DNA of 64,000 bases, from positions 813,128 through 877,127 of the forward strand of contig OZ240228.1 in assembly GCA_965197795.1 (NCBI GenBank), in the 5' to 3' direction. This stretch comes from Dehalococcoidia bacterium (lineage in GTDB: Bacteria; Chloroflexota; Dehalococcoidia; DSTF01; WHTK01). The notes beneath the pieces are model-generated. The model was not told the origin of the DNA and searched no databases. It saw only the letters and a list, made by a program, of their open reading frames with translations. Made by a program: the position numbers and the translations under genes. Shown piece by piece: positions 1-64,000 of the stretch (positions within the stretch are counted from its first letter, which is position 1; each line of letters starts with the position of its first letter).

Positions 1-939
1 GCCGAGGCAGTCGAAGACCGCGGTGCGCGCGTAGTTATTGAGCGGTAGCTCCGCCAGCGCGAGCACGGATCGGCCCGCTGGCGTCTCGCTGAGCGGTGTA
101 CCCGGCAGCGGCGAGACCGGTATGCCGGCGCTTTGCAGGGCGAGGGCGAGGACGCCACGGTACGAAGCGTCGGCGCCGTGCAAGACGGCGATCTCGTGCA
201 GCCCGATGCCGGCTTCGAGCGAGTGAAGGACCTCGCGCGCTGCCTCACGCGCCTCGCTGGCAGGGTCCGGGGCGAGGACGAAGGCGGTCTCAGGCGAGGT
301 TGCGGGCGTTTCGAGCTGTTTGAAACGGGACGAGCTCGCGACCCGGCGCAAGGCCTTGAGCAGCGCGTCGGCGCCGGCGCTAAGCGCACCCGGAGGCAGG
401 ACGTAGATGTCTCCCATGTCGTTGATCACCGGGGAGCCGCCACGCGACACCACCTCCGTCGCGGCGTCGAAGAGGTCTTCTTCGTCGTAGAACGACGCGG
501 TCTGGGCGCGAAAGATGGCGTAAAGGCGCGTGACCTCCGGGAGCAGGCCGCTGTCGAGGCGGCTGCGAACTTCGTCGGGACGGAAGCCGCCTCGGCGAAG
601 CCGGGTAAAGCTCTGTCGTGGCACGCGCGCGAAGCTGGTGAGGTCGGAGACCTCCGCGAGGTCGGCGCGAGCCTCGTGCGCGATCTGGCCGGCAAGGTAA
701 TCGCCGATCGGCCGGGCGAGCGGCGATCGGCCCTGACGCGCCAGGGTGGCGGCACCGAGGAGCTCGGCGATGCGAGGCAGCGTCTCGAAACGGACGCCGG
801 CGAAGGGGCCGATCTCGGCGAGCTGGCGGCGGAGATGTATGGCCGCGACGTGCGAGGGAACGATGACAGTCGTGGGCGCCAGAGGATCGTCGCGCCTCGC
901 GCGTGCGATGGTCCGAAGGGCGGCTAATGCGGCGGGCAT
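1..939 (-). CDS. AddB/AdnA-like double-strand-break repair helicase-nuclease subunit; N-terminal part only, the gene continues beyond the window start
   Basis: Manual minus-strand translation from ATG at 939 gives MPAALAALRTIARARRDDPLAPTTVIVPSHVAAIHLRRQLAE..., open to position 1. This resembles the degenerate helicase N-terminus of AddB/AdnA. It is absent from the ORF track because no stop falls inside the window. Confidence 0.45.
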   Translation of the reverse strand, partial: MPAALAALRTIARARRDDPLAPTTVIVPSHVAAIHLRRQLAEIGPFAGVRFETLPRIAELLGAATLARQGRSPLARPIGDYLAGQIAHEARADLAEVSDLTSFARVPRQSFTRLRRGGFRPDEVRSRLDSGLLPEVTRLYAIFRAQTASFYDEEDLFDAATEVVSRGGSPVINDMGDIYVLPPGALSAGADALLKALRRVASSSRFKQLETPATSPETAFVLAPDPASEAREAAREVLHSLEAGIGLHEIAVLHGADASYRGVLALALQSAGIPVSPLPGTPLSETPAGRSVLALAELPLNNYARTAVFDCLG

Positions 940-1147
940 CAGACCGGCAGCATAATGGGAATCGTCGCACGCGAAAAGACGCGTGACGTTTCGGACAAAC
1001 TACCGAATCACGCTTCCTGCATTCGCCGCGTAAACTACAGGGCGAAGCATCGAATCGAATCGAGACAGTGAGCATAGCCAACCCCGCGAATCCCCCGACC
1101 CCGCAAGAGGGCTTCGACGGCGCCTGGGACCGCGCAGGAACCGGCCC

Positions 1148-1732
1148 GTGGTCATAGAGGACGCACGGATTAAGCGCGCCCGGGAAGGTGACCTCTCGGC
1201 GTTCAACGAGCTGGTCATCGAGTACCAGTCCCTTACGGTCAATCTCTGCTTACGGATGCTGGGCCAGCGGCAGGCGGCGGAAGATGCGGCGCAGGAGGCG
1301 TTCATCAACGCCTGGCGCAGCGTTGGCAACTTCCGCGGCGATTCGTTTCGGGCCTGGCTGCTGCGCATCGCTGCCAATCTGTGCCGCGACGAGCTGAGAC
1401 GACGCGGCCGGCGGCCCTCGTCATCGCTGGATACGGCCCTGGAGGCAGGCATGCCGGATCCGCCGGATGACGAACCGTTGCCCGAGGAAAGCGCGCTCTC
1501 CTCGGAGTTGCGCGACAACCTGGAAGTGGCGCTGGCCGAGCTGCCGGAGGAGCAGCGCGTCGCCATCATGCTGTGCGACGTCGAGGGACTCGACTACGCC
1601 GAAATCGCTGTGACGATGAAGACGTCGTTGGGTACCGTGAATTCACGCATCGCCAGGGGGCGGATGCGGATGCGCGAAGTGATGCTGAGACAACCGGAAC
1701 TTCTTCCGACGCGATTTCGTCAAGGAGGTTAG
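1148..1732 (+). CDS. ECF (sigma-70 family, RpoE-like) RNA polymerase sigma factor
   Basis: Sigma-70 region 2 (FNELV, AAQEAFINAWR) and region 4 (LPEEQRVAIMLCDVEGLDYAEIA) motifs are present. The gene ends with a TAG stop. Confidence 0.85.
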   Translation: MVIEDARIKRAREGDLSAFNELVIEYQSLTVNLCLRMLGQRQAAEDAAQEAFINAWRSVGNFRGDSFRAWLLRIAANLCRDELRRRGRRPSSSLDTALEAGMPDPPDDEPLPEESALSSELRDNLEVALAELPEEQRVAIMLCDVEGLDYAEIAVTMKTSLGTVNSRIARGRMRMREVMLRQPELLPTRFRQGG

Positions 1733-1734
1733 AG

Positions 1735-2583
1735 ATGCAGAGCATGACCTGGTTCCGACGCAGCGCTCACTTGGAGAACGAGCTGTCCGCTTATGTGGAC
1801 GGCGAACTGAGTGAGCGTGCCCGCCGTGCAGTGGAGACGCACCTGGCGACCTGTGAGGCGTGTTCGGTGGTGCTCCAAGAGCTACAGGACACGAAATCAC
1901 TGCTGAGCCAGCTGCCGAAGTTGGAGCCGCGTCGCTCCCTGGCCCTGGGGCCGGAGTTCGCCATCGAGCGAAGGGTGGCGGCGCCGCGGCGCACGTCGTT
2001 TACATTCGCCCCGGCGGTGGCGCTGACCGTGCTGGTGGCACTGCTCTTCGTCGACGCGCTTGATTCGAGGGACGGCTCCAGCCAGGAGGGCGCGTCAAAC
2101 GTCGCGGACACGACGGCGGCGTTTGACCTGGCGCAGCGGACGGAAGCCAGCGCCGGCCTGGCGGCCGAGCCGACAAAGGCAGGAGACGACGAACGCACGT
2201 TGGGTGCGGCGGAATCCGCCGTTCAGCAAGACGGTACGGCGGGCGCCATCGACTCGGCTGCGGGCATAGCGCGCGATGACGCGCCAGCCGCCGCAGCCGG
2301 GGGCGCGTTGGCTCAGCTGGCGCAAGACCCCACGTCAGAGCCAGAAGCGGCGGCGGTTTCGCCAACCGAGGTTGCTCCCGAGGTTGCGACCGGCGGAGCC
2401 AGCGGTGCTGCTGCTGAATCGACGTTGGAGGCGCCGCAGGAATTGAGCCCACTGGCAGGTCCCGAAGACTCTTCCGGCGGCGTGTCCACCCTTCGCATGC
2501 TGCAGGTAGTCGCGGCGCTGGCGTTCGTCGCGTCGCTACTGGCCGTGTTCTTGCCGCGAATCATGGGAAGACAGGAAAGGTAA
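1735..2583 (+). CDS. anti-sigma factor (zf-HC2 zinc finger plus one TM helix, Ala/Gly-rich extracytoplasmic tail)
   Basis: ATG at 1735 lies 8 nt after an AGGAGG RBS. Motifs: LSAYVDGELS...HLATCEACS. A TM segment AVALTVLVALLFV is present. It sits immediately downstream of the ECF sigma gene. Confidence 0.7.
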   Translation: MQSMTWFRRSAHLENELSAYVDGELSERARRAVETHLATCEACSVVLQELQDTKSLLSQLPKLEPRRSLALGPEFAIERRVAAPRRTSFTFAPAVALTVLVALLFVDALDSRDGSSQEGASNVADTTAAFDLAQRTEASAGLAAEPTKAGDDERTLGAAESAVQQDGTAGAIDSAAGIARDDAPAAAAGGALAQLAQDPTSEPEAAAVSPTEVAPEVATGGASGAAAESTLEAPQELSPLAGPEDSSGGVSTLRMLQVVAALAFVASLLAVFLPRIMGRQER

Positions 2584-2592
2584 CCAAACAAG

Positions 2593-3330
2593 ATGAAACC
2601 CAAGGCTTTTCTAATCACGCTCGTGGCGGGATTGGCCCTTCTGGCCGTGGCATGTGGCGACGGCGACACCTTCGTCACGTCCGGCGTCTCCGGTCAGAAC
2701 GGCGTCAGCGGGTCCGGCACCGGCACGGCCGTCGGCGAACCGGACGTGATGGTGCTCAACGTCGGCGTTTCGGTGGAGCGTGAGAGCATCGCTCAGGCGC
2801 GTGAGGATGCTGCCAGCGCCGAGGCGGCCGTGATCGACGCGCTCAAAGACAATGGCGTCGATGAGGACGACATTCAGACCGTGCAGTTCAGCATCAGCCC
2901 GCGGTACAACTTCTCGCGCCTCGACAACGAAAGAGAGATCGTCGGTTACGTGGTGAGCAACGTCGTGACGGCAAAGGTGCGTGACCTGGACAAGGCCGGC
3001 GACGTGCTCGACGCGGCGACGTTGGCCGGTGGCGACGACGCCGTGGTGCAGGGCATCTCGTTCAGCATCGATGACCCGACGGAGCTGCGGGCGCAGGCCC
3101 GGGAAGAGGCCGTGAAGAACGCGCGCGAGCAGGCTGCACAGCTGGCAAGTCTCGCGGGCGCCAACCTCGGCCGACTGATCTCGATCTCGGAGAGCAGCTT
3201 CTCCCCGATCTTCGAGCGATCGATTACAGGCGGCATTGGTGGAGGGGCAGCAGACGTGGTTCAGACGCCGATCGAGGCCGGTCAGCTAGAGATCAGGGTC
3301 ACCGTAAACGTCCTGTATGCCGTCAACTAG
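2593..3330 (+). CDS. SIMPL-domain (DUF541) lipoprotein
   Basis: Signal peptide with lipobox LAVAC. The region VQFSISPRYNF...GYVVSNVVTAKVRDLDKAGDV...ARE.A..NAREQA is typical of SIMPL / 26 kDa periplasmic immunogenic proteins. Confidence 0.75.
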   Translation: MKPKAFLITLVAGLALLAVACGDGDTFVTSGVSGQNGVSGSGTGTAVGEPDVMVLNVGVSVERESIAQAREDAASAEAAVIDALKDNGVDEDDIQTVQFSISPRYNFSRLDNEREIVGYVVSNVVTAKVRDLDKAGDVLDAATLAGGDDAVVQGISFSIDDPTELRAQAREEAVKNAREQAAQLASLAGANLGRLISISESSFSPIFERSITGGIGGGAADVVQTPIEAGQLEIRVTVNVLYAVN

Positions 3331-3342
3331 CCAAGGGCCGGA

Positions 3343-3384
3343 CGCATAGAAGAAGGCAGCGTTCAACGCTGCCTTCTTCTATGC
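3343..3384. terminator. rho-independent terminator hairpin (12-bp stem GAAGAAGGCAGCG/CGCTGCCTTCTTC, 5-nt loop) followed by a T-rich tract
   Basis: Perfect inverted repeat directly after the SIMPL stop codon, followed by tatgccctttt. Confidence 0.55.
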
Positions 3385-3446
3385 CCTTTTCGCCTCGTCG
3401 CGTAGAATCCGGCTAAATAAGATTGCGGGGGCCAAGCTACGTCCGT

Positions 3447-4073
3447 CCTGAGCGACCGCAGCATCCGAGAAGAAATCGACGCCGGACGATTAGTCATCGA
3501 TCCGTGGGAGGATCGCTTCCTGCAGCCGGCCAGCATCGATATGCGCCTTGGCGACAAGGCACTGGTGTTCCGAAATCACCGCGAATCGGTCACCGACGTG
3601 AAGCGAGACATGTCCCACCTCACGGAGGAAGAGGACATCGACGAACTAAAGCCGTTCGTCCTGCACCCGGAGAGTTCATTCTCGCAGCGACGTTCGAGAG
3701 CGTCCGCATTCCCGACAACATCGTGGGCCGGCTGGACGGAAAAAGCTCCCTGGGACGGCTCGGCCTGATCGTCCATTCGACCGCCGGCTTTGTGGACCCT
3801 GGGTTCGAAGGGACGATCACCCTGGAGCTCACCAACATCTCGAATCTTCCGATCACGCTCTACGCGATGATGCCGGTGTCTCAGATATCGTTCATGTACC
3901 TGTCGACGCCGGCGGAGAAGCCGTACGGCGGCAATCGCTCGAAGTACCAGGGTCAGCGCGGTCCGCAGCCGAGCCGATACCACTTGAACTACCTGCAGCC
4001 AGGCTTCCCGCAGCATGGGGATAGACCTCTGGCTCCTCGACGTCAGGGACGGCGCGGCAGCGGCGACAAATGA
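3447..4073 (+). CDS. dcd: dCTP deaminase (Dcd) with an apparent -1 frameshift (missing G in a GGG run near 3670) and no ATG start (CTG at 3447)
   Basis: N-terminus [45 protein letters not shown]...KPFVLHP in one frame. Then [56 protein letters not shown]...[12 protein letters not shown] in the +1 frame. The junction is cacccgg|agagttc, where cacccgggagagttc is expected. Confidence 0.7.
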
Positions 4074-5179
4074 CCGAGCCCTCCGGTTTGATGCGACAGG
4101 CGCTCGACCTGGCGCAACAGGCCCACGGATGGAGCAGCCCGAACCCATGGGTCGGCGCGGTGCTAGTCAACGCCGGACGCATCGTGGGGCAGGGCTACAC
4201 GCGCCCGCCGGGCGGCCCGCACGCGGAAATCGTGGCGTTGGATGAGGCCGGTGACGCCGCGCGTGGTGCGACCCTCTACGTTACGCTGGAGCCGTGCAGC
4301 CACCAGGGCCGCACGCCGCCTTGCACGCTGGCGTTGGTCGCGGCGGGCGTCACGAAGGTCGTTTACTCCCTCGAGGACCCCGACGCGCGCGTCTCGGGCA
4401 ACGGGCACCGGCAGCTCGAGGAAGTCGGCGTCGAGGTTGAAGTCGGGGATGGCGCCGAGTCCTCGGCGCGCTTGCTGGAGGCGTACATCAAGCACCGCAA
4501 GACGGGCCTGCCATTTGTCATCGCGAAGTATGCGGCCAGCATGGACGGGCGCATCGCCGCTGCTAGCGGCGACTCGCGCTGGGTTAGCGGACCGACGACG
4601 CTGCGCTGGACGCACGATGAGCGGACGAAGGTGGACGGGATCATGGTCGGCGCCAGCACCGTCGTCGTCGATGACCCGCAGCTGACGGCGCGTCCCGGCG
4701 GCGAGCTGGCCGAACGCCAACCGCTACGCATCGTGCTGGACAGCACGGGGCGTATCTCAGCCGGCGCCGGCGTCCTTTCGGCCGTGGCGAAGACGCTTGT
4801 CGCGACCACGGCGCGTTCGTCCAGCGAATGGCGCCGGTCGATCGAGGACGCCGGAGCCGAAGTGCTGGTGCTGGACGAGGATCAGGATGGCCGCGTCCCC
4901 TTGCCTCAGCTGCTGCGCAAACTCGGCTCACGCGGCGTCGTTACTCTGTTGCTGGAAGGCGGCAGCGTGCTGCTGGGGTCGTTCTTCGACCAGCGTTTGG
5001 TCGACAAAGTGACGGCCGTGATCGCGCCGATGGTCATCGGGGCGGCGGACGCGCCGGCGGCGATCGCGGGACGCGGGGCGCAGGTCATGAGCGAGGCGGT
5101 CCATCTCTCTGATGCCACGGTCGATCGGTTGGGCGATGACGTGCTGCTGACAGGTTATCCCGACTGGTCGCAGGCTTGA
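4070..5179 (+). CDS. ribD: bifunctional diaminohydroxyphosphoribosylaminopyrimidine deaminase / 5-amino-6-(5-phosphoribosylamino)uracil reductase
   Basis: Deaminase zinc motif HAEIVAL...[14 protein letters not shown] followed by the reductase domain ([25 protein letters not shown]). Start overlaps the dcd stop (ATGA). Confidence 0.9.
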
Positions 5180-5200
5180 CGCACCGTTGCACGCACGATC

Positions 5201-6015
5201 CTATCGCGGAGACGTCCCTTCGCTCTGCTTTCGCGCCCGCAGCGAGAACATGAAAGGCAGCTGTAGCGGGTTGTCCGGCAGCTCGAAGTAGCCGTCGGCG
5301 CGTTTCTGCATCTGAGGCAGCCTGGGGAAGCAGCCGTACGTGAACTCGTGCAGGCAGTCGAGCTGCAGGCCGGCGTCGATCGCGGCACCGACGATCTCGC
5401 CGAGGCCATGCGCGAAGTCGTAGGAGCGCTTGTGGTCCAGCTGGACGCGATCGTCGGCGTAGCTGTGGCCGGAGTCGTCGGCCAGCGGCTGCGCTCCGAG
5501 GTAGGGAAACACGAGCCCGATCTCGTTCTCGTCCAGCATGTCGGCCACGGGATGGCCGTCGATGAGGTAGAAGACGCCACCGGGCTTGAGGAAGCCCGCC
5601 GCGATCTGGAACCAGGTTGGCAGGTCGGGCAACCAGCAGAGCACGCCCTACGAGGCGAAGACGACGTCAAAGCTGCCTGACAGGACTTCCGACAGTTTGT
5701 AGACGTCCGTCTCGATGAAGCGGGCGTCGAGTCGCAGCTCCTGGCCAGGGAGCGCGCGGCAGCGATAGCCGGGGCCGAGAAGTCGACGCCGGTCACAAGA
5801 GCGCCTTCGCGGGCCCAGGACAGCGTGTCCATGCCGAAGTGGCACTGCAGATGCAGCAGCGTCTTGCCGGCTACTTCTCCCAGCTCACGGCGTTCGATTG
5901 GCAGCAGGCTGGATCGTCCCGCCTTGAAGGACGCGACGTCGTAAAAATCGGACGCCAGGTGAATCGGGACACGAGCGTCCTAGTTGCGGCGGTTGGCGTC
6001 GATGAACTGGTTCAT
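5201..6015 (-). pseudogene. class I SAM-dependent methyltransferase pseudogene with two in-frame TAG codons at expected Trp positions and a -1 frameshift
   Basis: Minus-strand translation reads MNQFIDANRRN*DARVPIHLASDFYDV...LLHLQCHFGMDTLSWAREGALVTGVDFSAPAIAAARSLAR, then a frameshift at about 5740, then ELRLDARFIETDVYKLSEVLSGSFDVVFAS*GVLCWLPDL...LKPGGVFYLIDGHP. The TAGs are at 5982-5980 and 5650-5648. The frameshift is a G missing from agggag. Confidence 0.7.
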
Positions 6016-6223
6016 GTCGAGAATTGTAGGTGAACGAGCTGCTTCGGCCGACGCAGCGCCGGCTGCTCGCTGCTCGCAATGGAGTTCGTTGCCCTTTGCG
6101 AGCCATCCCGCGCCAGCGGGAGGCGTGGCAATCTCGTCGCTTCATCGGCCTACGGTCGTTGCCCGTTCGCGTCGATGCCCTTACCATCAGCTTCACGACT
6201 AGACATAGCGTGGCGGGGGCAAC

Positions 6224-6838
6224 GTGTTCACGGGCATCGTCGAAGAAGTGGGGACGGTCCGATCGATCGGGCCGGGGCGTCTGGTGATCAACGCCAAGCG
6301 GGTCACATGGGGCACCAATCTGGGCGACTCCGTGGCCGTGAACGGCTGTGATCTAACCGCCGTCTATCTGGACGAGGATGGCTTCCATGCCAACGTCATC
6401 GAAGAGACCTACGCGCGCACCAACTTAGGCGACCTCAAGGTCGGCGATCGAGTCAACCTGGAGCGCGCCTTGACCCTGGCTGGACGGATCGGCGGTCACC
6501 TGCTGCGCGGCGTGATCGAGCACACGGGGACCTTGAGGTCGTTCGAACCACAGGAGCACTCGATTGTAGCCCGGTTCAACGCGCCGTCGGAGATCCTGCG
6601 CTACGTCATCGTGAAGGGACCGATCGCGGTCAGCGGCGCATCGCTGACGGTAATAGATAAGGACGACGAGACGTTCTCCGTAGGGTTGATACCGTTCACC
6701 CAGGAGCACACCAACCTGATGAATTTGAACCCTAACGATAGGGTAAACTTGGAATCAGACATCATCGCCCGCTACGTCGAGCAGCTGCTCGACGAGCGAT
6801 ACGGCGAAGGGGATCCTCGCTCGGCGGAAAGGCTCTGA
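6224..6838 (+). CDS. ribE: riboflavin synthase alpha subunit
   Basis: MFTGIVEEVGTV...AVNGCDLTAV...GHLLRGVIEHTG...SLTVID is the duplicated lumazine-binding fold. Confidence 0.85.
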   Translation: MFTGIVEEVGTVRSIGPGRLVINAKRVTWGTNLGDSVAVNGCDLTAVYLDEDGFHANVIEETYARTNLGDLKVGDRVNLERALTLAGRIGGHLLRGVIEHTGTLRSFEPQEHSIVARFNAPSEILRYVIVKGPIAVSGASLTVIDKDDETFSVGLIPFTQEHTNLMNLNPNDRVNLESDIIARYVEQLLDERYGEGDPRSAERL

Positions 6839-6840
6839 GT

Positions 6841-8115
6841 ATGATGAGGGCGCAGGTGACGCGGGCCGTCTCGCGCGACGACAAAGGCGAGAGCGTGATG
6901 GCCACGGTGGAGGAAGCGATTGAGGAGTTTCGCGCCGGCCGCTTCGTGATCATCACCGATGACGAAAGCCGCGAGAACGAGGGCGACCTCGTCATCGCGG
7001 CGGACTTCGCGACGGCGGAGAGCATCAACTTCATGGCCAAATACGGCCGTGGCCTGATCTGCATGCCGATGACGGGCGAGCGACTGGACGAGCTGGGCAT
7101 CCCGATGCAGGTCAGCCCACAAGACAATGCATCGCTGTTCGGGACCGCCTTCACCGTGTCGGTTGAAGCGCGCCGCAACGTGACCACCGGCATCTCCGCG
7201 GCGGACCGCGCCGAGACGGTTCGCGTCCTGATCGATCCAAGCACGAAGAGGCACGATCTGGCGATGCCGGGCCATCTCTTCCCGCTGCGCGCCAGAGAAG
7301 GCGGCGTCCTGGTTCGCGCCGGCCAGACGGAAGCGGCGGTGGACCTCGCCAAAATGGCAGGTCTGTACCCGGCCGGCCTGGTCTGCGAGATCATGAATAC
7401 CGACGGCACGATGGCGCGCCTGCCGGACCTGAAGCGGTTTGCCCAGCGTCATCATCTCAAGATCGTCAGCATCGAGCAGATGATTGGCTATCGTCAGCAG
7501 CATGAGCGCCTTGTCGAGCGCGTGACGGAGACCGTGATACCGACGATCCATGGCAGCTGGAAGGCGATCGCATATCGCAGCATCGTCGACCCGGACGAGC
7601 ACGTGGCGCTGGTGATGGGTGATATCGACCACGGCGAGCCAACGTTGGTGCGCATGCACAGCCAGTGCGTGACGGGGGACGTGTTCCAAAGCATGCGTTG
7701 CGATTGCGGCGAGCAGCTCGAGAAGGCGATGCAGCTGATCGGCGCCGAGGGACGGGGCGTCATCGTCTATATGCGGCAGGAAGGTCGTGGCATAGGCTTC
7801 CACAACAAGCTGCGCGCCTATGCGTTGCAGGATGACGGCCTCGACACCGTCGAGGCGAACGAAGCGTTGGGCTTTGAAGCGGACCGCCGCGATTACGGAA
7901 TAGGCATGCAAATCCTGCAAGACCTTGGTCTGCAGAAGATCCGGTTCCTGACCAACAACCCGAGCAAGCGCCTCGGCCTGGAGGGCTACGGCCTCGAAAT
8001 GGTCGAACGCGTGCCGATCATCGTCGAGCCGAACGAATTCAACGCCCAATACCTTCAGATCAAGGCAGAGAAGCTGGGTCACCGCTTCGACGACGACCCG
8101 ATGAACATCGACTAG
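6841..8115 (+). CDS. ribBA: bifunctional 3,4-dihydroxy-2-butanone-4-phosphate synthase / GTP cyclohydrolase II
   Basis: DHBP synthase motifs (DDESRENEGDLVIAAD, LICMPM) are followed by GCH-II motifs (CVTGDVFQSMRCDCGEQL, YMRQEGRGIGFHNKL). The true start may be the ATG at 6898. Confidence 0.9.
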   Translation: MMRAQVTRAVSRDDKGESVMATVEEAIEEFRAGRFVIITDDESRENEGDLVIAADFATAESINFMAKYGRGLICMPMTGERLDELGIPMQVSPQDNASLFGTAFTVSVEARRNVTTGISAADRAETVRVLIDPSTKRHDLAMPGHLFPLRAREGGVLVRAGQTEAAVDLAKMAGLYPAGLVCEIMNTDGTMARLPDLKRFAQRHHLKIVSIEQMIGYRQQHERLVERVTETVIPTIHGSWKAIAYRSIVDPDEHVALVMGDIDHGEPTLVRMHSQCVTGDVFQSMRCDCGEQLEKAMQLIGAEGRGVIVYMRQEGRGIGFHNKLRAYALQDDGLDTVEANEALGFEADRRDYGIGMQILQDLGLQKIRFLTNNPSKRLGLEGYGLEMVERVPIIVEPNEFNAQYLQIKAEKLGHRFDDDPMNID

Positions 8116-8118
8116 TCA

Positions 8119-8589
8119 ATGACGCGCACCCTCCTCGAGGATCTCGACGGCTCCAACGTCAGCGTCGCTGTTGCCGTCGCTCGATTCAACACGCTGATCA
8201 CCGAACGCTTGCTGGTCGGCGCTCTGGAGGGGCTGGACGCGTTGGGCGTCGACGAGCAACGGCGTGTGGTCGCCTGGGCGCCAGGGAGCTTCGAGTTGCC
8301 GTTTACGGCGCAGCGACTGGCCGAGACGGGGCGCTACGACGCGGTGGTCTGTCTGGGCTGCGTGATCAAGGGGGAGACGGACCACAACGAGTACATCAAC
8401 CAGGCGACGGCCCTGGCGCTGCAGAACGTGGGCCGAGAGACCGGCGTCCCAGCGATCTTCAAGATCATCACGGCCGACACGCTTGAGCAGGCGCTGGCGC
8501 GCTCGGGAGAAGGCACGTCGAACTGGGGCTACGAGGGCGTGCAGACGGCCGTGATCATGGCAAACCTGCGGCGCAACCTGGTCGAGTAA
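8119..8589 (+). CDS. ribH: 6,7-dimethyl-8-ribityllumazine synthase
   Basis: VAVAVARFNTLITERLLVGA...GSFELPF...AVVCLGCVIKGET.H.EY is the classic RibH signature. Confidence 0.9.
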   Translation: MTRTLLEDLDGSNVSVAVAVARFNTLITERLLVGALEGLDALGVDEQRRVVAWAPGSFELPFTAQRLAETGRYDAVVCLGCVIKGETDHNEYINQATALALQNVGRETGVPAIFKIITADTLEQALARSGEGTSNWGYEGVQTAVIMANLRRNLVE

Positions 8590-8607
8590 CGGGCCGCGAG
8601 ATCGTTC

Positions 8608-8988
8608 GTGTTACACGCGAGATTCCAGGTCGGCCAGAAGGCGTTCATCGAGAAGGACGGAGAGATCCTCGTGCTGTTCCGCCCGGAAGCGTTGTTCGAC
8701 TTTCCCGGCGGCCGGATCGACGAAGGTGAGCGAGACCTGGTGGCTGCCTTGCGACGAGAGGTGCGAGAGGAGACGACGTTGGAAGTCGAGGTGGGCGCTC
8801 CGTTCGCGACGTGGCTCGGACGTCAGGAGACAGTGTTTCTCGTAGGCTATCGCTGCCGCTACGTTTCGGGGGACGTCCGCCTCAGCGAAGAACACGTCGA
8901 TTTTCGCTGGGTGACGTCGGAAAGCTACGACAGCCTGGATGATGCCAGTGCTCCGTTCGAAGTGCTGCGACGCTACTTCGAGGGTTAA
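8608..8988 (+). CDS. NUDIX hydrolase
   Basis: Nudix-box-like GGRIDEGERDLVAALRREVREETTLEV. Confidence 0.6.
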   Translation: MLHARFQVGQKAFIEKDGEILVLFRPEALFDFPGGRIDEGERDLVAALRREVREETTLEVEVGAPFATWLGRQETVFLVGYRCRYVSGDVRLSEEHVDFRWVTSESYDSLDDASAPFEVLRRYFEG

Positions 8989-9052
8989 CCGAGACGTAAC
9001 CGGAGCTGACGGGGGTGTGTGCTATCATCCCCAGGTATCCCGGAGGGGCCTT

Positions 9053-9409
9053 TTGATTGACACCGAGCCGACCGAACAGCCGGAGCTGGACGATGGCGAC
9101 TGGCAGAGCCAGGGAGAATCTCCCGACCCCAGCGCGCTAAGCGCGCTGCACCTGGCGCATCGCGTCGTCGACAAGTTTCCTGAGCTGACCAAGCGCTATC
9201 AGAAGTTCATCGGTACCGCGGCGGTCGTTTCGTCGGCACTGATCGTGCTGGCGAGCATCGCGGTGGCACGGCGCCTCAACCGCGGCGAGTCGGCGGAGGA
9301 TATCCTCAACTCGATTACGTCCGAGGAAATCGAGAACGCTGGCAAGGAGAAGCCGGAGAAGCCGGGACAAGCCGACAAGAGCGATGAGAAGCGCCGCTTC
9401 TTCCACTAA
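9053..9409 (+). CDS. hypothetical small membrane protein (start uncertain)
   Basis: TTG at 9053 follows GGAGGGG. One hydrophobic helix (AAVVSSALIVLASIAVA) and a charged Lys/Glu-rich tail. Confidence 0.35.
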   Translation: MIDTEPTEQPELDDGDWQSQGESPDPSALSALHLAHRVVDKFPELTKRYQKFIGTAAVVSSALIVLASIAVARRLNRGESAEDILNSITSEEIENAGKEKPEKPGQADKSDEKRRFFH

Positions 9410-9460
9410 CCGACAGCCGCGACGCCCCTGCATTCAACTGTCAATCGGACCGTAGTCACC

Positions 9461-10267
9461 CTACCCGGCGTTGACGGGGTGATGAATCGCGCCCCATTCG
9501 GAATCCGGCAGGCGCAGAAACTGCCAGCCGGCTGGCGCCTCGGGTAGGCCCAGGTCAGGAGACGCCTGCCAAGACGTCCAGGTATCGTCGAAGGGCGGCT
9601 TGGCGGCCTCGATCAGGCCGATGACCTCGCGGACGTGGGCGTGCAGGAGGTCGGCTTCTTCTCGCGTGTAAATGCCTCGGGCGACGAAGTGCTCCATCTG
9701 GTCGGCGTCCTTGATCGCGTAGCTGCGATCCGGCCGCACGACGATGTCCAGCACTTCGTCGGTGACGTCGAAGCCAAGCTCGGTGCCCTGGAATGGTGCG
9801 ATGATGTCGACTTTCCAGCCGTAGAAGTGGCCGGTGACTGGTTCGGCTGGGGACGGCTTGTCATCGAACAGCCGGCCGCTACCGACCCGACTCAGCTCTA
9901 CGTCGTAGCCGTGTGAGGGCTCACCGAGGAAGAAGTAGCGGACCCAGGGAGCCGGCCCGCTGCCGGATTCGAAGAACAGGTCGACGTGATAAGGCTTGCC
10001 GGGAAAGAGGAGCCTCAGCGAGTCGCCGATGGTCACGCGCGGCTGGCGCATACGCTGCTCCACGATGTCCCAACGCCAGAGCTTCGTGCCCTGCGGCAGG
10101 TAGAGCGCAACGATTTCGTCGCTATCCTCGACAACCGAGTACGGCCAGCCGGGCAGGTTGGCGATAGTGTCACCCCTGATCGCGGTGTAAACGCGAGTCG
10201 AGCGCGTTTGCAGCGGATCGCGCAGGATGATGTTGTCGCCTGGTTGCCAGCCGTCGTGCATATCCAA
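9461..10267 (-). CDS. DUF402 family protein (FomD/YgaC-like nucleoside diphosphatase fold)
   Basis: 268-aa ORF with DUF402-like core (WKVDIIAPFQGTELGFDVTDEVLDIVVRPDRSY...). Assigned from recalled family features, not a search. Confidence 0.5.
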   Translation of the reverse strand: MDMHDGWQPGDNIILRDPLQTRSTRVYTAIRGDTIANLPGWPYSVVEDSDEIVALYLPQGTKLWRWDIVEQRMRQPRVTIGDSLRLLFPGKPYHVDLFFESGSGPAPWVRYFFLGEPSHGYDVELSRVGSGRLFDDKPSPAEPVTGHFYGWKVDIIAPFQGTELGFDVTDEVLDIVVRPDRSYAIKDADQMEHFVARGIYTREEADLLHAHVREVIGLIEAAKPPFDDTWTSWQASPDLGLPEAPAGWQFLRLPDSEWGAIHHPVNAG

Positions 10268-10313
10268 AGTCTAGGCCCGAATGCAGAAATGTCGTAGGCC
10301 GCTTGACTTCTTA

Positions 10314-10323
10314 GAACATGTTT
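10314..10323. promoter_or_regulatory. candidate LexA/Cheo-type SOS box (GAACATGTTT) between a -35-like TTGACT (10304-10309) and the dinB start
   Basis: GAAC-N4-GTTt palindrome with one mismatch to GAAC-N4-GTTC, about 20 bp upstream of dinB. DinB is classically LexA-regulated. Confidence 0.4.
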
Positions 10324-10343
10324 GCTATTGCTGATGCGCGGTG

Positions 10344-11567
10344 ATGCGGCAGATATTCCACGTAGACCTGGACGCCTTCTTCGTGGCCGTGGAGCAGGCG
10401 CGCGACCCGTCACTCCTCGGCAAGCCGGTCATCGTGGGCGGCGACCCGAGCGGGCGAGGCGTCGTAGCGACGGCCTCGTACGAAGCGCGCGTCTTCGGCG
10501 TTCACTCGGCGATGCCGTTGCGCACGGCGAAACGTCTGGCGCCGCAGGCGATCTTCCTGCGCGGCACTTTCAAGGAGTATCAGCGAGTATCGAGCGCCTT
10601 CCACGCGATTCTCAGCCAATACAGCCCGCTGGTGGAGTCGGGTGGTCTGGACGAGGCATATATCGACATAACGGGCTGTGAGCCCCTCGTCGGCACACCC
10701 GATCAGGCGGCTGCCACGATGAGGCGCCGTATTCAAGAGGAGCTTCATATCGCGGCCTCGGTGGGCATCGCGACCAGCCGGCTGGTCGCGAAAGTGGCCT
10801 CGGACGCTGCCAAGCCGGACGGCGTCAAACGCGTGCCGGAAGGTGAAGAGGCGGCGTTCCTGGCGCCGATGCCGCTGAGTGCGCTGCCGATGCTGGGACC
10901 GTCTATGGAGAAGAAGCTGGCACAGCTCGGGTTGAGCACGCTGGGCCAGCTGGCGTCTCTACCGGTCTCAACTCTGGAGGGCCTGTTCGGAAGACACGGC
11001 GCGGTGATCTGGCAGCGCAGCCACGGCATCGATGCGTCGCCGGTAGGCGGCGAACCACACTCGCGATCGATCAGCCGCGAGGGTACTTTCGGCTCAGACG
11101 TCAGCGACCCCGAGCACCTGCGCGCGGTCTTGCGCGCTTTCAGCGAGAGCGTCGGCTCGCAGCTCCGGCAGCAGGGAAAGCGGGCTCGTACGGTCACTTT
11201 GAAGCTGCGCTATGAGGACTTCACGACCCTGTCGCGTAGCAAGACAATGGCCCGGCCTGTCAGCAGCAACGAGGCGATTTTCGAGGCGGCGGATGCATTG
11301 TTGGCAAGGATTCGTCAGACGGAGAAGCGCCCGGTGCGGCTGATCGGCGTTGGGGCCAGCGGGCTGGTCGAGGACGTCGTGCAGTTGAGCCTGGAGCCAT
11401 CGGACGAGACGAAGTCGGAATCGCTCAGCGAGGCGTTCGACCGGGTGCGGTCGAAGTACGGCACGCGCAGCCTGCAGACCGGCCGGACCGCCTTCGACGG
11501 CGCAACCCGGAGCGATGACGCGGTGTTCGACCGCAGCACCGGCCTGTCGTCCCAGATGGACCACTGA
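10344..11567 (+). CDS. dinB: DNA polymerase IV (Y-family)
   Basis: MRQIFHVDLDAFFVAVEQ...PVIVGG...SYEAR.FGV...GLDEAYID...SVGIA. RLVAK.ASD..KP is canonical DinB. Confidence 0.85.
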   Translation: MRQIFHVDLDAFFVAVEQARDPSLLGKPVIVGGDPSGRGVVATASYEARVFGVHSAMPLRTAKRLAPQAIFLRGTFKEYQRVSSAFHAILSQYSPLVESGGLDEAYIDITGCEPLVGTPDQAAATMRRRIQEELHIAASVGIATSRLVAKVASDAAKPDGVKRVPEGEEAAFLAPMPLSALPMLGPSMEKKLAQLGLSTLGQLASLPVSTLEGLFGRHGAVIWQRSHGIDASPVGGEPHSRSISREGTFGSDVSDPEHLRAVLRAFSESVGSQLRQQGKRARTVTLKLRYEDFTTLSRSKTMARPVSSNEAIFEAADALLARIRQTEKRPVRLIGVGASGLVEDVVQLSLEPSDETKSESLSEAFDRVRSKYGTRSLQTGRTAFDGATRSDDAVFDRSTGLSSQMDH

Positions 11568-11647
11568 GCCGTGCTTCTGGTAGCGCGAGGGCCTAAAATG
11601 GTTCTTGATTCGAGCTCGAAGGGTCGCGGTTTACGAGGGGAAATGTA

Positions 11648-12298
11648 GTGGAAGCCACTCCAGGCTCGTCACGCAGCCGCAGCGGAAGCTGGGTTAGCTT
11701 GCGGCGCGCTTGCGAGATTCTCGGCGCAGATGAGTCCACGCTGCGGCGCTGGGCTGACGCCGGAAGGCTGCGGATCTACCGGACGCCTGGAGGGCATCGG
11801 CGCTTCTCACTCGGTGACCTGGAGAGCATGGTGTCGGGTGAAGGCCGGCATCATGGCGCCGAGGAAGTGGAGCGACTTGCGGTCGCGCGGATCAGAAAAC
11901 AGCTGCAGCGGGCGCGAGAGGACGATCAGGGCTGGTACGGCCATATCCCAGAAGAGAGCCGGCAGCGGCTGCGCGACCTTGGCAGACGCCTGGTCGAGAT
12001 GGCCAGCGAGTACATGGAGAAGGGGACGCGGCGCAGCAGCCTGCTCGATGAAGCCCTTGACGTCGGCCGCGAGTACGGCCGCATCCTGATCGAGGCCGGA
12101 TTGCCGCTGCCCAGCGCCGTCGGCGCCTACATCGGCTTCCGCAAGACGATTGATGAGACGACGAACCAGACAGCTCTGCGTGAGTCGCTGCCGGTGGAGG
12201 AAGCGCTGTCCGCATCAGGGCACGTGCACGCGCTCGGCGACCAGGTGCTCCTGGGGATGACGGCGGCGTATGAGGCGCTGTCGGCTAACGGGGAATGA
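11648..12298 (+). CDS. helix-turn-helix (MerR/excisionase-type) DNA-binding regulator with an uncharacterised C-terminal domain
   Basis: N-terminal VSLRRACEILGADESTLRRWADAGRL..YRTPGGHRRF is an HTH_17-like motif. Confidence 0.5.
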   Translation: MEATPGSSRSRSGSWVSLRRACEILGADESTLRRWADAGRLRIYRTPGGHRRFSLGDLESMVSGEGRHHGAEEVERLAVARIRKQLQRAREDDQGWYGHIPEESRQRLRDLGRRLVEMASEYMEKGTRRSSLLDEALDVGREYGRILIEAGLPLPSAVGAYIGFRKTIDETTNQTALRESLPVEEALSASGHVHALGDQVLLGMTAAYEALSANGE

Positions 12299-12672
12299 CG
12301 TGACGAACGGACGATCGCGCCGCGGCCGGGGTTCGATGAACGGCAGAGAGCGAAAGCTTGTCAGCGACCTCTCGCAGCCGAACTCAATGATGGCTGGGCG
12401 GACGAGGGAGATAGGGCAAAGAGCCCGAAAGGACCTCGAGAACCAGATCAACGCGGAGCCGTTCGAAGAACTGACGGATTCCGAGCTGAATGACTGGGAG
12501 CGGGATCAGGCCATCGCCAGAGAACGCATGAGGCGCGAGGGTCTGATCTGAGCTGATTTAGGTAATCGGGACAATCACGCAGGACGGATTGGAAGTTGTT
12601 CGACGCGAGCCAGCTTCCAGAATAGTCGGCTTCTTCTTAGCTTCTAGACGCGACTCACGATAAGCTAAGCGG

Positions 12673-13524
12673 GTGAACCAGGGCGCGATAATCGAAGCCG
12701 TGGCGTTCGACTGCTACGGCACGCTGATCGACTTCGGCGATGAGGCTTACATTCGCGCCTATGGCACCATCTGCCGTGATCAGGGCCTTTCGCTCACCGG
12801 CGAGGTGCTGTATCAGAAGTGGATGGAGATCTGGCGCCGGCTGGTCGATGACGGACGTCTGGCGGCCACAACCGACGCTGTTCCGGGGCCCAATACGCCG
12901 GGCGCGCTGAGTGAGACGGTCCAGATCCCACCGCATCAGCAGCACCACGCCGCCAGGAGCCGCAATCGCCCGATCGACGGGCCCGTGCCGCCGTTCCGTA
13001 GCTACCGCGAGGAGTGGACGGAGCATTTCGCGTTGTGCTTTGAGGAGCTCGGCGTGCAGGGCGACGCGGCGGCCGGCCACGAGCATCTGCGCCGAATGCT
13101 GGCGGAGGCGCCTGCTTTCGAGGAGGCGCTACGCACCGTCGAGACCATCGGCCGCAAGCTACCCGTGGCAATGATGTCGAACGCGGATGACGACTTCCTG
13201 TTCCCCGCGTTGGGCCGAAACGCCTTGACCTTCCCCGTCGTCCTGTCCTCCGAAGAAGCGCGCGCCTACAAACCACACCGGTCGATCTTCGAGCTACTTA
13301 GCGAGCGCCTGGGCGTTGCGCCGCAGAACATCCTCTACGTCGGAGATAGCCTGGTCGCCGACGTGAACGGTTCGAGGAACGCCGGCATGCGCGCTGCCTG
13401 GATCAACCGATCTGTTGATAGCAAGGACGCCAGCGACTGGGCCGGTATGGGACGTGATACGGCGGAGCCCGACTGCGAGGTCAGGCGCCTCGACGGGTTG
13501 ATCGAAGCGCTCGAGCTGCGATGA
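12673..13524 (+). CDS. HAD-superfamily hydrolase
   Basis: Motif I AVAFDCYGTLID and motif IV YVGDSLVADVNGSRNAGM. Confidence 0.65.
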   Translation: MNQGAIIEAVAFDCYGTLIDFGDEAYIRAYGTICRDQGLSLTGEVLYQKWMEIWRRLVDDGRLAATTDAVPGPNTPGALSETVQIPPHQQHHAARSRNRPIDGPVPPFRSYREEWTEHFALCFEELGVQGDAAAGHEHLRRMLAEAPAFEEALRTVETIGRKLPVAMMSNADDDFLFPALGRNALTFPVVLSSEEARAYKPHRSIFELLSERLGVAPQNILYVGDSLVADVNGSRNAGMRAAWINRSVDSKDASDWAGMGRDTAEPDCEVRRLDGLIEALELR

Positions 13525-14810
13525 AGCGAAAGACGGAACGTTCGCGGCAGGTCTTCGAGGAGGCCCAGCGTTATATGCCAGGCGGCGTCAACAGCCCCGT
13601 GCGCTCCTTCCGAGGCGTCGGCGGCGATCCCGTTGTCGTGGCGTCCGCAGCGGGTGCTCGGATCACTGACGCCGACGGCAATTCGTATATCGACTACTGC
13701 GGCTCCTGGGGACCGCTGATCCTGGGGCACGCGGACCGCGAGGTCGTCGATGCGGTCCAGCGAGCCGCCGCCAGAGGCTTGACCTACGGCGCCGCGACCG
13801 AGGCAGAGGTGGAGCTGGCTCGGCTCGTCTGCCAGTACGTGCCGTCGATCGAGATGGTGCGCTTTGTAAGCTCCGGTACAGAGGCGACGATGTCAGCGAT
13901 CCGCGTGGCGCGCGGGCATACCGGCCGCAGCAAGATCGTCAAGTTCGAGGGCTGCTACCACGGTCACGCCGACGGGCTGCTGGTCCAGGCCGGCTCCGGC
14001 GTCGCCACGCTCTCGTTACCGGATAGCGCAGGCGTGCCAGCCTCGTACGCAGGCGAGACGCTGGTAGCGCCCTACAACGATATCGAGGCCGTCAGCGCTT
14101 TGTTCGAGCGCTGGGGCGATGAGATCGCGGCGGTGATTGTCGAACCGGTCGCGGCGAACATGGGTGTGGTGCCGCCCGCCGCCGGTTTCCTCGAGATGCT
14201 GCGCACCTACTGCAGCGATAACGGGGCGCTGCTGATCTTCGACGAGGTGATCACGGGCTTTCGAGCCGGGCTCGGCGGGTACCAGGCGTATGCCGGCGTC
14301 ATGCCGGACCTCACTTGCCTGGGCAAGGTGGTGGGGGGCGGGATGCCCGTTGGGGCCTATGGCGGCCGGCGCGAGGTCATGCAGCAGGTGGCGCCCTTGG
14401 GCCCCGTCTACCAGGCGGGCACGCTTTCGGGCAACCCGTTGGCGATGGCGGCAGGCATCGCGACCCTGACACGACTGGCGCAACCAGACTTCTACGAGAC
14501 GCTGGACGCGAAAGCATCACGACTGGCGGATGGCATAGCGGCGGCGATTGCCCGCCATGAAGTTCCAGCAAGGCTCAGCAGGGTTGGCTCGATGATGACG
14601 CTTTTCTTCGCCGCAGAAGCCCCTCATGACTACGCGAGCGCACGCCAAGCCGACGCTCAGGCATACGCTCGCTTCTTCCACGCGTTGCTGGACGCCGGAG
14701 TGTACTTCCCGCCCTCGCAGTTCGAGGCGGCGTTCGTGTCGGCGGCGCACAGCGATTCGGACATCGACACGACGATCGCTGCGGTCGACGCTGCCCTTGG
14801 GGTGGACTGA
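13521..14810 (+). CDS. hemL: glutamate-1-semialdehyde 2,1-aminomutase
   Basis: YMPGGVNSPVR..R.VGG.P......G.R..D.DGN.Y.DY..SWGP...GH, with SGTEA and LIFDEV..GFR motifs. Confidence 0.9.
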   Translation: MKRKTERSRQVFEEAQRYMPGGVNSPVRSFRGVGGDPVVVASAAGARITDADGNSYIDYCGSWGPLILGHADREVVDAVQRAAARGLTYGAATEAEVELARLVCQYVPSIEMVRFVSSGTEATMSAIRVARGHTGRSKIVKFEGCYHGHADGLLVQAGSGVATLSLPDSAGVPASYAGETLVAPYNDIEAVSALFERWGDEIAAVIVEPVAANMGVVPPAAGFLEMLRTYCSDNGALLIFDEVITGFRAGLGGYQAYAGVMPDLTCLGKVVGGGMPVGAYGGRREVMQQVAPLGPVYQAGTLSGNPLAMAAGIATLTRLAQPDFYETLDAKASRLADGIAAAIARHEVPARLSRVGSMMTLFFAAEAPHDYASARQADAQAYARFFHALLDAGVYFPPSQFEAAFVSAAHSDSDIDTTIAAVDAALGVD

Positions 14811-15292
14811 TGGCGCGTTGGGCCGACGTAGAAGCGGCGGACGCCGGCTTCGCGGCCGCGGTGCGGTCTCTGTTCGACGCGCACGTCCACAAGGTCATGG
14901 CGACCATACGGGCCGACGGCTCGCCTCGAGTCAGCGGTATTGAAGTGACGTTCTCCGATGGCGACATTTGGTTCGGGTCGATGGCAGACGCGCGAAAGCT
15001 GGACGACCTGACGCGCGACCCGCGCCTCGCGCTGCACTGTACGCCGGACGACCCTCCGCCGGATCCGACCCTGTGGAGCGGCGATGCGAAGCTATCCGGG
15101 CGCGCTGAGGAGGTGGACGACACGGAGCGCCTGAAGTCGATGGGTGACGGTGGCGATGGCGCGTCTACCGGCCGCTTGTTCCACGTCGACCTAAGCGAGG
15201 TCGTCCTGACCAGGGTGGGGGACCCGCCAGACCATCTTGCCGTGACGCTCTGGACGCCGGAGGGCGGCATCAAACGTCTCCAGAGCCACTGA
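14810..15292 (+). CDS. pyridoxamine 5'-phosphate oxidase family (PPOX class, probably F420/FMN-binding) protein
   Basis: 160-aa ORF with PPOX split-barrel-like segments (MATIRADGSPRVSGIEVTF.DGDIWFGS). Weak assignment. Confidence 0.5.
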   Translation: MARWADVEAADAGFAAAVRSLFDAHVHKVMATIRADGSPRVSGIEVTFSDGDIWFGSMADARKLDDLTRDPRLALHCTPDDPPPDPTLWSGDAKLSGRAEEVDDTERLKSMGDGGDGASTGRLFHVDLSEVVLTRVGDPPDHLAVTLWTPEGGIKRLQSH

Positions 15293-15419
15293 CGGAGGGC
15301 TTCCCGCGGCGTTCGCGGCAGGGCTTGGACGGTTGATCGATTTTCGCTTGTCCGCGACTTCGAGCCGGTCTATACTTCCCTCAATCTTTAGTAAATTGCT
15401 TAGCTACGTGAGCGAATAA

Positions 15420-16553
15420 ATGAAAGTCACCTGCACTCAGGAAGCCCTTTCGCGCGGACTCAGCGTTGTTGGCAGGGCGGTCGCTGCACGCAGCACCCTG
15501 CCGATTACGTCTCACGTTTTGATCACGACTGAGGATGACGGGAAGCTACGCCTCTCGGCCACCAATCTCGAGATCACGATGAACTACTGGATCGACGCGG
15601 AGATAGGCGAGCCGGGTTCGGCGGCGGTGCCGGCGCGACTGCTGACCGACTTCGTAAACACGCTGCCGTCCGACCGAATCACGTTGGAGCTGTCGCCTCG
15701 GTCTCGACAGCTTAAGGTCGAGTGCGCGCGTAACGAGGCCCAGATCAGCGGCCTCGACGCGGAGGATTTCCCGCCCACGCCGGTCGTCCAGGACGGCATC
15801 GAAGTCCAGTTGGAGGCGAAAGGCCTGCGTCAGGCGATCGCTCAGACCGTGTTCGCAGCGGCAACGGACGATTCGCGGCCCGTGCTCACCGGCGTCGACA
15901 CGAAATTCGACGACAACCTGCTGACGCTGGCGGCCTCGGACGGATTCCGGCTTTCCGTCTACAAGCTGCCCCTGGCAGCATCGGTGGAAGCAACAGAGAT
16001 CGTCGTGCCATCACGCGCGCTCTCAGAACTGAGCCGTCTGCTGGCCGAGCAAGACGAAGCGGTGACGCTGCGAACGAACGCGGCGAAGACGCAGGTGCTG
16101 TTTCGCTTGGCCAACGCCGAAATGGTGGCGCAGCTGATTCAAGGCACGTTCCCCAACTTCAACCAGCTGATTCCGCCTAGCTCCACCAGTCGCGCCGTGG
16201 CGGAGGTGGGCGAATTCTTGCGCGAGACGCGGACGGCCTCGGTGTTCGCCCGCGACGGTTCTGGGATTGTGCGTCTCGTGGTTACGCCAGGGCAGGGTGT
16301 GACGCCCGGCAAGATCGTAATCTCGGCACGCGCCGAAGAAGTGGGCGATAACGAGGGCGAGATCGACGCGGCCGTCGAAGGCGAGGGCGTGAAGATCGCG
16401 TTCAACGGCAAGTACTTGCAAGACGTCCTGCAGGCCCTCGAGACCGGGCAGCTCGCGATGGAGACGACGGGTCCCTCCAGCCAGGGCGTCTTCAAGACGC
16501 TAGGAGACGACAACTACGTCCACGTCATCATGCCGATGTTCGTTCAATGGTGA
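15420..16553 (+). CDS. dnaN: DNA polymerase III beta subunit (sliding clamp)
   Basis: 377 aa with three-domain clamp signatures (LRLSATNLEI, TGVDTKFDDNLLTLAASDGFRLS, IAFNGKYLQDVLQAL). Confidence 0.85.
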   Translation: MKVTCTQEALSRGLSVVGRAVAARSTLPITSHVLITTEDDGKLRLSATNLEITMNYWIDAEIGEPGSAAVPARLLTDFVNTLPSDRITLELSPRSRQLKVECARNEAQISGLDAEDFPPTPVVQDGIEVQLEAKGLRQAIAQTVFAAATDDSRPVLTGVDTKFDDNLLTLAASDGFRLSVYKLPLAASVEATEIVVPSRALSELSRLLAEQDEAVTLRTNAAKTQVLFRLANAEMVAQLIQGTFPNFNQLIPPSSTSRAVAEVGEFLRETRTASVFARDGSGIVRLVVTPGQGVTPGKIVISARAEEVGDNEGEIDAAVEGEGVKIAFNGKYLQDVLQALETGQLAMETTGPSSQGVFKTLGDDNYVHVIMPMFVQW

Positions 16554-18086
16554 TAAACCGACGCGAGGTTTTGGGACCTGCGAGTCGTCCAATGGCAGCA
16601 CTCCGGCAACCGTCGCCCGCTCCTGGGTCGCCGTCACGCTGACCTGGAGCGCTTCCAGAATCTGCTCGCGGTCGCGCTCGCTGGCTCGATCGAGCCAGGC
16701 TCCGACCGCCGTGCAGGCCGAGTGCAATGCCGCTTCGTCCATGGCTCCGTAGGCTGACGCGTCTAGTGGCTGTAGCGACTTGAGCCGCTCGGTGATCACC
16801 TCCTGCTGCCGCCGGATGTCGGCCAGTTCAGTCTCGACCACGTCCTCATTGACTTCGCCGTAGCCGAACAGGCGCACGAGCCGTGCCTCCCGCTTCTTGA
16901 GCGATTTGAGCTGGGCGTCTAGGCGACCGGCCTCTTCGGGGTCGGTGTCGGAGTCCGCCGAGCGTGTGAGCTCGCGAAGCACCACCTCCGGCGAGGCGAG
17001 CAGCCGCCGCATCTCGGTCCAGGCTCCCGCCTCCAGGGCGTCGGCCCTCACGTAGCGCCCCGAGCATTCGCGCCCGGTGTTGGTGTCGTAGGAGTGGTGG
17101 CAGCGATAGTAGCTGTACTCGCGCCCCTTGCTCTTAAGCGTCTGGCCGACCATGGCGCCGCTGCAGATCCCACAGCGGGCCCGCCCGCCCAGAGCGTAGT
17201 GGCGGTGGGTGCCCTGCCGCCGCGCTCGCTCCGGATCATGGAGGATCGTCTGCACGCGGCGCCATATGGCGGCGTCGATGATCGGGGGCGAGGCTCCGGG
17301 TACCGCAATGTGCTCGTCGAGCGGTCGCTCGATGACCTCGCTGCGGCGCCGGCCGTTTGCGGCGCGTGAGCTAACGCGCTTTGTGCGCCGGTAGACGGTG
17401 TGGCCGGTGTAGGTCTCGTTTGTCAGCACGCGCCGGATGGTGAGCGGGTACCAGCGGCCACCGGCCAGCGCCGGGATGGCAGCCTCGTTAAGCTCGCGTG
17501 AGACCGCCGAGAAGCTCCTCGTCTCGGAGTAGCGCTCGAAGATGCGCCGCACGACGGTCGCCTGGAACGGCTCGAGCTCGCGCTGACCCGTTGCCTGCTC
17601 ATAGGTGTAGCCATAGCAACCGGCTCCGGTCCCCTGCGGCAGGCGGCCCGACCGCGCCCGCTCCACCTTGCCGCGCATTGTTCGCTCAGCAATCTTCTCC
17701 CGCTCGAACTCGGCGGCAAACGCCTTAACCGATCGCAGGAGCTGACCCGTCGCGGTGTCCTCGAAGTTCTCGGTCACGAACTGAAGAGAGACTCCACGCT
17801 CCTCCATCTCCTCGACGAGGATGGCTACGTGAGTCTGCTTTCTGCTGAGCCGGTCAAGGGCATAGGAGAGGACCACGTCAACCATCGCCTTTGCGGCCAA
17901 GGCCCGAACCTCGGTTAAGCCAGAACGCTCAAGACTGAATCCGCTGGCTGAGTCCCTAACAGTCCCCTCCACCGTCCAGCCATTCTTCTCGGCCAGCGCA
18001 AGACAGGCCCTCTCCTGGGTATCGAGCGAGGTGCCTTTACGTTCCTGAGCATCGGTTGAAACACGGCTGTAGATCACGCACTGCAT
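16500..18086 (-). CDS. large serine recombinase (serine integrase)
   Basis: N-terminal resolvase catalytic domain MQCVIYSRVSTDAQ...SLDTQ. Recombinase domain and zinc ribbon (CGICSGAM...YYRCHH) follow, with a coiled-coil C-terminus. Its 3' end overlaps the dnaN 3' end by 54 nt on the opposite strand. Confidence 0.85.
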   Translation of the reverse strand: MQCVIYSRVSTDAQERKGTSLDTQERACLALAEKNGWTVEGTVRDSASGFSLERSGLTEVRALAAKAMVDVVLSYALDRLSRKQTHVAILVEEMEERGVSLQFVTENFEDTATGQLLRSVKAFAAEFEREKIAERTMRGKVERARSGRLPQGTGAGCYGYTYEQATGQRELEPFQATVVRRIFERYSETRSFSAVSRELNEAAIPALAGGRWYPLTIRRVLTNETYTGHTVYRRTKRVSSRAANGRRRSEVIERPLDEHIAVPGASPPIIDAAIWRRVQTILHDPERARRQGTHRHYALGGRARCGICSGAMVGQTLKSKGREYSYYRCHHSYDTNTGRECSGRYVRADALEAGAWTEMRRLLASPEVVLRELTRSADSDTDPEEAGRLDAQLKSLKKREARLVRLFGYGEVNEDVVETELADIRRQQEVITERLKSLQPLDASAYGAMDEAALHSACTAVGAWLDRASERDREQILEALQVSVTATQERATVAGVLPLDDSQVPKPRVGLSPLNEHRHDDVDVVVVS

Positions 18087-18113
18087 TGATCCCTCGAATC
18101 CTCACTCTTCCAA

Positions 18114-18347
18114 TCAACGAGGCCGGCTGCCGCGACGCCGCCAGTCTTCGAGTTCCTTCTTCGCATTTCTGCCGCCAGGGCCGAATCTATGGCGACTCAG
18201 GAACTCGGGAACTCCTCCGTATTCAAGAAGAATCACTGCGGATTCGGCCACCTTGTCATGACCGGCCAGAAAGAAAGAGCCACGGCGGGCCTCCTTGCCA
18301 CAACCACACCAGCAATACCCGGTCGGGATCAAACGTTGGCCTGTCAT
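18114..18347 (-). CDS. small Cys-rich hypothetical protein (GYCWCGCG...FLAGHDK)
   Basis: ATG at 18347 preceded by AAGG. The short zinc-ribbon-like motif resembles small accessory ORFs of recombinase modules. Confidence 0.3.
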   Translation of the reverse strand: MTGQRLIPTGYCWCGCGKEARRGSFFLAGHDKVAESAVILLEYGGVPEFLSRHRFGPGGRNAKKELEDWRRRGSRPR

Positions 18348-18396
18348 CCTTGAACCTCTTTCTTGAATTGTATGCAAGCATGCTATCCACGCCACG

Positions 18397-19395
18397 TCAA
18401 GCGTCTCGGGCAGCATCAAGGGCTTCTTGTGCATGAAGCTGATCATGCCGATGAAGCATCCGGTCAATGGATGCGGCACGGCGTCGCCCTAGTACTAGTC
18501 GGATCGAATGGTCGTCAAAGTCCATGCTTCGCAACCATGCGGCAAGCGTGGCCACTAGTTGCGGACGAGTCGCCTTCGGCCAGCCTGCAAGCACGCAACT
18601 TGCCCGGAGACTATCCCGGAAGGCTCTTTCTGAGAGTCCTGCGTCGGAAGGACGACCTCGAAGGACGAAGGCATCTCGGTCAAGCCCGGAAGCCAGTCCG
18701 TGCTTCAGCAGCGACTGCGCACCTGGTCCGACCACGAAGACAGTAACCCGATGCCCTCGCCGCATGACCTTAGCTTCCCAATACGGGGTCAGGCCGTCAT
18801 CGTGCCACGTTAGGTCTCGCCATCTGAGCTCACACATCTCCTTCACATCGATCCCGCTAAAACATGCCAACGCAGCAATTGCACCTGAGATCGGGGTCCG
18901 GGTGATCCCGGCATTCAAGATGTGCTCCAAGGCGTCGGCAGTTGGTGTTGGCCCCGGCATGCGTCGCCGACTTCTGGAGCCGGGTACGGACACGCCCGCG
19001 TCGTACCAGCCCTTGACCGCTTTCTTGGGAAGAGCAGCCTGGAACATCCGCACTCGCTGGCGCCCAAGGTAAGGCGATACACCCATCATGAGGAATCGCT
19101 GAAAGGCGCGGATGCGCGTGAGTACGGTGGCCATTCCAAGCCCCTTACTCGCCTTCTCAATTAGCATCGCGGCCGCCTCGGGATCGCCACGGAGTTCTCG
19201 AAGGCTGACGCTGGTCAATTCCTCCGACAGACGCGCAAGACTCCGAAGCTGAGAAACCTCCGAAGCTACCGTAGAGGCTGCTCCGCCCAGGTCTCTGCGC
19301 CACGTCTGGAAGACAGACAACTCTTCAAGGGATGGAACAGACAGCGGGACCGCAGGGCCAGGTTGGAAAAGTTTCCCTTGAGCATCCATGCTCAC
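18397..19395 (-). CDS. tyrosine-recombinase-like protein (no catalytic Tyr found in its C-terminal region); second gene of a tandem pair
   Basis: 332 aa. Its start overlaps the upstream recombinase stop by 4 nt. It has an integrase-like fold with R..H..R-like residues but no C-terminal Tyr. Possibly a degenerate or accessory paralog. Confidence 0.45.
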   Translation of the reverse strand: MSMDAQGKLFQPGPAVPLSVPSLEELSVFQTWRRDLGGAASTVASEVSQLRSLARLSEELTSVSLRELRGDPEAAAMLIEKASKGLGMATVLTRIRAFQRFLMMGVSPYLGRQRVRMFQAALPKKAVKGWYDAGVSVPGSRSRRRMPGPTPTADALEHILNAGITRTPISGAIAALACFSGIDVKEMCELRWRDLTWHDDGLTPYWEAKVMRRGHRVTVFVVGPGAQSLLKHGLASGLDRDAFVLRGRPSDAGLSERAFRDSLRASCVLAGWPKATRPQLVATLAAWLRSMDFDDHSIRLVLGRRRAASIDRMLHRHDQLHAQEALDAARDA

Positions 19396-20669
19396 TTCAT
19401 CTCCACCAGCACCGTGGGAAGTTGGGCTGGACCACCGTTTTCAGGGGCAGTCGAGAGAGACGACAATCGAGTCCTTAGGCGCGTCAAGGACGGCTGAACA
19501 TAGTGATCGTCCATTCGGCGCGGACTGGTCCAGTTACCAGCCAGCGAAGCGACTGAACGCGAAACGAGCGTCGTCGCGAGAGTTGCAAAAGCCCTTCTAT
19601 AGCCGTGAGCGGTGAATGCCTCAACACCAGCCTGAGAACACGCGACAGCCAAATCCCTCGACCATTGTCGGTATGTCCAGGCCCCCGCCGTTATCCGTCT
19701 CCAGAAGGGGCCAGGCACACCAAATCCGATGCGCTCCGAATGAACAAATGCCCTTGCCCACGTATTGAAGGCCACGACATAGGCCTCCAACGCATCGAGA
19801 GCGGCCTTCGGCACGGCCACCTCGAAGGGCTGGACGGAACTCTTTGCCTTGAGGATCATGCGGCCTTGACCATTAGGAAGCCTGTGCAAGTCAGCGCCGT
19901 CTAGTCGAAGGAGGGCACCTATTCGTAGACCTCGATCCGCCAGTAGGCACAGTAGCGCCTCGTTGCGGGAGCCAATCCAGCCCTCACCGCGACTCAGGAC
20001 ATGCCGAACCGCTTCGGCCTCGTCGGGCGTGGGCATTCGGCCTCCACGACCACGAGACCAGCCAACGGGCAATCGGTAGCCGGTTCCGACTAACTCGGCG
20101 ACCTGTTGGAGAGCCTGATCGACATTGCCCGCTGGTTGGGGCAAGCCGAACTGTTTGAGCTCGACCTCCATCAGGAGTGCGAATGCTCGAGCCACACTGC
20201 GTCTCTGGGAAGCGAGCCATGCTGTAATGCTCCGTCCGCCATCTGACGCCATTCCACTAGCCAAGGTCTTTCCCAGTAGATCAAGGTCCGAATAGAACCT
20301 AACCAATGAGACCGGCTCGCCCAGGAGCGTTGTCGCAAGCATCAGCGAATCACGCAGTACCCAGGAGTATTGCCGAACTGTCGCCGCTGTGAAGCGGTTG
20401 GCGACCCGCCTGCCAAACTCCGCAATGAGCGCTGCGTCGTCTGCAGGTAGGCTGGCCACCCGCCCAGTTCGTCGCTTGAGGTCCCGTGACTCAGCGCCGC
20501 AACCTGGTAGAGCCTGCTGAACGTCAGTGCCGATCTTTGCAATCTGTTCGTCTAAGTCGACTGCCGATCTTTGCTTAGTAGTTTCCGTGTCAAGCTGCGA
20601 CCAGAATGTCTCGGTGTCTTCCGCAGAACGGCAACCAAGAAGGGGTTGCGCTGAAGTCGGCGCCTTCAC
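19392..20669 (-). CDS. tyrosine recombinase/integrase (true start probably downstream of 20669)
   Basis: C-terminal catalytic motifs AHGYRRAFAT...LAGNW...DHYV (H-x-x-R ... Y). An N-terminal SAM-like core-binding region is present. Repeat unit occ1 lies within the 5' region annotated by the ORF track. Confidence 0.7.
   Translation of the reverse strand: MKAPTSAQPLLGCRSAEDTETFWSQLDTETTKQRSAVDLDEQIAKIGTDVQQALPGCGAESRDLKRRTGRVASLPADDAALIAEFGRRVANRFTAATVRQYSWVLRDSLMLATTLLGEPVSLVRFYSDLDLLGKTLASGMASDGGRSITAWLASQRRSVARAFALLMEVELKQFGLPQPAGNVDQALQQVAELVGTGYRLPVGWSRGRGGRMPTPDEAEAVRHVLSRGEGWIGSRNEALLCLLADRGLRIGALLRLDGADLHRLPNGQGRMILKAKSSVQPFEVAVPKAALDALEAYVVAFNTWARAFVHSERIGFGVPGPFWRRITAGAWTYRQWSRDLAVACSQAGVEAFTAHGYRRAFATLATTLVSRSVASLAGNWTSPRRMDDHYVQPSLTRLRTRLSSLSTAPENGGPAQLPTVLVEMK
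20525..20581 (-). repeat. bipartite repeat unit, copy 1 (reverse orientation, degenerate B half)
   Basis: cagtGCCGATCTTTGCAATC-[14]-GACTGCCGATCTTTGCTTAGTAG, compared with reverse-complement unit GACTATCGATCTTCGGAGTC-[13]-GACTGTCGATCTTTGCTTAGTAG. Confidence 0.6.
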
Positions 20670-20847
20670 GAACTGGTCTCATTGTCTAAGTCTCGGATGG
20701 AGACTTCGGCAAAGATACGGCGCCACAACTCCAGCCAGGCAGGGGTCAGTTCTGGGACTGCTTGCCAGTCCACTTGCACAGCAATGGCGCTCACCCTCGG
20801 CTTGGCCGAACGTGGACAAGGGTCTGACGGGTGGTGTTCGCTCATAC

Positions 20848-20997
20848 AGGTAGCCCCCGAGAGGCCTGGCCTGCCAGTCTGGCGCTCTCGGGGGCTTGGT
20901 CACCGCCAGTGGCGGTTGCCCACGAATTGGGTTGGCAGGCTTGAACCTCGTTGGTTCTTGCCTGTAAGGCGTGACGAAGGGCGTCACATCGTGACGG
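20848..20997. repeat. conserved ~150-bp palindrome-rich segment at the 3' flank of the 391-aa gene; a second copy (~85% identical) is at 58608-58757
   Basis: Shared ggtagcc.ccgagaggcc.ggcctgccag...ggttgcccacg.att...gaacctcgttggttctt.cctg.aa.ggcgtgacga...gcgtcacatcgtgacgg. It contains CGTGACG/CGTCAC inverted repeats. Confidence 0.6.
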
Positions 20998-21009
20998 AGT
21001 CCATCACGG

Positions 21010-22185
21010 CTAAGTGGTTATCTTCCACTCGATGGCTTCTTCGGGCTCATAGGAGAAGCTGGCGCCACGTTTAACTGAGTGCTTCAAGTGACTCGCGAGG
21101 GCTGGCAAGATATCCGCAAGCTGATCCTCGACTCGGTCGAGGGCATGAGAGATGCTTGTGCGCGCCTTCTCCGCTGGCCCTTGAACGCGGCGAGGCCGGC
21201 TCCCGAGTCCAATGACCTGCCTTAGTTGTTTCTGCAATGACGACAGCTCATCCTGCTCCTCATTGGAGAGCAGCCCGCTTCTCTTGCGGGCGTCTAGCTC
21301 GGCAATCCGTCGCTGGTAGTCCCGTCGGGCATCCGTGTCTATGACCTGATCGGACTCCATTTCATCTATTCTCAATTCATCGTCGTGACTTGGCAGCGAG
21401 CCGGCTGACGGACCCGATAGGGCCAGCAGCTCGAGAGCACCGATCCTCTTGCCGGGATTGGCGAGCAGATGGGACAGATACGCCAGCCCGACATAGTTCC
21501 GGACCGTCTTGCTTACACCCGTCCATGTGGCGGTCCAGTGTTGGCCGGATTTCACCAGCGCGTACCCAGGGAGCGTCTCCAAGCGACCGAACTCCGGGAT
21601 CTCTACTGATAGTCTTGCGTCTTGCTCACGAAGCATCGCCGGCAGCGAGCACACTCTGCCTGCCAGCCACTGGGGCACGTCCTCGCTCAGAACCACGAAG
21701 AGCGCTTGCTTCCGCCCGCCACTCGGCGCGAATAGCGCCGGTGCATCCGGCCAGCCCACACCCCTGAGGAGATGCACCTCCAGACCTTGACTGGAACCTA
21801 GACTCCAGTGGCGCCCGCGCATTGCTTCACGAGGGGTCCTCCCTGTCTCCAAGACGCGGACAAGTTGTGCCGCGATGCCTTCGATGGAGATACGCCAGCG
21901 CTTTAGCAGGATCGCGTCCAATTCAACCCTGCCGTTCAGGGGGCAGTAGATGTAGGCCGGAGCGCCGTCTTCGCCGAAGGTGACAGTTTCTGAATGAGGC
22001 TCGTCGCATTCGGTGCAGCTCACTCGTGATTGGGACCCGGTCGGTTCTAGCAGGCCTAACTCCGCAAGCGACCGGACGGCGCCTTCCGGCCAGCTTTGGG
22101 TCTCGTCGCCCAGAACCAGCTTCGGGGTATCTCCTGGAAGGTCAGCCCGAATCAACAGCTCGGTCGCAATGTCGATCAGTGTCAC
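21010..22185 (-). CDS. hypothetical protein (391 aa, Cys-x2-Cys zinc-ribbon-like N-terminus, coiled-coil C-terminus); first gene of an uncharacterised two-gene operon
   Basis: No family recognised. The C-terminal ~85 aa are paralogous to the fragment at 58765-59000. Confidence 0.5.
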   Translation of the reverse strand: MTLIDIATELLIRADLPGDTPKLVLGDETQSWPEGAVRSLAELGLLEPTGSQSRVSCTECDEPHSETVTFGEDGAPAYIYCPLNGRVELDAILLKRWRISIEGIAAQLVRVLETGRTPREAMRGRHWSLGSSQGLEVHLLRGVGWPDAPALFAPSGGRKQALFVVLSEDVPQWLAGRVCSLPAMLREQDARLSVEIPEFGRLETLPGYALVKSGQHWTATWTGVSKTVRNYVGLAYLSHLLANPGKRIGALELLALSGPSAGSLPSHDDELRIDEMESDQVIDTDARRDYQRRIAELDARKRSGLLSNEEQDELSSLQKQLRQVIGLGSRPRRVQGPAEKARTSISHALDRVEDQLADILPALASHLKHSVKRGASFSYEPEEAIEWKITT

Positions 22186-23387
22186 ACGCCTACTAGCTCC
22201 CCGATGACACGCTCCAGATTGGACTCCGTAAGAGCCTTCCTAATGATCCCGTCGATGCCCTCGTGGTCGAGAAGGCACCCATTTCGAGCAAGGGTGAAAG
22301 TCTTCGTTCTTCCGCGTCGCTTCTTGCCAATCGGTCGGAACTGAGCCTGGAGTTTCACCCGCTCAACATCCATCAAGAAGAACGGGTATTTGTCCGTGGC
22401 CTCGCCTGGGACCACCGACCAGTACCGGCTTGCCACGTTGAGGACGCCCTTTCCAGGTGGCCCTCCAACCTCAACTGTTACGCTGCGTCTTCCGTCCCTA
22501 TCCCTGACATTCACCCACTTCACCTCGATACTTTCGAGTCCAGTGGGTGGATCGATGTAAAACTCGAAGGACTCGTCCTTCAGGCGATTGAGGTCATAGA
22601 TGGTCGCGGGGCCTCCGTCAGGCGGAAGGTTCATCCCCATCGCGACGATTCCAAACAACTGCTGGAGGTCTCTTACCTTCTTCTTGGTCCCCTGACAGAA
22701 GACCTCCAAATTACCCGTGTCGGGGCAGTAGAAGAAGAGCAAATCAGAAGCGGGCCGAATTTTCCGCCTAATCAACTCATCGGCCGCGTATTCGAGGACC
22801 GTCGTACCGAAGTCTTCGGGGTACGCGAGAAAAAGCGTGCCAGTTGCCCGCTCAAGGTGCTCGACCTGACAGTGAGAGCCACGTCCTTCCTCGCGCAGTA
22901 GATAGGCGGTGAGCTCGCTCGAGAGTCTCTTGATGACTGCGGCGCCTGTACTCGGGTGAAGGTCTTTCCCGATGAAGCGGCGCCGCCAGTATCTGCCATT
23001 AAGGGTATCTGCGGCTCGGAAGCGCACCAAGTCTGCGAATAGCTCTGGCCACTTTAGCAGTAGCCACAGGGCAGCGTCGTAGCTGCTTTCCAGAGCCGTG
23101 AGAACGTCTGTGAGGTCGAGCTCTCGCGCCTTTGCTTCCTGATAGATGACGTGCTGGCCATCATCATCAGCGAGGTCATAAACATCTTGGAGGTCCTGCT
23201 CCACATCAATCCGCCTGTCCGGAGGAAGGTCTTGAATGGCCGCACCTAAAGCTTCAACGTCACACTCGTCTTCCTCCAGGAATTGCTGGCCAAGAAACAG
23301 GTCCCGAGAAAGGAGGTACTCTCGGAGGAGATTCCACTCGAATTGACGCAAGACTCCTTTAGTTGAAAACGCATAGCGGTGACTCAT
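22182..23387 (-). CDS. hypothetical protein (401 aa), translationally coupled (4-nt overlap) to the downstream 391-aa gene
   Basis: Long clean ORF with no recognisable motifs. Its stop overlaps the start of 21010..22185. Confidence 0.5.
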   Translation of the reverse strand: MSHRYAFSTKGVLRQFEWNLLREYLLSRDLFLGQQFLEEDECDVEALGAAIQDLPPDRRIDVEQDLQDVYDLADDDGQHVIYQEAKARELDLTDVLTALESSYDAALWLLLKWPELFADLVRFRAADTLNGRYWRRRFIGKDLHPSTGAAVIKRLSSELTAYLLREEGRGSHCQVEHLERATGTLFLAYPEDFGTTVLEYAADELIRRKIRPASDLLFFYCPDTGNLEVFCQGTKKKVRDLQQLFGIVAMGMNLPPDGGPATIYDLNRLKDESFEFYIDPPTGLESIEVKWVNVRDRDGRRSVTVEVGGPPGKGVLNVASRYWSVVPGEATDKYPFFLMDVERVKLQAQFRPIGKKRRGRTKTFTLARNGCLLDHEGIDGIIRKALTESNLERVIGELVGV

Positions 23388-23613
23388 AGCGGGCCTCGTT
23401 TAGAACAAGGGGCGGGGACCCCAACTGACAACTCATCCGGGTCATCTCGTGAACAGTTTCCGATTCCCCTGTCAGGCCCGCAATACCCTGGCGGACTATA
23501 GGCACGCGAAAGTCATCCACATATCGAAACAGCAGATTCGAGACGCGACTACCGGAAGGACTTGCGGCACAGCTCTAGCGGCCAGCTGAGCCAATCCGAG
23601 GAGGATGAGTGGG

Positions 23614-24315
23614 TTATGCGCGCTCGATTGCCACGGTGCCGTCCTCTTGCACCCAGGCGAGGGAGAAGTTCACGGTCCCGCTTAGCCAGGACACCTTTTC
23701 CGAGAGGTTGCGGTAGGTGATGAATTCCGGTAGAGCGAGCATTAGGTCGGCCGTGGAGTCCTCTCCGTGCCAGGCGCAGACCTCGAAGAAAGCGCCGTAG
23801 AACCAGTTTCTAGCCTGGGTGAATGGCGTCGTTCTCTCAGTTCCAGCCGGCCTTCCCTTGACGCTAGCCCAAAGCTCTCTGCCGTCCTTGCGGACCACTA
23901 TGTCCTTGCCGTGCTCGCGCGAGGACGTATCGGCGACGCGGACCACGTCGAAGCCTTCCTTCACAAGGTGACGAACGACCGCTGCCTGCACGTTCCCTTC
24001 CCAGAACCACGGCCGGTCAGAAATGACGGTGGCCGCGACCTGAGGTTTCTGCGCTGGCGAGGCCACGAAGTAGTTTCGGATGCCGTCTTCCTCTTGCCGG
24101 CGCACGATTAGTCCGGCGGACGCGAGCTCTCTACATCTCTGGTTCACCTGCGCGTGGTGCTTCACACCGAGCGCCTGGCGCAGATCCGAATCTGTCACAC
24201 CTGACGAAGAGGCGCTCATATAAGCGAGGATGGCGTCCTTGATGGTCTTCCTGCCCTTCCCTAGCTTCTGCTTCCTGGCCATCCGCCTGTTCGGGGTGGG
24301 AGGCTTCGAAGTCAT
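23614..24315 (-). CDS. winged-HTH protein with an uncharacterised C-terminal domain (possible restriction-endonuclease-like fold)
   Basis: Internal ATG at 24315. wHTH: LAYMSASSSGVTDSDLRQALGVKHHAQVNQRCRELASAGLIVRR. C-terminal: GFDVVRVAD...EHGKDIVVRKDG...VKG. Confidence 0.45.
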   Translation of the reverse strand: MTSKPPTPNRRMARKQKLGKGRKTIKDAILAYMSASSSGVTDSDLRQALGVKHHAQVNQRCRELASAGLIVRRQEEDGIRNYFVASPAQKPQVAATVISDRPWFWEGNVQAAVVRHLVKEGFDVVRVADTSSREHGKDIVVRKDGRELWASVKGRPAGTERTTPFTQARNWFYGAFFEVCAWHGEDSTADLMLALPEFITYRNLSEKVSWLSGTVNFSLAWVQEDGTVAIERA

Positions 24316-24753
24316 CAGACTGCAACAATCGATCTGTGTCGAGTGCCCATCACCCATCAGAGGACGGATAACCATGCGAGCGGCAGTATAACTGCTCACC
24401 GGAAACGTGATCGCAGCCTGACGATCCGTGGACGGCTGGCCAAGCGAGTCCACTTAGACTCTGGTTTCCGGCACTGGCAGCGCTGACCCGCTACGCACCA
24501 ATCCAGCGACCCGCCCTCGGCAAACAGACACTCACCGCTTGCCGACCAGAACCGCGCTTGCGGCCCGTAAAATGGGTCCCCGGCTCCTGCCTGGTGGCAG
24601 CAAGTTGCGGATTACCTACTCCCAAGGTGCTTTCTCGAGGTTCAGATGAGTCACGAGCGAACAGATGGCAGCAGTCCACCAGAGCGCGGCTTCTGTCTGA
24701 GGTGCGCGGAACGCCGCAACGCAACCTCGCCGTGGACCTGCTGCAGAAGCTGA

Positions 24754-25104
24754 TCAGGGCGAACTCTCCACCCAGAGTCGTTTTTCTGGCGGCAGCCTTA
24801 CGCCGGGGCCATCAACTGGGGGGTCACCGATCTCGAGGTAGGCGCAAAACGCTGGGTGAATCGAGTACCTGATTGGGCCTCGTGGCCTGCGGTTTCGTGC
24901 GTGCGACTGAATCTTCGGAACACCCGAGAGCTCGTGGACGAATCGAAAGTCCCCATCTCCAACTTCCAGTCCAAGGAAGCCCCGAGCAATGAGATGGTTC
25001 TGCACGCTCTCTACCTGCTGTTCTGCAACGCCGGCCCTCTCGATTGCTTGACGGACTTCGGCCTCTGGAAGGACCGACCTTTGCCCGATGAATTCGTACA
25101 GCAC
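24754..25104 (-). CDS. hypothetical protein; possibly the C-terminal piece of a fragmented gene that extends to about 25500 in other frames
   Basis: Protein-like stretches continue upstream in two other frames (MKQAANS...LLRVIEERF..., then ...ILPRPWDLIQSCNAAIGAAV...). Confidence 0.25.
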   Translation of the reverse strand: MLYEFIGQRSVLPEAEVRQAIERAGVAEQQVESVQNHLIARGFLGLEVGDGDFRFVHELSGVPKIQSHARNRRPRGPIRYSIHPAFCAYLEIGDPPVDGPGVRLPPEKRLWVESSP

Positions 25105-25570
25105 GTTCTCGATCTCTTCGACTGTGATACCGTTCTCAACCGTGAGAGATTCAAGGGCGAATTGAGAGTACCAGCTTCTGCGATTCGTACGTCCCCGGGT
25201 TCAACTCGACTATGCCGGTGATTTACTGCAGCACCAATTGCTGCGTTGCAAGACTGGATAAGATCCCATGGTCGGGGCAAGATCCGCTCGATAATGTAGT
25301 CGCGGGTCGGTATGCCGTTGATCTGCTCACGGAAGAACGCTCCCCGAGGTGAGAGGGGTCAGTCCCCTCGCGCTGATTCCGCCAGAAAGCGTTCTTCGAT
25401 CACCCTAAGTAGGAGTTCAGGATCGGTCCAAGCCAACCGCTGAACCGGCAGCTTGTCTGGCTCGCGCGCCGCAGAAGGGGTCGTAGCCGAGTTGGCCGCC
25501 TGCTTCATTGGTCCTTGCTTGCGTAACAGGTCCTTGCAGTTTCCTGCGTTTTCCCTGCTGTTTTGAAGCT

Positions 25571-25626
25571 GGAGCCACTGACTTTTAATCCGTCGGTCCT
25601 GGGTTCGAATCCCAGAGGGCCCACCA
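25571..25626 (+). tRNA. tRNA-Lys(UUU) 3' fragment: anticodon arm, variable loop, T arm, acceptor 3' strand and CCA; the 5' acceptor strand and D arm are absent (att-site remnant)
   Basis: ACTGA-CTTTTAA-TCCGT / CGGTC / CTGGG-TTCGAAT-CCCAG / AGGGCCC-A-CCA. The anticodon loop matches bacterial tRNA-Lys. No complementary GGGCCCT 5' strand is upstream. Confidence 0.6.
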
Positions 25627-26046
25627 CCAACCCTGCATCAGAGCACATATGGCTCAGAGTTCTGAGGACCCTGGACGAACAGAGCAGGCTGAGGACGGCG
25701 ACGACTGCGAATGAGATGGCCACGAGCGTCTGGCCGGCGGCGAGGAAGGCAAGAGCCGACAGACCGAACACTGCCATTTCGACCAGAAACCTGCCTGTGT
25801 CAGTCAGCCACGCCGCTGACTTCGGCGCGACCAGCTTCCACCAAACGAAGATGGCCGCGCCAGGCGCCAATGACGATCCCTTCCGCCAGATTGTCGCCCG
25901 CGTGGATGCCCCAGTACATGAGGGCCAGCAGGGCGCACAGTTCGAGGAGGCGACGGCTATCGCGAATCGCGCCCTCTCAACGGAGAATCCCTAGCTCCCG
26001 CCGGAGCTCGTCCTTCGCAACCTTCCAACCGAGAACAGCGAGGCGC

Positions 26047-27633
26047 TCAGGGCAAGTCAAGGACGGAGTCGAACTCTTCCCTTACTTTCATATCCGGCGT
26101 AATCAACTTAGCGAGTACATCTGCCGAAAACTGCGAGGGGTTTTCTCCGATCCCTTCGGTGTCGCCCAAGACACTCTTCGCAACATCGAACACTACACCC
26201 AGGGCTCCTTTCGCCGACCCGTTCGGACGAATCGCCCCATCGCGGGCTACCTTGAGTTGATCGGCCGCGTTTTCTACGCGGGAGCCTCGATCGCCTACCA
26301 GTGCATCAAGAACTTCGTCATCTAGAAGGTACGACTCCAAGGAGTGGCGTTCGAGCACTCTTAGATTCGGATCACTCTTGAGTAGGCGGGTACGGTTCTC
26401 TGGAGTAAGGTCATCGCGGTCGCGCAACTTTAGAAGACGCGTCCCTGGCGCAATCACCGAAGCTATCTGAGCCGCCTGTTCAAGCTCGCCCTTGCCCCCG
26501 CTGGACTTGAACTCCACCCGTGGGTGCAGGTCACGGAAGACCTGCCGGTATATCCGTTCGTCCCACACGGGAACTCGGTCACTCACTTGGCTCCCCTCGC
26601 AAATAACCAGAACCTCTGGAGCGAGAAGCCTAGCCAGATCGTCCAAGGCAACGGACATCGCCTCACGCAGGAGTTGGCCTGAGGGCTGGGACGGCTTGAG
26701 TTGGACATCTGGGGCTGGCCCCTTGACCTGTCCGAAATCCAAGAAGGCAACCCGGCCGGGCTCGGCGGTGGACATGTCGAACGCTCTACGGATCATCCCG
26801 ACAGAGTGAGTGGCGATCCACAACTGCGATCCATCTGGGAGAAGCCGTATGAGCTCAGTGAGCACAGAGGCCTGCACGGCGGGGTTGAGGTGGATCTCAG
26901 GCTCGTCAAGGCAAATCAGGGGGGTGCCCAGCTCTGTCGCCGCAATGTGGACATCCAACAGCAGGTCGAAAACGGCCTTCTCCCCGCCGGAGAGGCTCTC
27001 GTATCGGAATCGTCGGATGTCGTCCCTAGTAAAGTAGAAAGAACCGTTCGATGTAGCATCCCCCAACCCCGTGAAACGCAAATGCGGCAACACGCGTGTG
27101 AGAGAGTCTTGCACTGGCGCCAGCGTGGCCCTAACCGTCTCAAGGTCTCGAACGGCATCACTGCTCTCCAAGTTCGATAGGACCGGAACGAAACTCGCGA
27201 CGAGCCGCTGATAGTGCTCACCGAGAGCTTCGTCTGTCTCGACCATGCGGTCGAAGGATTCACGGCTGCGAAAGTCTTGCTGTCTCTCGATGGAATTCGC
27301 CAATACGTCTGGAGTATTTCTGTGGGCAGTTCGCACATGAACGAGCGGACCCAAGGGTTCTGAGGATCCAGAATCATCACCGTCGTGCAGGGTAACCTCA
27401 GGTCTGCCAAACGTGCCCGTCTCAGAATCGAAATAGTCACCGGAAAAGCCTCTACTCATAGTTCTGCCTTTGTGCCGTGCCCATTCAAGAAACGCGTCAA
27501 AGACGGAAGACTTGCCCGTCCCGTTCGGGCCGAGCATCACCACGAGTTCGACGTCGACACCTAGCGCCTGGATCCCTAAAGAACCGAAGCGCTTGAACTT
27601 GCTGGGAATCCTGACTTCCGATACACGCATGAG
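26047..27633 (-). CDS. OLD-family (or fused PARIS-like) ABC-ATPase + Toprim nuclease
   Basis: Start MRVSEVRIPSKFKRFGSL...VMLGPNGTGKSSVFDAF (Walker A). ABC signature LSGGEKAVFDLLL and Walker B LICLDEPEIHLNP. C-terminal Toprim: VLVICEGSQVSDRVP...LKLRDRDDL. Confidence 0.75.
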   Translation of the reverse strand, partial: LMRVSEVRIPSKFKRFGSLGIQALGVDVELVVMLGPNGTGKSSVFDAFLEWARHKGRTMSRGFSGDYFDSETGTFGRPEVTLHDGDDSGSSEPLGPLVHVRTAHRNTPDVLANSIERQQDFRSRESFDRMVETDEALGEHYQRLVASFVPVLSNLESSDAVRDLETVRATLAPVQDSLTRVLPHLRFTGLGDATSNGSFYFTRDDIRRFRYESLSGGEKAVFDLLLDVHIAATELGTPLICLDEPEIHLNPAVQASVLTELIRLLPDGSQLWIATHSVGMIRRAFDMSTAEPGRVAFLDFGQVKGPAPDVQLKPSQPSGQLLREAMSVALDDLARLLAPEVLVICEGSQVSDRVPVWDERIYRQVFRDLHPRVEFKSSGGKGELEQAAQIASVIAPGTRLLKLRDRDDLTPENRTRLLKSDPNLRVLERHSLESYLLDDEVLDALVGDRGSRVENAADQLKVARDGAIRPNGSAKGALGVVFDVAKSVLGDTEGIGENPSQFSADVLAKLITPDMKVREEFDSVLDLP

Positions 27634-27753
27634 TTCTGGTCCTACACCCACCCGAAAAGGGGCCCCTCTGTCACGCTCTCGGTCTGGTCGACGTATTCGT
27701 CGGCATCCCCGTTGGCTGCGCAATTCTTCAATCGCGACACCACTCGACAAGGA

Positions 27754-28074
27754 TCAAGTAGAGGTCTGCCAGCTTTCAGCAAAAGCCGCAACCTCACTCT
27801 CGGTCTTCGGATGGCAAGCCCTATGAACCAAGGCTCCGTTGCCAAGTTGCGTCAGCCCACCTTTGTGATGCTCCTTCACATGGTGAATTTCCGCCTCAGG
27901 CCAGTTTACTTCTGAGTGGCATCGAGATGGTAAAGCATGCTGATCCTTGCTGGCGCGCGTCACGAAGGCATTGGCGCGTTGTTCGACAGAGCTTGGAGGC
28001 TCAGAGCCGCTTTCGGCGTTACGTCCTAGCTCGTTATAGCCAAGCCCACCCGGAGGCTTCTGAGTGGACCCCAC
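27754..28074 (-). CDS. small HNH endonuclease, directly upstream of the OLD-family gene
   Basis: EIHHVKEHHKGG...GNGALVHRACH (H-N-H spacing). 120-nt gap to the OLD start on the same strand. Confidence 0.5.
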   Translation of the reverse strand: MGSTQKPPGGLGYNELGRNAESGSEPPSSVEQRANAFVTRASKDQHALPSRCHSEVNWPEAEIHHVKEHHKGGLTQLGNGALVHRACHPKTESEVAAFAESWQTST

Positions 28075-28119
28075 ACTGGATCGAGGCTCATGTGCCAGCG
28101 CAGGAATGGCGTCCTTCGC

Positions 28120-28470
28120 CTATTCGCCTCGCCGCCATACGGTGGGGTCGCAGAATACGAGGCGCCACAGCGCAGAATCGGAGCCATACCCGAAGCTGCC
28201 GTCAGGCTCCTCGACGATCCAACGGCATTCGAAGGACCCGGGCGTGTCGTTCACGGTTGCATCGCCCCTCGATAGCCAGATGGCCGGCGCAGTGTTCTCC
28301 ATCTCGGTTACGCGAAAGTCCGAGAGGTCGAAGCCTTCAAACGCCTCATGCAGTCGCCCGGCCATCTGGCCCAGCGATTTCTCCCCTTTATCGAGCCGCC
28401 TAGTCGGGAAGCGGGCAAGCGCACCGAAGTTCCGCTCACGCCAACCGGTCAGGAACTCAACGGTCAGCAC
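28120..28470 (-). CDS. hypothetical protein
   Basis: 116-aa ORF with protein-like composition. Function unknown. Confidence 0.3.
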   Translation of the reverse strand: MLTVEFLTGWRERNFGALARFPTRRLDKGEKSLGQMAGRLHEAFEGFDLSDFRVTEMENTAPAIWLSRGDATVNDTPGSFECRWIVEEPDGSFGYGSDSALWRLVFCDPTVWRRGE

Positions 28471-29936
28471 GTGGATCTCGTGGTCGTCGAAGCGAGCATC
28501 GGGAACCGAGAGATGCGCCGCCCCAGGGGATACGAAGGGGATAGCGTCGGCAAATGTGGGGGCTCATCCTGAGAATGACGCTGTCCAATCCGAACTGCTA
28601 CTCCGCGCTTTGCAGCGGCTTCCGCTGTCTTCTCGAGCAGCTGACCGATGACCTTGTGGCTAGTTGCCGTGACGCCAACCCTCTTCCCAGCAGCCGCCAG
28701 GTCCACGATCATCTCCGCACCGACTGTGGTCTTGCCGGAGTCCGGCGGCCCCTGCACAGCGAGGTAGCTGGCATCCAGCTGAGCCACGAGGCGACGAGCA
28801 GCCGCCTCGGCTGGTTCGTCTGGGCTAGCAAGACTGTCGCCGTTTGGCTGACCAGCGTTGGGAGGCTTTCGTAGCAAGAGGTCTCGAGCAGCTCGAAACG
28901 GCCCCGCTGCGTCGATGCCGTTGTCGATCACCCACTCTGCGATTCGTCGCAGGTTGGCTTGCTGCTCCGGCGTGCGAATATCCTCGAGTGGCACCAAGGA
29001 AGTAGGACTTGGTGGGTCAGCGTTCCTGCCTCGCTTGATCTCGATGGTGCTTGAATCGTCGTCGATAGCGACAACCGTGCCGACGCGCTGACCATCCTGC
29101 GCGGGATCGCGAGGCGTGGAGCCGACGGTGATCTTGTGGTCTTGGGGTGGAAAGCGGAAGCGGTAGATAATCGACTGCCTCTCCTGGCCGACCGGGCCGT
29201 CCGCAATGAGGTCCCCCATGGCGTCGGGCTCCGCAACGCGTTCTTCATCGGTCAGATCGTTGACCAGGTAAAAGTAGCGCCACCACATCGACTTCTCTTC
29301 GCGGCGGTGCCAGCTGAGAAGCTGCGCCAATAGCCGACGTCCCTGCTCCTCGGCGCTGCGGCTGGAAGGGTCTTCGGAAACGCCAGCGACCAGCTTTCCC
29401 GTCAGTTCGAGCGTCAACGCGAGCAACTGCGTCAGATCCTCACTTGCGGTGCCGCTGTCCGCTGCAGGCCTCGGTAGTTCCCCTCCGAGGTCAGCCGCCA
29501 GTTGAGTTCGTAGTGTTTCTAGCCAATCGCGTAACCGCCAAGTGGAGACGCAATCGTCTTTGTTGTATTCCTCGATGCGCTGCAGGATTTCTGGGTCATC
29601 TTCAACCTCGCCACCGAGCTCAAGCCAGGTCTCGAAGGCAACGATGCTCGAACCCGCGTCACGCAAATCGACTGTACGAGTGAACCCGTAGAGGGGTTCC
29701 AGCTTCTTGATCGAGTAGCTCTCGACGGAGGCACGGATGCCCTGACGCACAGCTCGAAACAGATCGACAAAGACGCCGCCACGGAGGAGCCGGTCGACTT
29801 CGTCCTCGCGCGTACCGTAGCGACCCATGAGACGACGCACGGCGGTCTGCTCGTAGGCAGCGTAGTGGTAGATATGAAGGTTTGGGTCCGCTTCGAGACG
29901 GAGCATGACGAGATCGATAAACGCCTCGAACGCCAT
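28464..29936 (-). pseudogene. fragment of a RecB-like nuclease / RNase-H-like exonuclease / SF1 helicase (TM0106-type) gene, truncated at both ends
   Basis: YprB-like 3'-5' exonuclease region (IYHYAAYEQTAV...KDDCVSTW). Walker A LAVQGPPDSGKTTV...VGVTATSHKVIGQLLEK follows, then the frame decays. The N-terminal PD-(D/E)XK part is absent and an IS3 orfA lies immediately upstream. Confidence 0.55.
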
Positions 29937-29939
29937 GTG

Positions 29940-30320
29940 TCAAGTAGATAATCCCCGTTTTTTGAGGACCAGCACCTCCAGCGACGGCTCTGCCACCAGC
30001 TGCTGCAGGCGCTCGTTGTCGCGCTTGAGGCTCGCCACCTCCAGCTGCGTGGCGTCGCGCACCGTCTCGGCTGCAAGCCTCGTCTTGCCAGCCTCCATGA
30101 ACTCCTTGAGCCAGGCGTAGTAGACGTTGGGGTTGATGCCCTCCCGGCGGCAGAGGTCTGACACCCTGGTCTCGCGCCGGAAGCCCTCCAGCACGACGCG
30201 GACCTTCTCCTCCGCCGTGAACTTGCGCCGAGTCGTCCGACGCACTTGCTGGATGAATTGCCGCGTCTCGTCCTCGACCGGCATCGCCTCAGCGGCTGGA
30301 ATCCTGCGCATCCTCGGCAT
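29940..30320 (-). CDS. IS3-family transposase OrfA (HTH); no OrfB present
   Basis: MPRMRRIPAAEAMPVEDETRQFIQQVRRTTRRKFTAEEKVRVVLEGFRRETRVSDLCRREGINPNVYYAWLKEF is a typical IS3/IS911 OrfA. Confidence 0.7.
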   Translation of the reverse strand: MPRMRRIPAAEAMPVEDETRQFIQQVRRTTRRKFTAEEKVRVVLEGFRRETRVSDLCRREGINPNVYYAWLKEFMEAGKTRLAAETVRDATQLEVASLKRDNERLQQLVAEPSLEVLVLKKRGLST

Positions 30321-30525
30321 GTCTCGCTCCTTCTGCCGACGGTAACCTACCGCCACTACAGGAAGCCAGAGCAACCTCAGTCATCCATTAACAATTGCTA
30401 ACTCTGTGTCCGGATTTCGCTGACGGGGAACAGTGCAAGCCAGCGACCAAAGTCTCCATTAGAAATCAGGCCGAAAAGTCCGGATTTCGCCGAAGACGTA
30501 CAGCAAGAGTCCTCGCTGTTCAGGA
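29940..30525 (-). mobile_element. IS3-family remnant (orfA plus left-end IR beginning TGAACAGCG...); orfB is deleted
   Basis: The minus-strand end at about 30525 begins TGAAC, and two GTCCGGATTTCGC direct repeats lie in the leader. It ends 2 bp before repeat unit copy 2. Confidence 0.5.
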
Positions 30526-30527
30526 CC

Positions 30528-30581
30528 GACTATCGATCTTCGGAGTCTGGCGATCGCCCTGACTGTCGATCTTTGCCTAGT
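30528..30581 (-). repeat. bipartite repeat unit, copy 2 (reverse orientation)
   Basis: GACTATCGATCTTCGGAGTC-tggcgatcgccct-GACTGTCGATCTTTGCCTAGT. Nearly the exact reverse complement of copy 5 (47899-47954). Confidence 0.8.
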
Positions 30582-31286
30582 CTCCTCGGTCCACTAACGT
30601 TGGTCTCGCGTGCCGCTTCGTACGAACTCCGTAAGTCGTCCAATTCAACGCATGTGATTCGGTGTGCACACGGTTCACCCGTGTAAGCGTAAGGAGGGAC
30701 ATCGCGCCCATCCGGGGCATTGTCAGTCTTATTCTGATTACACTTCTCGCACAGCAATTGCAAGTTAGTGAGTTCCGAGTGACTTCTTATCGGTATGATG
30801 TGATCCACCGTTAGCTGGTCCGTAGAGTACATGAGCTTATCGCACCTGTTGCACACCAGACCTTGCTTGTATGCAAGCAAGGTCTTCGCTTGGAATTTCT
30901 TGGGGGTGTTTATCCATCTCTGTAACTGGTGATGTGGCAGCTCATTACCGTCGACTTTGTCGTTAGATCGCTTTTTAATATCATCGATTAGGTCGTCGAT
31001 AGTGTGGTAATTGGTACCATCCAAAAGCTCACTGAACATCTCATCGAGTACTCTGGCAACCTCGCTGAACCGCTCGCCAATGCCTCGCATTGAGGCCAAA
31101 GCTTCTGTTTGAGGCAGACTGTTTGAGCTTGGACTAGAGTCCGCGTCCAGGTGAAGGATCGTGCTTTTTTCACCGCAGTCTTCGCATTGCTCAACGGTAG
31201 TAAAGCTTCCGCGGTTAGTCTCCCTCCTGTCGATTTCTTTCCATCTATGAATAACTTGGACTTCGTGCATGGAGCTTTTGTTCATT
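30530..31286 (-). CDS. HNH endonuclease (lower-GC gene); its C-terminal ~18 codons are encoded by the repeat unit
   Basis: HNH motif DHIIPIRSHSELTNLQLLCEKCNQNK. GGAGAGG RBS before the ATG at 31286. The C-terminal LGKDRQSGRSPDSEDR is the translation of repeat copy 2. Confidence 0.7.
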
Positions 31287-31449
31287 TTGCGTACCTCTCC
31301 AGCACGGGGGATCAACGAGTGCCCCGATACCCACCTGGCGAATGGTCAGCCAGTGCTAATTTCTGACATTCTATCTGGAGATGCCTCAGTGCCAAGCCTT
31401 CGTCGTCAAATAATGAACCAAGCCGCCGCGGAGCAGAGGAGACGTTGCT

Positions 31450-31974
31450 GTGCCCAAGCCCCTAACTGCTCTGGGGAGCAGAGCGGCTATCGACCAGGCG
31501 CTGTCCCGGCTTGCCCGCAAAGGGGAACTCATGTGGGTCTGCCAGGGCGTCTATGTCCGGCCCATCCAGACCCGCTTCGGCCCTCGCCCGCCCGCCGTCA
31601 AAAAGGTGATCGTGTCCCTGTCCACACTCTGGGGCGAGACGATTGTACCTTGCGGCGGCGAGGCGGCGAACGCCCTTGCACTCACTACACAGGCGCCAGT
31701 GCGGTCGGTTTACTTGACCTTCGGCCTCAATCGTTGGCTGACGCTCGGTGAGTTGACAGTGGATCTGCGTCATGCCCCCGTTGGCAGTTGGCGGCGCCAC
31801 ACCGGCTGGCCGGCGAGGCAGTCGTGCCCTGTCCTGGCTGGATCCCGGGAGACGAACCTGGACATGATTGGCCGCAAGCTCTCAACCGAAGACTTGCAGG
31901 AGCTGGCCGAATCGCGTGCTGTGATGTCTTCCTGGATAGCAGAATCCATGAGCGCAATGGTTGGCAATGGCTGA
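31450..31974 (+). CDS. AbiEi-like (type IV TA antitoxin / transcriptional regulator family) protein; no AbiEii partner present
   Basis: N-terminal motif LSRLARKGELMWVCQGVYVRP matches the AbiEi_4-type consensus (G.L.R..RGVY). GTG start after GGAGGAG. Confidence 0.55.
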   Translation: MPKPLTALGSRAAIDQALSRLARKGELMWVCQGVYVRPIQTRFGPRPPAVKKVIVSLSTLWGETIVPCGGEAANALALTTQAPVRSVYLTFGLNRWLTLGELTVDLRHAPVGSWRRHTGWPARQSCPVLAGSRETNLDMIGRKLSTEDLQELAESRAVMSSWIAESMSAMVGNG

Positions 31975-32082
31975 CATGTCGTTTCAGTCGCTTTCCCCCG
32001 ACGACGCGGTGGCGGGGGAGCAGACGCGCAACACGACCAACCTGTTCGACGGGTTCTTGCCACCCCGGACTCGGCGCCGCGA

Positions 32083-32138
32083 CTACTAAGCAAAGATCGA
32101 CAGTCCCGCAGGAACCCGGACTCCGAAGATCGATAGTC
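32083..32138 (+). repeat. bipartite repeat unit, copy 3 (forward); start of a 297-bp segment near-identical to 48721-49016
   Basis: CTACTAAGCAAAGATCGACAGTC-ccgcaggaacccg-GACTCCGAAGATCGATAGTC. Confidence 0.85.
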
Positions 32139-32337
32139 TAGCCGTACAAGGTGGTCTGCTTTGGTCTAGGCGAAGACATGGCGTTACCCATCGAAAGCCA
32201 CCGCCGTGACCAGAGCCGAGCATACCGTTCCAGTCACTCGACTGCGAGCTAGCGCGGCAAGACAACGGTCAGCTCGAAGGGATAGCCTTTACTCGCCACC
32301 GCACGAACATGGTGGAGTGTGCACCTAGTGAACAGGC

Positions 32338-32655
32338 CTAGCGTCTCCCGAAGCCCCCGTCGTGCAGTACCGTCTTGCGGCTATGGCAGGTCTGGCACAG
32401 CGCCCGCAGGTTGTCAGCGGCATCGGTCCCACCTCGAGACAACGGCCGGATGTGGTCAATCACCGTAGCCCTGGCGCCGCAGGCTATACAGCGTGGTTGA
32501 CGAGCCAGCACCCTGCGGCGAAGGCTTTGCCACGCGGAACCGTAGCCTCGGCGCGCTGTTGTGGGACGCTGTGCCTGGTGAGCCAGGCAGCGCGCCGACC
32601 GCGTGAGCACGGTGCAGCCAGGCTCAGAACAGGGCGCGGGCAGCCGGCGACGCAT
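32338..32655 (-). CDS. phage-type HNH endonuclease (copy 1)
   Basis: CxxC ... HIRPLSRGG ... NLRALCQTCH. 105 aa. A paralog (~85% identical) is at 48975..49298. Confidence 0.7.
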   Translation of the reverse strand: MRRRLPAPCSEPGCTVLTRSARCLAHQAQRPTTARRGYGSAWQSLRRRVLARQPRCIACGARATVIDHIRPLSRGGTDAADNLRALCQTCHSRKTVLHDGGFGRR

Positions 32656-33011
32656 GGCCGAAGTATAGCGATGGAGGGTTTGGAGCCAACTCCTGAATCT
32701 GAGGTGGAGGGTTTTCAGGAAGTACTAGTAGACACCCAGCCTCCTAGTGATCGCGAGGCCTTTCCGCAGAACGATCCACAACCCTCCACACCATCCATGG
32801 CGGCCCGCGAAAAAGTTAAATCAGGCAATCCTTCCGACCGCGCAAAACCCGTCTTTCATTTTTCCGAAAAAACAGGGGTTGGTTTGGCACCCCGCCGGGC
32901 GGCCGTTTCGAGTCTGGCTCCGGGCGGATCAGACTCAAAACGTGTTTGGCACAAATCGGCAAGTTTTGTGCAAAAACAGGCCAAAAAGTGCACACCGCCG
33001 AGCAGGCGCCC

Positions 33012-33393
33012 ATGACTAGCGGGCGGATACCGAAGCAGAACGCCGACCGTCTGACGACGCATTCGTCGGAGGTCAACGAGGAGCTGCGGCTCCCCGGCAA
33101 AGTGCGTGCCCGGCAAGGTGCACCCACCGGCGGCTCCGGCCCACTGGCCGGAGAACGCACAGAAGTGGTATCGCCTGCTCCGGCGGTCGGGGCAAGCCGC
33201 GCTGCTCGACTACAGCGATTGGGCGCTGGCTTTGGCGGGCGGAGCTTCGAGAGATCAGCGCCGGACCCGACACGATTGGCGCGAGGATCGCTTCGCTTGC
33301 TCAATTGGTGTCAATGCCACGATCTCCCTGACCGCTCCTCATCAAGGTCAAACCGCTCTCCGGAAGCGTTGCCGGTCGCTGTCAGGGCCGTGA
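33012..33393 (+). pseudogene. phage terminase small subunit remnant (frameshifted by a 16-bp tandem duplication near 33100 and diverged at the 3' end)
   Basis: MTSGRIPKQNADRLTTHSSEVNEELRLPGKV matches the intact copy at 49511. ggcaaagtgcgtgccc is duplicated. The downstream frame gives HPPAAPAHWPENAQKWYRLLRRSGQAALLDYSDWALAL, then unrelated sequence. Confidence 0.5.
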
Positions 33394-34084
33394 CCCTCGC
33401 CCTCGAACGGGACTCCCCAGGAATTGCCTCTGCGCCGGGCGTGCACTCGGCGAGCACGGGGATGAGCGTCCTCAGGTGCGGGGTCAAGTGCGCCTCGTCC
33501 AGCAGTACCAGGCTATCGGTCCCCGCCATGGCGGCGTCTATTGGGCGCAGTGTCGATCCATAGCCGCGAAACAGGAGCCGTGAGCCGTACATCGGCAACG
33601 TACACAGGAGGACCGTCGGGCGTGACGGGTCGGCCGGCGCCCGCGAGGCGACTCCCCCGCGCAGCCGGATTACATCGAGCGCTGGTGCGGCTGGCAGGGC
33701 AGAAAGGGAACTGAGACGCTCCGCGACTCCGCCGAGAACATCTCTGGCATGTCCCGAGAGGCCGGCCGAACCGGGATCCGCGAGCACCTTCGCAAGTCTC
33801 TCGGCGTGTTCTGCGGTTGAGTCCACCAATAGGCGCCGGTTGACGACCCACCAAATACGGGTCGGTGCTGTCCGTTGCGCTGGCTCCCGATCCGCCTGCG
33901 ACGCAAGCCACCACACCGCGATGTCCAGGCACGCGGTCTTCCCTGCGCCTGTCGGAACGCCAACCTCTGCGGGCCACTCCTCGGTCTCAGCGACCCGTTC
34001 GGCCAAGCGCGCCTGCCAGGGAAAGGGCTCGCGCCCATTGATCGACCAGTAGAAGTCAGCGAAGGTCGGCGCGGGAGCCATCAT
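33311..34084 (-). pseudogene. cas3: Cas3 helicase (type I-G/I-U style, no N-terminal HD) N-terminal fragment of about 258 aa
   Basis: FADFYWSINGREPFPWQARLAERV...VGVPTGAGKTACLDIAVWW (Q motif and motif I). ...LRGG...TVLLCTLPMYGSRLLFRGYGSTLRPIDAAMAGTDSLVLLDEAHL matches the Cas3 helicase core. The ORF stops after ~258 aa where the terS remnant begins. Confidence 0.55.
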
Positions 34085-34119
34085 CGTTAACCGGGAAGGT
34101 GTTCGCTCGTCATGCCGGA

Positions 34120-34886
34120 CTACCGAGCGGTACGCAGAGCCCAAAGCCGCGCTGTCGCCCGGAGCCGATCGCGACCGGCCCTGAAATCGCTCCACTGAAC
34201 CACAGCTCGACGTGAGAGTAGGGAAGCGCTGGTTTGCCTGGTCGATTCACCTCCACGGGAGCGAGGTCGAGTGCACCCGGGACCAGCGCGGTACGCGATG
34301 GAGTGCATTAGTGCCGGGAACTGCGACCGGCTCACCGAGGCGCCGCGTTCGGTCCACTTCTTATACAGGAGGTTCCAGAGATCGAGATCTCCAGCCTGGG
34401 GCACGTTGATTACGGTGCTGCCGTCGTGATCTGGAACGAACGCGGCGGCACCAACAGTAGACGGGAGTGTCCCGGTCGTGACGCGGACGCGCACCGGCGA
34501 GTCCGAGGAGCCGAGGTAGCCACCCGGGCGGCGCGCCGACGAAGCGCATCAACGATCGCGTCCTCGCGCGGGTTCACCTCCCACGAGTAGCCAACGTGGG
34601 GATAGCGGGGGGCGACCCGCACTCCTGCGCGGCTGAGCGCACCCGAACGGCCCACGTACTCGTGGTGAGTCTCCTTGGCTGCGCTGTCCCCGTGCCGAAC
34701 GACGTACTGCGGCTGAAGCGGCTGGTGAAATGGTTTCGGGTCAGCATAGATGACCGGCGGCGGCAACTGCTCGAACCAATCCAGCTCCGCGCCATCGGTC
34801 ACTCGGCACGCCTCTCCCGTCCCGTCGGCAGCCACTAGTGCTGCGAACAGACGCACTGGAGACGGCTGCCACTCGCCACTGCTCAA
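34120..34886 (-). pseudogene. Csb2 (Cas5/GSU0054 family, type I-G/I-U) N-terminal fragment with an internal frameshift
   Basis: EWQPSPVRLFAALVAADG resembles the WPPSP.RLF.ALVAA signature of GSU0054/Csb2. The reading frame switches near 34495. Total coding is about 255 aa of an expected 500. Confidence 0.4.
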
Positions 34887-35237
34887 GAGACCGGTGTTGG
34901 CGGTCCTGTCCGGATCACCGCGAAACGTCCCGTGGCCGACCGAATGCCGCCGCCGGACAGGGCGAGGCCCACAAGGTTATTTGTTACAGAAGGCTTTCCG
35001 GGAGCGGGACGGCGTCACGCCCGACATCCTCTCGCTCCCTGCTTACCCATTTCTCGACCTCGTCCTCGAAGACAGGGTCGAAGGCAGGTCTGTAGTACTG
35101 CGATCCTTCCTCTGGGGAGCTACCGAGGGGGGGTTTACTGCACCTAGGAATCCCTTTAGATGTTTAGAAACATGCTCTCGCGCGCTTCTGAGGTTCATGT
35201 CGCCAGTTCCTCCTCTTCTTTGCAGGCCCAAAGTGGG

Positions 35238-36349
35238 CTACCACTGCCACCAGACGCTGTCCCACTCGGCCCGGAGGTCAGTGGATGCCCTGGTGGACAT
35301 GACGTCTGATGCCGAGACGGTCTCACCTGGCTGCAACTCTTGGCCGCCTGGGACAGGAGCGAGCCTCCATTGCCGTCCGGTGGGGACGGTACCCTCCGAT
35401 ACGGCGAGTGTCAGCCGTGGCCCCTTGGTGGTGTCTTCAGCTTTGACGACCGTGCCCCTGACCGTCTCGCGGAACATGTCCCATTCGGGCCCGGTAGCTT
35501 TCAGGAACGGGTTGCAAGCGCCCCGGAACGGACAATGATCACATGTCTCCGCCGACGGACTTGCGAGCGAGCCTTCGGACGGTGACCGGCTAACGGCCTC
35601 GTTGAACTCTTCCAGTAGCCGGTAGGCCTCCCTGCCCTGCTCCTCCACTAGGGCCTTGTCCAGTTGGGCCGAGACCCTGGTGCCGTCCGTCCTCTGCAGT
35701 GAGACGACGTCTGGCCACTCACCGTGCTGGTCATGCCAGATGAAGGCGTATAGGAGCAGCTGCCTCCCGTAGCTGGAGTCCGGCCCGAGGGAGGGTTCCG
35801 GCCAGGAGACTCCGTTCTTGATGTCGACTAGTTCTAGCCGGCCGTTGCCTGACTCCACGCGGTCGACCCGTCCGACGAGAAGACCGTCCTTTGTCTCGGT
35901 CCACTCCTCGACGGCTACGCTGCCACGCGCCGGTTGCCCGCCCGCTTCCCGTGGGGCAACCCTCCGGCGGGCTACTTCTGATACTGCATTGACAAGCCTT
36001 ACCCTGGTCAGTTGGTACCTCGGCCAGCGCTCTGGCGGAGGTGGTTGGAGTCCGTCCGGTTCGGACTTTAACTCCTCAACGCGAGCGGCGATCAGTGCCT
36101 CCCACTGTGACCCGACTGCGGTCTCAACCGCGTCTTCATCTAAGCCGTCAAACTCCCCGCGGGCCAGCGCCTCATAGACCCCGTGCACCGCAGTGCCGAG
36201 TAGGGCCCACGTGGACTGTTGCTGCGCCGCTGCGAAGCCCTCGTCCAGGCCGAATGCCACGCGGAGCTGACAAGACCGCAGTCCTTCCAATGTGGAGTGG
36301 CTGGCCCGCTTGAGTGGTGCGAATGTGACCTCGCCAGGCCTTTGCAAGG
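35238..36349 (-). CDS. Cas4-like PD-(D/E)XK nuclease with a C-terminal Cys cluster (start uncertain, overlaps the DruE-like stop)
   Basis: LELVDIKNG (D/ExK) and CDHCPFRGACNPF (Cas4/AddB-type Fe-S Cys motif). It lies immediately downstream of the 1793-aa helicase gene on the same strand. Confidence 0.6.
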
Positions 36350-39300
36350 TTAGGATCCGTTGAGCCAGCTGATGATGTCCACCGAGTGGTGCAGGAGCGA
36401 GAAAAGGTCGGAGGCCCTGATCTCCTGCGCCCCATGCCTCACCATTTGATCCTCCGCCTCCGCCTGCTCGGCTGTATAGAAGGAGCTGTCCGACCGCCAT
36501 AGAGGGTGACCGAAGAAGACTGCGCGGTGGCTGTCCGGCATCGATGCTGTCCAGAGCCCCCCGACCTGGTCGACCTGGGCCTCAGGGAAGCACTCAGCGA
36601 AGCCCCGTACAAGCCGGTCTGCCGTAAGTTGCCAGCGGCTGAAGTCCAATGGCAGGCCCCGGACAAGGTCGTTGACGTCGAGCGCCAGCCGCCAGTCCAA
36701 GAGTGCGTGGACGTGCCGGTTGTCGTAGTGCCGTAGGCAGTCTGGACATGACGTGAGGCACTCGTCCGCGTGGTCCTTCCTCAAGAATCGGTCGCCCAAG
36801 TCCTCTTCGATCCGCTTCAGTACCGAGTTGAGTACTTCAGGTCGGCCTAACTGTGAGCAGTAACCCGCGCCGTTCTCTAGAGTGTCGGCCAGGAAGACCC
36901 GGGCCGTGGGCTCGTCGCCAGAGGACACTGGCTGGAGGCCGGCCCTGACCTCGAGTGGCCCGACGTCCAGCTCAGTCGTGGCCGCTAACCGGAAGACCTC
37001 AGCGAACGACCACAGGGCCGCCCGGCCGGCCGGCATGTGCGCCCGGTTCGTGGAGATCACGCCAGTCGGGCCTGGCAGGTCCTGGCTTTCAACCGTCAAC
37101 GTCAGGACATCGGTCGGGCTGATGCTCCCGATCGCGGCTGTGAGCGTAGGCTCCCGGCCCGTGAGTCCGGCGACTCGGTGCGGTACTTCCGTGTACGTGT
37201 CAGGGTCAGCCACGACGTAGGAGTTGTGGTCGAACCGGTGCATGGCGAACAGCTTTTGGTCGTTGTCGTTGATGCTGAACAGGTCTGCCCCCGGGATAAC
37301 ATCGGTAGTCGCCCCCCCGACGTCGAAGCTGTCTGCGCCCGTCGGGCCATACGCGAGCTGGGGGAACCCGGCGCCGTAGCCACGCTCTACCTCGTCGTCG
37401 TAGTCTCCGGGTTGGAAGTCAGTCCGGAACCCCAATGGTTGGTAGAGGTCGAATGAGTCCATCGCGCTGTCGCACGCCGGGCAGTCGTCACCCGCTGCCT
37501 CGGCGACTGTGACCGCCTGGCAGACTGGGCACCTCCTTACGTGGACTGGTGTGCCTAATGGGTTGGTGACGGGGACCGGGCGGCTCCCTACGAATTCCCA
37601 GGCCGCGAACCCGATGGCCCGGTGGAGCTGCTTGTCCTTCAGCACTTCCGAACCTGGGGCGAAGCTCGATATGGCGATGTCGAGTGCTCGGTCGGATACG
37701 GCTGCACCGTCGTCGAGTGGGCCGCGCGGCGGGCGGCCGTAGAGCTCCCTTACTCGGCTCGGGAAGCCGAACATCGGCAGGACGCCGGCGTTAGCTAACC
37801 GCTCGCTCAGCTCGGGTTGGATGTACGTCTCACTGTTGACTATCTCGTCGATCTTCGCGGCAAGGCCTTCCCGAGCCCAGGCTGATAGGACGGCGAGGTC
37901 ATCGGCACTGAGCCCTGTAAAGGCTGTCAGGCGTTGGACAGCATCGCCTGCTTCCGCAGCATGGGCCAGCCAAGGTACGACGGAGTCCCTGTACTTGGCC
38001 TGCCAGTCGCTTGCGGCGCCGAAAGCGCCGTGCGTACTGTCCCGGGTTTGCCTTGGTCTCTGGTCAGCGGGCACCTGGAGGAAAGCGAGCCGGAGGATTT
38101 CTGAGGCGATCACCCTGCGCACGATTTCGGCCCGGTCGAGGTCGAGGTAAGGGGGAGGTGGCGGGTCGCCTGTAATCCGTTCTGAGTGCAGGAAGTAATA
38201 CTCGTCGTGCGAGCGGTCCCGACACAGCGTCAGGGCGAACGAGAACGGCTGCCCTTTACGGCCGGCTCGCCCGACGCGTTGTTGGTAGTTGAACCGCTGC
38301 GGCGGCATATTGGCCATCATCACGGAGCGGAGCGAACCAATGTCGACGCCGACCTCCATGGTCGTCGTCACGCTGAGGACGTCAATCCCGTGTGTCAGGT
38401 CGGTTTCCTTCGGTTCCCCGAGGAAGGCTCCTTTGAACCTCCTCTGGCGGCCGCGTTGTTCACTCAGCGGCTTCGTCTGCCCTGTCAGCTCCTCGACTGC
38501 GAGGCGGCGAGACTCGTCGCGAGTGAGCCAGGTGAAGTAGTCCTCGTCTATTCCGCCGGTCCAGACTTCCAAGCTGCCACTACAACCACGGAACGTGCAC
38601 GCTCCCGCCGCCTGGTGCAAGTGGAGGCGCGTGCACTTTTGGCACTTCCAGAGCTGCTCCCCAGACGCCCTCACGACGCTGAGTGCGGCCATCTGGAGGT
38701 TCCAGTTGTCGTCGACTACGCCGGACGACCTAAGGGCGTTCTCGACTGCAGAGGTCAGTTCCCCTTGCCCTATGGAGTGGTTGGCCGCGGCCCTTGCAAG
38801 GTACAACCGGAGTGGTGGCGGGACAGTTGTAGACGGGTACTGTTCTCCTTCGCGCGGGTGCCGCCCCGCCAGGCCGAGTACCCGGACGCTCCCGAGTATG
38901 ACTTCCCGCGCGGCTGCGTCTGGCAACGGGATGTCTGCCGTGCTCAGACGGGACGGTTCCAGGTAGCCGAGCCCGATGGACTCAAAGTCTCTTCCGGCGC
39001 TGTCGAAGAGTAACGTGGCGAGGTAGACCTCAAGCTGTCGTCTCAAGTCTTCCTCGACCTGGAGGCTTTCAGCTGGCGAAAGCTGCTGCCATGTCGCTCC
39101 TGTCGGGGGAGGGAACGCCCTCCACCACTCGAGGCCCCGTGGCCGTTGGAGGCTCGCCTTGGGGCCGCCGGGGTTGACGCCCAGTGTTGAGAGGGCTTGC
39201 TCTACTTTGGCGAGGAGGTCTGTCCAGGCGAGCCGGTCGCCCCTGTTGCCCTGCTGGGACTCGAAGTCCTCTATGGTGAGCTTCGCCTCCTCGTCGTCAG

Positions 39301-41731
39301 GGACGCGGTTCAGGATCCTGTAGGCTGCCCACACGTCAGGCCAGGTCCTCGCGTACAGGCTCCGTTGACTCTCCTCGTCGGGGCTGAGGTCAGCTCCAGA
39401 CGAAGCCTTCCTGAATAGGTCGGGAGCAGCGACTACCCTCTCTAGTTCTTTATCCATGACCTGCCGGACCAAGTTCCGGAAGTGGTTGAGTTCGAGCCCC
39501 GCAGCCGTTTGGGCAGCATCGTCGCGGCTGTCGTTGAAGACAATGGTGCGACCATCTTCGGGATTTTCGCCCATGGAGCGGACGAGGCGGTCGAGGACGA
39601 CCTGGCCCACGCGGGCGAAGCCCGTGCGGTGGCCTCTTATAGGGCTGCGCACAACCCCCCGGAAGAATGTAGACAGCTGCCTACTGTTTGGCTGCTGTGA
39701 ACCGCAAGCGGGACAGACTTCAGGCAAGGCCGCCACCTTGTGCCGTTCCGTCGGTATGTCGGCCACGTTCATAAATGTACCGGTCGCCGGACCCGCGGCT
39801 CTCGTGAGCATGCCTAGGCGGGGGTCGTAGTCGGCACCCAAAAGCGAGAAGGTGGTCCGCTTGCTCACACCGGGAGCGGTATGGTGCCAGGGGTCGAGCT
39901 TGAGCTCTGGGTCGTTCTGCCGCCTAGGCCAATACCACATGAACTCGCCCCATGTCCGGCGGTTTACCAGTGCCGACTCTTTAGAGGGGACGTCGTCTTC
40001 GGTAGGGCCGAGGAACCACTCCGTTGGTTGTGGGTCGGCAGTCCGGACCGCGAATCCGCCCAGGGAAACGTCGCCGCACTGGTCGCAGTACAGGAGCTCG
40101 AGGACTCGTGAACCACAGGAGCAAGTCGGGGTCGGCCGTGAGTAGAGGCGCCCGACCCTCCGTTGCGGGGAGTGCCAGTCGTCCTGGCCCGGCGCGCTAC
40201 AGTTGGGGTTGCTGCAGGCCCAGACCCCTGGGACGTTCCGGACAAACAAATGGGCACGGAACGGTATGGCATCCCCACCAGACTGGAGTGCCAACCCATC
40301 GAGGACTGCGTTCAACGCCGACGTGTCCCCATCGGGCTTGGTATCGAAGATGAGCTCTTCGAGGTCTCTGAGCTTGCGTGGCTTGACCTGACCGTCAGGT
40401 CCGGTGCAGGCCACTGCGACGACTGTGGCCACTTCCATCTCTCTGAGCGCCTTCCGTAGTGTGTCACTGCGGATCTCCGGCCCGAGGGCGTCGATTTCTC
40501 GGAGCGCCTCTCGCGACAGCGGCCTGGCCGCCTTCAGCGCCCGTGGCACGCCGGGGATGACGGTGAAAGTAGAACGGTCTACGCCGAAGAACTGCTCGAG
40601 GTACTCGTAGCTCGACTCTGAAGACTCCGGCAATGAGGCGCTGGTGCCAATGCACCTCAGCTGTGGCGAGTCCGGTGTCAGCCCGAGCCTGCTCAGGAAG
40701 TTGCGCACTACTAGCGCGACCTCTGTTCCTTGGGAGCCACGGTAGGTGTGAAGCTCGTCGACTACCAGCGTGAAGACATTTGACTTGTCCTCGGCTAGCC
40801 AATCCCTGGTCGCCCGGAAGAGGTGTGCCTCTCTCTGCCGCATCAGCATCACGTTGAGCATCGAGTAGTTCGTAACGAGGACGTCGGGCGGGGCCAAAAG
40901 CATGTCCCAACGGGTCAGGAGTTCCCCCTGGGTCGGGTCCGGGAACTGTGACCATAGTTCGAGGTCAGATATGCCGATGTCCCGCGACTCTGCCTCTATC
41001 TTGCGGAGCTCGTTCATAACCTCCCGGACGCGCTCCGTCCCCGTGTGCTCTGGGAGGTCGCCGGGTCCTAGCGTGACGCCGGTATAGCGGCCGAAGTAGA
41101 AACGCCTCCCACTGGAGCGTTCCCCGAGTAGGACCGCCCGGCGGAGGCGGGCTATCTGGTCTTCGACCAGCGCATTGGTCGGGTAGAGCACCGCAGCGCG
41201 GACTGCTGCCGTCCGGCCATCGTCTTTCCGCACACCACTAAACGGCTGCCGTCCCCTGGACTGGTCCCACCATTTGTCTGGTTGGGGCGGGGCGGGCCAA
41301 TTGTGGCGTTCTGCTTCCGACAACAGGCGGGCGAAGACGGGCAAGAGGAAGCTCTCGGTCTTGCCAGAGCCCGTCCCGGAGGTGACGACGGGGTTGTGGA
41401 CACCGCTGTCTTGAAAGGCGGCCCGGAGTGATGCGGCCTGGTGCGGCCTCAGTTTGAAACCCCCGTCCTCGGCTGAAAAGAGCATCCGGCCCAGCGTGTC
41501 TGCGACTGCTTGGCTGAGGCCGACGTCGGCACAGACCTGGCGTATCGACTCAACCGAGTCGTAGGGCAAGACCGGTTCAAGGAGCGGGTCGGTGAAGATG
41601 ACGTCGTCTCGGCTGAGCAGGTCGCGCCGCTCGGCCCGGATGCCAGGGTCGTCGAGGCGGAAAGCAGTATCGTAGTACCGGAGGTAGGCCTCACGGACCG
41701 ATGTGTAGACAGTAAGGGGCTGTGGGTTCAC
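36350..41731 (-). CDS. DruE-like giant DEXH-box helicase with zinc ribbons and a DUF1998-like C-terminal region (1793 aa)
   Basis: Motif I VTSGTGSGKTESFLLP, motif II VVDELHTYRGSQGTEVA, helicase-C MEVGVDIGSL...QRVGRAGRKGQP. Cys4 clusters CSNPNC...CSCGS...CDQCG and CPVCQ...CPACD. Size and architecture match Druantia DruE. Confidence 0.7.
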   Translation of the reverse strand: MNPQPLTVYTSVREAYLRYYDTAFRLDDPGIRAERRDLLSRDDVIFTDPLLEPVLPYDSVESIRQVCADVGLSQAVADTLGRMLFSAEDGGFKLRPHQAASLRAAFQDSGVHNPVVTSGTGSGKTESFLLPVFARLLSEAERHNWPAPPQPDKWWDQSRGRQPFSGVRKDDGRTAAVRAAVLYPTNALVEDQIARLRRAVLLGERSSGRRFYFGRYTGVTLGPGDLPEHTGTERVREVMNELRKIEAESRDIGISDLELWSQFPDPTQGELLTRWDMLLAPPDVLVTNYSMLNVMLMRQREAHLFRATRDWLAEDKSNVFTLVVDELHTYRGSQGTEVALVVRNFLSRLGLTPDSPQLRCIGTSASLPESSESSYEYLEQFFGVDRSTFTVIPGVPRALKAARPLSREALREIDALGPEIRSDTLRKALREMEVATVVAVACTGPDGQVKPRKLRDLEELIFDTKPDGDTSALNAVLDGLALQSGGDAIPFRAHLFVRNVPGVWACSNPNCSAPGQDDWHSPQRRVGRLYSRPTPTCSCGSRVLELLYCDQCGDVSLGGFAVRTADPQPTEWFLGPTEDDVPSKESALVNRRTWGEFMWYWPRRQNDPELKLDPWHHTAPGVSKRTTFSLLGADYDPRLGMLTRAAGPATGTFMNVADIPTERHKVAALPEVCPACGSQQPNSRQLSTFFRGVVRSPIRGHRTGFARVGQVVLDRLVRSMGENPEDGRTIVFNDSRDDAAQTAAGLELNHFRNLVRQVMDKELERVVAAPDLFRKASSGADLSPDEESQRSLYARTWPDVWAAYRILNRVPDDEEAKLTIEDFESQQGNRGDRLAWTDLLAKVEQALSTLGVNPGGPKASLQRPRGLEWWRAFPPPTGATWQQLSPAESLQVEEDLRRQLEVYLATLLFDSAGRDFESIGLGYLEPSRLSTADIPLPDAAAREVILGSVRVLGLAGRHPREGEQYPSTTVPPPLRLYLARAAANHSIGQGELTSAVENALRSSGVVDDNWNLQMAALSVVRASGEQLWKCQKCTRLHLHQAAGACTFRGCSGSLEVWTGGIDEDYFTWLTRDESRRLAVEELTGQTKPLSEQRGRQRRFKGAFLGEPKETDLTHGIDVLSVTTTMEVGVDIGSLRSVMMANMPPQRFNYQQRVGRAGRKGQPFSFALTLCRDRSHDEYYFLHSERITGDPPPPPYLDLDRAEIVRRVIASEILRLAFLQVPADQRPRQTRDSTHGAFGAASDWQAKYRDSVVPWLAHAAEAGDAVQRLTAFTGLSADDLAVLSAWAREGLAAKIDEIVNSETYIQPELSERLANAGVLPMFGFPSRVRELYGRPPRGPLDDGAAVSDRALDIAISSFAPGSEVLKDKQLHRAIGFAAWEFVGSRPVPVTNPLGTPVHVRRCPVCQAVTVAEAAGDDCPACDSAMDSFDLYQPLGFRTDFQPGDYDDEVERGYGAGFPQLAYGPTGADSFDVGGATTDVIPGADLFSINDNDQKLFAMHRFDHNSYVVADPDTYTEVPHRVAGLTGREPTLTAAIGSISPTDVLTLTVESQDLPGPTGVISTNRAHMPAGRAALWSFAEVFRLAATTELDVGPLEVRAGLQPVSSGDEPTARVFLADTLENGAGYCSQLGRPEVLNSVLKRIEEDLGDRFLRKDHADECLTSCPDCLRHYDNRHVHALLDWRLALDVNDLVRGLPLDFSRWQLTADRLVRGFAECFPEAQVDQVGGLWTASMPDSHRAVFFGHPLWRSDSSFYTAEQAEAEDQMVRHGAQEIRASDLFSLLHHSVDIISWLNGS

Positions 41732-44700
41732 GAAGTCACCTTTTCCCAGAGCAGCGATGCGACATCAGGGGGTACAGCCTGGTAGACGGAAGCCCTGTCG
41801 GAGCGACTAACCGGCGGCAAGCCAGAACAGAGCGTGGCCACGCGTCCGTAGAGTCCCGGCAGTTCGCTTCCGGCCCGGACGACCAATTCCTCCTCGGCAG
41901 GACTGTAGCTACAGGCCGGAGCCTCCGAGAGAGTGGCTGCCCACAACTTGGCGAGACGTGTCTCAGCCTGCTTGTAAACCTTTCCGTCATAGACAGCTAC
42001 TACTCGGGGGTGGGCTGGGAACCGATAAGCCGCGGTTTCGGTCAAGTCTGAGCAGTCCTGCCAGCGGTTAGATGGGGGGTCGAACTTTTGGACACCGAAG
42101 CGGGTAGGCGGAGTGATCTCGCGGGCCTGGGCCATCAGAGAAGAGAAGGGTGGCAATAGGGCGAGGGCTTCCCTTGTCGGGTCGGCACGTGCAGTTATCT
42201 CGTGGCCCAGGTCTGAGAGCTTCTCGGTGACGAATTCAACCTGACCACGCGTCAGTCCCTCCACCCTGTACCTTTTGGGGCCGTTGGCTGGCCGGGTAGT
42301 AACCACGTTGCCGCCAGCGTCCGAGACTTCTTTTTCTAGCGCCTCGACCAGCGTTTTGCTGCGTCGTCCACACAGCACAGCCGAGCCAGCGTCTGAGGAG
42401 AACGCCAAGACGGATGGCGCGACTGACCATGCCGTTGGTCGCATTTCCGCGGCGGAGAGCGCGACGTCGATATGGCCTAGGGCGACGAGTTGTCTCATGG
42501 ACTCGACAGCAAAGAGCGCAGAGTCTTCCAACTGCCTGGCGAGCTTCTCAAAGCTGCTCCAGAGGCCAGCGCCCTCGTAGGAGAGAGCTTCCAGGAGAAG
42601 GTCGAAGTCTTCTCCAGAAGTCGTGCGTGTAATGCCGAGGGCTGGCAAGAGCCTTGGCCGAAGGTCACGACGAGAGGACGGCAGTACCGTCTGGGCGCCG
42701 GTCTTTGGACGTCTCCTCCGCGGACTCGGCGGGAAGTGCCGGGACTTATTGCAGTTCTTACAGTAACCAGAGTGGGGACGATAGAAGCCAGAGAGGTTGG
42801 TCACCGCCTGAATGACCCAGTGGTGGGCACCTGTCAGACAGCCTTGGGCCGCGAGGGAGATTGGGGCAGTCTGGATAGCAGGGAGCTCATCGACTTCGTC
42901 CTCTTCTGGCCAAGGTTGAAGCTCCTCGGACAAGGCTTCAGGAGGGAGACCACTTCTGTTGCTGACCGCCTCTCCGTCTGAGGTAACGAGGACCCCTGAC
43001 AAGCTCGCGTTAGGGGCAGAATCGCTTGAGGAGGCTGATATAGCGCCAACTGGTGGGCCCGATAGGTCGTGACCAAACCAGGCGGTTGATGGCCCAGGAC
43101 GGGGGTGGTCAGCAGACCTGAGTCGTAGGGAAGCACTCGCGACGACCCTACCTCCGTCCTCTAAGAGGGCCAAGAAGTCGCCTTCTCCTAATCCACGTCC
43201 AGACAACTGGAGGACCGTGCTGCTCTCTACTGGCTCTTCGGCCAGCGCCACTTCTTTCGAGCGGTGTCCGTCCAATTCGTCAGCGTAGACCGCCAGCTTG
43301 AGGGTCTTCGTGTCGTGTGCGTTGGCGATCACGTCAGGCGGAGCGGAAACCAACCAGACGCTATTCCTGAGGCGGACTCCACCGTGGAGCTCGACCGACG
43401 TCCAAGACAGAGGCATCAAGGGGGACAAGTCGAGGTCTGTGCTGTCGAGGAGCCCGAGCACCTGCACGCTTGAGAACAGCGTCCAGCCTTCGGGCCCGTT
43501 CACAACTGTGCCCTGCGTGTGCCTCTTATAGCCGTCTCGTGCTATCCGTGTCAGCACGTCCTCCACACGGTCGGCCAACCGGTCAACAACTAGGAGCAGA
43601 CACTCGCGACCGAGCTCGACATTTCCGGCTTCGACGTACTCCCCGAGCGATTCGTCTGAGGTGAGGACGACGACGCTGCGGGGGTTTCGGACTATTGAGG
43701 AATCACCCTGGGAGGACTTAAGGTCAACCGTCCCGAGCAGGATGTCAGGGATAGAGACCAGCTCCGCGTCTTCAACTTCCAGCCAGCCCTTCACTTCACC
43801 TGGCCGGAGGTGGACTTCACCGCCAAGCTCTGCGAAAGCCAGCTGGGCGGCTTCCGCGGAACCAGGCTGCAGCACAAAAGGGCCATTCTGGAGCGAACCG
43901 GAGTCAGAGACGGCGAGTGAAAGCCTGAGGGTAGGGTGCGGCAGTCGCCTGAAAGTCGCGACGAGCGACAGACGCGCCCTCCTCCGGAGCGCGCTGTCGG
44001 TGGATTCCCGTGACACGCCGTCCCAGGCCTTTAGCTCTCCGCCGGCGATCTCAGCTACTCGTTCCCGGACTTCTACCCGGCGCCACAGCCGCTTCACCGT
44101 TTGGCTTAGCTTCGAGTGAGGGACCCAGTCCTGTAGGAGCCTCAGCATGTCGGCCCGGCTGATTACTTGGCCAGGCCGCAGGTCGTAGGCATCGAAGAGG
44201 TCGGGAAATGCCTCCCTGTCCTGTTCTCTTAACAGGGCCTGGGACAAAGGGATGCTTACGTGTATGCGGTGGTCGAGAGGGACAGCGGTCGGTACTCCGT
44301 GCTCACTTTCTTGTTCCCGCATCCAGGCGTTAAGTTGCCTCCAGAACTGGTCAATGGCGGCGTACTCTTCTTCGACTGCCTTTCGTTGTGCTTCCTGGAG
44401 GCCTAGTCCTTCGGTCAAGGGGGTGTAGAAGTTGTTACCGGCGTGCTCCAGGGTGTTCTTCATCCTGGAGGCGACCAAGCAGAAGAACGCCAGCAGGCCA
44501 ATGAACAGCGGGTGTCCACTACGACCTTTACTTGCCCAGTCGTCGAGGAAGACTTGGTGCCAATAGAAGAGGTGTGACAAGTCTCCGCCACGGTCCAACG
44601 TAGCGAGGACTGCAGACTGGAAGTCATCAACTGACCCCAGCTCCGCGTATTCACCTATCTCATTCAGTACGTCTTCGTCTGTATCTAGATAAACCGGACG

Positions 44701-44805
44701 GTCTCGGGCCACATCAGGCGAAAAGTACCGCTCGAAGATCGCGTCGTTCCAGTGGAGGTAAGGCCTCCACGCATTGAGTACTGGCCCCGAACCGGACTCA
44801 CCCAT
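41728..44805 (-). CDS. DruH-like large protein of unknown function (1025 aa), translationally coupled to the DruE-like gene
   Basis: 4-nt overlap with the downstream DruE-like start. Size and position fit DruH of type III Druantia, but no diagnostic motif is recognised. Confidence 0.4.
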   Translation of the reverse strand: MGESGSGPVLNAWRPYLHWNDAIFERYFSPDVARDRPVYLDTDEDVLNEIGEYAELGSVDDFQSAVLATLDRGGDLSHLFYWHQVFLDDWASKGRSGHPLFIGLLAFFCLVASRMKNTLEHAGNNFYTPLTEGLGLQEAQRKAVEEEYAAIDQFWRQLNAWMREQESEHGVPTAVPLDHRIHVSIPLSQALLREQDREAFPDLFDAYDLRPGQVISRADMLRLLQDWVPHSKLSQTVKRLWRRVEVRERVAEIAGGELKAWDGVSRESTDSALRRRARLSLVATFRRLPHPTLRLSLAVSDSGSLQNGPFVLQPGSAEAAQLAFAELGGEVHLRPGEVKGWLEVEDAELVSIPDILLGTVDLKSSQGDSSIVRNPRSVVVLTSDESLGEYVEAGNVELGRECLLLVVDRLADRVEDVLTRIARDGYKRHTQGTVVNGPEGWTLFSSVQVLGLLDSTDLDLSPLMPLSWTSVELHGGVRLRNSVWLVSAPPDVIANAHDTKTLKLAVYADELDGHRSKEVALAEEPVESSTVLQLSGRGLGEGDFLALLEDGGRVVASASLRLRSADHPRPGPSTAWFGHDLSGPPVGAISASSSDSAPNASLSGVLVTSDGEAVSNRSGLPPEALSEELQPWPEEDEVDELPAIQTAPISLAAQGCLTGAHHWVIQAVTNLSGFYRPHSGYCKNCNKSRHFPPSPRRRRPKTGAQTVLPSSRRDLRPRLLPALGITRTTSGEDFDLLLEALSYEGAGLWSSFEKLARQLEDSALFAVESMRQLVALGHIDVALSAAEMRPTAWSVAPSVLAFSSDAGSAVLCGRRSKTLVEALEKEVSDAGGNVVTTRPANGPKRYRVEGLTRGQVEFVTEKLSDLGHEITARADPTREALALLPPFSSLMAQAREITPPTRFGVQKFDPPSNRWQDCSDLTETAAYRFPAHPRVVAVYDGKVYKQAETRLAKLWAATLSEAPACSYSPAEEELVVRAGSELPGLYGRVATLCSGLPPVSRSDRASVYQAVPPDVASLLWEKVTS

Positions 44806-44908
44806 GTTCCACCTGCAATGTCCGTAGTCGTTCTCCCACGATTAAGAGATTGACGAATGCTAATCGCACTTAAGTGGAGGCGTAAAGGACTGAAGGTTGG
44901 AAGGTTCG

Positions 44909-45601
44909 TTACAAGGAAGAATCGCAGATGGATGTCAGCGGACACACCGTGCAGGCGGGCCTCACGTAGCGGCAGACTGTCGAACCGAGGTCGAGCAGTG
45001 CCCAGTTGAAGGTCATGTGCTGTGGTTCAGGCAAGAGCGCAGTGGCGAGCTCCTGGACGGGGCTCAGCCGAGGGGTGGGGCCTAGTTGGTCTCTGAACAC
45101 GCGTCCGAGCACGCGGACTACATTCGAATCGACTACCGCTGAAGGGACGTCGAATGCAAAAGACAGCACTGCACGAGCGGTATAAGGGCCGACGTGAGGC
45201 AACGCAGAAAGCTCTTCGAAGGAAGCAGGGATACTCCCGCCGTGTTTCTCCATGAGGACGCCCGCAAGCGCCTTCAGCCCGACTGCGCGCTGGGTATACA
45301 GCCCGACGGGCCTTAAAACACCTGAGAGTTCGTCTATCGGTGCGCGTCCCAAGCTTGCTAAGTCCGGGTACTGCTCCAAGAATTCTGGGAACGCGCGGGC
45401 TGCTGCGCGTGCCGTCGTCCGCTTCAGAAGCAGTTCTGCAATAAGCACCTCGTAAGGGGGGATGCCTCGGCGGCGCCAAGGAAATTCTCGGAACGCTGAT
45501 GGAGCCCACGCCAAAAGCAAACAGGCGAACTCGCTCAACGCCTTCGACACCTGGGTCTGGTTGCCGTTCTCCCCCACGTGACGAGCATAGCCTGGGTTCA
45601 A
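44909..45601 (-). CDS. HhH-GPD DNA glycosylase (MutY/Nth-like catalytic domain with a [4Fe-4S] cluster; no MutY C-terminal domain)
   Basis: PWRR...PYEVLIAELLLKRT, LGRAPIDELSGVLRPVGLY.QRA, LPHVGPYTARAVLSFAF...DSNVVRVLGR, C.YVRPACTVCPLTSIC. Confidence 0.7.
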   Translation of the reverse strand: MNPGYARHVGENGNQTQVSKALSEFACLLLAWAPSAFREFPWRRRGIPPYEVLIAELLLKRTTARAAARAFPEFLEQYPDLASLGRAPIDELSGVLRPVGLYTQRAVGLKALAGVLMEKHGGSIPASFEELSALPHVGPYTARAVLSFAFDVPSAVVDSNVVRVLGRVFRDQLGPTPRLSPVQELATALLPEPQHMTFNWALLDLGSTVCRYVRPACTVCPLTSICDSSL

Positions 45602-45689
45602 CCAGCTGTCCCATGTTCATGCAGGACGGGCCCGAGAGCCGAACATTGTTAGAATTCCCCAGCAGTACCCTCGCTACAGGTGGTAAGAG

Positions 45690-46436
45690 ATGACGACGCC
45701 ACAGGCCTCAGATGCCGCCGAACAGATTGTTCAGAGCGTAATGGCTAAGTATGTGGACAAGAGAGTTGCCTACTACCGGGATACGTCACTGCTCTCGAAG
45801 CTACTCCAGAAGGATCACTTGATTTTCGCTCTAAAGGGCGCGAGCACTGTGGAAGAATGGGTCATTGAGGCCTTAGCAGCCCATGAGTCCTCCTCTGAGG
45901 AGACCGTGATGGGCAACGCATGGCAGCAGATCCTGACCGACCTTTCACAATCGGTAGGGGCGGGTGACCTCTTCGTGGAGAAAGCGGGGACGCTATGGGT
46001 CATCGAAATGAAGAGTCAGACCAATACCTTGAACTCGACGGCCCTCGCTCAGACGTTGCGCGTCCTGAAAACAAAAGTAATTGAGCAGTCCCGGGTCCAC
46101 GCTCCGGGGCGTCGGGGTGTAAGACCAATGATTGGAGTCATCCGAGGGCCTGCCAGCGACGTGGACAGGGTGTTCGTTGCGGCCTCACCGGAGAACCGGG
46201 ATATCGACGGCTTTCAGTATCACTATATGGTTGGTACACCGTTTCGGGCCTGGCTCACAGGTATCGCTAACCCAGCGCAGTTGGTAACGGACCTCGCCGA
46301 GACCTCGGAGCGAGTTTCCAACGCCCGCGCGGCATGTCGGCTGAGGTTGGCCGCTGAAATGGAAGCAGTCCTGGCTCAGGAAGGCCTAGCCAGCAATATT
46401 GAGTCCGTTATTAGGTTGGTTGCCGGCAAGCTTTAG
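45690..46436 (+). CDS. putative type II restriction endonuclease, convergent with the C5-methyltransferase
   Basis: PD-(D/E)XK-like GDLFVEKAGTLWVIEMKSQ. Tail-to-tail with the dcm gene (3-bp gap). Confidence 0.4.
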   Translation: MTTPQASDAAEQIVQSVMAKYVDKRVAYYRDTSLLSKLLQKDHLIFALKGASTVEEWVIEALAAHESSSEETVMGNAWQQILTDLSQSVGAGDLFVEKAGTLWVIEMKSQTNTLNSTALAQTLRVLKTKVIEQSRVHAPGRRGVRPMIGVIRGPASDVDRVFVAASPENRDIDGFQYHYMVGTPFRAWLTGIANPAQLVTDLAETSERVSNARAACRLRLAAEMEAVLAQEGLASNIESVIRLVAGKL

Positions 46437-46438
46437 GA

Positions 46439-47755
46439 CTAGATGCTTGCTTCTGCGTAGGCCTTGACCGCAGCTGGCTCCGGTAGAAGTTCGCTAGCTG
46501 GTTGGAGCGGCGGTTGCGTTCGCTCTCCGTGTCCCGTGTCCCTAGGCTCACCCTCCGAAGTTCTTATAAGTGCACGTCCGATGGCCTCCCCAAGGCTGAC
46601 CGGAACGGCGTTCCCCAGTTGTTTGTACTTGCTCGCCGTCCTTCCGGCGAGCAAGTAGGTGTCAGGGAAGGTCTGAATCCGTTTGTACTCTTGGACTGAG
46701 AGCGGCCTGGTCTCCGTCGGGTGACAAAGGCCGGTTGCTAGCTGCGCCGGGCTGGTCGTAACCGTCGGTGACGGTTCGTTAAGCGAGAGTCGCCGCCAGA
46801 AGCCGACCCTGCCGCCCGTGGACTGGAGTGCACCTCCCATCGCACGTTCTAAGAGGCCTTCGGCAAATAGGTCTGCGTTGTCCCTGAGGTGACGCCAGTT
46901 CCTGCCCTGCGGTATCAGTGAATAGACCCGCGCTCTAAATGGACTGTACGGCGAGAACTCGGGTGGCCCTAGCGGATCCGGGACGAATGCGTCTCCCAGT
47001 GTCACCCATGGCTGCCGTCCCTCTCCCGGGTGTGAGGCGATCAGCCGGCTTTTCTTGGTGCCCACAGGTGCGCCGTGGGTGGGGCGCACGAGGTCTTGTA
47101 CCGTGAGCGGCCGGCCGGCCTCCCCGAGGAACTCCTGCGACCTGAACTCGTGCTCGCGGCTCCCGAGGACGACCACGCGCGTCCGCCGCTGCGGCACGCC
47201 GTAGTCGGCCGCGTCTACAAGGCCGGCCACGACCTCATAGCCGAGGGCCTCAAAAAGGGGCCGGATAAATGACTTGTAGAGGCTCCCGAGCTCTTCACCG
47301 GGCTGGAGCGGCACGCTGCCTTTTCCCCTCGCTGACAAGGGGCGGTGTTGAAGTGCAGCGGACAACAGCCCTCGGACGTTCTCGAAGACGAAGAACCGGG
47401 GCATTGCAGTCTTTACTATTTGGAAGTAGTGGTCGACAAGCGCGCCCCTCGGGTCATTCAGCGACTGCCGGTGGCCAGCCGTCGAGAACGCTTGGCAGGG
47501 TGGGCCACCCGTCACCGTGAAGGCCTCGCCTTGCTCCAGGCCCGCGGCGGCAAGCAGTTCTGCCCCGTTAACTTCGGTGATATCTGAGAACAGGGCGTTT
47601 GATGGGATCTCGAAGTTCTGACGCAGCGTCTCCTGAGAGTCGCGGTCGACTTCGACCCAGGCATTGAACCGGAGGCCAGCGTTCTCCAGCCCAAGATCCA
47701 GCCCACCAGCACCGGAGAATAGCGAGATAGAAGGGTCGGCGGGGGACGGTAACAT
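46439..47755 (-). CDS. dcm: DNA (cytosine-5)-methyltransferase
   Basis: Motif I ISLFSGAGGLDLG, motif IV GGPPCQAFS, ENV, QRRTRVVVLG, TFPD...GNAVP. Confidence 0.85.
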   Translation of the reverse strand: MLPSPADPSISLFSGAGGLDLGLENAGLRFNAWVEVDRDSQETLRQNFEIPSNALFSDITEVNGAELLAAAGLEQGEAFTVTGGPPCQAFSTAGHRQSLNDPRGALVDHYFQIVKTAMPRFFVFENVRGLLSAALQHRPLSARGKGSVPLQPGEELGSLYKSFIRPLFEALGYEVVAGLVDAADYGVPQRRTRVVVLGSREHEFRSQEFLGEAGRPLTVQDLVRPTHGAPVGTKKSRLIASHPGEGRQPWVTLGDAFVPDPLGPPEFSPYSPFRARVYSLIPQGRNWRHLRDNADLFAEGLLERAMGGALQSTGGRVGFWRRLSLNEPSPTVTTSPAQLATGLCHPTETRPLSVQEYKRIQTFPDTYLLAGRTASKYKQLGNAVPVSLGEAIGRALIRTSEGEPRDTGHGERTQPPLQPASELLPEPAAVKAYAEASI

Positions 47756-47796
47756 CACTTGCCCTCTAGAGGGATAATTTAGCTCTAAGCGAGCCA

Positions 47797-47818
47797 CATG
47801 TCGATCTTTGCTTAGTAG
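47797..47818 (-). repeat. repeat unit half-copy (reverse A half only), copy 4
   Basis: aTGTCGATCTTTGCTTAGTAG, 78 bp upstream of forward copy 5. The two form a short inverted pair. Confidence 0.6.
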
Positions 47819-47898
47819 CGCGTCACCTTCAGAGTCAACGGGCGTGGAGATAGGCGTCGGAGCAATCTGGTCGGGGGGATTCGTATCTCGTGGAAACA

Positions 47899-47954
47899 CT
47901 ACTAAGCAAAGATCGACAGTCAGGGCGATCCCTAGACTCCGAAGATCGACAGTC
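47899..47954 (+). repeat. bipartite repeat unit, copy 5 (forward)
   Basis: CTACTAAGCAAAGATCGACAGTC-agggcgatcccta-GACTCCGAAGATCGACAGTC. Reverse complement of copy 2. Confidence 0.8.
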
Positions 47955-48387
47955 GACCCTGAACAGGGAGGCCTGCCTGGCCTCGAGAAAAACTCACCGA
48001 AAGGCAGCGCGGTTGAGTCTCCTCTGCCACGTTGTGCCGCCGACGGTCGACCTCTCTTCTGGATGCCACAGCTGCAAGCCGCTGCCACCGCAGCAACTGG
48101 CACCCAATTGCTTCAATGGCGCTGGAGGCAGGCCTATCATTGCCATCTAATCCTCCGGCAGCAGACCGGGCGAAAGTTCAGATAGCGAGGCTAACAACCG
48201 GGGGGCTGGAAACTGAGTCAGAACGATGTCGGAGTGGTGGTTATGGCACAAGTAGTGGCGGAAATCTCACGGCCCGGAGCTGCACACAACTCCAATTTGA
48301 GGCGATTGACCGGCTCCTAGTCTCGGAACCCGTAGCTGAGGACTCAGCACCATAACTGTTGGACCCAACCCTAGCGAGGCAGCCCCC

Positions 48388-48720
48388 GTGGATTACGTCG
48401 TCAAGCCCTTCTCGCCGACCGAGCTTTCGGCCAGGCTCCGAGCGGCCCTGCGAAGGCGGGCCGTGTCCGAGCCGTCCGTGCTGGGCGACCTGGTTGTCGA
48501 CTACGCCGACCGCAGGGTGACCTTTGCCGGTCGTCCAGTCGAGTCGATGGCAATCGAGTACCGGCTGCTTGTCGAGGTTTCAGCGAACGCCGTGCGGGTG
48601 TTGACCTATGACCATCTACCGCAACGGGTCTGGGACGAGAAGAGCAGCAGCGACATGCGCCCCATGCGCATCATCGTAAGCAAGCTCCGTCGCAAGCGCC
48701 GACCACGTCGACAACCCCAT
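48388..48720 (+). pseudogene. C-terminal winged-helix (OmpR-type) fragment of a response regulator, cut at both ends
   Basis: PFSPTELSARLRAALRR...LVVDYADRRVTFAGRPVESMAIEYRLLVEVS...RVWDEKSSSDMRPMRIIVSKLRRK is a trans_reg_C domain. No receiver domain is upstream. The 3' end runs into repeat copy 6. Confidence 0.55.
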
Positions 48721-48775
48721 CTACTAAGCAAAGATCGACAGTCCCGCAGGAACCAGACTCCGAAGATCGATAGTC
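48721..48775 (+). repeat. bipartite repeat unit, copy 6 (forward); tip of the left ~230-bp terminal inverted repeat
   Basis: CTACTAAGCAAAGATCGACAGTC-ccgcaggaacca-GACTCCGAAGATCGATAGTC. Homology continues inward to about 48950 and is mirrored at 58040-58238. Confidence 0.85.
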
Positions 48776-48974
48776 TAGCCGTACAAGGTGGTCTGCTTTG
48801 GTCTAGGCGAAGACATGGCGTTACCCATCGAAAGCCACCGCCGTGACCAGAGCCGAGCATACCGTTCCAGTCACTCGACTGCGAGCTAGCGCGGCAAGAC
48901 AACGGTCAGCTCGAAGGGATAGCCTTTACTCGCCACCGCACGAACATGGTGGAGTGTGCACCTAGTGAACAGGC

Positions 48975-49298
48975 CTAGCGTCTCCCGAAGCCCCCGTCGT
49001 GCAGTACCGTCTTGCGCCCGCGGCAGGACTGGCACAGCGCCTGAAGGTTGGCCCAGGCATCGGACCCGCTCCGAGATTTGGGGCGGACGTGGTCAACGAC
49101 CGTAGCCCTGGCACCACAAGCTACGCAGCGCGGCTGGCTCGCCAGGACCCGGCGACGGAGGCGTTGCCAAGCACCACCGTAGCCACGACTAGCAGTAGTA
49201 GGGCGCTGCACTTGGTGTCTGAGGCACCGCGCCGACCGTGTGAGGACGGTGCAGTCCGGCTCAGAGCAGGGAGCGGGCAACCGGCGGCGCATGGCCAC
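48975..49298 (-). CDS. phage-type HNH endonuclease (copy 2)
   Basis: 107 aa, about 85% identical to 32338..32655. Located just upstream of terS/terL, as in HK97-like packaging modules. Confidence 0.7.
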   Translation of the reverse strand: MAMRRRLPAPCSEPDCTVLTRSARCLRHQVQRPTTASRGYGGAWQRLRRRVLASQPRCVACGARATVVDHVRPKSRSGSDAWANLQALCQSCRGRKTVLHDGGFGRR

Positions 49299-49510
49299 AG
49301 GATAACCGAGTCGCCTCGCGAAAAAGTTAATCTAGGCAACCCCCCAGACCGCGCAAAACCCGTCTTCCATTTTTTCCGAAAAAACAGGGGTTGGTTTGGC
49401 ACCCCTCCGGACGGCGTTTCGAGTCTGGCTCCGGGCGGCCCAGATTCAAACCGCCCCGGTCCATTTCGGCTCAAAAGAGGCCGAAAAGTGCTCACCCAGA
49501 CGGCTATCCC

Positions 49511-49939
49511 ATGACTAGCGGGCGGGTGCCGAAGCAGAATGCAGACCGTCTGACCACGCATTCCTCGGAGGTCAACAAGGAGCTGCGGCTCCCCGGCAAG
49601 GTGCACCCACCGAAGGCCCCGGTGCAGTGGCCTGAGAACGTCAAGAAGTGGTACGGCCTGCTGCGGCGATCCGGGCAAGCCGAGCTGTTCGACTACAGCG
49701 ACTGGGCGCTGGCCCTCCAGGCTGGAGACTGCCTGACCTACGCCCGGGCGTCAATCGTGAAGAGTCCATGGGCGGCCGTGCAGTGGATGCGCACGTTCGA
49801 CGCCATGTACGCCCGCCTCGGCGCTACGTTCATCGACCGGCGGCGCGAGCGGCTGGAGCTGCACAGGGGCGACGTCATCGAGGAGGAGAGTGAGGCACCG
49901 GACACCATCATGGCGTATCGGGAGCGTTTCGGCGAATGA
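49511..49939 (+). CDS. phage terminase small subunit
   Basis: MTSGRVPKQNADRLTTHSSEVNKELRLPGKVHPPKAPVQWPENVKKWYGLLRRSGQAELFDYSDWALAL, directly preceding the terminase large-subunit gene. Confidence 0.6.
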   Translation: MTSGRVPKQNADRLTTHSSEVNKELRLPGKVHPPKAPVQWPENVKKWYGLLRRSGQAELFDYSDWALALQAGDCLTYARASIVKSPWAAVQWMRTFDAMYARLGATFIDRRRERLELHRGDVIEEESEAPDTIMAYRERFGE

Positions 49940-50979
49940 AGGCGCTGCGGACGCTCCCCGAGGGCTTGCCCGGGCCGGCCCAGAGCATCGGCTGGTGGGT
50001 GGCCGACTGGTGTGAGCGCAACCTCGAGGTCCCAGACGGCCCGGAGGCCGGTAAGTCATGGCGCTTCACAAGGAGCAAGGGAGGTTCCTGCTGTGGTGGT
50101 ACGCCATCGATGAGAAGGGCCTGTTTCGCTACCGCTACGGCGTCCTACAGCGGGCGAAGGGTTGGGGCAAGGACCCGCTGGCGGGCGCGATCGCGCTATG
50201 TGAGCTGATGGGGGCCGTGCCGTTTTGACCGGATCGAGGGCGGCGTCGCCTACGCAAAGCCGGAGGCTTCACCGTGGATTGCCATCGCGGCGGTAGCGGA
50301 GGAGCAGACGCGCAACACGACCAACCTCTTCGACGGGTTCCTTCCTCCCCGGACGCGGAGACGGTACAAGATGCAGGTCGGCAAGAAGATCTGGCGCGCA
50401 ACGGTCGGCGGCCGGACGGGGGAGATTCCGCCTCGCGCCACGTCTTACCGCACGGCCGAGGGCGCTCGGCCGACGGCCTACATCCTCGGCGAGACGCAGC
50501 ACTGGCGCGCGGAGAACCACGGCCACGACATGTACGCGGCGATCCAGCGCAACCTGGGCAAATCGCGCGAGGGCGCGGCCCGTGCGCTGGCGACCACCAA
50601 CGCCTTCCGCCCAGGTGAGGACAGCATCGCCGAGCGTGACTACGACGCCTGGTTGGAGCAGTCGCGCGGCGGCCGGGTCGACATCCTTTATGATTCAGTG
50701 GAGCCTGTACTGGCGGATGACTTCGATGAGGACGACGACGAGGTGATGATGGAGGGCATCGCGGTAGCTTACGGCGACTCGCTCCCGTTCATATCGCCGT
50801 CCCGGATCATGGCGGAGGTCAGGTCGCCGACGGTTACCACGGCCGACGCGAAGCGCTTCTACCTCAACCTCCGTGTAGCCGGTGCCGGTGCCTGGATGAA
50901 CCCTTCGGCCTGGGACGCGAGCTACCGATCGCGCCTCGCGTTCCCTCTCTCCCGAACGAAAATCTGCTCAGGGACCTAG
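49936..50979 (+). pseudogene. phage terminase large subunit, N-terminal two-thirds, with two frameshifts (about 50065 and 50225), truncated
   Basis: Three frames join to give ...SWRFT|EQGRFLLWWYAIDEKGLFRYRYGVLQRAKGWGKDPLAGAIALCELMG|DRIEGGVAYAKPEASPWIAIAAVAEEQTRNTTNLFDGFLPPRTRRRYKMQVGKKIW... This is the terminase_1-type ATPase domain. The ORF ends at about 350 aa. Confidence 0.6.
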
Positions 50980-51969
50980 ACTCTGACCACTTCAAGACCT
51001 CCAAGGCTAAGCTAGATGAAGCGGCTGGTATTGCAGAGTCCGCGCTCCGAGAGTCGGACGAGGACCGTTCAATTGGACTATGGCAGCGGTTGTTCAGGAC
51101 AAGATTCCCGCAGCGAGTCGATTGAGGTCTGCGTTAGCTCCAGATGTCGTCGAAGCAGACCAGGTGCAGGTCTTCGCGAGAGAGCGGCGGTTGAGCGTCT
51201 AAGGTAGCCGGGCCAGCCTCCGGCCCAACGGCGTCCATTGAACGGACCTGGCTAATCACAGGCTCAATGTTCTGGTCTCGCTGGAACTGTTCGTAGACCC
51301 GCCGCAGGTCTCGGATGGCGGTATGGGTCATCGGGGACCGTAGGCGCTCACCGCCTCTCTGACCTCGGCCCGCTTGACGGATGGGCTGTTCAGGTACCCT
51401 CGCAGCAGCGTTATGATCGTCTGTTGCAACGGGTCCAGGATTCTGGGGGGGGGGGCGGCGGCTTCCACCGCCTGCTGTTCGCGCACGGAGCCGAGGATGT
51501 CGTTGATTACCCTGTCCTGGATGGCGAAGACATCGGGCCGCAACCGTGGAGTATTAGCGCAACTGGCGGCGGTCCCAATCCGGCCGCCGTGAACAGCGCA
51601 AGCCCCGCTACGAACCGGCAGGAGGCCAACTCGGACGGCTGCCTGGCCGGGATGGCGGCCACTGCCCCGACGTGCGTAGCAGCCAGACCCGCACCAAAGT
51701 GGGGCGGGTGAAAAGTCTAGAGCTCACTCGCCTGTAGAGCGTGGTTGGCCATCGTTTATACAGTCGCGAAATAAGCTTTTGGGATCAGGTTGAATCTGAG
51801 CGGCGCGATTTTGAATCTGCGGGCGCGTGCAAAAACACGTCAAAACAGGCCTAAAACATGCAAAAACAGGCCAAAAGGGCGATATGTGTTGGTTGATCAA
51901 TGCGTGTGCGATGAGGCTTCGATGAACAGCGGTGAGTGGTACGCTTGAGTGAGATAGCCCAGGAGGCAG

Positions 51970-52371
51970 ATGATGGCCAAAAGTAGCGGCGGCGGCGGCG
52001 GGCGTAAGCCTCAGCCGACGGCGCTCAAGGTACTGAAAGGCAACCCGGGCAGGCGCCCACTCAACGAGGCTGAGCCCAAGCCCGAGGTGCTCTTACCGAG
52101 CCCGCCGGCACACCTGCCGCCCGCGGCCCGCCGGGAGTGGCGCCGCTCCGGCGCGTTCCTGGTGGAGATGGGGCTGATGACTGACCTGGATGTGGCGGCG
52201 CGGGCCGCGTACTGCGTGGCGTATAGCCACTGGGTAGACGCCGAGCATCAGATGCGCAAGCACGGCATACTCATGAAGTCGACTCGAGGGGAGCCGACAC
52301 GGAGTCCGTACTGGTTCATTTCAACGAAATCGATGGACTTGATGCGGTCGTTCCTGCTCGAGGCTGACTGA
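51970..52371 (+). CDS. phage terminase small subunit, P27 family
   Basis: GRKPQPTALKVLKGNPGRRPLNEAEP...LPPAARREWRR...GLMTDLDVAARAAYCVAYSHWVDAE matches the P27 TerS consensus. Confidence 0.65.
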   Translation: MMAKSSGGGGGRKPQPTALKVLKGNPGRRPLNEAEPKPEVLLPSPPAHLPPAARREWRRSGAFLVEMGLMTDLDVAARAAYCVAYSHWVDAEHQMRKHGILMKSTRGEPTRSPYWFISTKSMDLMRSFLLEAD

Positions 52372-52905
52372 CTTCGAGAAGCTTTACCCGTCCTTGCTAT
52401 AAGTAAGCGGCCTGCGTGGACGTCGTCGAGGTCCCGATCGGTGATCTCCGTCCGGATTCCGCCAACCCGCGCCGCATCTCTACTGAGCCGGCCGAGGCCA
52501 TGAGGCACTTGACCGTAGGCCATGCCACGCCCTGAGGAGAATGGCTCATTCGACGTCTCAGAACCTGAACGGCCGGCTTCGACCTAAGCCGTCCAGGCGA
52601 GGCGAGGGATTGCGCACGGGCGTCTAGAGTGCCGAGGTGGATATCGTCACCGCGGATTGCAACGTGTCTTCTCCTGCTCAACTTCGACACGCGCGGCGCG
52701 CGCCGCGGGGGCGATCGCACGGCCTCTCTCACGAGTGCAAGCGCTCTATGCGCAGCGTAACCCACCAAGCTATCGGATTAGCGTCGGTAGCGTCGGCCGT
52801 TCCGTCTCTTGATAGCTCCACTCGCGGAAGCCACCTCAGCGACGAGCTTGGCGTGCGCAAGTGCCGGCGTCGGATTTCGCCCTTGGCCTTTTGCCTTCGG
52901 CATAA

Positions 52906-53247
52906 CTGCCTCCAAGCGCTGCATCCAATTACGGAGACTGGCCTGACTCTCGAGCGGAAGAGAAGGGAATTGATGTCGCTCTTGCGATCGATTTCGTCAC
53001 GGGGGCTGTGGACCGCACCTACGATGTGGGGGTCATTCTATCGACCGACACCGCCTTGAGGCCTGCCCTCGAATGGGTGATGGCTCGTTACACGGAGTAT
53101 CCGCGAGCTGAAGCTGCGGCCTGGCGCGGTCAGCTCGCCCGTAAACGCCTACAGGTTAGGGTCAATGGGCGTCAATCATGGTGCCACTTGCTGGATCGCG
53201 AGGTCTACGATGCAGTGGCTGATGAGACGGATTACAACGTTGCATGA
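52906..53247 (+). pseudogene. NYN/LabA-like (PIN-fold) domain remnant lacking the N-terminal part
   Basis: Hand translation gives ...RAEEKGIDVALAIDFVTGAVDRTYDVGVILSTDTALRPALEWVMAR..., resembling the NYN core (DValA.D....YD..vLvSgD.DF.P). The frame opens after a TAA at 52903 with no start codon. Confidence 0.35.
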
Positions 53248-53400
53248 GTCTTGCCCTTCCCATCCCAGGACTCTCTTGGCGATCTCGCGGCCCACTTTTG
53301 CCCTCAGGAAAATTTGAACCAACTGCCTTCTGAAGATACCGCGCGTGGCAAGGCAAGTCGTGTACGTACGGAGCATCCACCTCCGGTGGCTCCTGAGGAC

Positions 53401-53453
53401 AGGTGAGCATACCCTTATAGAGGAACGCTCTTAAGGGTATGCTCACCTGTCCT
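53401..53453. other. perfect 20-bp inverted repeat hairpin (GACAGGTGAGCATACCCTTA-13 nt loop-TAAGGGTATGCTCACCTGTC) overlapping the helicase gene stop
   Basis: Seen directly in sequence. Candidate terminator or protein-binding site. Confidence 0.5.
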
Positions 53454-55277
53454 TAGATAACCGGCGACTGTCCTGCGACTTGCACCGGCCAGCTGTGCCA
53501 CGCCGCTGGTTGTAATTGGCGCGCACCTCTTCTGCAGTTGTAACACAGCACTGCGGATCCGTCTCTCCGCATCCTCGCGGCGCCGGTCGTTAAGCTGCGA
53601 CGACTCACTGTTGGTTATTAGCTCGTCAACATGGAGCCCTGGTACTGGGTGGCTCGTATGCAGAACAACCCGAAGCTGCTGCCGTGTTGAACCAATGCAC
53701 TTCGAGAGGAGAGCAGGTTGCTCAAGCGTGAAAATACGGGCTCGCTGGATAGATTGTTCCATCTCGTCTTCACGTGCTGCTCGCAGAAGTTCAGCAACGC
53801 GAGGATCAATGCAGTCCACTACGTCGACCTCGTATCCTTGTCCGCCGAAGACTCGAGGTGATAGCACCATCCGGCCACTCACCGGTGGCTCGTTCGTATG
53901 CAATACCTGCGCCAGGAAGAATAGATCCTGCAGAGACGGCATCGGCCGTCCCACGAGGTGCAGCCTCTCCACGTCTGCGAGCGCGTTGGTGCCGCGAACG
54001 CTGCCAAACGTCACTACCTGCTCCTCGGCAAAGCCATCGGAGACGAGGCCTGCTCGCATCCCGCGAAAACAGATGACACCTTCTTTTTCGGGAGGTAGTG
54101 GGAGCGATAGCCGTTCAGAGTTGATCTCGGCCCGGACTTGGAGGGCTTTGTTCGCGTTACTTAGCACTGTGTGGCCGTTCGTGGTGGCTGCATACTGGAC
54201 CACCTTGACGTTTTGTGGCTTGCGGATAGCCACATCGATATCTGGCAGCCTCTCGTGATCGCGGGTTAGATGATGAACTAGGGTGGTCACCGGAGTGGCG
54301 TCAAGGAGCAGTAAGTCCAGCTGCGATAAGAGCGCCTCTCCTATCCTGCTCCTGACATGGTGCTTGAGGTTCCAGACCTCGATGCCGTCTAGGCTGAGAC
54401 GTAGCCGGCTGTTGAAGTCATCCCCAGCTTTGAATGAGCCGAGCTCATCTTGCAGAGTAGCGAAGAGGGTGTCGAGAGTCGCGGGTGGGGCTCTCTCCAC
54501 GGATTCACGGCTGACTAGACCTTGCTCATCTGCCGTAGGCTTCGGAAGCCTGGTCTGTTTGGGCAGCGCCTCAATCAAAGTCACGATGTCGAATCCGTAG
54601 CGGCGGGCGGTTCTCGCAAGCTGATCCCACGCATGGCCCCCTATCAGCCTCACGGGGCCACCGTCTTCGCGACATGGGACTTCCAGGGCTGCGTGGCTGA
54701 GGATTGCCAGTAGCCTGCGTAACCCGGTTCGGCGTTTGCCTCGCAGGAGCTTATAAGCGCGTACTAAGTCTTCTCTACTAATGTAAATGCGCTCTACTAG
54801 GGCTCGCATGAGGTCGGCATCGTCCACTACCAGGAGCCTGCCGCCGGCCAGGAAGTTGCGGTTAAAGAGCTGCTCGGCAGCGGCGACTCGTGGTCCAGCC
54901 TGTTCAAACTGACGCCAGTAGGCGCAATCGTTGCGTATTGGGCAGCGTGGCTTGTCGCTCCGGCCGCAGGCCAAGTCTTCCACGCTATGTCCGGATTGTG
55001 CCAAGGCCTCTACGACATCGTGACGATGACAGTTGCCGGGATGCCGGCCCTCAACTAAGACGTAGCCGTGCTCGGCTGCCAACTCGCGCGCGAGGCGAAG
55101 TGAACCCGTGACAATGCGCGTATTCACGCCTCGCCTGTGCACAGCTTCGGCAACTGCTGTGGTCTTGCCGACACCAGGTGAGCTTTTAATCAGTTGCGCC
55201 TTCACTCCCGATGTCCCGCCTTCGATGAACTGGCGGATGGCTTCTGTTGTGTCACGACGCGCCGTAGCCAATGGCAC
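53415..55277 (-). CDS. P-loop ATPase, putative replicative helicase of the element (primase-associated)
   Basis: Walker A SSPGVGKTTAV and Walker B LLVVDDADL. 620 aa. Located directly downstream of a Zn-finger/Toprim primase gene. Confidence 0.4.
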   Translation of the reverse strand: MPLATARRDTTEAIRQFIEGGTSGVKAQLIKSSPGVGKTTAVAEAVHRRGVNTRIVTGSLRLARELAAEHGYVLVEGRHPGNCHRHDVVEALAQSGHSVEDLACGRSDKPRCPIRNDCAYWRQFEQAGPRVAAAEQLFNRNFLAGGRLLVVDDADLMRALVERIYISREDLVRAYKLLRGKRRTGLRRLLAILSHAALEVPCREDGGPVRLIGGHAWDQLARTARRYGFDIVTLIEALPKQTRLPKPTADEQGLVSRESVERAPPATLDTLFATLQDELGSFKAGDDFNSRLRLSLDGIEVWNLKHHVRSRIGEALLSQLDLLLLDATPVTTLVHHLTRDHERLPDIDVAIRKPQNVKVVQYAATTNGHTVLSNANKALQVRAEINSERLSLPLPPEKEGVICFRGMRAGLVSDGFAEEQVVTFGSVRGTNALADVERLHLVGRPMPSLQDLFFLAQVLHTNEPPVSGRMVLSPRVFGGQGYEVDVVDCIDPRVAELLRAAREDEMEQSIQRARIFTLEQPALLSKCIGSTRQQLRVVLHTSHPVPGLHVDELITNSESSQLNDRRREDAERRIRSAVLQLQKRCAPITTSGVAQLAGASRRTVAGYLRTGEHTLKSVPL

Positions 55278-55293
55278 GCCCGTGACGACAGCG

Positions 55294-56457
55294 CTACTGA
55301 TTGCCGAAGGCCTTACTGGCCGCCGTTCGCCGATGCCGGGAGGAGCGAAGCACCTCGACCGAATGCGCGCCGTCCCCCAGCGAGAAGCAAGTCGTCAAGA
55401 CCCTTCGGCCCGCCCACCTCGTCACCCTCCCACACAGCCCGGAAGACCGGCAGGCCCGCATCAAACAGCTCCCGCAGCCACCGTTCTCTTGCGCGCGTGG
55501 TGTTTGGATTGTCCTCTTCGTCGAGTGCAACGATGACTCGGCCCGGGTGAAGGTCGCAATCACGCCAACGTGGTGAGCGCTAAGCGATTGGCCGGCCAGG
55601 CCCATGACCGTCACTTCACCCAGCCGATGCGCCACGTGGGCTTTGATGCCGCCCTCGGTCAGGTATAGATCACCGCCCGGTTCGGGAATTCCTGCTATGT
55701 GGTAAAGCCCGGCCGTGCGTGTGCCCCGTGCTGTTTCGTACTTGCCGCCGACGAACTTGAACTGAAGCCCAGTGATCAGACTCGTCTCATCTCGATAAGG
55801 CACGGCGTAGGCCTCTTGACTTCCAGAGGTGCGAAAGCTCGTGCGCCCGTTCTTATCGACGAAGCCGGGCCATCGCCTGAGGTATCGCTCCCCGAAGCGG
55901 TTCACTAGGTTAAGGAGAAAGCGCTGGACACTGCTGCCCCTGCGTGGTAGAGAACAATAGCCGACCTCCCGGACGTCATCGTCCGTTAGTCCGCGCCGTC
56001 TGAGGTCGGCCCGCGCCTCCGGTCGAAGGTCTAGGAGACTCAGTGCCGCGGTATAAATGGCGTCGACCTCATCTCGGCTTAGGTCTGGAGCCTTACTGGA
56101 AGCCCTAATGCGGGGCTGGGGGCGTTCAACAGAGGGCGGGAAGTCATGCTCAAGCCCGCATGGACATCGCCCGGAGAGCAGATGTTTGTACGCAGGCGGG
56201 TGGGTCTCTATGTCGAGCTGTGCCCTGCCGGCATGCTCGTGACGCGTGCAATATGTTGTTATGCGGAGCGAAAAACCGGCACACCGGACTCCACGCTCTC
56301 GCGGCAGGCCGGAATGACCGCCGCAAACTGGGCACGGGAACAACCGGCTATGGCGCTGGAGATTAGCCTTCCCAATCTGCACCTCTCGCACGACCTGATC
56401 GTTCATGGCAGACGCACTCGACATCTCGCGGTGATCGGCGGCCAGGTCCTGGTTCAT
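55294..56457 (-). CDS. zinc-finger + Toprim DNA primase, apparently frameshifted near 55565
   Basis: CPVCGG...C...C zinc finger. Toprim E (YLTEGGIKA) in the main frame. DxD (RVIVALDEEDNP...) continues in the +2 frame after cacccgggccgag. Confidence 0.45.
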   Translation of the reverse strand: MNQDLAADHREMSSASAMNDQVVREVQIGKANLQRHSRLFPCPVCGGHSGLPRERGVRCAGFSLRITTYCTRHEHAGRAQLDIETHPPAYKHLLSGRCPCGLEHDFPPSVERPQPRIRASSKAPDLSRDEVDAIYTAALSLLDLRPEARADLRRRGLTDDDVREVGYCSLPRRGSSVQRFLLNLVNRFGERYLRRWPGFVDKNGRTSFRTSGSQEAYAVPYRDETSLITGLQFKFVGGKYETARGTRTAGLYHIAGIPEPGGDLYLTEGGIKAHVAHRLGEVTVMGLAGQSLSAHHVGVIATFTRAESSLHSTKRTIQTPRAQENGGCGSCLMRACRSSGLCGRVTRWAGRRVLTTCFSLGDGAHSVEVLRSSRHRRTAASKAFGNQ

Positions 56458-56828
56458 GCAGCACCGCCCGTTGTGCCGGACTGCCGCTCACCGTTATCGC
56501 CGGACGCGGCGGGGTCCTCAACAGGCGCGAAGTCGTCGGCTATAGACTTGAGAATCTCCCGCCACAGCGCATCCCAAGCCGGTGCGCGTGGCCCCGCCGT
56601 CCAGGCCGCCGCAAATCGCGGAGATCGATACCTCGCCGCGGGTTTGCCTCCGGCCTCCTGAACCTCGGTGCTGAGGAGGCCGTCAACGTGCTGCCGGTCG
56701 ACCATGCGCTTGCCGGAGGGGAGTTGAAGAAAGGGCAGCCAGCCCCGGTCAAGCCACCGACGTACCGTGCGAGGATGCACGTCGCACTGCGCCGCGACTT
56801 CCGAGACCGAGAGATATTTGTCCGCCAT
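56454..56828 (-). CDS. excisionase/MerR-type HTH DNA-binding protein
   Basis: LSVSEVAAQCDVHPRTVRRWLDRGWLPFLQLPSGKRMV is an Xis/HTH_17 motif. 4-nt overlap with the primase start. Confidence 0.5.
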   Translation of the reverse strand: MADKYLSVSEVAAQCDVHPRTVRRWLDRGWLPFLQLPSGKRMVDRQHVDGLLSTEVQEAGGKPAARYRSPRFAAAWTAGPRAPAWDALWREILKSIADDFAPVEDPAASGDNGERQSGTTGGAA

Positions 56829-56891
56829 TCGCGCAGAATGCCGCGCAGTGACACGGTCGATGCGGACACGCCAATGCCCGCAAAAGGGTAA

Positions 56892-57758
56892 TTATTGCAA
56901 TGTAAGGCCCGAGGCTTTGGCGAACCGACTGACAGCCTTGCGAATGGCGTCTGAAGAAACGTCGTGCCCATCCAGTTGCAACTCCCGAGCCCGCTTCTCG
57001 TAGCTCAATTTGGGGTCGAGTAGATGGGAAGCCGTCCACCGAGCGTGCAGCTTGAGTTTGGCGGCCTTCGGGACCTGCCATTCGCCGGTGCCGAGGGCCA
57101 GGCCGCGCAGACGGAGCCGAACGGGATCTATCTGTCTATGAACCGAACGCCTCTCCCGCTTCCACAGCGGTCGCTTGAGATGAATTTCGATCTCTAACGT
57201 GTCCACGTCGGCAAGACGTGGCTCATGTGCGGAAACAGACAGGTCCCCGATGACCGTCTCGGCGCCGTCATTGAGAGTGACCGGGGCTGAGGTTTCCAGG
57301 ACCCAGCCAACTGCCCCGACGAGACCGATAAACCCATCTAAGCCGGACTTCACGCGCCTGAGGTGAGAAGCAACCACGAAGGGCTCGGCCCACCGATTGT
57401 GCAGCCGCCAGTCCATGCACAAGCGGCCTACATCACCCTGGTACGCTTTGACATGGTGGCGCTGCGAGCTTCGGAGACGAATCCCGTCGTCGCGGCCGTA
57501 TTGCCGCTGTAAGGGAGTAGACACTTCTTGCTTGAGCCAGGTCGACAACCGCGCCGGCGACCGTGGAAGCCTGTTTGGTCTGTGATGGGCAAGCCGCGTG
57601 ATGATTCGGCGGTTTTGTTCGTAGATGGCCTCGAGGCCTGAGTGAAACTTTTCGCCCTGGGCGCTCTTGTCCTGGTACATGGCTTGAAGTAGTAAGCCGG
57701 TCAGGCGGACCTGGCTATCAGTGAGCGTTAGCCCTCTATGATCGCCGCCTCGTGGCAT
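56892..57758 (-). CDS. hypothetical protein (288 aa)
   Basis: Clean ORF in the replication/regulation module. No motif recognised. Confidence 0.35.
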   Translation of the reverse strand: MPRGGDHRGLTLTDSQVRLTGLLLQAMYQDKSAQGEKFHSGLEAIYEQNRRIITRLAHHRPNRLPRSPARLSTWLKQEVSTPLQRQYGRDDGIRLRSSQRHHVKAYQGDVGRLCMDWRLHNRWAEPFVVASHLRRVKSGLDGFIGLVGAVGWVLETSAPVTLNDGAETVIGDLSVSAHEPRLADVDTLEIEIHLKRPLWKRERRSVHRQIDPVRLRLRGLALGTGEWQVPKAAKLKLHARWTASHLLDPKLSYEKRARELQLDGHDVSSDAIRKAVSRFAKASGLTLQ

Positions 57759-58182
57759 CCGACTACACCATTACCGGAGAGACTCTCAAAAGGTTGCTCA
57801 GACCGGATGATGCGCTGGCGGCGAAACCGTTCGTTAGACGGAACGCGACCCCTGGCGAGCGTCCACAGACTGGCATATCGACCGTCCCCGCGGTTCCCTT
57901 CGCTACCCGCGTCCGACCACTGGTCTCCTAGTATAGGGAAGCGCGAAGGTCACGCGGAACGGAAGGCCTACCGCCGAGGCGCTGTTTATCAACGATGAAC
58001 AGTCATCCCGATGTTCGTCCAGTGGTGAGTAAAGGCTATCCCTTTAGGCTGACCGTTGCTTTGCCGCGCTAGCTCGCGGTCGAGTGACTGGAACAGAATG
58101 GTCTGCTCTGGTCACCGCGGTGGCTTTCGATGGCTAACGCCATATCTTCGCCTAGACCAAAGCAGGCCACGTTCTACGGGCT

Positions 58183-58238
58183 GACTGTCGATCTTCTGAA
58201 TCTGACTTCCTGTGAGACCGTCGATCTTTGCTTAGTAG
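58183..58238 (-). repeat. bipartite repeat unit, copy 7 (reverse); tip of the right terminal inverted repeat
   Basis: GACTGTCGATCTTCTGAATC-tgacttcctgtga-GACCGTCGATCTTTGCTTAGTAG. Confidence 0.8.
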
Positions 58239-58607
58239 TTGTCGCCGCCGTTGAAGTCTGCTCGCTGAGCTGCGAGTGGGAAGCAACCAGGCTCGGTGCC
58301 GGATCATCGGTGGAGGAGACAGCGCTGGGAGCGGCATCAATCCGGCCACCGTTCAGCCCGTTGTGCTCAAACTCCAGACACAACTGCAGAGCGCTCATCG
58401 CCCTGGGCCGTACGCGTCGGGGAGCCTGAGCCGGCATCTCCCGCTGCGATGTCTCGAAAGATGCGCTGCCAGAGCTCTGTCCAAGCAGCGTTCCGGGTTC
58501 CGGCCACCCAGGTTGCCTCGATGGCAACTTGTTCTGCCGCTGAACTCTGCTTCACGCGACTGGGGTTCGCTGGACCTGATACTCGACGTTTGCGCGGCTT
58601 GGCCAAA

Positions 58608-58757
58608 GGTAGCCTCCGAGAGGCCCGGCCTGCCAGCTGGCGCTACCCTGGGGCTTGGTTACCGCCTTCAGCGGTTGCCCACGGATTATTGGTCGGCAGG
58701 TCGAACCTCGTTGGTTCTTACCTGCAAAGGCGTGACGACGAGCGTCACATCGTGACG
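58608..58757. repeat. second copy of the conserved ~150-bp palindrome-rich 3'-flank segment (see 20848-20997)
   Basis: About 85% identical to 20848-20997, including CGTGACGacgagCGTCACatCGTGACGG. Confidence 0.6.
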
Positions 58758-58764
58758 GCCGCCG

Positions 58765-59000
58765 TCACACCGAGGGGGCGATTCGCCAATGCACCGGCTC
58801 GTCGGGTGCGTAGACAAACACGGCCCCGCGCCGAATGCATCGCTGGAGGTGTATAGCGAGTGAGGGCATCACTTCTGCAAGGCTTGATTCAACGCGACCG
58901 ATGGCCTTGGAGATGTTTGTGCGGGCTCTTTCCTGGGGCCCTGCCACCCTGCGAGCCTTCCCGCCCAGTCCAATCACACGCGACGGGCACCGGAGCTGAT
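58765..59000 (-). pseudogene. C-terminal fragment (~80 aa) paralogous to the 391-aa protein at 21010..22185
   Basis: VIGLGGKARRVAGPQERARTNISKAIGRVESSLAEVMPSLAIHLQRCIRRGAVFVYAPDEPVHWRI aligns with VIGLGSRPRRVQGPAEKARTSISHALDRVEDQLADILPALASHLKHSVKRGASFSYEPEEAIEWKI. Confidence 0.45.
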
Positions 59001-59001
59001 A

Positions 59002-59913
59002 GCGACTGAGGCAGAGGCGCTGCAAGAAGTCTGGAGGCGCCGAGCCGAGGGCGAGTCCATGGGGGAACTCGCTGCATGGCTGAACGACCTCGGCTTCAAG
59101 ACTCGGGAAGGCAATCGGTTCACCGCCCACGCGATCAAAGACATCTTCAACAACCGCTTCTACCTTGGCTTGGTTATCTACCGTGGCATCGAATATCCGG
59201 GGCAGCACGAGGCGCTGATCTCGCGGTACGTCTTTGACCAGGTGCAGGAAAGACGCGGTGGAATCCGAGCACCACGTAAGGTCTGGCAGGAAACAGGTGT
59301 GTTGCAGGGATTCATCTCGTGTGGCCTCTGTGGCAACCCTCTGCAGTCGGACCGGTCCCGCTTCGGCAAGCCCATGTACCGAGAGCGTCACGGCCACCAG
59401 TGTGAATCGAATGGACACTCGGCAATGGCAGATGTCTTCGACAATGAGTTAGGCGTGATCCTGCGCAGCCTCGAGCTTGAACCAGCATGGTGTGACCGCA
59501 TCGCACACCTGGCGGTGTCTGACTACCAAGGGCCCAGCGAAGCGGAACTTCGCAACAGACTGAGGAAGTTGGGCGTGGCTTACGTTGAAACCGGCATGTC
59601 AGATGCCCGGTACAGACATCGAAAGGCAGAGTTAGAAGATCAGATCAAGGCAGCCAGTGCGGTCGTGCCGCCTTCTTATGAAGAGGCAGCGGCTCTACTC
59701 TTGGATTTGGAAGCACTCTGGAAAGAGGCTACGCCGGAAGAACGTCGAAAGCTCATCAGCCCGCTGATCGAACGCGTCTACGTGGACATGGAGCTAAAGC
59801 TTGTGGGGGCGATCACGCCAACGCCGGCATTCAGGGCTCTACTGCGGTGTGCGGTACAAAGAGCGGCTCCAACATCATCCTGGTCTCTCAAGAGGACATG
59901 CAAAGGCCGGTGA
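59002..59913 (+). pseudogene. large serine recombinase, C-terminal two-thirds only (resolvase catalytic domain missing)
   Basis: The open frame from 58888 reads ...APELIATEAEALQEVWRRRAEGESMGELAAWLNDLGFKTREGNRFTAHAIKDIFNNRFYLGLVIYRG...CGLCGNPL (recombinase domain and zinc ribbon). No S-containing N-terminal domain. Confidence 0.6.
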
Positions 59914-59943
59914 TTTCTTGGTGGAGACGGGGGAGAATCGAAC
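59912..59943 (-). repeat. 31-bp direct repeat resembling a tRNA/tmRNA 3' end on the minus strand (…TTCGATTCTCCCCCGTCTCCACCA), copy 1
   Basis: ATTTCTTGGTGGAGACGGGGGAGAATCGAAC. The reverse complement ends GTTCGATTCTCCCCCGTCTCCACCAAGAAAT. Second copy at 62159-62189. Confidence 0.55.
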
Positions 59944-60727
59944 TCGGCGGTAGAACTTCCACAGACGTCCGCAGATGACCTTCATCGAGTACCGTAGATT
60001 CAATATGTTCACTCATCAGTCCGCTAACGGTTGCAGAAGGTCACCAAAATCCGCCGGTGCTGTTGTCGGAACTGTTGTCAATTCAGGGATCGATAGTCTC
60101 TGAGAAGCGAAGAACTTAGGTGCAATTGGAGCGATTCTAACCATGCCACGGAGGCAGCGTGCGGGCCGGCCCTGCATCTGGCGCTGGCAAGTGAAGTCAG
60201 AAGTGTAGGAGAAGGGTGGGAAGGAGACTGCGGTGAGACTCTTGGGCCAGCCAAGTGAGCATGACTCTCGACCTCTACAGACATGTCACGCCGATTATGC
60301 AGAGGGCCGCGGCCGACGCGATGGAGGAAGTCCTGACCTCAGGCTGACCCGAAACTCCGAATCCTCATCTTGGGACCGACGGATTAAAAGTAGGACGGTG
60401 GTGAGAGGCCCCAGAAGGCCCCGTCTTGAATCTGAGTTACTCCCGTTTCGAGCATCTTTCTCGGCGAGTTCGTTGGTCTGCCAGCCGATTAACTCTCTGG
60501 TAATTCCTTGGAATTCGCAAGAATTCGGATTAACTGGAATTAATTCAAAGACACGCAATTTTCTCACTGGATCCGGTGGGGCGGGTCTTCGACAGAGCCA
60601 AAGCGAGTCGAACGACAAGCGATTCAAACGGCGAGCCTTTACGGGTGATTCGTCACGACGCTGTGACAGAGACACTGGAACAGAGCGCAGCCCCGTTGTC
60701 AGTTGCGACAACGGGGCTGCGTCCTTC

Positions 60728-61750
60728 TCAGACCTGTGCGAGCTGAGGAATGACTTTTGCAGGGTTGTGATGGAAGATCTTGATCTTCTCTTCTTCACTG
60801 AGCCAATCAAACGCGGCGATAACAGGAACAAGATCATCTCCTGGAACACCGTTTTCTGGGCGTGGGTGTCGACTAGATCCTGGAGCCTCGACACCAAAGC
60901 ACATCTGGTCGACTCCTTTTTGTCGAATCGCTGCAGTGAGGTAGTTCACCTCAGGTGCATTGGTATCGAAGAAGAGGTTCTTCGTCGTATCCCGAGACGG
61001 TAGGTGTGGATCACCCTGGACAAAGCGGTCGAGTGCTCCACCGCAGTGACAGATGATGAACTTGATATTTGGAAAGCGATCGAAGACGTCTCCGTGACCG
61101 AGCAGCTGCGTAGCGAAAAACTGCTCGACGTAAAATGCCATCTGGTAGTTCTGAGGAATAATTCTCAGCCGACGATCCAAGACGTTCGATGCATGGACGA
61201 TGATCGGGATGTTGCGTCCTTCGCACTCTTCATAGAGCGGATACCAGTAGTCTTCGTGCATTCCTGGCGTTTCACGCTTGCCACCTGGGTCGGGGTTGAC
61301 ATAGGTCGCGACGAAGCCGTACTCGTCAATGCATCGACGAAGTTCAGGCAGCACGTTTGAGGTGTCTTTGTACTCTGAGACGAATGGTAGCTGCGATGCG
61401 CCAAGGAATCGATCAGGGTAGTAGGTGCACTGTTGGTAGATCATCTCGTTGACCTCTCGGCACCAACTCTCCAGCAGATGATCTTGCATCCAAGCCATGT
61501 GGTTAAGTGGGCGAGGGCCAATGACTTGGACATCAATGTTGCGGTCGTCGATGTACTTCACATGGTTTGCAGCGGCCCAGCGAAAGTCCTCATCAGTGAT
61601 TCGGAAATTTGCGGGCAGTCCCTGCCCTGCCTTTAATACCGTGCCAGTTCTGGCAGTGTTTGATCCAAGTAATTGCACAAGCGTTGCGTTCGCCCCAGTT
61701 GGCACGCTGACGTGTGCGTGCACGTCAAGAACTTTGATCCCGTTGTACAT
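60728..61750 (-). CDS. amidohydrolase-2 family (TIM-barrel metal-dependent hydrolase/decarboxylase), lower-GC cargo gene
   Basis: VLDVHAHVSVP...HASN...ICHCGGALD...FDTNA is a PF04909-like pattern. The gene and its upstream region are visibly AT-richer than their surroundings. Confidence 0.6.
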   Translation of the reverse strand: MYNGIKVLDVHAHVSVPTGANATLVQLLGSNTARTGTVLKAGQGLPANFRITDEDFRWAAANHVKYIDDRNIDVQVIGPRPLNHMAWMQDHLLESWCREVNEMIYQQCTYYPDRFLGASQLPFVSEYKDTSNVLPELRRCIDEYGFVATYVNPDPGGKRETPGMHEDYWYPLYEECEGRNIPIIVHASNVLDRRLRIIPQNYQMAFYVEQFFATQLLGHGDVFDRFPNIKFIICHCGGALDRFVQGDPHLPSRDTTKNLFFDTNAPEVNYLTAAIRQKGVDQMCFGVEAPGSSRHPRPENGVPGDDLVPVIAAFDWLSEEEKIKIFHHNPAKVIPQLAQV

Positions 61751-62158
61751 ATAGCCCCCTTAGTGGTGATTCCTAGCCCCGACATTCCCCATATCAACTG
61801 GCTTGGCGGCATCGGGTATGCCTCCCGCCACCTGAAAAGTACGTCCTCCCTGGCAAACGGTCAATCTGCGCTCTCCACACGCACTTCGCCACCCGGTTCA
61901 CCTCCCAAGATATGCTCGACTTGATGGCCGAACCCGAGCTGAGCCCACAGTGAGCCTCTGAGCTATTGGGTCATGCGGATATCACGACAACCTTGCGAAT
62001 CTACTCCCACGTGCTCCCAAGCATGCAAGAGGAGGCCGCGACGGCAATGGATCGAATCTTTGAAGCATGAATTAGTGGCGTCTCTGGATGTTGTCAAAAC
62101 TGTTGTCTATGACACTAGAAAAGCTCCCGAATCTCCGATTTCAGATTCAAAAGCTAGT

Positions 62159-62189
62159 TATTTGTTGGTGGAGACGGGGGAGAATCGAA
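62159..62189 (-). repeat. 31-bp tRNA/tmRNA-3'-end-like direct repeat, copy 2
   Basis: ATTTGTTGGTGGAGACGGGGGAGAATCGAAT. One mismatch to copy 1 over the core 26 bp. Confidence 0.55.
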
Positions 62190-62372
62190 TTCGTCCCACG
62201 TGGTGCCGTGATTGTCCTTAGGTGTCCTCAGCCGTCCGCCACAGACTCGACCTAGTTCGCTGTTCGTCCGTCACTGGTTTCTTTTGTTCGTGGTGGGATT
62301 CTGTGGTTGCTGTCAGCGTTGCTGTCAAAGGAGGGGGGGTGGGGGCCGGACTTTTCTTGCACGTCCGTATTA

Positions 62373-62622
62373 ATGTGGACGGATGCTACCTGTAACCATC
62401 TAACGGGCTGCACCAAGGTCAGTCCTGGATGCGCCCACTGTTACGCCGAAGCGCTCACGCTGAGGTTCAAGAGTGGTGGCCCGTATCCTCGGGGAGTAGG
62501 CAGTGTCAAAACGCATCCCGAGAGGCAGACACTCCTTACGATGGAAATCACCTCGCCGAATCTTCGTCAACAGTATGAGCGACCTCTTCCATGAAGACGC
62601 GCACTCACGATGACATTCCCAC
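62373..62622 (+). pseudogene. phage Gp37/Gp68 (DUF5131) protein fragment, frameshifted and truncated
   Basis: [26 protein letters not shown]...HPER. A shifted frame gives [21 protein letters not shown] followed by a stop. Confidence 0.5.
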
Positions 62623-62773
62623 GGCTCAGGACGCGGTTAGGGCAGTTGGGTCGGCGTGGCGCAATCCCGACGCTCTGGAGCCCACCTATGCCTTCGCCTG
62701 ACTTGCTTAATACTCGTTGCTCTCGCGGGCCGGTTTTGGTTAGGTCGGACGATGACCTTGGCGCAAATCGCCG

Positions 62774-63212
62774 TCAGCCGTTTCCGCCGTAGCTTGCTTG
62801 CCCGGCGGACCGCCACAAAGAAATGGCTTCGAAGGCCAGGATGACAATGGCCAGGGCGGTCAGGTGGCCCCATAACCCGGCGGTAGCTTCATGATTAGGG
62901 GCTATCTTGTCGGCGTATTGCATAAGGAAGCGGACCCACACGACGGCCACCAGGGCGGTGATCACGTCCCGGGGCATCTGAGTCAGGTGATTGCCGGCCC
63001 GGCTGCGAATTCTCAGCGAATCGCCCACGTTGACCAGGACATTGAAGCCCATGACTATCAGCGCCGCCGGATCGGCGATGTAGTCCCAGATGAACTCGCT
63101 TACCGCCTTGTTGTAGGGGTAGTAGAGCTCGTTGAACAGGACCGCAACCGCGGTAATCCCACCCAGGACTGCCAGCCATTTTCGCCACTGTTCCATAGCA
63201 AGCAACACTTTC
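62774..63212 (-). CDS. hypothetical integral membrane protein
   Basis: Four hydrophobic helices (LAVLGGITAVAVLF, ALIVMGFNVLV, ALVAVVWVRFL, ALAIVILAF). Start chosen at MKVLLAMEQW. Confidence 0.35.
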
Positions 63213-64000
63213 ATGAGGGTTGTTATTATTTTACCCAGGGAGTATGGCGGGCCGGACTGTACAAAATCGAAAACCGAGGCCCCTTCGGTAATCAACCCCC
63301 ACCCGATGGCATGGTATCGTGTACGTCAGCGCGGCCTCGTTCCCCACCACCTCGATGCCCTTCACGAAGTTCCGAATCAAGGCTCGTCTCTCCAGCAGCA
63401 GTGCAGATCGACCCTTTGCTGCTCCAACAAACCGGCAGCCTCCTCCCGCATAGTCGTCAGCTTGACCCTGCCTGTGTCTCAACGAGAGCATGCGGGATAA
63501 AGGGCCTCTAGGGCTTCGTAGAGACGCTTCAGCCTAGTCTCCACGTTCCCAAGCTTTACCTCGATGGCCTTCAGCGCTCGTCCAACTCCCCTGCCATGAC
63601 GTACTCGACGCTCAAGTCATGGTCTTGGGGTCTACGCCGGTGCTGCTGAGCGCCTCTATGTGACAGAACATCGGAGTCCTGAAGCATGACGCAGATGGCC
63701 GTACCGGGAGGGCGGGTCAAAAGTCCAAAAGTCATCGCGTCAAGGGAGTGTGGTTGGCAGACGCGCGCGTGGTCGCGAAATAAGCTTTTTGGGATCGGTC
63801 TGAATCTGAGCGCTGCAAATTCGTATCTGAGGACATGAGCAAAAACACGCCAAAACTGGCCAAAACAATGCATTGGGCCACTTTCGCGATAATGCGTATC
63901 CGACGATGCGTCCACGGACGCATCAAGCGCTGACCATCCTGCCGGCATGCAGGTAGCCGTGCCAGGTGGAGCCGGCGACGTCGATCAAGATTGAGAGTGG

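What the first reader, a model, noticed from the sequence alone, without database searches (positions are those of the whole stretch)
21010..23387. Uncharacterised translationally coupled gene pair (401 aa then 391 aa) next to the recombinase module, with a truncated paralog and a conserved palindromic 3' flank elsewhere in the island
Neither protein shows recognisable motifs. The 391-aa protein has a CxxC zinc-ribbon-like N-terminus and a coiled-coil C-terminus. Its last ~80 aa, plus ~150 bp of downstream sequence rich in CGTGACG/CGTCAC inverted repeats, recur at 58608-59000. That copy sits next to repeat unit copy 7 and a truncated serine recombinase. Both loci show the same order: repeat unit, then a recombinase N-terminus-like sequence, then the flank segment, then the gene 3' end. 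The pair is therefore a conserved component of this mobile-element family. It could be a defense or addiction module, a mobilisation function, or a structured-RNA locus.
Basis: seen in the sequence. Interest (0 to 1): 0.75.

Follow-up and report, generated by a model that had tools for sequence, protein, structure and literature searches.

The report
Mobile-element regulator pair with RNA gate
The two unannotated genes are a real, widely conserved pair of DNA-binding proteins from the control region of integrating phage-like elements, followed by a previously undescribed folded RNA element that sits like a gate before the recombinase genes; their function is inferred, not shown.

Summary
ORFs 22182-23387(-) (401 aa) and 21010-22185(-) (391 aa) overlap by GTGA. 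The 150-nt flank recurs at 58607-58758 (85% identity, E 4e-40) with the last ~70 codons of a paralogous gene.

No Pfam, NCBIfam or PADLOC model matches either protein, but they are not orphans. A p401 profile finds 1,825 clusters. In 6 Dehalococcoidia-type loci, about 36 of 45 IMG/VR contigs and Ralstonia megaplasmids, the next overlapping gene carries the p391 N-domain. Several lineages fuse the two.

p401 models (pLDDT 85) as an RdgC/CHL4-type fold, the fold class to which λ RexA was assigned. p391 carries a Zn-ribbon domain plus an OmpR/PhoB-type winged helix and coiled coil.

In viral relatives the pair lies between an XRE/M78-peptidase pair and sigma-like and replication genes. It is therefore core control region, not cargo.

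The flank is a ~163-nt structured element absent from Rfam. It has twin palindromic hairpins and three covarying hairpins (25 of 52 pairs compensated). The last is a terminator in four lineages; here it covers the Shine-Dalgarno of the recombinase operon.

Best reading (~0.45): a DNA-binding switch that gates recombinase or early-gene expression. A Rex-like exclusion system is the main rival.

The parts
22182..23387 (-). p401 gene. Soluble 401-aa protein of a large uncharacterised family with a predicted RdgC/CHL4-type double alpha/beta fold.
21010..22185 (-). p391 gene, the partner protein. N-terminal Zn-ribbon domain (residues 1 to ~205). C-terminal OmpR/PhoB-type winged helix (~208-260), coiled coil (284-325) and helical/beta end domain.
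20846..21008 (-). Structured element, copy A. Two 6-bp/5-nt hairpins form 17-bp palindromes at 20991-21007 and 20971-20987. Three covarying hairpins follow. The 3' arm of the last (…CUCUCGGGGG) lies 8 nt before the ATG of the small ORF.
   Evidence: CM R1 165 bits. RNAalifold and pair counts. MFE z -6.2. No Rfam match.
20666..20845 (-). Small ORF (59 aa). Its stop overlaps the GTG of the tyrosine recombinase gene. The AWLELWRRIF motif is shared with copy B and L002.
20520..20582 (-). 24-nt repeat core ACTACTAAGCAAAGATCGGCAGTC plus a second 13-mer, inside the 5' part of the YR425 ORF. This is the point where identity to L002 jumps from 67% to 91%.
16500..20669 (-). Downstream recombinase genes in the same orientation: YR425 (19392-20669), YR332 (18397-19395, weak or degenerate) and large serine recombinase (16500-18086).
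   Evidence: Pfam. 91% identical to L002.
58765..58980 (-). Relic of the 3' end (~70 codons) of a second, L002-type partner gene, lying within ORF 58765-59418.
58605..58769 (-). Structured element, copy B, with palindromes at 58752-58768 and 58732-58748. The GGAGG in the last stem lies 6 nt before the TTG of the 79-aa ORF.
   Evidence: CM 149 bits..
58367..58606 (-). Small ORF B (79 aa).
58011..58250 (-). Repeat unit carrying the same 24-nt core, where the copy-B relic ends.

Best explanation
p401 and p391 form a two-protein, DNA-binding control module. It belongs to the core of a widespread family of integrating, phage-like mobile elements.

p391 is the sequence-specific subunit. Its Zn-ribbon N-domain docks on p401. 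Its OmpR/PhoB-type winged helix plus coiled coil binds DNA as a dimer. p401 is an RdgC/CHL4-fold protein (the fold class to which λ RexA was assigned), of the kind that clamps or coats DNA.

Directly after the p391 stop codon lies a ~163-nt element. It has twin identical palindromic hairpins and then three hairpins. The last hairpin is an intrinsic terminator in four lineages. In this window it sequesters the ribosome-binding site of the small-ORF/tyrosine-recombinase operon.

Proposed mechanism: the complex binds the twin palindromes. This sets how much transcription or translation passes the gate into the downstream genes. Here those are recombinases; in phage-like relatives they are sigma-like, recombination and replication genes. 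The module therefore helps decide between the quiescent integrated state and excision or activation.

Shown:
- conservation of the pair and the fusions;
- the predicted folds;
- the position of the pair in the elements;
- the structure and covariation of the element;
- its exclusive association with the p391 C-terminal domain type.

Inferred:
- the physical complex;
- binding to the palindromes;
- the regulatory outcome.
For: Pair conserved and overlapping:
- L001, L002, L004, L005, L006 and L009.
- About 36 of 45 IMG/VR contigs.
- Ralstonia megaplasmids.
- Fused in P0016 and in P0155/P0181/P0182/P0184.

Context in viral contigs: HTH_3 -> Peptidase_M78 -> p401 family -> partner -> sigma70_r2-like -> DUF3799 -> AAA_24 -> DUF669 -> helicase -> PrimPol, with an LSR nearby.

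Context in Dehalococcoidia loci: YR integrase -> pair -> element -> LSR -> PrimPol....

Folds.

Precedent: RexA shares the RdgC/IML3/CHL4 fold, binds DNA and biases the lambda switch (PMC11077077).

The element:
- Full-length CM hits occur only just after partner genes that carry the p391 C-domain: window A and B, L001/5, L002, L004 x2, L009/17, L015 and the viral contig L022. There are none in about 45 loci whose partner has another C-domain.
- 86.9% of cells are paired, against 34-45% in slid controls. 25 of 52 pairs are compensated, against 6-11. 0 of 500 shuffles reach this.
- Stem sequences of hairpins 1 and 2 are conserved while their loops vary. In L022 both stems switch together to GCCACA/TGTGGC.
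- A T-run follows the last stem in L001, L009, L015 and L022.
- The SD lies in the last stem in both window copies.
Against: - There is no experimental datum and no sequence-level link to any characterised regulator.
- The N-half of the p391 model is unreliable (pLDDT<50).
- OmpR-type domains usually bind direct repeats, not inverted ones.
- No copy of the palindrome occurs near a promoter.
- In L022 the half-site orientation relative to the hairpin differs. This fits RNA hairpins better than a DNA operator.
- The covariation rests on 6 lineages, and the larger alignment was fitted to the model.
- The window's island is otherwise full of defence genes.
Confidence: 0.45

Rival explanations
1. 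A Rex-like superinfection-exclusion or abortive-infection pair. It is expressed from the resident element and senses incoming phage DNA through the RexA/RdgC-fold protein.
For: - The fold class is that of RexA.
- In viral relatives the pair sits beside the XRE/M78 immunity genes, as rexAB sits beside cI.
- Mycobacteriophage RexA homologues are 337-372 aa.
- The window island carries OLD/AriA-like, HNH, RM and helicase-MZB defence genes.
Against: - hhalign against lambda RexA gives probability 0.1%.
- The partner is a soluble DNA-binding protein, not a 4-TM RexB.
- No PADLOC hit for 12 diverse members.
- The pair holds a fixed core position and has a co-varying cis element, unlike movable defence cargo.
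Confidence: 0.2
2. Accessory or architectural factors (a recombination directionality function) for the neighbouring site-specific recombinases. They would bind the palindromes as part of a recombination or resolution site.
For: - The pair is adjacent to YR and/or LSR genes in all Dehalococcoidia-type loci and in Ralstonia.
- RdgC-type proteins encircle DNA.
- The 37-bp twin palindrome has the symmetry of a serine-recombinase site.
Against: - In viral contigs the LSR lies 5-7 genes away, and the pair abuts the immunity and early genes.
- The same pair plus element occurs with different recombinase sets.
- The mosaic junction lies at the 24-nt core, not at the palindromes.
- Hairpins 3-5 covary like RNA and end in a terminator.
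Confidence: 0.15
3. Replication-initiation or partition proteins of the excised element. The repeats would act as an origin or a centromere-like site.
For: - The pair lies upstream of PrimPol/helicase modules.
- The CHL4/CENP-N-type fold binds centromeric DNA.
- The element has repeated, symmetric sites.
Against: - No NTPase is present.
- The elements already encode PrimPol-AAA_25, and some encode ParA/ParB-like genes.
- Only two sites occur, placed inside a transcribed terminator-bearing leader.
Confidence: 0.1
4. A toxin-antitoxin or addiction module that stabilises the island.
For: - It is a two-gene, translationally coupled operon on a mobile element.
- XRE/M78 pairs nearby are sometimes counted as TA-like.
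Against: - Both proteins are large (about 400 aa).
- Neither has a toxin fold or a TA model hit.
- Fusions of the two are atypical for TA pairs.
Confidence: 0.05

Closest known systems
Bacteriophage lambda RexA (with RexB), Rex-like proteins of temperate phages
   Same: - Soluble protein whose closest structural matches (RdgC, CHL4/CENP-N, CENP-L) are those reported for RexA.
- In viral relatives, encoded next to the immunity genes of a temperate element.
- Works with a second protein.
- RexA binds DNA and modulates the lysis-lysogeny switch (PMC11077077).
   Different: - No sequence relationship (hhalign probability 0.1%).
- p401 is larger (401 vs 279 aa).
- The partner is a Zn-ribbon/winged-helix DNA-binding protein, not the membrane protein RexB.
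- A dedicated structured cis element follows the pair.
- The exclusion phenotype is untested.
RdgC (recombination-associated DNA-binding ring) and YejK/NdpA nucleoid-associated proteins
   Different: - No Pfam RdgC or NA37 hit in 40 family members.
- p401 has an extra N-terminal helical domain (~1-130).
- It is encoded on a mobile element and has an obligate partner.
ImmR/ImmA (ICEBs1) and XRE/COG2856 modules, CapH/CapP
   Same: A two-gene control module next to integrase and early genes of integrating elements. In viral relatives the pair lies directly downstream of such an XRE/M78 pair.
   Different: Neither protein has an HTH_3 or M78 domain. The pair is additional to these genes, not a replacement, except in the Dehalococcoidia-type elements, where no XRE/M78 pair was seen beside it.
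OmpR/PhoB-type winged-helix regulators without receiver domain (ToxR, CadC, AfsR/SARP)
   Different: - No Trans_reg_C Pfam hit.
- The domain sits in the middle of the protein, between a Zn-ribbon domain and a coiled coil.
- The candidate sites are inverted repeats.
Terminator/anti-terminator and SD-sequestering leader RNAs (attenuators, phage put/nut-type elements)
   Same: A structured transcript segment between an upstream gene and downstream operon. It ends in an intrinsic terminator or covers the SD. The four-segment design (1:2, 3:4 or 2:3) allows alternative pairings.
   Different: - No match to any Rfam 15 family.
- The element starts at the stop codon of a 391-aa regulator gene rather than a leader peptide.
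- The twin hairpins have conserved stems and variable loops.

Membership tests
Lambda Rex system (RexA/RexB) | Sequence homology of the soluble component to RexA | tested here: not met
   hhalign of the 40-member p401 profile against lambda RexA: probability 0.1%, E 0.41. tblastn against 50,697 phage records: no match.
Lambda Rex system (RexA/RexB) | RexA/RdgC/IML3/CHL4-type two-domain fold | tested here: inconclusive
Lambda Rex system (RexA/RexB) | Partner is a small polytopic membrane protein (RexB) | tested here: not met
   p391 has no hydrophobic segment (max KD19 0.97). It has an OmpR-type winged helix.
Lambda Rex system (RexA/RexB) | Encoded beside the immunity repressor | tested here: inconclusive
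   Met in viral relatives, where HTH_3 and M78 genes lie directly upstream. Not met in the window, where a wHTH-containing 279-aa ORF lies upstream and recombinases lie downstream.
Lambda Rex system (RexA/RexB) | Excludes superinfecting phage | not testable with these tools
   Needs plaque assays.
RdgC family (Pfam PF04381) | Match to the family model | tested here: not met
   No Pfam family at E<=0.01 in any of 40 members.
OmpR/PhoB winged-helix (Trans_reg_C) | Fold: beta-sheet platform plus three helices plus wing | tested here: met
OmpR/PhoB winged-helix (Trans_reg_C) | Match to Pfam PF00486 | tested here: not met
   No hit at E<=0.1.
Known anti-phage defence systems (PADLOC 2.0) | Match of either protein to a defence or candidate model | tested here: not met
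   0 families for the window pair and for 10 diverse relatives.
Rfam RNA families | Match at gathering score | tested here: not met
   No match in the window. The best sub-threshold hit is 17.5 bits against a 45-bit cut-off.
Intrinsic (rho-independent) terminator | GC-rich stem followed by a U-run on the coding strand | tested here: inconclusive
   Met in L001, L009, L015 and L022 (GGGGGTTTC.., GGGGGTTTTCC, GGGGGTTTTTCG, GGGGCGTTTTTC). Not met in window copies A and B, where the stem is followed by CUACCUGU-AUG or CUACCU-UUG.
Structured RNA (cis-regulatory) | Base pairs maintained by compensatory change | tested here: met
   13 of 52 pairs in a MAFFT alignment of 5 lineages, and 25 of 52 with L022 added. 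0 of 500 shuffles reach this. Slid controls give 3-11. Only 6 lineages, so this is provisional.

The most novel reading that the evidence does not exclude
The pair plus its 163-nt element is a previously unrecognised, phylum-spanning switch of integrating phage-like elements. A RexA/RdgC-fold DNA clamp is recruited by a Zn-ribbon/winged-helix adaptor. The complex reads twin palindromic hairpins at the end of its own operon, opening or closing a terminator/SD gate for the recombinase and early genes. This would be a new type of lysogeny or excision control, and the element a new class of protein-responsive leader RNA. A Rex-like abortive-infection reading of the same parts would be equally new.
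Probability: 0.3. Interest if true: 0.75.

Novelty: new variant of a known kind. Interest (0 to 1): 0.6.

Why it matters
- **Unannotated families.** Both protein families lack any Pfam, NCBIfam or PADLOC model. Yet the p401 family alone has about 1,800 clusters at 50% identity. It holds a fixed place in the control region of many temperate phage-like elements, from Chloroflexota to Ralstonia solanacearum.
- **Annotation gap.** Assigning the pair a role would annotate a recurrent blank in prophage and genomic-island maps.
- **RexA/RdgC fold class.** It would add a second, partner-dependent branch to the RexA/RdgC fold class, whose biology is still unclear.
- **New RNA motif.** It would add a new structured RNA motif with an evident protein partner.
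- **Island mobility.** In this genome the module sits directly before the recombinases of a defence island. It may therefore control island mobility.

Tried and rejected
- **Family models.** Pfam, NCBIfam, PADLOC and PHROGs gave no informative family on the window proteins. Pfam on 40 p401 relatives gave nothing. PADLOC on 10 diverse relatives gave nothing.
- **PDB by sequence.** Profiles of both proteins found nothing significant.
- **Phage records.** tblastn against GenBank phages found no match for the window proteins or a viral relative.
- **RexA.** hhalign against lambda RexA found no relationship.
- **Foldseek and BFVD.** The AFDB50 library was unavailable. BFVD gave only weak matches.
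- **Locus scans.** Genome and metagenome scans with the p401 alignment gave only 3 and 7 loci. A first viral scan with the close alignment gave none.
- **More copies of the element.** 15 viral contigs share the P5-loop 17-mer, but none matches the covariance model, so they are chance hits. A viral scan with the p391 alignment found none.
- **Palindrome elsewhere.** The palindrome does not recur at promoters in the window, L001 or L015. The autoregulatory-operator idea therefore has no extra support.
- **Promoter/terminator scan.** The consensus scan of 18-24.6 kb was no better than shuffles.
- **Idea rejected: tandem local duplication.** Copy B is 94% identical to another genome's module.
- **Idea rejected: the repeat unit belongs to the pair.** Its core occurs only with the YR425 module, in L002 and L004.
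Full report
**1. The observation**

On the minus strand, ORF 22182-23387 (401 aa, 'p401') is followed by ORF 21010-22185 (391 aa, 'p391'). The junction reads GGC GTG TGA / GTG ACA, a GTGA overlap typical of translational coupling.

blastn of the region against the window finds one strong second copy. Positions 20848-20997 match 58607-58758 at 85% over 154 nt (E 4e-40). A colinear weaker match links 21128-21216 to 58889-58977.

The C-terminal ~70 residues of ORF 58765-59418 align with the p391 C-terminus.

Both loci then continue in the same order. Next comes a small ORF: 59 aa at 20666-20845 and 79 aa at 58367-58606, sharing AWxELWxRIF. After it comes a repeat whose 24-nt core is ACTACTAAGCAAAGATCGRCAGTC.

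ORF 59059-59913 matches only the C-terminal part of the A118 serine integrase.

**2. What the second copy is**

A related genome fragment, L002, carries the same gene order next to dnaN: p401 homologue, then 404-aa partner, element, two tyrosine recombinases, serine recombinase.

Its recombinase-dnaN part is 91% identical to window 15345-20582. Its p401 gene is only 67% identical. Window 58186-58980 is 94% identical to the L002 partner 3' end, element and small ORF.

The switch point is exactly the 24-nt core at 20559-20582. Copy B is therefore the relic of a second, allelic module, not a local duplication.

Contig L004 carries an A-type module, then a truncated YR425, then a B-type module in tandem.

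**3. The pair is conserved and widespread**

Word-indexed searches found only 16 and 8 relatives. An exhaustive profile search with the p401 alignment found 1,825 50%-identity clusters at E<=1e-3, and 535 at E<=1e-30. Nearly all are 385-410 aa.

None of 40 sampled members has a Pfam domain. Source names are 'hypothetical protein' from Chloroflexota and Planctomycetota.

A p391-like gene follows the p401 homologue in L001, L002, L004, L005, L006 and L009.

A scan of IMG/VR found 45 viral contigs with a family member. In about 36 of them the next, overlapping gene is a ~320-aa protein that matches an HMM of the p391 N-terminal domain, with E 1e-11 to 1e-39.

Ralstonia solanacearum megaplasmids carry the same pair: 409 aa, mis-annotated 'glycine hydroxymethyltransferase', plus 324 aa with a 4-nt overlap. 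It lies beside a serine recombinase.

The p401 domain and the p391 N-domain are fused in P0016 and, independently, in P0155/P0181/P0182/P0184. The two proteins therefore very probably act together physically. This is an inference from the fusions.

**4. What the proteins look like**

- **Both proteins.** Neither has a hydrophobic segment.

**5. Where the pair sits**

In the viral contigs the order is highly conserved. It runs HTH_3 (XRE) regulator, Peptidase_M78 (ImmA/IrrE-like), p401 family, partner, sigma70_r2-like protein, DUF3799 nuclease, AAA_24, DUF669, helicase, PrimPol-AAA_25. A large serine recombinase lies a few genes away.

In Dehalococcoidia-type loci the order is tyrosine integrase, pair, element, serine recombinase, PrimPol and so on.

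In the window and in L002 the pair reads straight into the small ORF, two tyrosine-recombinase genes and the serine recombinase at the island's edge beside dnaN.

The pair is therefore a core gene set of the control or early region of integrating, phage-like elements. It is not variable cargo, even though the rest of the window's island is defence cargo: an OLD/AriA-like ATPase, HNH, RM and a helicase-MZB protein.

**6. The flank**

The element starts within 0-5 nt of the partner's stop codon in every lineage. It folds into five hairpins.

Hairpins 1 and 2 are identical 6-bp stems with 5-nt loops, separated by 3 nt. As duplex DNA they are two 17-bp palindromes, GTGACG-N5-CGTCAC.

Hairpins 3-5 vary in sequence but keep pairing. 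Examples are GAACC/GGTTC, AGAC/GTCT, AAGGAC/GTCCTT and GGACC/GGUCC, and CCCCCGAGAG/CUCUCGGGGG against CCCUUC/GAAGGG.

RNAalifold on five lineages gives 52 pairs, 13 of them with compensatory changes. 86.6% of cells are paired against 32-44% when partners are slid, and no shuffle in 500 reaches the observed values.

A covariance model finds full-length copies only behind partner genes that carry the p391 C-terminal domain: window A and B, L001/L005, L002, L004 twice, L009/L017 and L015. Among 46 further loci it finds one, the viral contig L022, whose partner is the only one there with that C-domain.

In L022 both twin hairpins have switched together to GCCACA-N5-TGTGGC. With L022 added, 25 of 52 pairs are compensated, against 6-11 in slid controls. 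That alignment is fitted to the model.

Folding energies are z -3 to -6. The gene strand is favoured for three reasons:
- It has more G-U pairs than the opposite strand would have (my count).
- A T-run follows the last stem in L001, L009, L015 and L022.
- In both window copies the 3' arm of the last stem holds the GGGGG or GGAGG that lies 6-8 nt before the start of the small ORF.

No Rfam family matches.

**7. Interpretation**

The strict association of the element with one DNA-binding domain type suggests that p391, with p401, recognises the twin sites. So do the conserved stems with free loops in hairpins 1 and 2, and their concerted change in L022. Whether the sites are read as DNA palindromes or as RNA hairpins is open.

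Hairpins 3-5 behave as RNA. They end in a terminator, or in this lineage an SD-sequestering stem. The element is thus placed to gate expression of whatever lies downstream.

I therefore read the locus as a switch module controlling the recombinase or early genes (confidence about 0.45). The broader claim is much safer (about 0.75). It says only that this is a core, DNA-binding, two-protein module of the element with a dedicated structured cis element.

The main rival is a Rex-like exclusion system (0.2). Recombination accessory factors (0.15), replication or partition (0.1) and TA (0.05) follow.

**8. Novelty**

Regulatory modules and leader RNAs of mobile elements are known kinds. These two protein families and this RNA motif are undescribed in the libraries and the literature I could search. 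I rate the finding a new variant of a known kind, with interest 0.6.

Noticed in passing
window 20559-20582(-), 30528-30581(-), 32082-32138(+), 47898-47954(+), 48720-48775(+), 58183-58239(-); partial at 47799-47822(-): A 24-nt core ACTACTAAGCAAAGATCGRCAGTC is followed 33 nt later by a second AAGATCGAYAGTC. There are 13 matches against 2 expected. One site lies inside the 5' part of the YR425 ORF, exactly at the mosaic junction with L002. Inverted pairs bracket 32.1-47.8 kb and 48.7-58.2 kb. Among 65 loci the core occurs only in L002 and L004. It is a candidate site for site-specific inversion or cassette exchange by the YR425/YR332 module.
   Followed up: partly
window 18397-19395(-): The second tyrosine-recombinase-like gene (332 aa) matches Phage_integrase only weakly (E 0.022). 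By eye it lacks the usual R...HxxR...Y residues. It may be a catalytically dead recombinase-fold partner of YR425.
   Followed up: no
window 15420-18086: The large serine recombinase gene (16500-18086, -) overlaps the 3' end of ORF 15420-16553 (+) by 54 nt. That ORF corresponds to the dnaN (DNA_pol3_beta) gene of L002. The same junction occurs in L002, so the island sits at a fixed site beside dnaN.
   Followed up: partly
window 59898-59946 and 62145-62193: A 49-nt direct repeat (86% identity) ends in GGTGGAGACGGGGGAGAATCGAA. This looks like the reverse complement of a tRNA 3' end, although ARAGORN finds no tRNA in the window. It lies beside the truncated serine recombinase 59059-59913. These are probably old attachment-site relics.
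   Followed up: no
window 23614-24453(-): A 279-aa ORF lies just upstream of the pair. It has weak MarR-like, winged-helix and Ren-like PHROG matches in residues 57-140. Its C-terminal half looked nuclease-like by eye, and it has no PDB sequence match.
   Followed up: no
window 26047-48103: Defence cargo of the island:
- OLD/AriA-like AAA_21 ATPase (26047-27750);
- RNase_H_2 + AAA_11 protein;
- HNH;
- PD-(D/E)XK protein;
- 1793-aa DEAD helicase with MrfA Zn-binding domain, plus a 1025-aa unknown;
- EcoO109I-like endonuclease with a C5 methylase.
   Followed up: partly
window 32006-33230 and 48720-50363: Two ~1.2-kb segments are 77-97% identical. They begin at repeat-unit copies and contain the starts of ORFs 32362-33015 and 48999-49514.
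   Followed up: no
L065 (Ralstonia solanacearum RS24 megaplasmid CP076122, 1908016-1910216): KM864_26385 is annotated 'glycine hydroxymethyltransferase' but is a p401-family protein (HMM E 4e-33). KM864_26390 is its Zn-ribbon/winged-helix partner (E 3e-12). 53 plasmid records (PLSDB), 52 of them Ralstonia, hold a match. The annotation looks wrong, and this host could be used for experiments.
   Followed up: partly
L004 7967-13544: One low-coverage contig carries an A-type module, a truncated YR425 and then a B-type module in tandem. This suggests accretion or recombination between allelic modules in a natural population.
   Followed up: partly
P0022, P0023, P0024, P0201, P0202: The C-terminal module of p391 comprises the winged helix with LLANPG, a coiled coil and GLGGRxRR...ERAR. 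The same module also ends large TPR, adenylate-cyclase-domain and QueC-like proteins. It is an uncharacterised output domain with no Pfam model.
   Followed up: no

What the first reader, a model, noticed from the sequence alone, without database searches (positions are those of the whole stretch)
26047..28074. OLD-family (or PARIS-like fused) ATPase-Toprim nuclease with an upstream small HNH endonuclease instead of a UvrD-like partner
The protein has the ABC ATPase (Walker A, LSGGEK signature, Walker B) and a C-terminal Toprim (EG...DRDD). Class 2 OLD/Gabija pairs with a UvrD helicase, and PARIS pairs AriA with AriB. Here the only co-oriented neighbour is a ~106-aa HNH protein 120 nt upstream. 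This may be a class 1 OLD with an accessory HNH, or a variant two-gene system.
Basis: partly seen in the sequence, partly recalled or inferred. Interest (0 to 1): 0.55.

Follow-up and report, generated by a model that had tools for sequence, protein, structure and literature searches.

The report
Single-gene ATPase-Toprim defence nuclease; HNH remnant
The region holds an intact stand-alone gene for a fused ATPase-nuclease of the known OLD/PARIS anti-phage family, and the small "HNH partner" beside it is a leftover end of another gene, so this is an ordinary member of a known kind and not a new two-gene system.

Summary

The proposed HNH partnership is not supported. The 106-aa ORF is a chimera. 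Its first 41 codons are the 3' flank of an unrelated gene. Its HNH part matches only the C-terminal domain of a protein of at least 262 aa and has lost one zinc-binding cysteine. About 18 other loci that carry a homologue share only the gene itself plus up to about 75 nt upstream and 100 nt downstream. None has an HNH gene upstream. The surrounding DNA is a mosaic of gene fragments.

Verdict: a new member of a known kind. Interest is low.

The parts
26047..27630 (-). Intact 527-aa gene (stop codon included) for a fused ABC-ATPase (about residues 1-315) and Toprim/DUF4435-like nuclease (about residues 318-527). It is AriAB-like, within the OLD family in the broad sense.
27631..27704 (-). About 75 nt of 5' leader that travels with the gene in some relatives (L001, L004). 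It includes an AGGA about 11 nt before the ATG.
   Evidence: DNA similarity to L001 and L004 ends at 27699 and 27704. Other loci carry a different leader.
25949..26046 (-). About 60-100 nt of 3' flank that travels with the gene. It contains a small inverted repeat, AGCTC-CGGCGG-GAGCT.
   Evidence: Similarity to L001, L002, L012 and L019 ends at 25988-25999; similarity to L004 and L023 ends at 25949. No canonical terminator was found.
27754..27951 (-). HNH-domain remnant: the last 65 or so codons of a larger HNH-containing gene. Not part of the system.
   Evidence: Pfam HNH matches ORF residues 51-91. The only relative found has this domain at residues 195-246 of a protein of at least 262 aa. 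There is no PADLOC match.
27952..28119 (-). Non-coding 3' flank of the 414-aa-family gene. It supplies the first 41 codons and the GTG start of the chimeric 'HNH' ORF.
   Evidence: 98% DNA identity with L015 up to a sharp breakpoint at about 27950.
28120..28515 (-). 3' fragment (about 130 codons, ending at the native stop) of a widespread 414-aa protein family of unknown function.
   Evidence: 115 homologues, mostly 391-416 aa, cover only this part and end at the same RRGE/RRSE stop.
28464..29936 (-). Fragment of an RNase_H_2 / AAA_11 SF1-type helicase-nuclease gene, truncated at both ends. It is preceded by an IS3 OrfA-like fragment at 29940..30374, identified by eye.
   Evidence: The Pfam match starts at position 49 of the RNase_H_2 profile, and the AAA_11 match stops after Walker A.

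Best explanation
The feature is a stand-alone single-gene anti-phage system: a compact 527-aa fusion of an ABC-type ATPase and a Toprim nuclease. It is most closely related to merged PARIS (AriAB), which some authors file as 'class 4' of the OLD family.

Proposed mechanism, by analogy with PARIS and OLD (inferred, not shown):
- The ATPase head dimerises or oligomerises and acts as the infection sensor.
- On sensing a phage trigger it uses ATP binding or hydrolysis to license the tethered Toprim domain.
- The Toprim domain is a two-metal nuclease using E345 and D404/D406. It then cleaves host nucleic acid, tRNA if it behaves like AriB or DNA if like OLD or GajA. This stops translation or replication and aborts the infection.

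Shown here: the gene is intact, conserved, under purifying selection, and carries every catalytic motif. It moves between genomes as a single gene with about 60-100 nt of flank on each side.

The neighbouring 'HNH' ORF is debris from recombination in a decaying mobile island and plays no part.
For: Gene integrity and family:
- Full-length homologues of 527 aa at 66-93% identity.
- 236 clusters at 50% identity with E <= 1e-30, mostly 520-545 aa and aligned end to end.
- Invariant G34/G37/G39/K40, S214/G216/E217, D242, E345 and D404; D406 nearly invariant.
- dN/dS 0.12-0.27 against eight intact homologues.

Classification:
- PADLOC AriAB PDLC02981 is the top model for the window protein (1.3e-23) and matches 74 of 74 relatives (best 5e-38). 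The alignment spans the ATPase C-lobe through the Toprim core.
- Pfam DUF4435 hits 16 of 74 relatives (best 4.3e-8), and OLD-like_TOPRIM was not among the 25 families listed of 30.
- Merged ariAB clades are described in PMC11464382, section 11.

Single-gene unit:
- DNA similarity to the other loci with detectable DNA similarity is confined to 27704..25949.
- The neighbours differ in every locus.

HNH is debris.

Cost of the gene: two homologues are split by independent IS630-type insertions and one is frameshifted.
Against: - The window protein's own C-terminal domain hits neither DUF4435 nor any other Pfam or NCBIfam model.
- A profile of that domain finds no AriB or OLD sequence in the PDB.
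- Foldseek ranks class 2 OLD first and does not list AriB.
- The AriAB model is matched only over positions of about 265-575 of 694, and the protein is about 230 aa shorter than AriA plus AriB.
- No homologue was found in the phage collection.
- No function, trigger or substrate has been tested for this family.
Confidence: 0.8

Rival explanations
1. It is a class 1 OLD nuclease, a single-gene P2 Old / Thermus scotoductus OLD type that cuts DNA, rather than a merged PARIS.
For: - It is a single gene of 527 aa, almost the same length as Ts OLD (528 aa, 6p74).
- Foldseek's best hit for the C-terminal domain is an OLD C-terminal region, 6nk8 at 2.2e-4.
Against: - The PADLOC Old model matches only the ATPase stretch 231-283, at 7.9e-8, against 1.3e-23 for AriAB.
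- Among relatives DUF4435 is hit 16 times out of 74, and OLD-like_TOPRIM was not among the 25 families listed (of 30).
Confidence: 0.15
2. It is a true two-gene system in which the upstream HNH protein is an accessory or second effector.
For: - The ORF is co-oriented, 123 nt upstream, and passes the Pfam HNH threshold.
- AAA_15/21 ATPases do pair with HNH nucleases in Septu (PMC11464382, figure 6c legend).
- One homologue locus, L006, has an unrelated 109-aa HNH gene about 200 nt downstream.
Against: - None of about 18 other loci has an HNH upstream, including the closest relative at 93% identity, where a tRNA gene abuts the start codon.
- The first 41 codons of the ORF are another gene's 3' flank.
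- The HNH part is the tail of a protein of at least 262 aa and lacks one Zn-ligand Cys.
- It has no PADLOC PtuB or other match at E <= 1.
- The L006 HNH shows no similarity to it and lies on the other side of the gene.
Confidence: 0.03
3. The ATPase-Toprim gene is itself a decaying or non-defence gene, for example a DNA-repair or Rad50-like housekeeping ATPase.
For: - The surrounding region is full of pseudogene fragments.
- The full-length fold search is dominated by Rad50, SMC and PtuA ATPase heads.
- In some genomes the gene sits among housekeeping genes.
Against: - The ORF is intact and all catalytic residues are present.
- dN/dS is 0.12-0.27.
- Genomic positions are patchy and variable, often beside tRNA genes, RM, TA, TIR and AbiE genes, which is typical of mobile defence genes.
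- The best-scoring profiles are defence-system models.
Confidence: 0.02

Closest known systems
Merged PARIS (AriAB; DefenseFinder PARIS_I_merge / PARIS_II_merge; PADLOC AriAB PDLC02981 and PDLC02982)
   Different: The protein is only 527 aa, and the AriAB model is matched only over positions of about 265-575 of 694. Its own C-terminal domain falls below detection by Pfam DUF4435. The trigger and substrate are unknown. The hexameric scaffold-and-release mechanism shown for two-protein PARIS cannot apply literally to a fusion.
Class 1 OLD nucleases (P2 Old; Thermus scotoductus OLD, PDB 6p74)
   Different: There is no OLD-like_TOPRIM Pfam signal in the window protein, and none among the families listed for its relatives. 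The Old HMM matches only a 50-residue ATPase stretch.
Class 2 OLD / Gabija GajA
   Different: No UvrD-like GajB partner lies next to the gene here or in most loci. The helicase fragment upstream is a truncated SF1 RNase_H_2/AAA_11 pseudogene that is not conserved with the gene.
Septu (PtuA ATPase + PtuB HNH)
   Same: The ATPase head resembles PtuA (Foldseek 1e-10; PADLOC PtuA 1e-12), and an HNH ORF is adjacent.
   Different: The protein carries its own Toprim effector. The HNH ORF is upstream, fragmentary, has no PtuB match, and is not conserved.

Membership tests
PARIS, merged form (AriAB) | N-terminal ABC ATPase of the AAA_15 / AAA_21 type with Walker A, signature and Walker B motifs | tested here: met
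   Pfam AAA_21 scores 1.1e-19 (72 bits, cut-off 27). AAA_15 is partial (29.7 bits, below its cut-off of 32.1), but all 74 relatives hit AAA_15 and AAA_21 at E <= 0.01. The motifs are invariant.
PARIS, merged form (AriAB) | C-terminal DUF4435 (PF14491) Toprim domain with a catalytic Glu and DxD | tested here: inconclusive
PARIS, merged form (AriAB) | Match to a curated fused AriAB profile | tested here: met
   PADLOC PDLC02981 is the best of 5027 models, at 1.3e-23 and 81.6 bits, and matches 74 of 74 relatives. Only model positions of about 265-575 of 694 are covered, and the tool's own calling threshold is not available here.
PARIS, merged form (AriAB) | Sensing of a phage anti-restriction protein and tRNA cleavage leading to abortive infection | not testable with these tools
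   This needs a phage challenge and RNA cleavage assays.
Class 1 OLD (P2 Old type) | Single gene encoding an ATPase followed by an OLD-type Toprim (PF20469) and catalytic helical region | tested here: inconclusive
Class 2 OLD / Gabija | Adjacent UvrD/PcrA-like helicase partner (GajB) | tested here: not met
   No UvrD gene is adjacent in the window. Neighbours differ in every locus. The UvrD genes in L016-L018 are 2.7 kb (L016), 2.4 kb (L017) and 2.4 kb (L018) from the gene's stop and are each paired with a separate 573-585-aa gene.
Septu-like or new ATPase + HNH two-gene system | Conserved adjacency of an intact HNH gene with the ATPase gene | tested here: not met
   No locus of about 18 has an upstream HNH, and one has an unrelated downstream HNH. 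The window ORF is a chimeric remnant with no PtuB match.

The most novel reading that the evidence does not exclude
The compact family of about 530-aa proteins may be a distinct, uncharacterised single-gene branch of the OLD/PARIS superfamily. It comprises at least 236 clusters at 50% identity and occurs in Dehalococcoidia, Acidimicrobiia, a Rhodobacteraceae MAG and a Zymomonas plasmid. On this reading it is neither a canonical merged AriAB nor a P2-type Old. It would have its own trigger and substrate, spread as a one-gene cassette that often lands beside tRNA genes, and be costly enough to be knocked out repeatedly by IS630-type insertions.
Probability: 0.3. Interest if true: 0.4.

Novelty: new member of a known kind. 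Interest (0 to 1): 0.2.

Why it matters
The result matters little beyond annotation. It shows that proteins databases label only 'AAA family ATPase' in Chloroflexota and other phyla are compact fused ATPase-Toprim defence nucleases related to PARIS and OLD. A fused version is a convenient minimal model for one open question: how does an ABC ATPase sensor license a Toprim nuclease when the two cannot dissociate? The case is also a caution. Inside defence islands, short ORFs that pass a domain threshold can be chimeric debris, so an adjacency seen in one genome should not be read as a system.

Tried and rejected
- HNH partnership: rejected on neighbourhood and breakpoint evidence.
- 116-aa ORF plus HNH ORF as one gene split by a nonsense mutation (they are in the same frame): rejected. 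The TAG at 28120 is the native stop of the 414-aa family.
- Upstream helicase fragment as a Gabija-like partner: rejected. It is truncated at both ends, is not UvrD-type, and is not conserved with the gene.
- Single-sequence and profile searches of the C-terminal domain against PDB sequences found nothing useful.
- The full-length Foldseek search returned only ATPase heads.
- The phage collection had no homologue.
- The promoter and terminator scan gave nothing above chance.
- ARAGORN and Rfam at the gathering threshold found no RNA gene in the window.
- I considered an integron-cassette or MITE-like structure for the conserved flanks. I saw only a 5-bp inverted repeat and did not pursue it.
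- A functional link between the nearby tRNA-Lys(UUU) fragment and the nuclease: considered unlikely, because the fragment is absent next to the gene elsewhere.

Full report
**Observation**

The minus strand of 26047..28074 holds two ORFs. One is a maximal 567-aa ORF at 26047..27750 that starts with TTG. The other is a 106-aa ORF at 27754..28074 that starts with GTG.

More than 100 database homologues at 66-93% identity are nearly all 527 aa and align from the Met at 27630.

The protein has Pfam AAA_21 at 1.1e-19 and partial SMC_N and AAA_15 matches. The upstream ORF passes the Pfam HNH threshold, with 30.8 bits against a cut-off of 21.4 over residues 51-91.

**The ATPase-Toprim protein**

An exhaustive search of 1.84 billion representatives found 236 clusters with E <= 1e-30. 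Most are 520-545 aa and align end to end at 30-38% identity. The single-polypeptide architecture is therefore old and conserved.

In a 74-sequence alignment the following residues are invariant:
- Walker A: G34, G37, G39, K40.
- Signature motif: S214, G216, E217.
- Walker B: D242.
- C-terminal half: E345 (the CEG motif), D357, D404 and K474. D406 and E432 are conserved in at least 90% of sequences.

The gene is under purifying selection, with dN/dS of 0.12-0.27 against eight intact homologues.

**Which family**

- Among 5027 PADLOC models the best is the fused PARIS model AriAB, PDLC02981, at 1.3e-23. Next is AriA at 2.1e-20. The Old model reaches only 7.9e-8, on a 50-residue ATPase stretch.
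- All 74 relatives match AriAB (best 5e-38). The alignment always runs from the ATPase C-lobe through the Toprim core, covering model positions of about 265-575 of 694.
- Pfam DUF4435, the AriB domain, is hit by 16 of 74 relatives (best 4.3e-8). OLD-like_TOPRIM was not among the 25 families listed of 30.
- The window protein's own C-terminal 210 aa is too divergent for any Pfam or NCBIfam model. A profile of this domain finds nothing among PDB sequences.

AlphaFold models are confident, with pLDDT 89.8 for the full length and 92.8 for the C-terminal domain. Fold searches gave these results:

| Search | Query | Result |
|---|---|---|
| Foldseek, PDB | full length | PtuA, Rad50 and SMC ATPase heads |
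| Foldseek, PDB | C-terminal domain | class 2 OLD C-terminal region 6nk8, E 2.2e-4; AriB not listed |

The protein is a fused ABC-ATPase/Toprim nuclease of the OLD superfamily in the broad sense. It lies closest to the DUF4435/AriB lineage. Merged ariAB genes are already described: two of the eleven PARIS clades are merged forms (PMC11464382, section 11). The margin over OLD is small and the match to the AriAB model is partial. I therefore call it 'AriAB-like' with about 0.8 confidence. Class 1 OLD is the main rival.

**The HNH ORF**

Three lines of evidence show that it is not a partner gene.

1. It is a chimera. DNA from 28515 to 27952 is 98% identical to contig L015. There it is the 3' end and downstream flank of a gene for a 414-aa-family protein. 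Similarity stops sharply at about 27950. Codons 1-41 of the 'HNH' ORF, including its GTG start, are this flank. The 116-aa ORF upstream (28120..28470) is the last 130 or so codons of that 414-aa family and ends at the family's native stop.

2. The HNH part is a remnant.
   - The only relative found, in JGI metagenome contigs, is the C-terminal domain (residues 195-246) of a protein of at least 262 aa.
   - The window aligns with residues 198-246 at 55% identity.
   - The window has Pro where the first Cys of the CxxC zinc knuckle should be.
   - A search of 5.8 billion proteins with the read-through sequence returned hits only to the 414-aa part.
   - The ORF has no PADLOC match at E <= 1.

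3. The pairing is not conserved.
   - DNA similarity between the window and the other loci that share detectable DNA similarity with it is confined to 27704..25949. That is the gene plus at most about 75 nt upstream and 100 nt downstream.
   - The loci examined are Dehalococcoidia, Acidimicrobiia, Tepidiformaceae and Rhodobacteraceae MAGs, metagenome contigs, and a Zymomonas plasmid.
   - Upstream neighbours seen include NAD synthase, AbiE toxin-antitoxin genes, an NgoMIV-type restriction gene, ParA and tRNA genes.
   - A Pfam scan of every ORF of at least 75 aa within 900 nt of the gene in ten loci found one HNH besides the positive control.
   - That one is a 109-aa gene about 200 nt downstream in L006 and shows no similarity to the window's ORF.
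   - In the closest relative (L023, 93% identity) a tRNA gene abuts the leader.

**Context**

The gene lies in a lower-GC stretch of roughly 18-33 kb. This stretch carries a serine recombinase, tyrosine-integrase-like genes, an IS3 fragment, a helicase fragment truncated at both ends, a DUF6088 fragment and two other HNH genes. It looks like a decaying mobile or defence island in which fragments have been joined by recombination. The HNH ORF is one such joint.

**Mechanism**

Shown:
- The gene is intact and conserved.
- It has a complete ABC ATPase motif set and a Toprim E...DxD active site.
- It moves as a single-gene unit.
- Copies are repeatedly inactivated. Two copies carry independent IS630-type insertions (HTH_32 + DDE_3) and one is frameshifted, out of 11 genome copies. 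This is consistent with a costly or toxic gene.

Inferred from PARIS and OLD biology (PMC11464382, PMC12409363):
- The ATPase senses a phage cue.
- Through ATP it licenses the tethered two-metal Toprim nuclease to cut host tRNA (AriB-like) or DNA (OLD-like), which aborts the infection.
- In a fusion, activation must work through conformational change or Toprim dimerisation, not through release of a separate subunit.

**Novelty and score**

Fused ATPase-Toprim defence genes, including merged PARIS, are known. This is a divergent, compact member of that kind, and sources annotate it only as 'AAA family ATPase'. The unusual element of the finding, an HNH partner, is an artefact of gene debris. 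Interest is 0.2.

The most novel reading not excluded is that this 530-aa family forms its own class within the OLD/PARIS superfamily, with a different trigger or substrate. I give that a probability of about 0.3.

Noticed in passing
window 25567..25631 (+): The 3' two-thirds of a tRNA-Lys(UUU)-like gene: anticodon loop CUUUUAA, T-arm, 3' acceptor strand and ACCA are present, and the 5' acceptor strand is missing. Rfam tRNA scores 21.8 bits, below its gathering score of 29 (E 0.099), and ARAGORN calls nothing. It lies about 420 nt beyond the nuclease stop on the opposite strand and is absent next to the gene in other loci, so it is probably an att-site remnant. It is curious only because E. 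coli AriB cleaves tRNA-Lys(UUU).
   Followed up: partly
L008 7336..8560 and L012 4770..6024: Two homologues of the ATPase-Toprim gene are split by independent insertions of about 1.2 kb. Each insertion encodes HTH_32 + DDE_3 (IS630-type) transposase ORFs, at different sites and in different orientations. The L014 copy has many internal stops. Three of 11 genome-collection copies are dead.
   Followed up: yes
L014 5566..5964; L023 1..124: In two loci the gene starts directly after tRNA genes: tRNA-Leu, tRNA-Arg and tRNA-Val in L014, and a tRNA-Ala-like sequence in L023 (identified by eye). A leader motif, AATCAAAC.AAT.AGGATTT, is also shared with L002 and L003. The window, L001 and L004 carry a different 75-nt leader.
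   Followed up: partly
window 28120..28515 (-): A 3' fragment of a family of about 414-aa proteins with no Pfam domain. The family is abundant in the same kind of metagenome assemblies: 115 clusters, many found on very large contigs. Its function is unknown.
   Followed up: partly
window 21010..23387 (-): Two genes of 391 and 401 aa overlap by 4 nt and have no Pfam or PADLOC match. They sit between the integrase-like genes and a 279-aa wHTH (MarR-like) protein at 23614..24453. They may be an uncharacterised island cargo pair.
   Followed up: no
window 30530..31315 (-) and 32338..32655 (-): Two further HNH genes lie in the same island. The 261-aa protein has weak PtuB-like PADLOC matches (2e-6) but no PtuA next to it. 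The other is a 105-aa HNH/HNH_5 protein (8.7e-12).
   Followed up: partly
window 35238..48103 (-): A cluster of five genes: a PD-(D/E)XK nuclease, a 1793-aa DEAD/Helicase_C/MZB (DUF1998) protein, a 1025-aa protein with no domain, an HhH-GPD glycosylase and a C5 cytosine methylase. It resembles a DISARM-like helicase-methylase defence locus.
   Followed up: no
L016 6904..10916; L017 2147..6159; L018 2370..5986: In one lineage the homologue sits between an NgoMIV-type RM system and a pair made of a 573-585-aa domain-less protein and a UvrD helicase. That pair may be a separate Gabija-like system. The gene therefore lives in defence islands elsewhere too.
   Followed up: no

What the first reader, a model, noticed from the sequence alone, without database searches (positions are those of the whole stretch)
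32083..33130. A 297-bp near-identical direct repeat (32083-32379 versus 48721-49016) continues as ~80%-identical HNH-terS homology
The first ~297 bp of the two copies differ only by a 1-bp indel. This includes the repeat unit and the inner TIR sequence. The following HNH and terS genes are only ~80-85% identical. That pattern suggests recent gene conversion or recombination confined to the TIR. The 16.6-kb segment between the copies (Cas remnants, Druantia-like genes, glycosylase, R-M) is therefore flanked by direct repeats and could be deleted or amplified by homologous recombination. At the left copy the terS is a pseudogene that runs straight into a truncated cas3. This suggests the left copy is an element of the same family whose interior was replaced by defense cargo.
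Basis: seen in the sequence. Interest (0 to 1): 0.55.

Follow-up and report, generated by a model that had tools for sequence, protein, structure and literature searches.

The report
Recombinase-gene relic repeated by gene conversion
The near-identical 297-bp repeat is real, but it is not a transposon end: it is a dead stub of a tyrosine-recombinase gene joined to an attachment-site copy, left by mobile elements that pile up behind the dnaN gene of a Dehalococcoidia bacterium, and two copies were later homogenised by gene conversion.

Summary
32083-32379 and 48721-49016 match at 295 of 297 positions (one indel, one substitution). Identity then drops sharply to 76% through an HNH gene, and terS homology ends near 33243.

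The "TIR" reading does not hold. The repeated "unit" is the 5' coding sequence (TTKQRS...KID...LPGLG) of a tyrosine recombinase, YR-A. The intact gene lies at 19392-20669(-). With a second tyrosine recombinase and a large serine recombinase (LSR) it forms a trio that abuts the 3' end of dnaN.

A 41.4-kb composite defence island (about 16554-58002) sits in the dnaN 3' end, flanked by 26-bp direct repeats.

The 297-bp unit has four parts: the YR-A stub, about 90 nt of unassigned sequence, a degenerate dnaN-3' att core, and the HNH 3' end. The inverted third copy (58003-58239) lies at the island's right junction. It continues as a YR-A pseudogene for a further 750 bp.

The near-identity most likely reflects gene conversion between two diverged HNH-TerS satellite remnants.

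Three related genomes lose synteny exactly at the first conserved YR-A codons. Those codons are invariant at DNA level despite rare codon use, which suggests a recombination site embedded in the gene.

The parts
32083..32379 (+). Left copy of the 297-bp repeat. It comprises a YR-A 5' pseudogene stub (about 32082-32200, frameshifted), about 90 nt of unassigned sequence, a degenerate dnaN-3' att core (about 32293-32312), and the 3' UTR plus last 13 codons of HNH.
48721..49016 (+). Right copy of the repeat. It has the same composition and carries a 1-nt deletion relative to all other copies.
58003..58398 (-). Third, inverted copy. It consists of the 26-bp dnaN-3' direct repeat (58003-58028), a spacer, and a YR-A pseudogene covering codons 1-94 with an internal stop. 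DNA homology to the L011 element continues to 58983.
16528..16553 (+). Left attachment-site repeat (attL side): the last 26 nt of dnaN, TCATGCCGATGTTCGTTCAATGGTGA.
16500..18086 (-). Large serine recombinase (528 aa) at the island's left edge. Its 3' end overlaps the dnaN 3' end.
   Evidence: conserved next to dnaN in L003, L006, L011 and L014
18397..19395 (-). YR-B, a tyrosine recombinase of 332 aa. It overlaps YR-A by 4 bp.
19392..20669 (-). YR-A, the intact tyrosine recombinase (homologues are 400-455 aa). Its conserved region starts at 20581 (TTKQRS). The 'module' at 20520-20581 forms its first conserved codons.
32338..32655 (-). HNH endonuclease, left copy (105 aa, intact).
48975..49298 (-). 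HNH endonuclease, right copy (107 aa, intact; 82% aa identity to the left copy).
32892..33243 (+). Left terS pseudogene (Terminase_7). It is frameshifted by a 16-bp insertion and truncated.
49391..49939 (+). Right terS (Terminase_7), followed by TerL pseudogene pieces at 49936-50208 and 50371-50979.
33311..47756 (-). Cargo between the copies: Cas3g N-terminal fragment, DruK, DruE2, DruF2, HhH-GPD glycosylase, a restriction enzyme on the + strand, and a C5 methylase.
47798..47819 (-). A 20-nt solo copy of the terminal block, inverted relative to the full stub at 47898. The two flank a 78-bp fragment of an Excalibur-like gene.
47898..47990 (+). Solo YR-A 5' stub of about 90 nt.
30508..30581 (-). 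Solo YR-A 5' stub of about 74 nt.
51970..57758 (.). Remainder of the right-hand satellite-like remnant: a second terS (Terminase_4, +), then on the - strand a 620-aa and a 387-aa protein (fused as a protein of about 1000 aa in relatives), an HTH_17 AlpA-like protein and a 288-aa protein.

Best explanation
The 297-bp repeat is a relic. It is the frameshifted first ~40 codons (about 120 nt) of a tyrosine-recombinase gene (YR-A), followed by about 90 nt of unassigned sequence, a degenerate copy of the dnaN-3' attachment core, and the 3' end of a phage-type HNH gene.

These relics descend from a three-gene integration module: a large serine recombinase (LSR), YR-B and YR-A. The module is intact at 16.5-20.6 kb, at the left edge of a 41.4-kb composite island integrated in the 3' end of dnaN and flanked by 26-bp direct repeats.

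Elements of this family repeatedly integrate at or into one another and then decay. They leave 'solo' stubs that all begin at the same nucleotide, the first conserved YR-A codons.

Two such stubs sit next to two diverged (76-82%) HNH-TerS packaging remnants of satellite-like elements that have no recombinase of their own. A non-reciprocal homologous exchange (gene conversion) between these two direct copies made 297 bp nearly identical. The tract started at the edge of homology and ended 13 codons inside HNH. Two mutations have accumulated since.

Shown: the repeat and the identity step; that the repeat is coding sequence; the island boundaries; the conserved trio; and synteny breaks at the stub's first base in three relatives.

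Inferred: gene conversion as the homogenising process; that the stubs mark former element ends; and that the island's own recombinases act at that site.
For: (1) Identity step. The block is 295/297 identical, against 76% in the adjoining HNH and 86-87% to the third copy. The copy in L002 is 92% identical to the third copy and 88% to the left and right copies. The two direct copies are therefore far closer to each other than this sequence normally is.

(2) The tract passes 67 identical nt beyond the att-core-like sequence into HNH. This argues for a homologous exchange rather than a site-specific one.

(3) The 'module' is coding sequence. TTKQRS(A/T)V...KI(G/D)...LPG.G is invariant or near-invariant in 10 homologues. 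Intact genes have 34-nt spacing of the two 13-mers. Solo copies have 32-33 nt and are closed in all frames.

(4) The third copy is a YR-A pseudogene: tblastn of P0050 aa 1-94 gives E=6e-30, and DNA identity to L011 is 95.7% over 813 bp.

(5) Island boundaries. In L002 the dnaN 3' end is contiguous with the sequence that in the window lies at 58003 onward. The 26-bp direct repeat occurs only at 16528-16553 and 58003-58028. The same attR-type core is found in L005.

(6) The LSR-YR-B-YR-A trio lies next to dnaN in L003, L006, L011 and L014, and elsewhere in L012 and L013.

(7) Stubs truncate unrelated genes exactly at their first base. These are an OmpR-type regulator cut at Pfam model position 64 of 77, a TerL-homologous stretch (32006-32079 matches 50290-50363), and an Excalibur-like gene.
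Against: There is no read-level or experimental evidence, so the direction and mechanism of the homogenisation are inferred from sequence alone.

About 90 nt of the unit, between YR-A codon ~94 and the att core, has no identified origin.

The two HNH-linked copies are inverted relative to dnaN, and I could not reconstruct the order of events that produced this.

A selective sweep of a functional non-coding site could in principle also keep two copies identical. However, the third copy and the L002 copy show the sequence tolerates 8-14% divergence.
Confidence: 0.6

Rival explanations
1. The repeat is the inner part of the terminal inverted repeat of a transposon-like element. Window 48720-58239 would be a complete 9.5-kb copy, and 32082 onward a copy whose interior was replaced by cargo.
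For: The arms at 48754-48947 / 32082-32310 and 58011-58239 form a 194-229-nt inverted repeat. The stubs have a sharp common first base and cut unrelated genes. A 20-nt inverted partner exists at 47798-47819.
Against: The 58-kb arm is not a tip. Homology to an intact recombinase gene plus its upstream DNA continues 750 bp outward, and the arm's inner end is the island's att repeat. No transposase was found by Pfam, PHROGs or NCBIfam in 48720-58239. I saw no target-site duplication at the flanks. The 'TIR' sequence is recombinase coding sequence.
Confidence: 0.12
2. The near-identity comes from a recent site-specific event rather than from homologous gene conversion. On this view the island's recombinases inserted or exchanged the same ~260-bp miniature cassette, running from stub to att core.
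For: The unit is bounded by two candidate recombination sites: the stub's first base and the att-core-like sequence. Synteny among relatives breaks exactly at the stub's first base. The same stub-to-core junction is shared by four copies in two genomes.
Against: Identity continues for 67 nt past the core-like sequence into HNH, where the two elements are otherwise 76% identical. At roughly 80% identity, a run of 67 matching nt has a chance probability of about 3e-7. A purely site-specific swap should end at the core.
Confidence: 0.15
3. One copy is an assembly or polishing artefact, such as a collapsed or duplicated repeat.
For: None was found directly. No reads are available, and the exact proteins of this region are not on record in other assemblies.
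Against: Both copies have unique, unrelated flanks and differ at two positions. At 297 bp the repeat is much shorter than the surrounding unique sequence. Related assemblies independently show the same kind of stub in several contexts.
Confidence: 0.04

Closest known systems
SCC-type composite islands (CcrAB/CcrC large serine recombinases at the 3' end of rlmH/orfX) and Dehalococcoides ssrA genomic islands (PMC3146451)
   Same: A large serine recombinase sits at the island edge. Integration is into the 3' end of a conserved single-copy gene whose end is restored. Short direct repeats flank the island. Successive elements accrete, and the cargo is variable. The LSR gives sub-threshold NCBIfam matches to XisF, CcrB and CcrC.
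   Different: The target is dnaN. The recombinase module also carries two tyrosine recombinases. Relic copies are in both orientations. Scores are far below the curated family cut-offs.
Multi-tyrosine-recombinase elements: RIT (recombinase in trio), GInt, SE and Tn554 (reviewed in PMC10214605)
   Same: Adjacent tyrosine-recombinase genes overlap by 4 bp and are placed at the extreme end of the element. The conserved terminal sequence starts next to, or here inside, the first recombinase gene. Cargo lies beyond. A short inverted copy of the terminal ~20 nt is seen once.
   Different: There are only two tyrosine recombinases plus a large serine recombinase. No Tfp/Srap/TnpC-like partner was identified. 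No regular pair of terminal inverted repeats is present. There is no sequence similarity to those families.
Phage satellites (PICI/cfPICI-like) and cis-mobilisable element relics formed by accretion
   Same: The right-hand remnant carries HNH, two small terminases, a TerL pseudogene, an AlpA-type HTH protein and a primase/helicase-like pair. It has no virion structural genes and no integrase of its own, but it sits next to an att-like core.
   Different: It is degraded (TerL is in pieces). No helper phage or induction data exist. Relatives of its primase/helicase pair sit next to a tmRNA-3'-like sequence, not dnaN.
Gene conversion between dispersed repeats (for example solo-LTR or IS-remnant homogenisation)
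   Same: There is a sharp step from about 99% to about 76% identity. A third copy serves as a more distant outgroup. One end of the tract coincides with the end of homology.
   Different: Nothing unusual. This part of the finding is ordinary.

Membership tests
TIR-bounded DNA transposon | Terminal inverted repeats that mark the true tips of a discrete element | tested here: not met
   An inverted repeat exists. However, the 58-kb arm continues outward as a recombinase pseudogene plus upstream DNA for 750 bp and ends inward at the island's att repeat.
TIR-bounded DNA transposon | A transposase encoded between the ends | tested here: not met
   Pfam, PHROGs and NCBIfam scans of all ORFs in 48720-58239 found no DDE, HUH or other transposase.
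TIR-bounded DNA transposon | Target-site duplication | tested here: not met
   The flanks of 48720/58239 and 32082/47819 share no duplicated bases on inspection.
LSR-integrated genomic island | A large serine recombinase with Resolvase, Recombinase and Zn-ribbon domains at the island edge | tested here: met
   16500-18086(-) matches PF00239 at 3e-33, PF07508 at 3e-21 and PF13408 at 1e-9.
LSR-integrated genomic island | Flanking att repeats, with the target gene's end restored | tested here: met
   A 26-nt repeat lies at 16528-16553 and 58003-58028, with 3 mismatches and no other copy in the window. dnaN remains an intact 377-aa ORF.
LSR-integrated genomic island | An unoccupied site in a relative | tested here: inconclusive
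   In L002 dnaN is contiguous with the sequence to the right of attR. That sequence is itself an element relic, so this is not a pristine attB.
LSR-integrated genomic island | Excision or integration activity | not testable with these tools
   This needs PCR or long reads, or an in vitro assay.
RIT / GInt / SE / Tn554-type tyrosine-recombinase elements | Tandem tyrosine-recombinase genes with catalytic residues, at one end of the element | tested here: met
   Two adjacent genes overlap by 4 bp. They give weak Phage_integrase hits. R...HxxR...Y columns are invariant in 10 homologues.
RIT / GInt / SE / Tn554-type tyrosine-recombinase elements | Three tyrosine recombinases (RIT, GInt), or IntA-Tfp-IntB-Srap / TnpABC | tested here: not met
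   The third gene of the conserved unit is a serine recombinase. No Tfp/Srap/TnpC-like gene was recognised.
RIT / GInt / SE / Tn554-type tyrosine-recombinase elements | Short imperfect terminal inverted repeats | tested here: inconclusive
   Only one short inverted partner was found (47798-47819, 20 of 22 nt). No partner lies near 16554.
Phage satellite (PICI-like) | Own integrase, AlpA-type regulator, replication module and packaging-redirection genes, with no structural genes | tested here: inconclusive
   The AlpA-like HTH_17 protein, two terS genes and HNH are present. TerL is a pseudogene. The primase assignment is weak (PHROG E=0.009). There is no integrase inside 48720-58002.
Gene conversion tract | An abrupt identity step, with a more distant third copy | tested here: met
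   295/297 versus 76% in the adjoining HNH, and 86-87% to the third copy.

The most novel reading that the evidence does not exclude
The first conserved codons of YR-A (ACT AAG CAA AGA TCG ...) may double as the recombination site of an LSR plus two-tyrosine-recombinase platform. On this reading the platform sits behind dnaN and captures, swaps or deletes defence cargo exactly at that point, so each event also changes the recombinase gene's own leader and promoter.

Support:
- The five codons are identical at DNA level in six intact genes spanning 44-95% protein identity, despite using rare codons: ACT 11%, CAA 24%, AGA 4%.
- Three related islands lose synteny with the window at that very base.
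- At least five solo stubs in the window, and more in relatives, start there and cut unrelated genes.
Probability: 0.25. Interest if true: 0.7.

Novelty: new variant of a known kind. Interest (0 to 1): 0.42.

Why it matters
The repeat itself is ordinary: relics of integrated elements, homogenised by gene conversion.

What it led to is less ordinary. It is a conserved three-recombinase unit (one large serine recombinase and two tyrosine recombinases) that occupies the 3' end of dnaN in several Dehalococcoidia genomes. It carries different defence systems in each: Druantia, restriction-modification, AriA/OLD-like ATPases, QueC-like genes, and type I R-M.

The boundary between the unit and its cargo is fixed to the base, inside the recombinase's own coding sequence. 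If that boundary is a working recombination site, this would be a cassette-exchange platform for defence genes in a poorly studied phylum. It would also be a source of new site-specific recombinases with a defined target.

For genome annotators the practical lesson is that 'TIRs' seen in raw sequence can be conserved gene starts.

Tried and rejected
Structured-RNA reading of the ~230-bp segment between the stub's first base and the att core:
- Rfam gave nothing at gathering threshold or at E<=10.
- Folding z-scores were only -1.6 and -2.4.
- There was essentially no covariation.
- No open frame exists in any of the six frames.

Collection scans for the 230-bp pattern or the module found nothing in viral contigs or metagenome contigs. 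The phage collection has no DNA match. The 620-aa protein has no relative in viral contigs.

Exact-protein look-ups for the HNH genes, the 387-aa and 1025-aa proteins and P0001 were not on record. No independent assembly of the two junctions could therefore be examined.

Ideas considered and dropped:
- tRNA/tmRNA integration for the main repeat: ARAGORN found none.
- Tn7/Mu-type ends with transposase-binding repeats: there is no transposase.
- Iterons or cosB sites: the position relative to terS is inconsistent across loci.
- Integron attC or Xer/dif-like sites: the sequence lacks the required symmetry.
- A simple inversion between 20581 and the second terS at 52 kb: there is no site at 52.4 kb, and identity to L006 is only 87%.
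- The 230 bp as a simple internal deletion of the intact trio: the core-proximal ~90 nt matches nothing in the trio.

Literature searches found no description of dnaN-targeting islands of this kind.

Full report
**1. The observation**

Aligning 31900-33500 with 48540-50140 and counting by column gives the following picture.
- 32083-32379 and 48721-49016 are identical at 295 of 297 positions. The differences are a 1-nt indel at 32115 and a G/A substitution at 32118.
- To the left of 32082/48720 the sequences are unrelated.
- At 32380/49017 identity falls abruptly to 76% through the rest of a small HNH gene.
- The HNH-terS spacer carries a 125-bp insertion in the left copy only.
- terS is 68-90% identical in 50-nt windows, and homology ends near 33243.

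Both HNH ORFs are intact, at 82% amino-acid identity. The left terS is broken by a 16-bp insertion.

The motifs are far above chance: 11 matches against 0.11 expected for the 13-mer, and 7 against 0.11 for the terminal 16-mer.

**2.

The repeat finder shows a third, inverted copy at 58003-58239, 86-87% identical to the other two.

A short 'module' begins sharply at ACTACTAAGCAAAG and contains two AAGATCGAYAGTC 13-mers about 33 nt apart. It also occurs at 30508-30581(-), 47898-47990(+) and 20520-20581(-). A 20-nt piece lies at 47798-47819(-).

**3. Where we are in the genome**

A pattern scan of species-representative genomes found the module only in Dehalococcoidia MAGs.

The gene at 15420-16553 is dnaN. 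In locus L002 the 3' end of dnaN runs straight into the sequence that in the window lies at 58003-58239. The window therefore carries about 41.4 kb (16554-58002) inserted in the dnaN 3' end.

The insert is bracketed by a 26-nt direct repeat of the last dnaN codons, at 16528-16553 and 58003-58028. These differ at 3 positions, and no other copy exists in the window. The same right-hand core is seen in L005, 26.9 kb from dnaN in that genome.

A large serine recombinase (LSR, 16500-18086, minus strand) abuts the left repeat.

**4. What the 'TIR' really is**

Next to the LSR lie two overlapping tyrosine-recombinase genes, at 18397-19395 and 19392-20669.

Homologues of the second gene, YR-A, are 400-455 aa. 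Ten of them share an invariant N-terminal motif, TTKQRS(A/T)V...KI(G/D)...LPG.G. That motif is encoded by the 'module': ACT ACT AAG CAA AGA TCG ACA GTC reads T T K Q R S T V.

Intact genes have 34 nt between the two 13-mers. The solo copies have 32 or 33 nt, are out of frame, and hit stops in every frame. The 'repeat unit / TIR' is therefore the start of a recombinase gene, and the solo copies are dead stubs.

The copy at 58 kb is the clearest case. tblastn aligns residues 1-94 of an intact homologue (P0050) to 58398-58117 with E=6e-30. Window 58175-58983 is 95.7% identical over 813 bp to the 5' part and upstream region of that gene in L011. In L011 it heads an intact YR-A/YR-B/LSR trio beside dnaN. 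Homology thus continues 750 bp beyond the supposed transposon tip.

**5. Anatomy of the 297-bp unit**

Reading from 32082 the unit consists of:
- about 120 nt of YR-A stub, up to about codon 94 of the homologues;
- about 90 nt that I could not assign;
- a degenerate copy of the dnaN-3' core, CCATGTTCGTGCGGTGGCGA against CCGATGTTCGTCCAGTGGTGA;
- about 25 nt of 3' UTR;
- the last 13 codons of HNH.

The same stub-to-core junction is shared by the left, right and 58-kb copies and by the L002 copy. It therefore arose once and has been carried around since.

**6. Why two copies are nearly identical**

The sequence normally tolerates 8-14% divergence: the third copy is 86-87% identical to the other two, and the L002 copy is 88-92% identical to the window copies. 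The adjoining HNH genes are 76% identical.

Two differences in 297 nt therefore need a recent exchange. The identical tract runs 67 nt past the core-like sequence into HNH. A swap made purely by a site-specific recombinase acting at the core should have stopped there. At roughly 80% identity, 67 matching nt in a row has a probability of about 3e-7.

Gene conversion is the simplest reading. The tract starts at the edge of homology and ends inside HNH. The 1-nt deletion is private to the right copy, since all other copies have the extra base, so it arose after the event.

Two differences in 297 nt (0.7%) is similar to the 0.8% divergence between the window and the strain contig L006. The event is therefore recent but not brand new.

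Direct repeats of this length and identity could support RecA-mediated loss of the 16.6 kb between them. This is plausible but untested.

**7. The elements attached to the stubs**

Right of 48720 lie, in order:
- HNH;
- terS (Terminase_7, about 32% identical to actinophage small terminases);
- TerL in pieces;
- a second terS (Terminase_4);
- a 620-aa plus 387-aa pair that is a single protein of about 1000 aa in relatives;
- an AlpA-type HTH protein;
- a 288-aa protein.

There are no structural genes and no integrase. This looks like a decayed phage-satellite-like element.

The left copy keeps only HNH and a broken terS, about 1.16 kb. It then meets an N-terminal Cas3g fragment, followed by DruK/DruE2/DruF2, a glycosylase and an R-M pair.

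My inference is that these satellites carried an att core with a decayed recombinase stub beside it and depended on the trio of a resident island. I could not test this.

**8. The stub's first base as a hot spot**

Three related islands share the trio with the window and lose synteny exactly there:
- L006 is 99.2% identical over 15 kb. It diverges after ...GCTTAGTAG, and a terS follows instead.
- L014 is 87% identical over 8 kb. Homology ends at window 20582, and the next 121 nt match window 21316-21436.
- L003 has a QueC-like gene next to that point.

In the window, solo stubs cut an OmpR-type regulator 13 residues short of the end of its domain, a TerL-homologous stretch, and an Excalibur-like gene.

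The five codons ACT-AAG-(C/G)AA-AGA-TCG are identical at DNA level in six intact genes of 44-95% protein identity. This holds although ACT, CAA and AGA are rare codons here, at 11%, 24% and 4%.

Together this points to a DNA-level function at the very start of YR-A, most simply a recombination site used by the island's own enzymes. This is inference. It is the 'novel case' rather than my main claim.

**9. Comparison with known systems**

The island works like SCC elements and the Dehalococcoides ssrA islands (PMC3146451). An LSR sits at the edge, integration is into the 3' end of a conserved gene, short direct repeats flank the island, and elements accrete.

The two overlapping tyrosine recombinases at the extreme end recall RIT, GInt, SE and Tn554 elements (PMC10214605). 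However, the third gene is a serine recombinase, and no regular terminal inverted repeats were found.

I therefore file the island as a new variant of known kinds. I file the repeat itself as ordinary relics plus gene conversion.

**10. Limits**

I had no reads. The exact proteins of this region are absent from other assemblies. The origin of about 90 nt of the unit is unknown. I could not reconstruct the order of events that left two stub-HNH units inverted relative to dnaN.

Noticed in passing
window 59898-59946 and 62145-62193; also 59059-59913: These are 49-nt direct repeats (86% identical) that resemble the 3' end of tmRNA (Rfam tmRNA, 14.9 bits, E=0.0032). They bracket 2.2 kb. The first directly follows a 5'-truncated large serine recombinase gene. 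The same sequence lies beside primase/helicase satellites in L008 and L009. This recalls the ssrA islands of Dehalococcoides. No intact tmRNA or tRNA was found in the window.
   Followed up: partly
window 32668-32795: A 125-bp insertion is present only in the left HNH-terS spacer. Its ends are imperfect inverted repeats (TGGAGGGTTTGG... / ...CCACAACCCTCCA), which makes it look like a MITE.
   Followed up: no
window 33093-33110 (approx.): A 16-bp insertion (CCCGGCAAAGTGCGTG), apparently a near-tandem copy of the following CCCGGCAAGGTGCAC, frameshifts the left terS.
   Followed up: no
window 20582-30507: The segment next to the intact trio carries more candidate defence genes. These are an AriA/AriAB- or OLD-like AAA_21 ATPase (26047-27750), a TM0106 RecB-like nuclease/helicase fragment (28464-29936), and an IS3/IS66-type HTH_Tnp_1 ORF (29940-30374). 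It also holds a pair of unknown genes of 391 and 401 aa (21010-23387). That pair is syntenic with the genes beside YR-A in L011.
   Followed up: partly
window 31450-31974 and 30530-31315: An AbiEi-like DUF6088 antitoxin gene has no recognisable AbiEii toxin partner. A 261-aa HNH protein lies beside it. Both sit in the 1.5-kb piece trapped between two oppositely oriented stubs.
   Followed up: no
window 51701-51876 and 63710-63849; L010 1407-1579 and 2566-2732: This is another short repeat family. It lies upstream of the second terS, is present as an inverted pair in L010, and has a relative near the window's right end.
   Followed up: no
L012 10001-18369: Two YR-A/YR-B pairs face each other around one 634-aa LSR. 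An LSR 5' fragment and a dnaN-3'-core-like sequence (14114-14134) lie inside the region. This looks like one trio element integrated into another, away from dnaN.
   Followed up: no
window 53415-56457: The 620-aa and 387-aa ORFs correspond to a single protein of about 1000-1076 aa in many relatives (P0010-P0016, P0024). The gene may therefore be split here. No Pfam, PHROG or NCBIfam family recognises the 620-aa part.
   Followed up: partly
window 16500-16553: The last 17 residues of the LSR are encoded on the antisense strand of the dnaN 3' end. Integration therefore sets the C-terminus of the recombinase. The same peptide can be read opposite dnaN in L002, which lacks the LSR.
   Followed up: no

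What the first reader, a model, noticed from the sequence alone, without database searches (positions are those of the whole stretch)
33311..34886. Degraded type I-G/I-U CRISPR-Cas remnant (cas3 N-terminal fragment and frameshifted csb2 fragment) without any CRISPR array, truncated by phage-like DNA
The Cas3 fragment ends exactly where the terS remnant begins. Csb2 is frameshifted and only half length. No cas1/2/4/7/8 genes and no repeat array are visible in the window. This looks like a former CRISPR-Cas locus overwritten by mobile-element insertion.
Basis: partly seen in the sequence, partly recalled or inferred. Interest (0 to 1): 0.5.

Follow-up and report, generated by a model that had tools for sequence, protein, structure and literature searches.

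The report
Decayed type I-G CRISPR-Cas gene remnant
This 1.6-kb stretch is the dead leftover of a type I-G CRISPR-Cas operon (a broken csb2 gene and the first quarter of cas3), stranded in a fast-changing defence island between a Druantia anti-phage system and a broken prophage packaging gene; it is real but ordinary.

Summary
Window 33335-34934 (minus strand) descends from a type I-G cas operon. Cas3g matches profile positions 2-228 of 854 (E 1e-63). Csb2 scores above its curated cut-off.

Compared with 80 intact relatives (gene order csb1-csb2-cas3-cas4/cas1-cas2-array; best 86% aa identity), the window copy has five lesions:
- csb2 lacks its first 10 codons.
- csb2 has a 1-nt deletion at about 34521.
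- csb2 has a 544-nt internal deletion.
- cas3 stops at codon 263 of about 941, so it lacks RecA2 and the HD nuclease.
- Everything on either side of these two genes in the operon is gone.

The window holds no other cas fragment, no array and no copy of the relatives' 37-nt repeat.

The neighbouring terS remnant is real (PF25673, N-terminal 72 of 142 aa, frameshifted). It lies on the opposite strand, 91 nt from the cas3 break, and is itself truncated there. It is a diverged duplicate of an intact HNH-terS module at 48.7-49.9 kb. The junction is therefore a rearrangement scar, not a clean insertion end.

The region belongs to a hypervariable defence island next to dnaN. Related genomes carry different cargo at that site.

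Conservation and dN/dS of the cas3 piece match those of intact genes, so the truncation is recent. I judge it non-functional. It is a known kind of thing and of low interest.

The parts
34521..34934 (-). csb2 pseudogene, segment 1 (residues 11-150 of a 472-aa intact Csb2). The first 10 codons and everything upstream (cas7/csb1, cas8g) are missing. Homology to all relatives stops sharply at 34934/34935.
   Evidence: tblastn; blastn to 80 loci; N-terminal comparison; TIGR02165 53.1 bits
34252..34521 (-). csb2 pseudogene, segment 2 (residues 151-239), in another frame after a 1-nt deletion in a G-run (GGG to GG) at about 34521.
34288..34300 (-). Junction of a 544-nt internal deletion in csb2 (L001 9243-9786, residues about 240-410: the linker and most of the Cas6-like domain). 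The endpoints share about 13 nt of imperfect microhomology.
   Evidence: Overlapping blastn HSPs; alignment A1
34125..34298 (-). csb2 pseudogene, segment 3 (residues 411-468, the C-terminal end), running up to the cas3 start as in intact loci.
33335..34105 (-). cas3g N-terminal fragment (residues 4-263 of about 941). RecA1 with motif I (PTGAGKT) and motif II (DEAH) is kept. RecA2, the Cas3-like C domain and the HD nuclease are absent. The mechanical ORF is 33311-34195 and stops 8 codons past the break.
   Evidence: C-terminal domains of the family (PF22590, PF18019) are seen in relatives
33244..33334 (.). 91 nt of filler between the cas3 break and the terS' break; it matches nothing.
33012..33243 (+). 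Terminase small subunit pseudogene (terS'): residues 1-31, a frameshift, then residues 27-72 of a 142-aa protein. It is a paralogue (83% aa identity) of the intact terS at 49511-49936.
32338..32655 (-). Intact phage-type HNH endonuclease (105 aa). It is part of the duplicated HNH-terS module 32083-33243, which matches 48721-49726.
34935..35237 (.). 303 nt of unmatched DNA between the csb2 break and the stop codon of DruK.
35238..48103 (-). Context only: a Druantia-like defence cassette. DruK-like PD-(D/E)XK nuclease is at 35238-36500, DruE at 36350-41731 and DruF at 41728-44805. A Vsr-like nicking endonuclease is at 44909-45601, an EcoO109I-like restriction enzyme at 45690-46436 (+) and a C5-methyltransferase/DruM at 46439-48103.

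Best explanation
This is a non-functional, recently decayed remnant of a type I-G (formerly I-U) CRISPR-Cas operon, kept as passive DNA inside a hypervariable defence island next to dnaN. The ancestral locus had the order cas8g-csb1(cas7)-csb2-cas3-(299-aa gene)-cas4-cas1-cas2-array, as in all 80 relatives. At least four lesions reduced it to 1.6 kb. (1) A break 10 codons into csb2 removed cas8g, cas7 and the promoter side; that end now abuts the 3' flank of a complete Druantia-like cassette. (2) A 1-nt deletion shifts the csb2 frame. (3) A 544-nt deletion between short direct repeats removed most of the Cas6-like half of Csb2. (4) A break at cas3 codon 263 removed the rest of cas3, the adaptation genes and the array; that end is joined through 91 nt of filler to a terminase small-subunit gene that is itself broken. 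What remains cannot make or process crRNA, build Cascade, unwind or cut DNA, or acquire spacers. Shown here: the homology, the exact lesions, the absence of the other parts from the window, the intactness of all relatives, and the variable-island context. Inferred: loss of function, the recent timing, and that the outer junctions are illegitimate-recombination or deletion scars rather than insertion ends.
For: All 80 related loci have full-length, single-frame csb1, csb2 and cas3 except where a contig ends, so this architecture is not a recurrent variant. The short Cas3g 'proteins' in the big protein database are split genes within complete loci, not a stand-alone family. The 294-aa ORF (P0140) and DruF (P0139) are recorded on one 3.2-Mb contig only. 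Csb2 shows excess change: 6 deviations at 91 columns that are at least 95% conserved, against a median of 1 and a maximum of 4 in intact homologues; one is P to Q in the EWPPSP motif. The cas3 piece shows no excess: 3 deviations at 97 columns, with a maximum of 5 in the others. Its pairwise dN/dS of 0.13-0.30 equals the 0.14-0.29 of intact-intact pairs. That fits recent inactivation. There is no array, no repeat and no other cas fragment in the window. terS' is truncated at the junction and is a diverged copy of an intact module 16 kb away. Related genomes share the ribD...dnaN-serine recombinase-tyrosine recombinase backbone at about 81% nt identity but carry other cargo: type I R-M, GmrSD, or almost none. 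For function, Csb2's C-terminal domain is the crRNA-processing nuclease, its N-terminal Cas5-like domain is needed for complex assembly, and Cas3 binds via Cas8g (PMC9638904). Here the first is largely deleted and Cas8g is absent.
Against: The cas3 fragment is an uninterrupted 294-codon ORF with conserved motifs I and II and no excess of substitutions, so expression of a RecA1-only protein cannot be excluded. The single-base frameshifts in csb2 and terS' lie in short homopolymers and could be sequencing errors in a MAG, although the truncations and the 544-nt deletion cannot. Only 64 kb of a 3.2-Mb genome was seen. A second, intact I-G locus or an array elsewhere is possible; relative OZ253578.1 carries two copies, L005 and L006. 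The order of events and their mechanism, deletion versus insertion, are inferred. No sister strain carrying an intermediate state was found.
Confidence: 0.88

Rival explanations
1. One reading: an intact chromosomal I-G locus was hit by insertion of a phage or mobile element, whose DNA now replaces the missing part of cas3 and the array.
For: Phage-type HNH and terS sequences lie immediately beside the cas3 break. The whole region is rich in recombinases and an IS remnant. IS-truncated cas loci are documented elsewhere, for example a III-A locus in Mycobacterium sp. SM1 (PMC10333696).
Against: An insertion leaves a complete element end at the junction. Here terS' is broken at codon 72 of 142, with a frameshift, and the recognisable left end of its module (a 230-nt repeat at 32072-32310) is on the far side. 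91 nt of unrelated filler separate the two breaks. The other break (34934/34935) faces a Druantia cassette, not phage DNA.
Confidence: 0.25
2. The truncated Cas3g (RecA1 only) is a retained, functional gene. It might act as a dominant-negative or decoy against I-G systems, or as an accessory ATP-binding protein co-opted by the adjacent Druantia cassette.
For: It is an open 294-codon frame with Walker A and DEAH intact, 3 deviations at 97 conserved columns, and dN/dS like that of functional genes. It lies on the same strand, directly downstream of DruK.
Against: No other genome shows this architecture among 134 tblastn-confirmed relatives (80 kept and inspected) or in the protein database. It is contiguous with an obviously dead csb2 in native operon order. 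The ORF end is supplied by junction DNA. No promoter-like site was found upstream. The low divergence is equally explained by recent truncation.
Confidence: 0.03
3. Assembly artefact: the MAG contig is chimeric or collapsed here, and the real genome has an intact I-G locus.
For: The source is evidently a metagenome-assembled 3.2-Mb contig. Nearby diverged repeats (HNH-terS copies, R1 elements) could mislead an assembler. The 1-nt frameshifts sit in homopolymers.
Against: Three independent structural lesions, none at a repeat shared with another part of the window. The repeats are only 79-88% identical. The csb2 deletion has the microhomology typical of a real deletion.
Confidence: 0.04

Closest known systems
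Type I-G (formerly I-U) CRISPR-Cas, as in Geobacter sulfurreducens GSU0051-0054 and Thioalkalivibrio sulfidiphilus (PMC9638904). Nearest sequences are intact loci in Dehalococcoidia/Chloroflexota MAGs (L001 OZ240224.1, L020, L002).
   Same: The Cas3g N-terminus is 85-86% identical to L001, and the three Csb2 segments are 67-79% identical. The csb2-then-cas3 order and abutment are the same.
   Different: Only about 28% of Cas3 and about 59% of Csb2 remain. Csb2 carries a frameshift and a 544-nt deletion. There is no cas8g, cas7, cas4, cas1, cas2 or array. This is a pseudogene remnant, not a system.
Partial or disrupted cas loci reported in other bacteria, for example the IS3-disrupted type III-A locus of Mycobacterium sp. 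SM1 (PMC10333696).
   Same: cas genes are truncated and neighbours are missing next to mobile DNA.
   Different: Here no intact mobile-element end sits at either break, and the flanking phage-like gene is itself truncated.
Defence islands and mobile-element defence hotspots with rapid cargo turnover (general concept, from my own knowledge of the field).
   Same: The remnant sits between a Druantia-like cassette, R-M genes, HNH nucleases and an ABC-type ATPase, in an island anchored by recombinases next to dnaN. The cargo of that island differs between related genomes.
   Different: Nothing distinctive. The remnant is debris of such turnover.
L112 (ENA ERZ25069191 ctg578584), another degraded I-G locus.
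   Same: Only the last about 28 residues of Csb2 are present, plus a gapped Cas3, with no csb1.
   Different: Unrelated lineage (about 62% aa identity to L001) and different lesions. It is a low-coverage assembly, so some of the breaks may be errors.

Membership tests
Type I-G cas genes (descent) | Cas3g-type helicase sequence (TIGR02621 / PADLOC Cas3g) | tested here: met
   E 1.2e-63 over profile 2-228/854; 8e-70; 85% aa identity to L001 Cas3 residues 4-263. The score of 216 bits is below the full-length cut-off of 400 because only a quarter of the protein is present.
Type I-G cas genes (descent) | csb2, the signature gene of I-G (PMC9638904) | tested here: met
   TIGR02165 53.1 bits, cut-off 45. 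Three collinear segments are 67-79% identical to L001 Csb2.
Type I-G cas genes (descent) | Operon order csb2 directly followed by cas3, as in relatives | tested here: met
   Same order and abutment in all 80 loci; the window has csb2 C-terminus 34125 and cas3 34105.
Functional type I-G CRISPR-Cas system | Full-length Cas3 with both RecA domains and the HD nuclease | tested here: not met
   Homology ends at codon 263 of 941. PF22590 and PF18019, present in relatives, are absent.
Functional type I-G CRISPR-Cas system | Intact Csb2 (Cas5-like N-domain plus Cas6-like C-domain that processes crRNA) | tested here: not met
   5' truncation, 1-nt frameshift and loss of residues about 240-410.
Functional type I-G CRISPR-Cas system | Cas7 (Csb1) and large subunit Cas8g | tested here: not met
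   No tblastn hit in the window with any ORF of four intact loci outside 33326-34935; csb1 coverage is 0.
Functional type I-G CRISPR-Cas system | Adaptation genes cas4/cas1/cas2 | tested here: not met
   No hits in the window. The only Cas4-like signal is the DruK PD-(D/E)XK nuclease, far below the Cas4 cut-off (20.6 against 65 bits). The rest of the genome was not seen.
Functional type I-G CRISPR-Cas system | CRISPR array with the family's 36-37-nt repeat | tested here: not met
   No array by TRF or repeat search. The relatives' repeat GTGTCGCCGGGG-N6-CCCCGGCCTTnGTTGAGCG has 0 matches at up to 3 mismatches. No Rfam hit. This applies to the window only.
Functional type I-G CRISPR-Cas system | crRNA-guided interference | not testable with these tools
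   Needs experiments; it is predicted to be impossible from the missing parts.
Phage terminase small subunit (Pfam PF25673 Terminase_7) | Full-length match to the 139-position profile | tested here: not met
   terS' covers profile 2-70 only and has a frameshift. The paralogue at 49511-49936 covers 2-138 (E 2.5e-22).
Druantia defence system (neighbour, context only) | DruE helicase plus type-specific partners | tested here: inconclusive
   DruE2 1630 bits, DruF2 502 bits, DruM2 230 bits and DruK 152 bits. No DruG was looked for or found, and the subtype is not resolved.

The most novel reading that the evidence does not exclude
The remnant may be debris of a site-specific cassette-exchange process rather than of random decay. 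It lies in a block (32.1-47.9 kb) bounded by copies of a 55-nt element, R1. R1 consists of two direct 13-mers, AAGATCGAYRGTC, 33 nt apart around a variable spacer. It occurs 5 times in the window at module borders and also in the dnaN-adjacent islands of three related genomes, next to a conserved set of one serine and two tyrosine recombinases. If R1 is the recombinases' target site, the island would be an integron-like exchanger of whole defence systems, and the cas fragments would be a by-product of imprecise swaps.
Probability: 0.08. Interest if true: 0.6.

Novelty: already known. Interest (0 to 1): 0.12.

Why it matters
It matters little in itself. It is one more example of CRISPR-Cas loci being eroded during turnover of defence islands, here with the lesions mapped to the base. 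It has modest use as an annotation warning: the 294-aa ORF is deposited as a protein (P0140) but is a truncated Cas3g, so cas3 hits in this genome should not be counted as a CRISPR-Cas system. It is also a dated marker, because the truncation is recent relative to dS of about 0.5 to the nearest relative. The surrounding island (a dnaN-adjacent hotspot, the R1 repeats and duplicated HNH-terS modules) is more interesting than the remnant.

Tried and rejected
- Source contig and sister strains. Exact-protein look-ups of DruK, HNH, DruE and P0140 found nothing on record. An exact 36-nt search across the cas3 junction in metagenomes gave 0 hits. DruK relatives in metagenomes: none confirmed.
- Stand-alone family of short Cas3g N-terminal proteins. 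The protein search returned only hits of 140-450 aa. The two inspected (P0005, P0003) are split genes inside complete I-G loci in low-coverage assemblies, so the idea was rejected.
- P0141, the 90%-cluster mate of the window ORF. It has no DNA similarity to the window and comes from a different, also degraded, I-G locus.
- Phage relatives of the terS remnant. None in IMG/VR, in GenBank phages by tblastn, or in plasmids for the 32-35.3 kb DNA. HNH relatives in IMG/VR are 51% identical at most across the main match, and no similar terS lies beside them.
- Profile searches of ORFs in 32.7-33.6 kb on both strands gave nothing until the two terS frames were stitched.
- The filler DNAs 33244-33334 and 34935-35237 have no match in the window, the 80 I-G loci or the viral loci.
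- Promoter and terminator scan of 32.6-35.4 kb: nothing informative for the remnant.
- R1 as a structured RNA or hairpin: no covariation. R1 in viral contigs: 0.
- terL-like look of ORFs 49936-50208 and 50371-50979: not supported by Pfam.
- PDB sequence search with the Cas3 fragment and two unknown island proteins: no hits.

Full report
**Observation**

On the minus strand, ORF 33311-34195 (294 aa) matches the type I-G Cas3 model TIGR02621 at E 1.2e-63. The match covers only profile positions 2-228 of 854. The ORF also matches PADLOC Cas3g at 8e-70. Pfam shows no more than a sub-threshold ResIII hit. ORF 34410-34886 matches Csb2 (TIGR02165, 53.1 bits, cut-off 45, profile 21-137 of 492). These are not chance matches, and no non-Cas family competes with them.

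**Comparison with intact loci**

A scan of one genome per species found 134 relatives of the Cas3 piece, of which 80 were fetched (L001-L080). The best are Dehalococcoidia/Chloroflexota MAGs at up to 86% aa identity. Copies at 60-75% identity occur in MAGs of many phyla.

- All 80 loci have full-length, single-frame csb1, csb2 and cas3 in that order, except where a contig ends. Most also have cas1 about 1.4 kb downstream.
- The three array regions examined (L001, L002, L020) contain arrays of a 37-nt repeat.

Against L001 the window aligns as follows.

| Gene part (L001 residues) | Window coordinates | Note |
|---|---|---|
| csb2 11-150 | 34934-34521 | The first 10 codons are missing |
| frameshift | about 34521 | 1-nt deletion in a G-run |
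| csb2 151-239 | 34521-34252 | Different frame |
| deletion | junction 34288-34300 | 544 nt lost (L001 9243-9786); about 13 nt of imperfect microhomology at the endpoints |
| csb2 411-468 | 34298-34125 | C-terminal end |
| cas3 4-263 of 941 | 34105-33326 | N-terminal quarter only |

DNA homology to every relative stops at the same two points, 34934/34935 and 33335. The cas3 ORF ends 8 codons past its break, at a stop codon supplied by foreign DNA.

No other ORF of four intact loci hits the window anywhere. There is no tandem or spaced repeat array. The family repeat has no copy even with 3 mismatches, and Rfam gives no hit.

**State of decay**

- At columns at least 95% conserved among intact homologues, the Csb2 remnant deviates 6 times in 91 columns. 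The others have a median of 1 and a maximum of 4. One deviation hits the EWPPSP motif.
- The Cas3 piece deviates 3 times in 97 columns, within the range of the others (maximum 5).
- Its pairwise dN/dS to relatives is 0.13-0.30, the same as for intact-intact pairs (0.14-0.29).
- Most of its divergence therefore accrued while the gene was functional, and the truncation is recent.
- The Walker A (PTGAGKT) and DEAH motifs survive. RecA2, the Cas3-like C domain and the HD domain, which are present in relatives, are gone.

**What the remnant cannot do**

The work on the T. sulfidiphilus system (PMC9638904) establishes four points:
- The C-terminal Cas6-like domain of Csb2 processes crRNA.
- The N-terminal domain of Csb2 is needed for complex assembly.
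- Cas3 docks through Cas8g.

Here the Cas6-like domain is mostly deleted, csb2 has lost its start and its frame, and Cas7, Cas8g, the adaptation genes and the array are absent. I conclude the remnant is non-functional. This is an inference.

**Left neighbour**

Two adjacent plus-strand frames, stitched together, match Pfam PF25673 (Terminase_7) at E 3e-11 over profile 2-70 of 139. The single ORF 33106-33393 scores 35.2 bits against a cut-off of 27.

Its only database homologue, P0121 (142 aa), is encoded 100% in the window itself at 49511-49936 and is a full-length terS (E 2.5e-22).

Self-comparison shows that 32083-33230 (HNH 32338-32655 plus terS') is a direct, diverged duplicate (88% and 79% nt identity) of 48721-49713 (HNH 48975-49298 plus terS). 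A third, inverted 230-nt copy of the module's left end lies at 58011-58250.

terS' ends at codon 72 (33243). 91 nt of unmatched DNA follow before the cas3 break. The two genes are convergent, and both are cut at the junction. A transposition or integration event would place an element terminus there. It does not, so I read the junction as a deletion or illegitimate-recombination scar that removed the distal parts of both neighbours, including the rest of cas3, cas4-cas1-cas2 and the array. The insertion reading remains possible for an earlier step.

**Right neighbour**

After 303 nt of unmatched DNA comes a complete Druantia-like cassette on the same strand:
- DruK-like PD-(D/E)XK nuclease (profile 3-346 of 347)
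- DruE (1630 bits)
- DruF
- a Vsr-like endonuclease
- an EcoO109I-like restriction enzyme
- a C5-methyltransferase (DruM)

**Wider context**

dnaN (15420-16553) is followed by a large serine recombinase (16500-18086), a weak, sub-threshold tyrosine-integrase match at 19392-20669 (the homologous genes in the related genomes L114/L115 carry Phage_integrase hits), and unknown genes. Next come an ABC-type ATPase plus an HNH gene, a fragment of a RecB-like nuclease/helicase gene abutting a lone IS3 orfA, and an HNH/DUF6088 pair. The modules described above follow.

Four related genomes (about 81% nt identity in the backbone) share ribD...aminotransferase-dnaN-serine recombinase-two tyrosine recombinases. 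After that they carry different cargo: HsdM, GmrSD, or almost nothing before core genes resume.

The Cas3-fragment ORF and DruF are recorded on a single 3.2-Mb contig only. The remnant therefore sits in a strain-specific, fast-turnover defence island.

**Rivals**

- A retained functional RecA1-only Cas3 is not excluded by the open frame. It is disfavoured because the architecture is unique, the ORF is contiguous with a dead csb2, its stop codon is accidental, and the good conservation is explained by recent truncation.
- Short Cas3g proteins in the protein database are split genes within whole loci.
- An assembly artefact is unlikely, because there are three independent structural lesions away from repeats. 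Read-level confirmation is lacking, and the single-base frameshifts could be errors.

**Comparison with what is known, and verdict**

The thing is a pseudogenised member of the well-described type I-G family. Truncated cas loci beside mobile DNA are documented, for example in PMC10333696, and another degraded I-G locus turned up here by chance (L112).

It fails every test for a functional I-G system in the window while passing the tests of descent. Novelty: already known kind. Interest: 0.12.

Noticed in passing
window 35238-48103 (- strand, one + gene): Complete Druantia-like defence cassette: DruK-like PD-(D/E)XK nuclease with Cas4-like cysteines, DruE (1793 aa), DruF (1025 aa), a Vsr-like nicking endonuclease, an EcoO109I-like restriction enzyme and a C5-methyltransferase (DruM). 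No DruG was seen, so the subtype is unresolved.
   Followed up: partly
window 32083-33243, 48721-49936 and 58011-58250: The HNH-terS module is present twice as a direct, diverged duplicate (79-88% nt identity), bracketing the I-G remnant, Druantia and R-M block. A third, inverted 230-nt copy of its left end lies at 58.0-58.25 kb, so 48718-58241 has 230-nt terminal inverted repeats around HNH, terS and three unknown proteins of 620, 387 and 288 aa that have no Pfam, PADLOC or PDB hits.
   Followed up: partly
window 30528-30581(-), 32085-32138(+), 47901-47974(+), 48723-48775(+), 58183-58245(-); half-site 20559-20571; also L113 18347-18393, L114 15016-15062, L115 15015-15061 and 18175-18220: 55-nt repeated element 'R1': two direct 13-mers AAGATCGAYRGTC spaced 33 nt apart around a variable spacer. 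There are 11 13-mer hits against 0.38 expected by chance. The copies sit at module borders of the island and are conserved in the islands of related genomes. There is no hairpin covariation, so it looks like a protein-binding or recombination site.
   Followed up: partly
window 15420-24500; L113-L116: A hypervariable island starts directly after dnaN. A conserved serine recombinase, two tyrosine-recombinase-like genes and two unknown genes of about 400 aa are shared with four related genomes; the cargo beyond them differs (type I R-M, GmrSD, none).
   Followed up: partly
window 58162-58980: This 0.8-kb piece (R1e plus the start of a recombinase-fragment ORF) is 95% identical to L114/L115 14995-15815, which spans the 5' end of the tyrosine recombinase gene and its upstream region. 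The genome backbones are only about 81% identical, which suggests recent transfer or a second, broken copy of the recombinase module.
   Followed up: no
window 28464-30374: Another gene wreck: a fragment of a TM0106-type RecB-like nuclease/AAA_11 helicase (490-aa ORF). Its intact homologue is an 861+ aa gene in L113. It abuts a lone IS3-family orfA (HTH_Tnp_1) that has no orfB.
   Followed up: partly
window 30528-32138: A 261-aa HNH endonuclease (-) and a DUF6088 protein (+) are enclosed by inverted R1 copies (54-nt arms, 81% complementary, 1503 nt apart). The HNH ORF's last 16 codons and its stop codon lie inside R1a.
   Followed up: no
window 26047-28074: AAA_21/AriA- or PtuA-like ATPase (567 aa) preceded by a small HNH protein (106 aa): a candidate Septu/PARIS-like defence pair, not resolved.
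   Followed up: no
L001-L080: This I-G lineage keeps an almost invariant layout and 60-86% Cas3 identity across Chloroflexota, Acidobacteriota, Latescibacterota, Gemmatimonadota, Spirochaetia, Alpha- and Gammaproteobacteria and Ca. Synechococcus spongiarum MAGs, which suggests wide horizontal spread in one habitat. One genome (OZ253578.1) has two copies (L005, L006). Several loci (including L019, L022, L037, L049, L059, L060) show no cas1 within 10 kb.
   Followed up: no
L112 9874-11758: An unrelated contig carries another degraded I-G locus: only the last about 28 residues of Csb2 and a gapped, split Cas3, with no csb1. It is a low-coverage assembly, so part of this may be error.
   Followed up: partly
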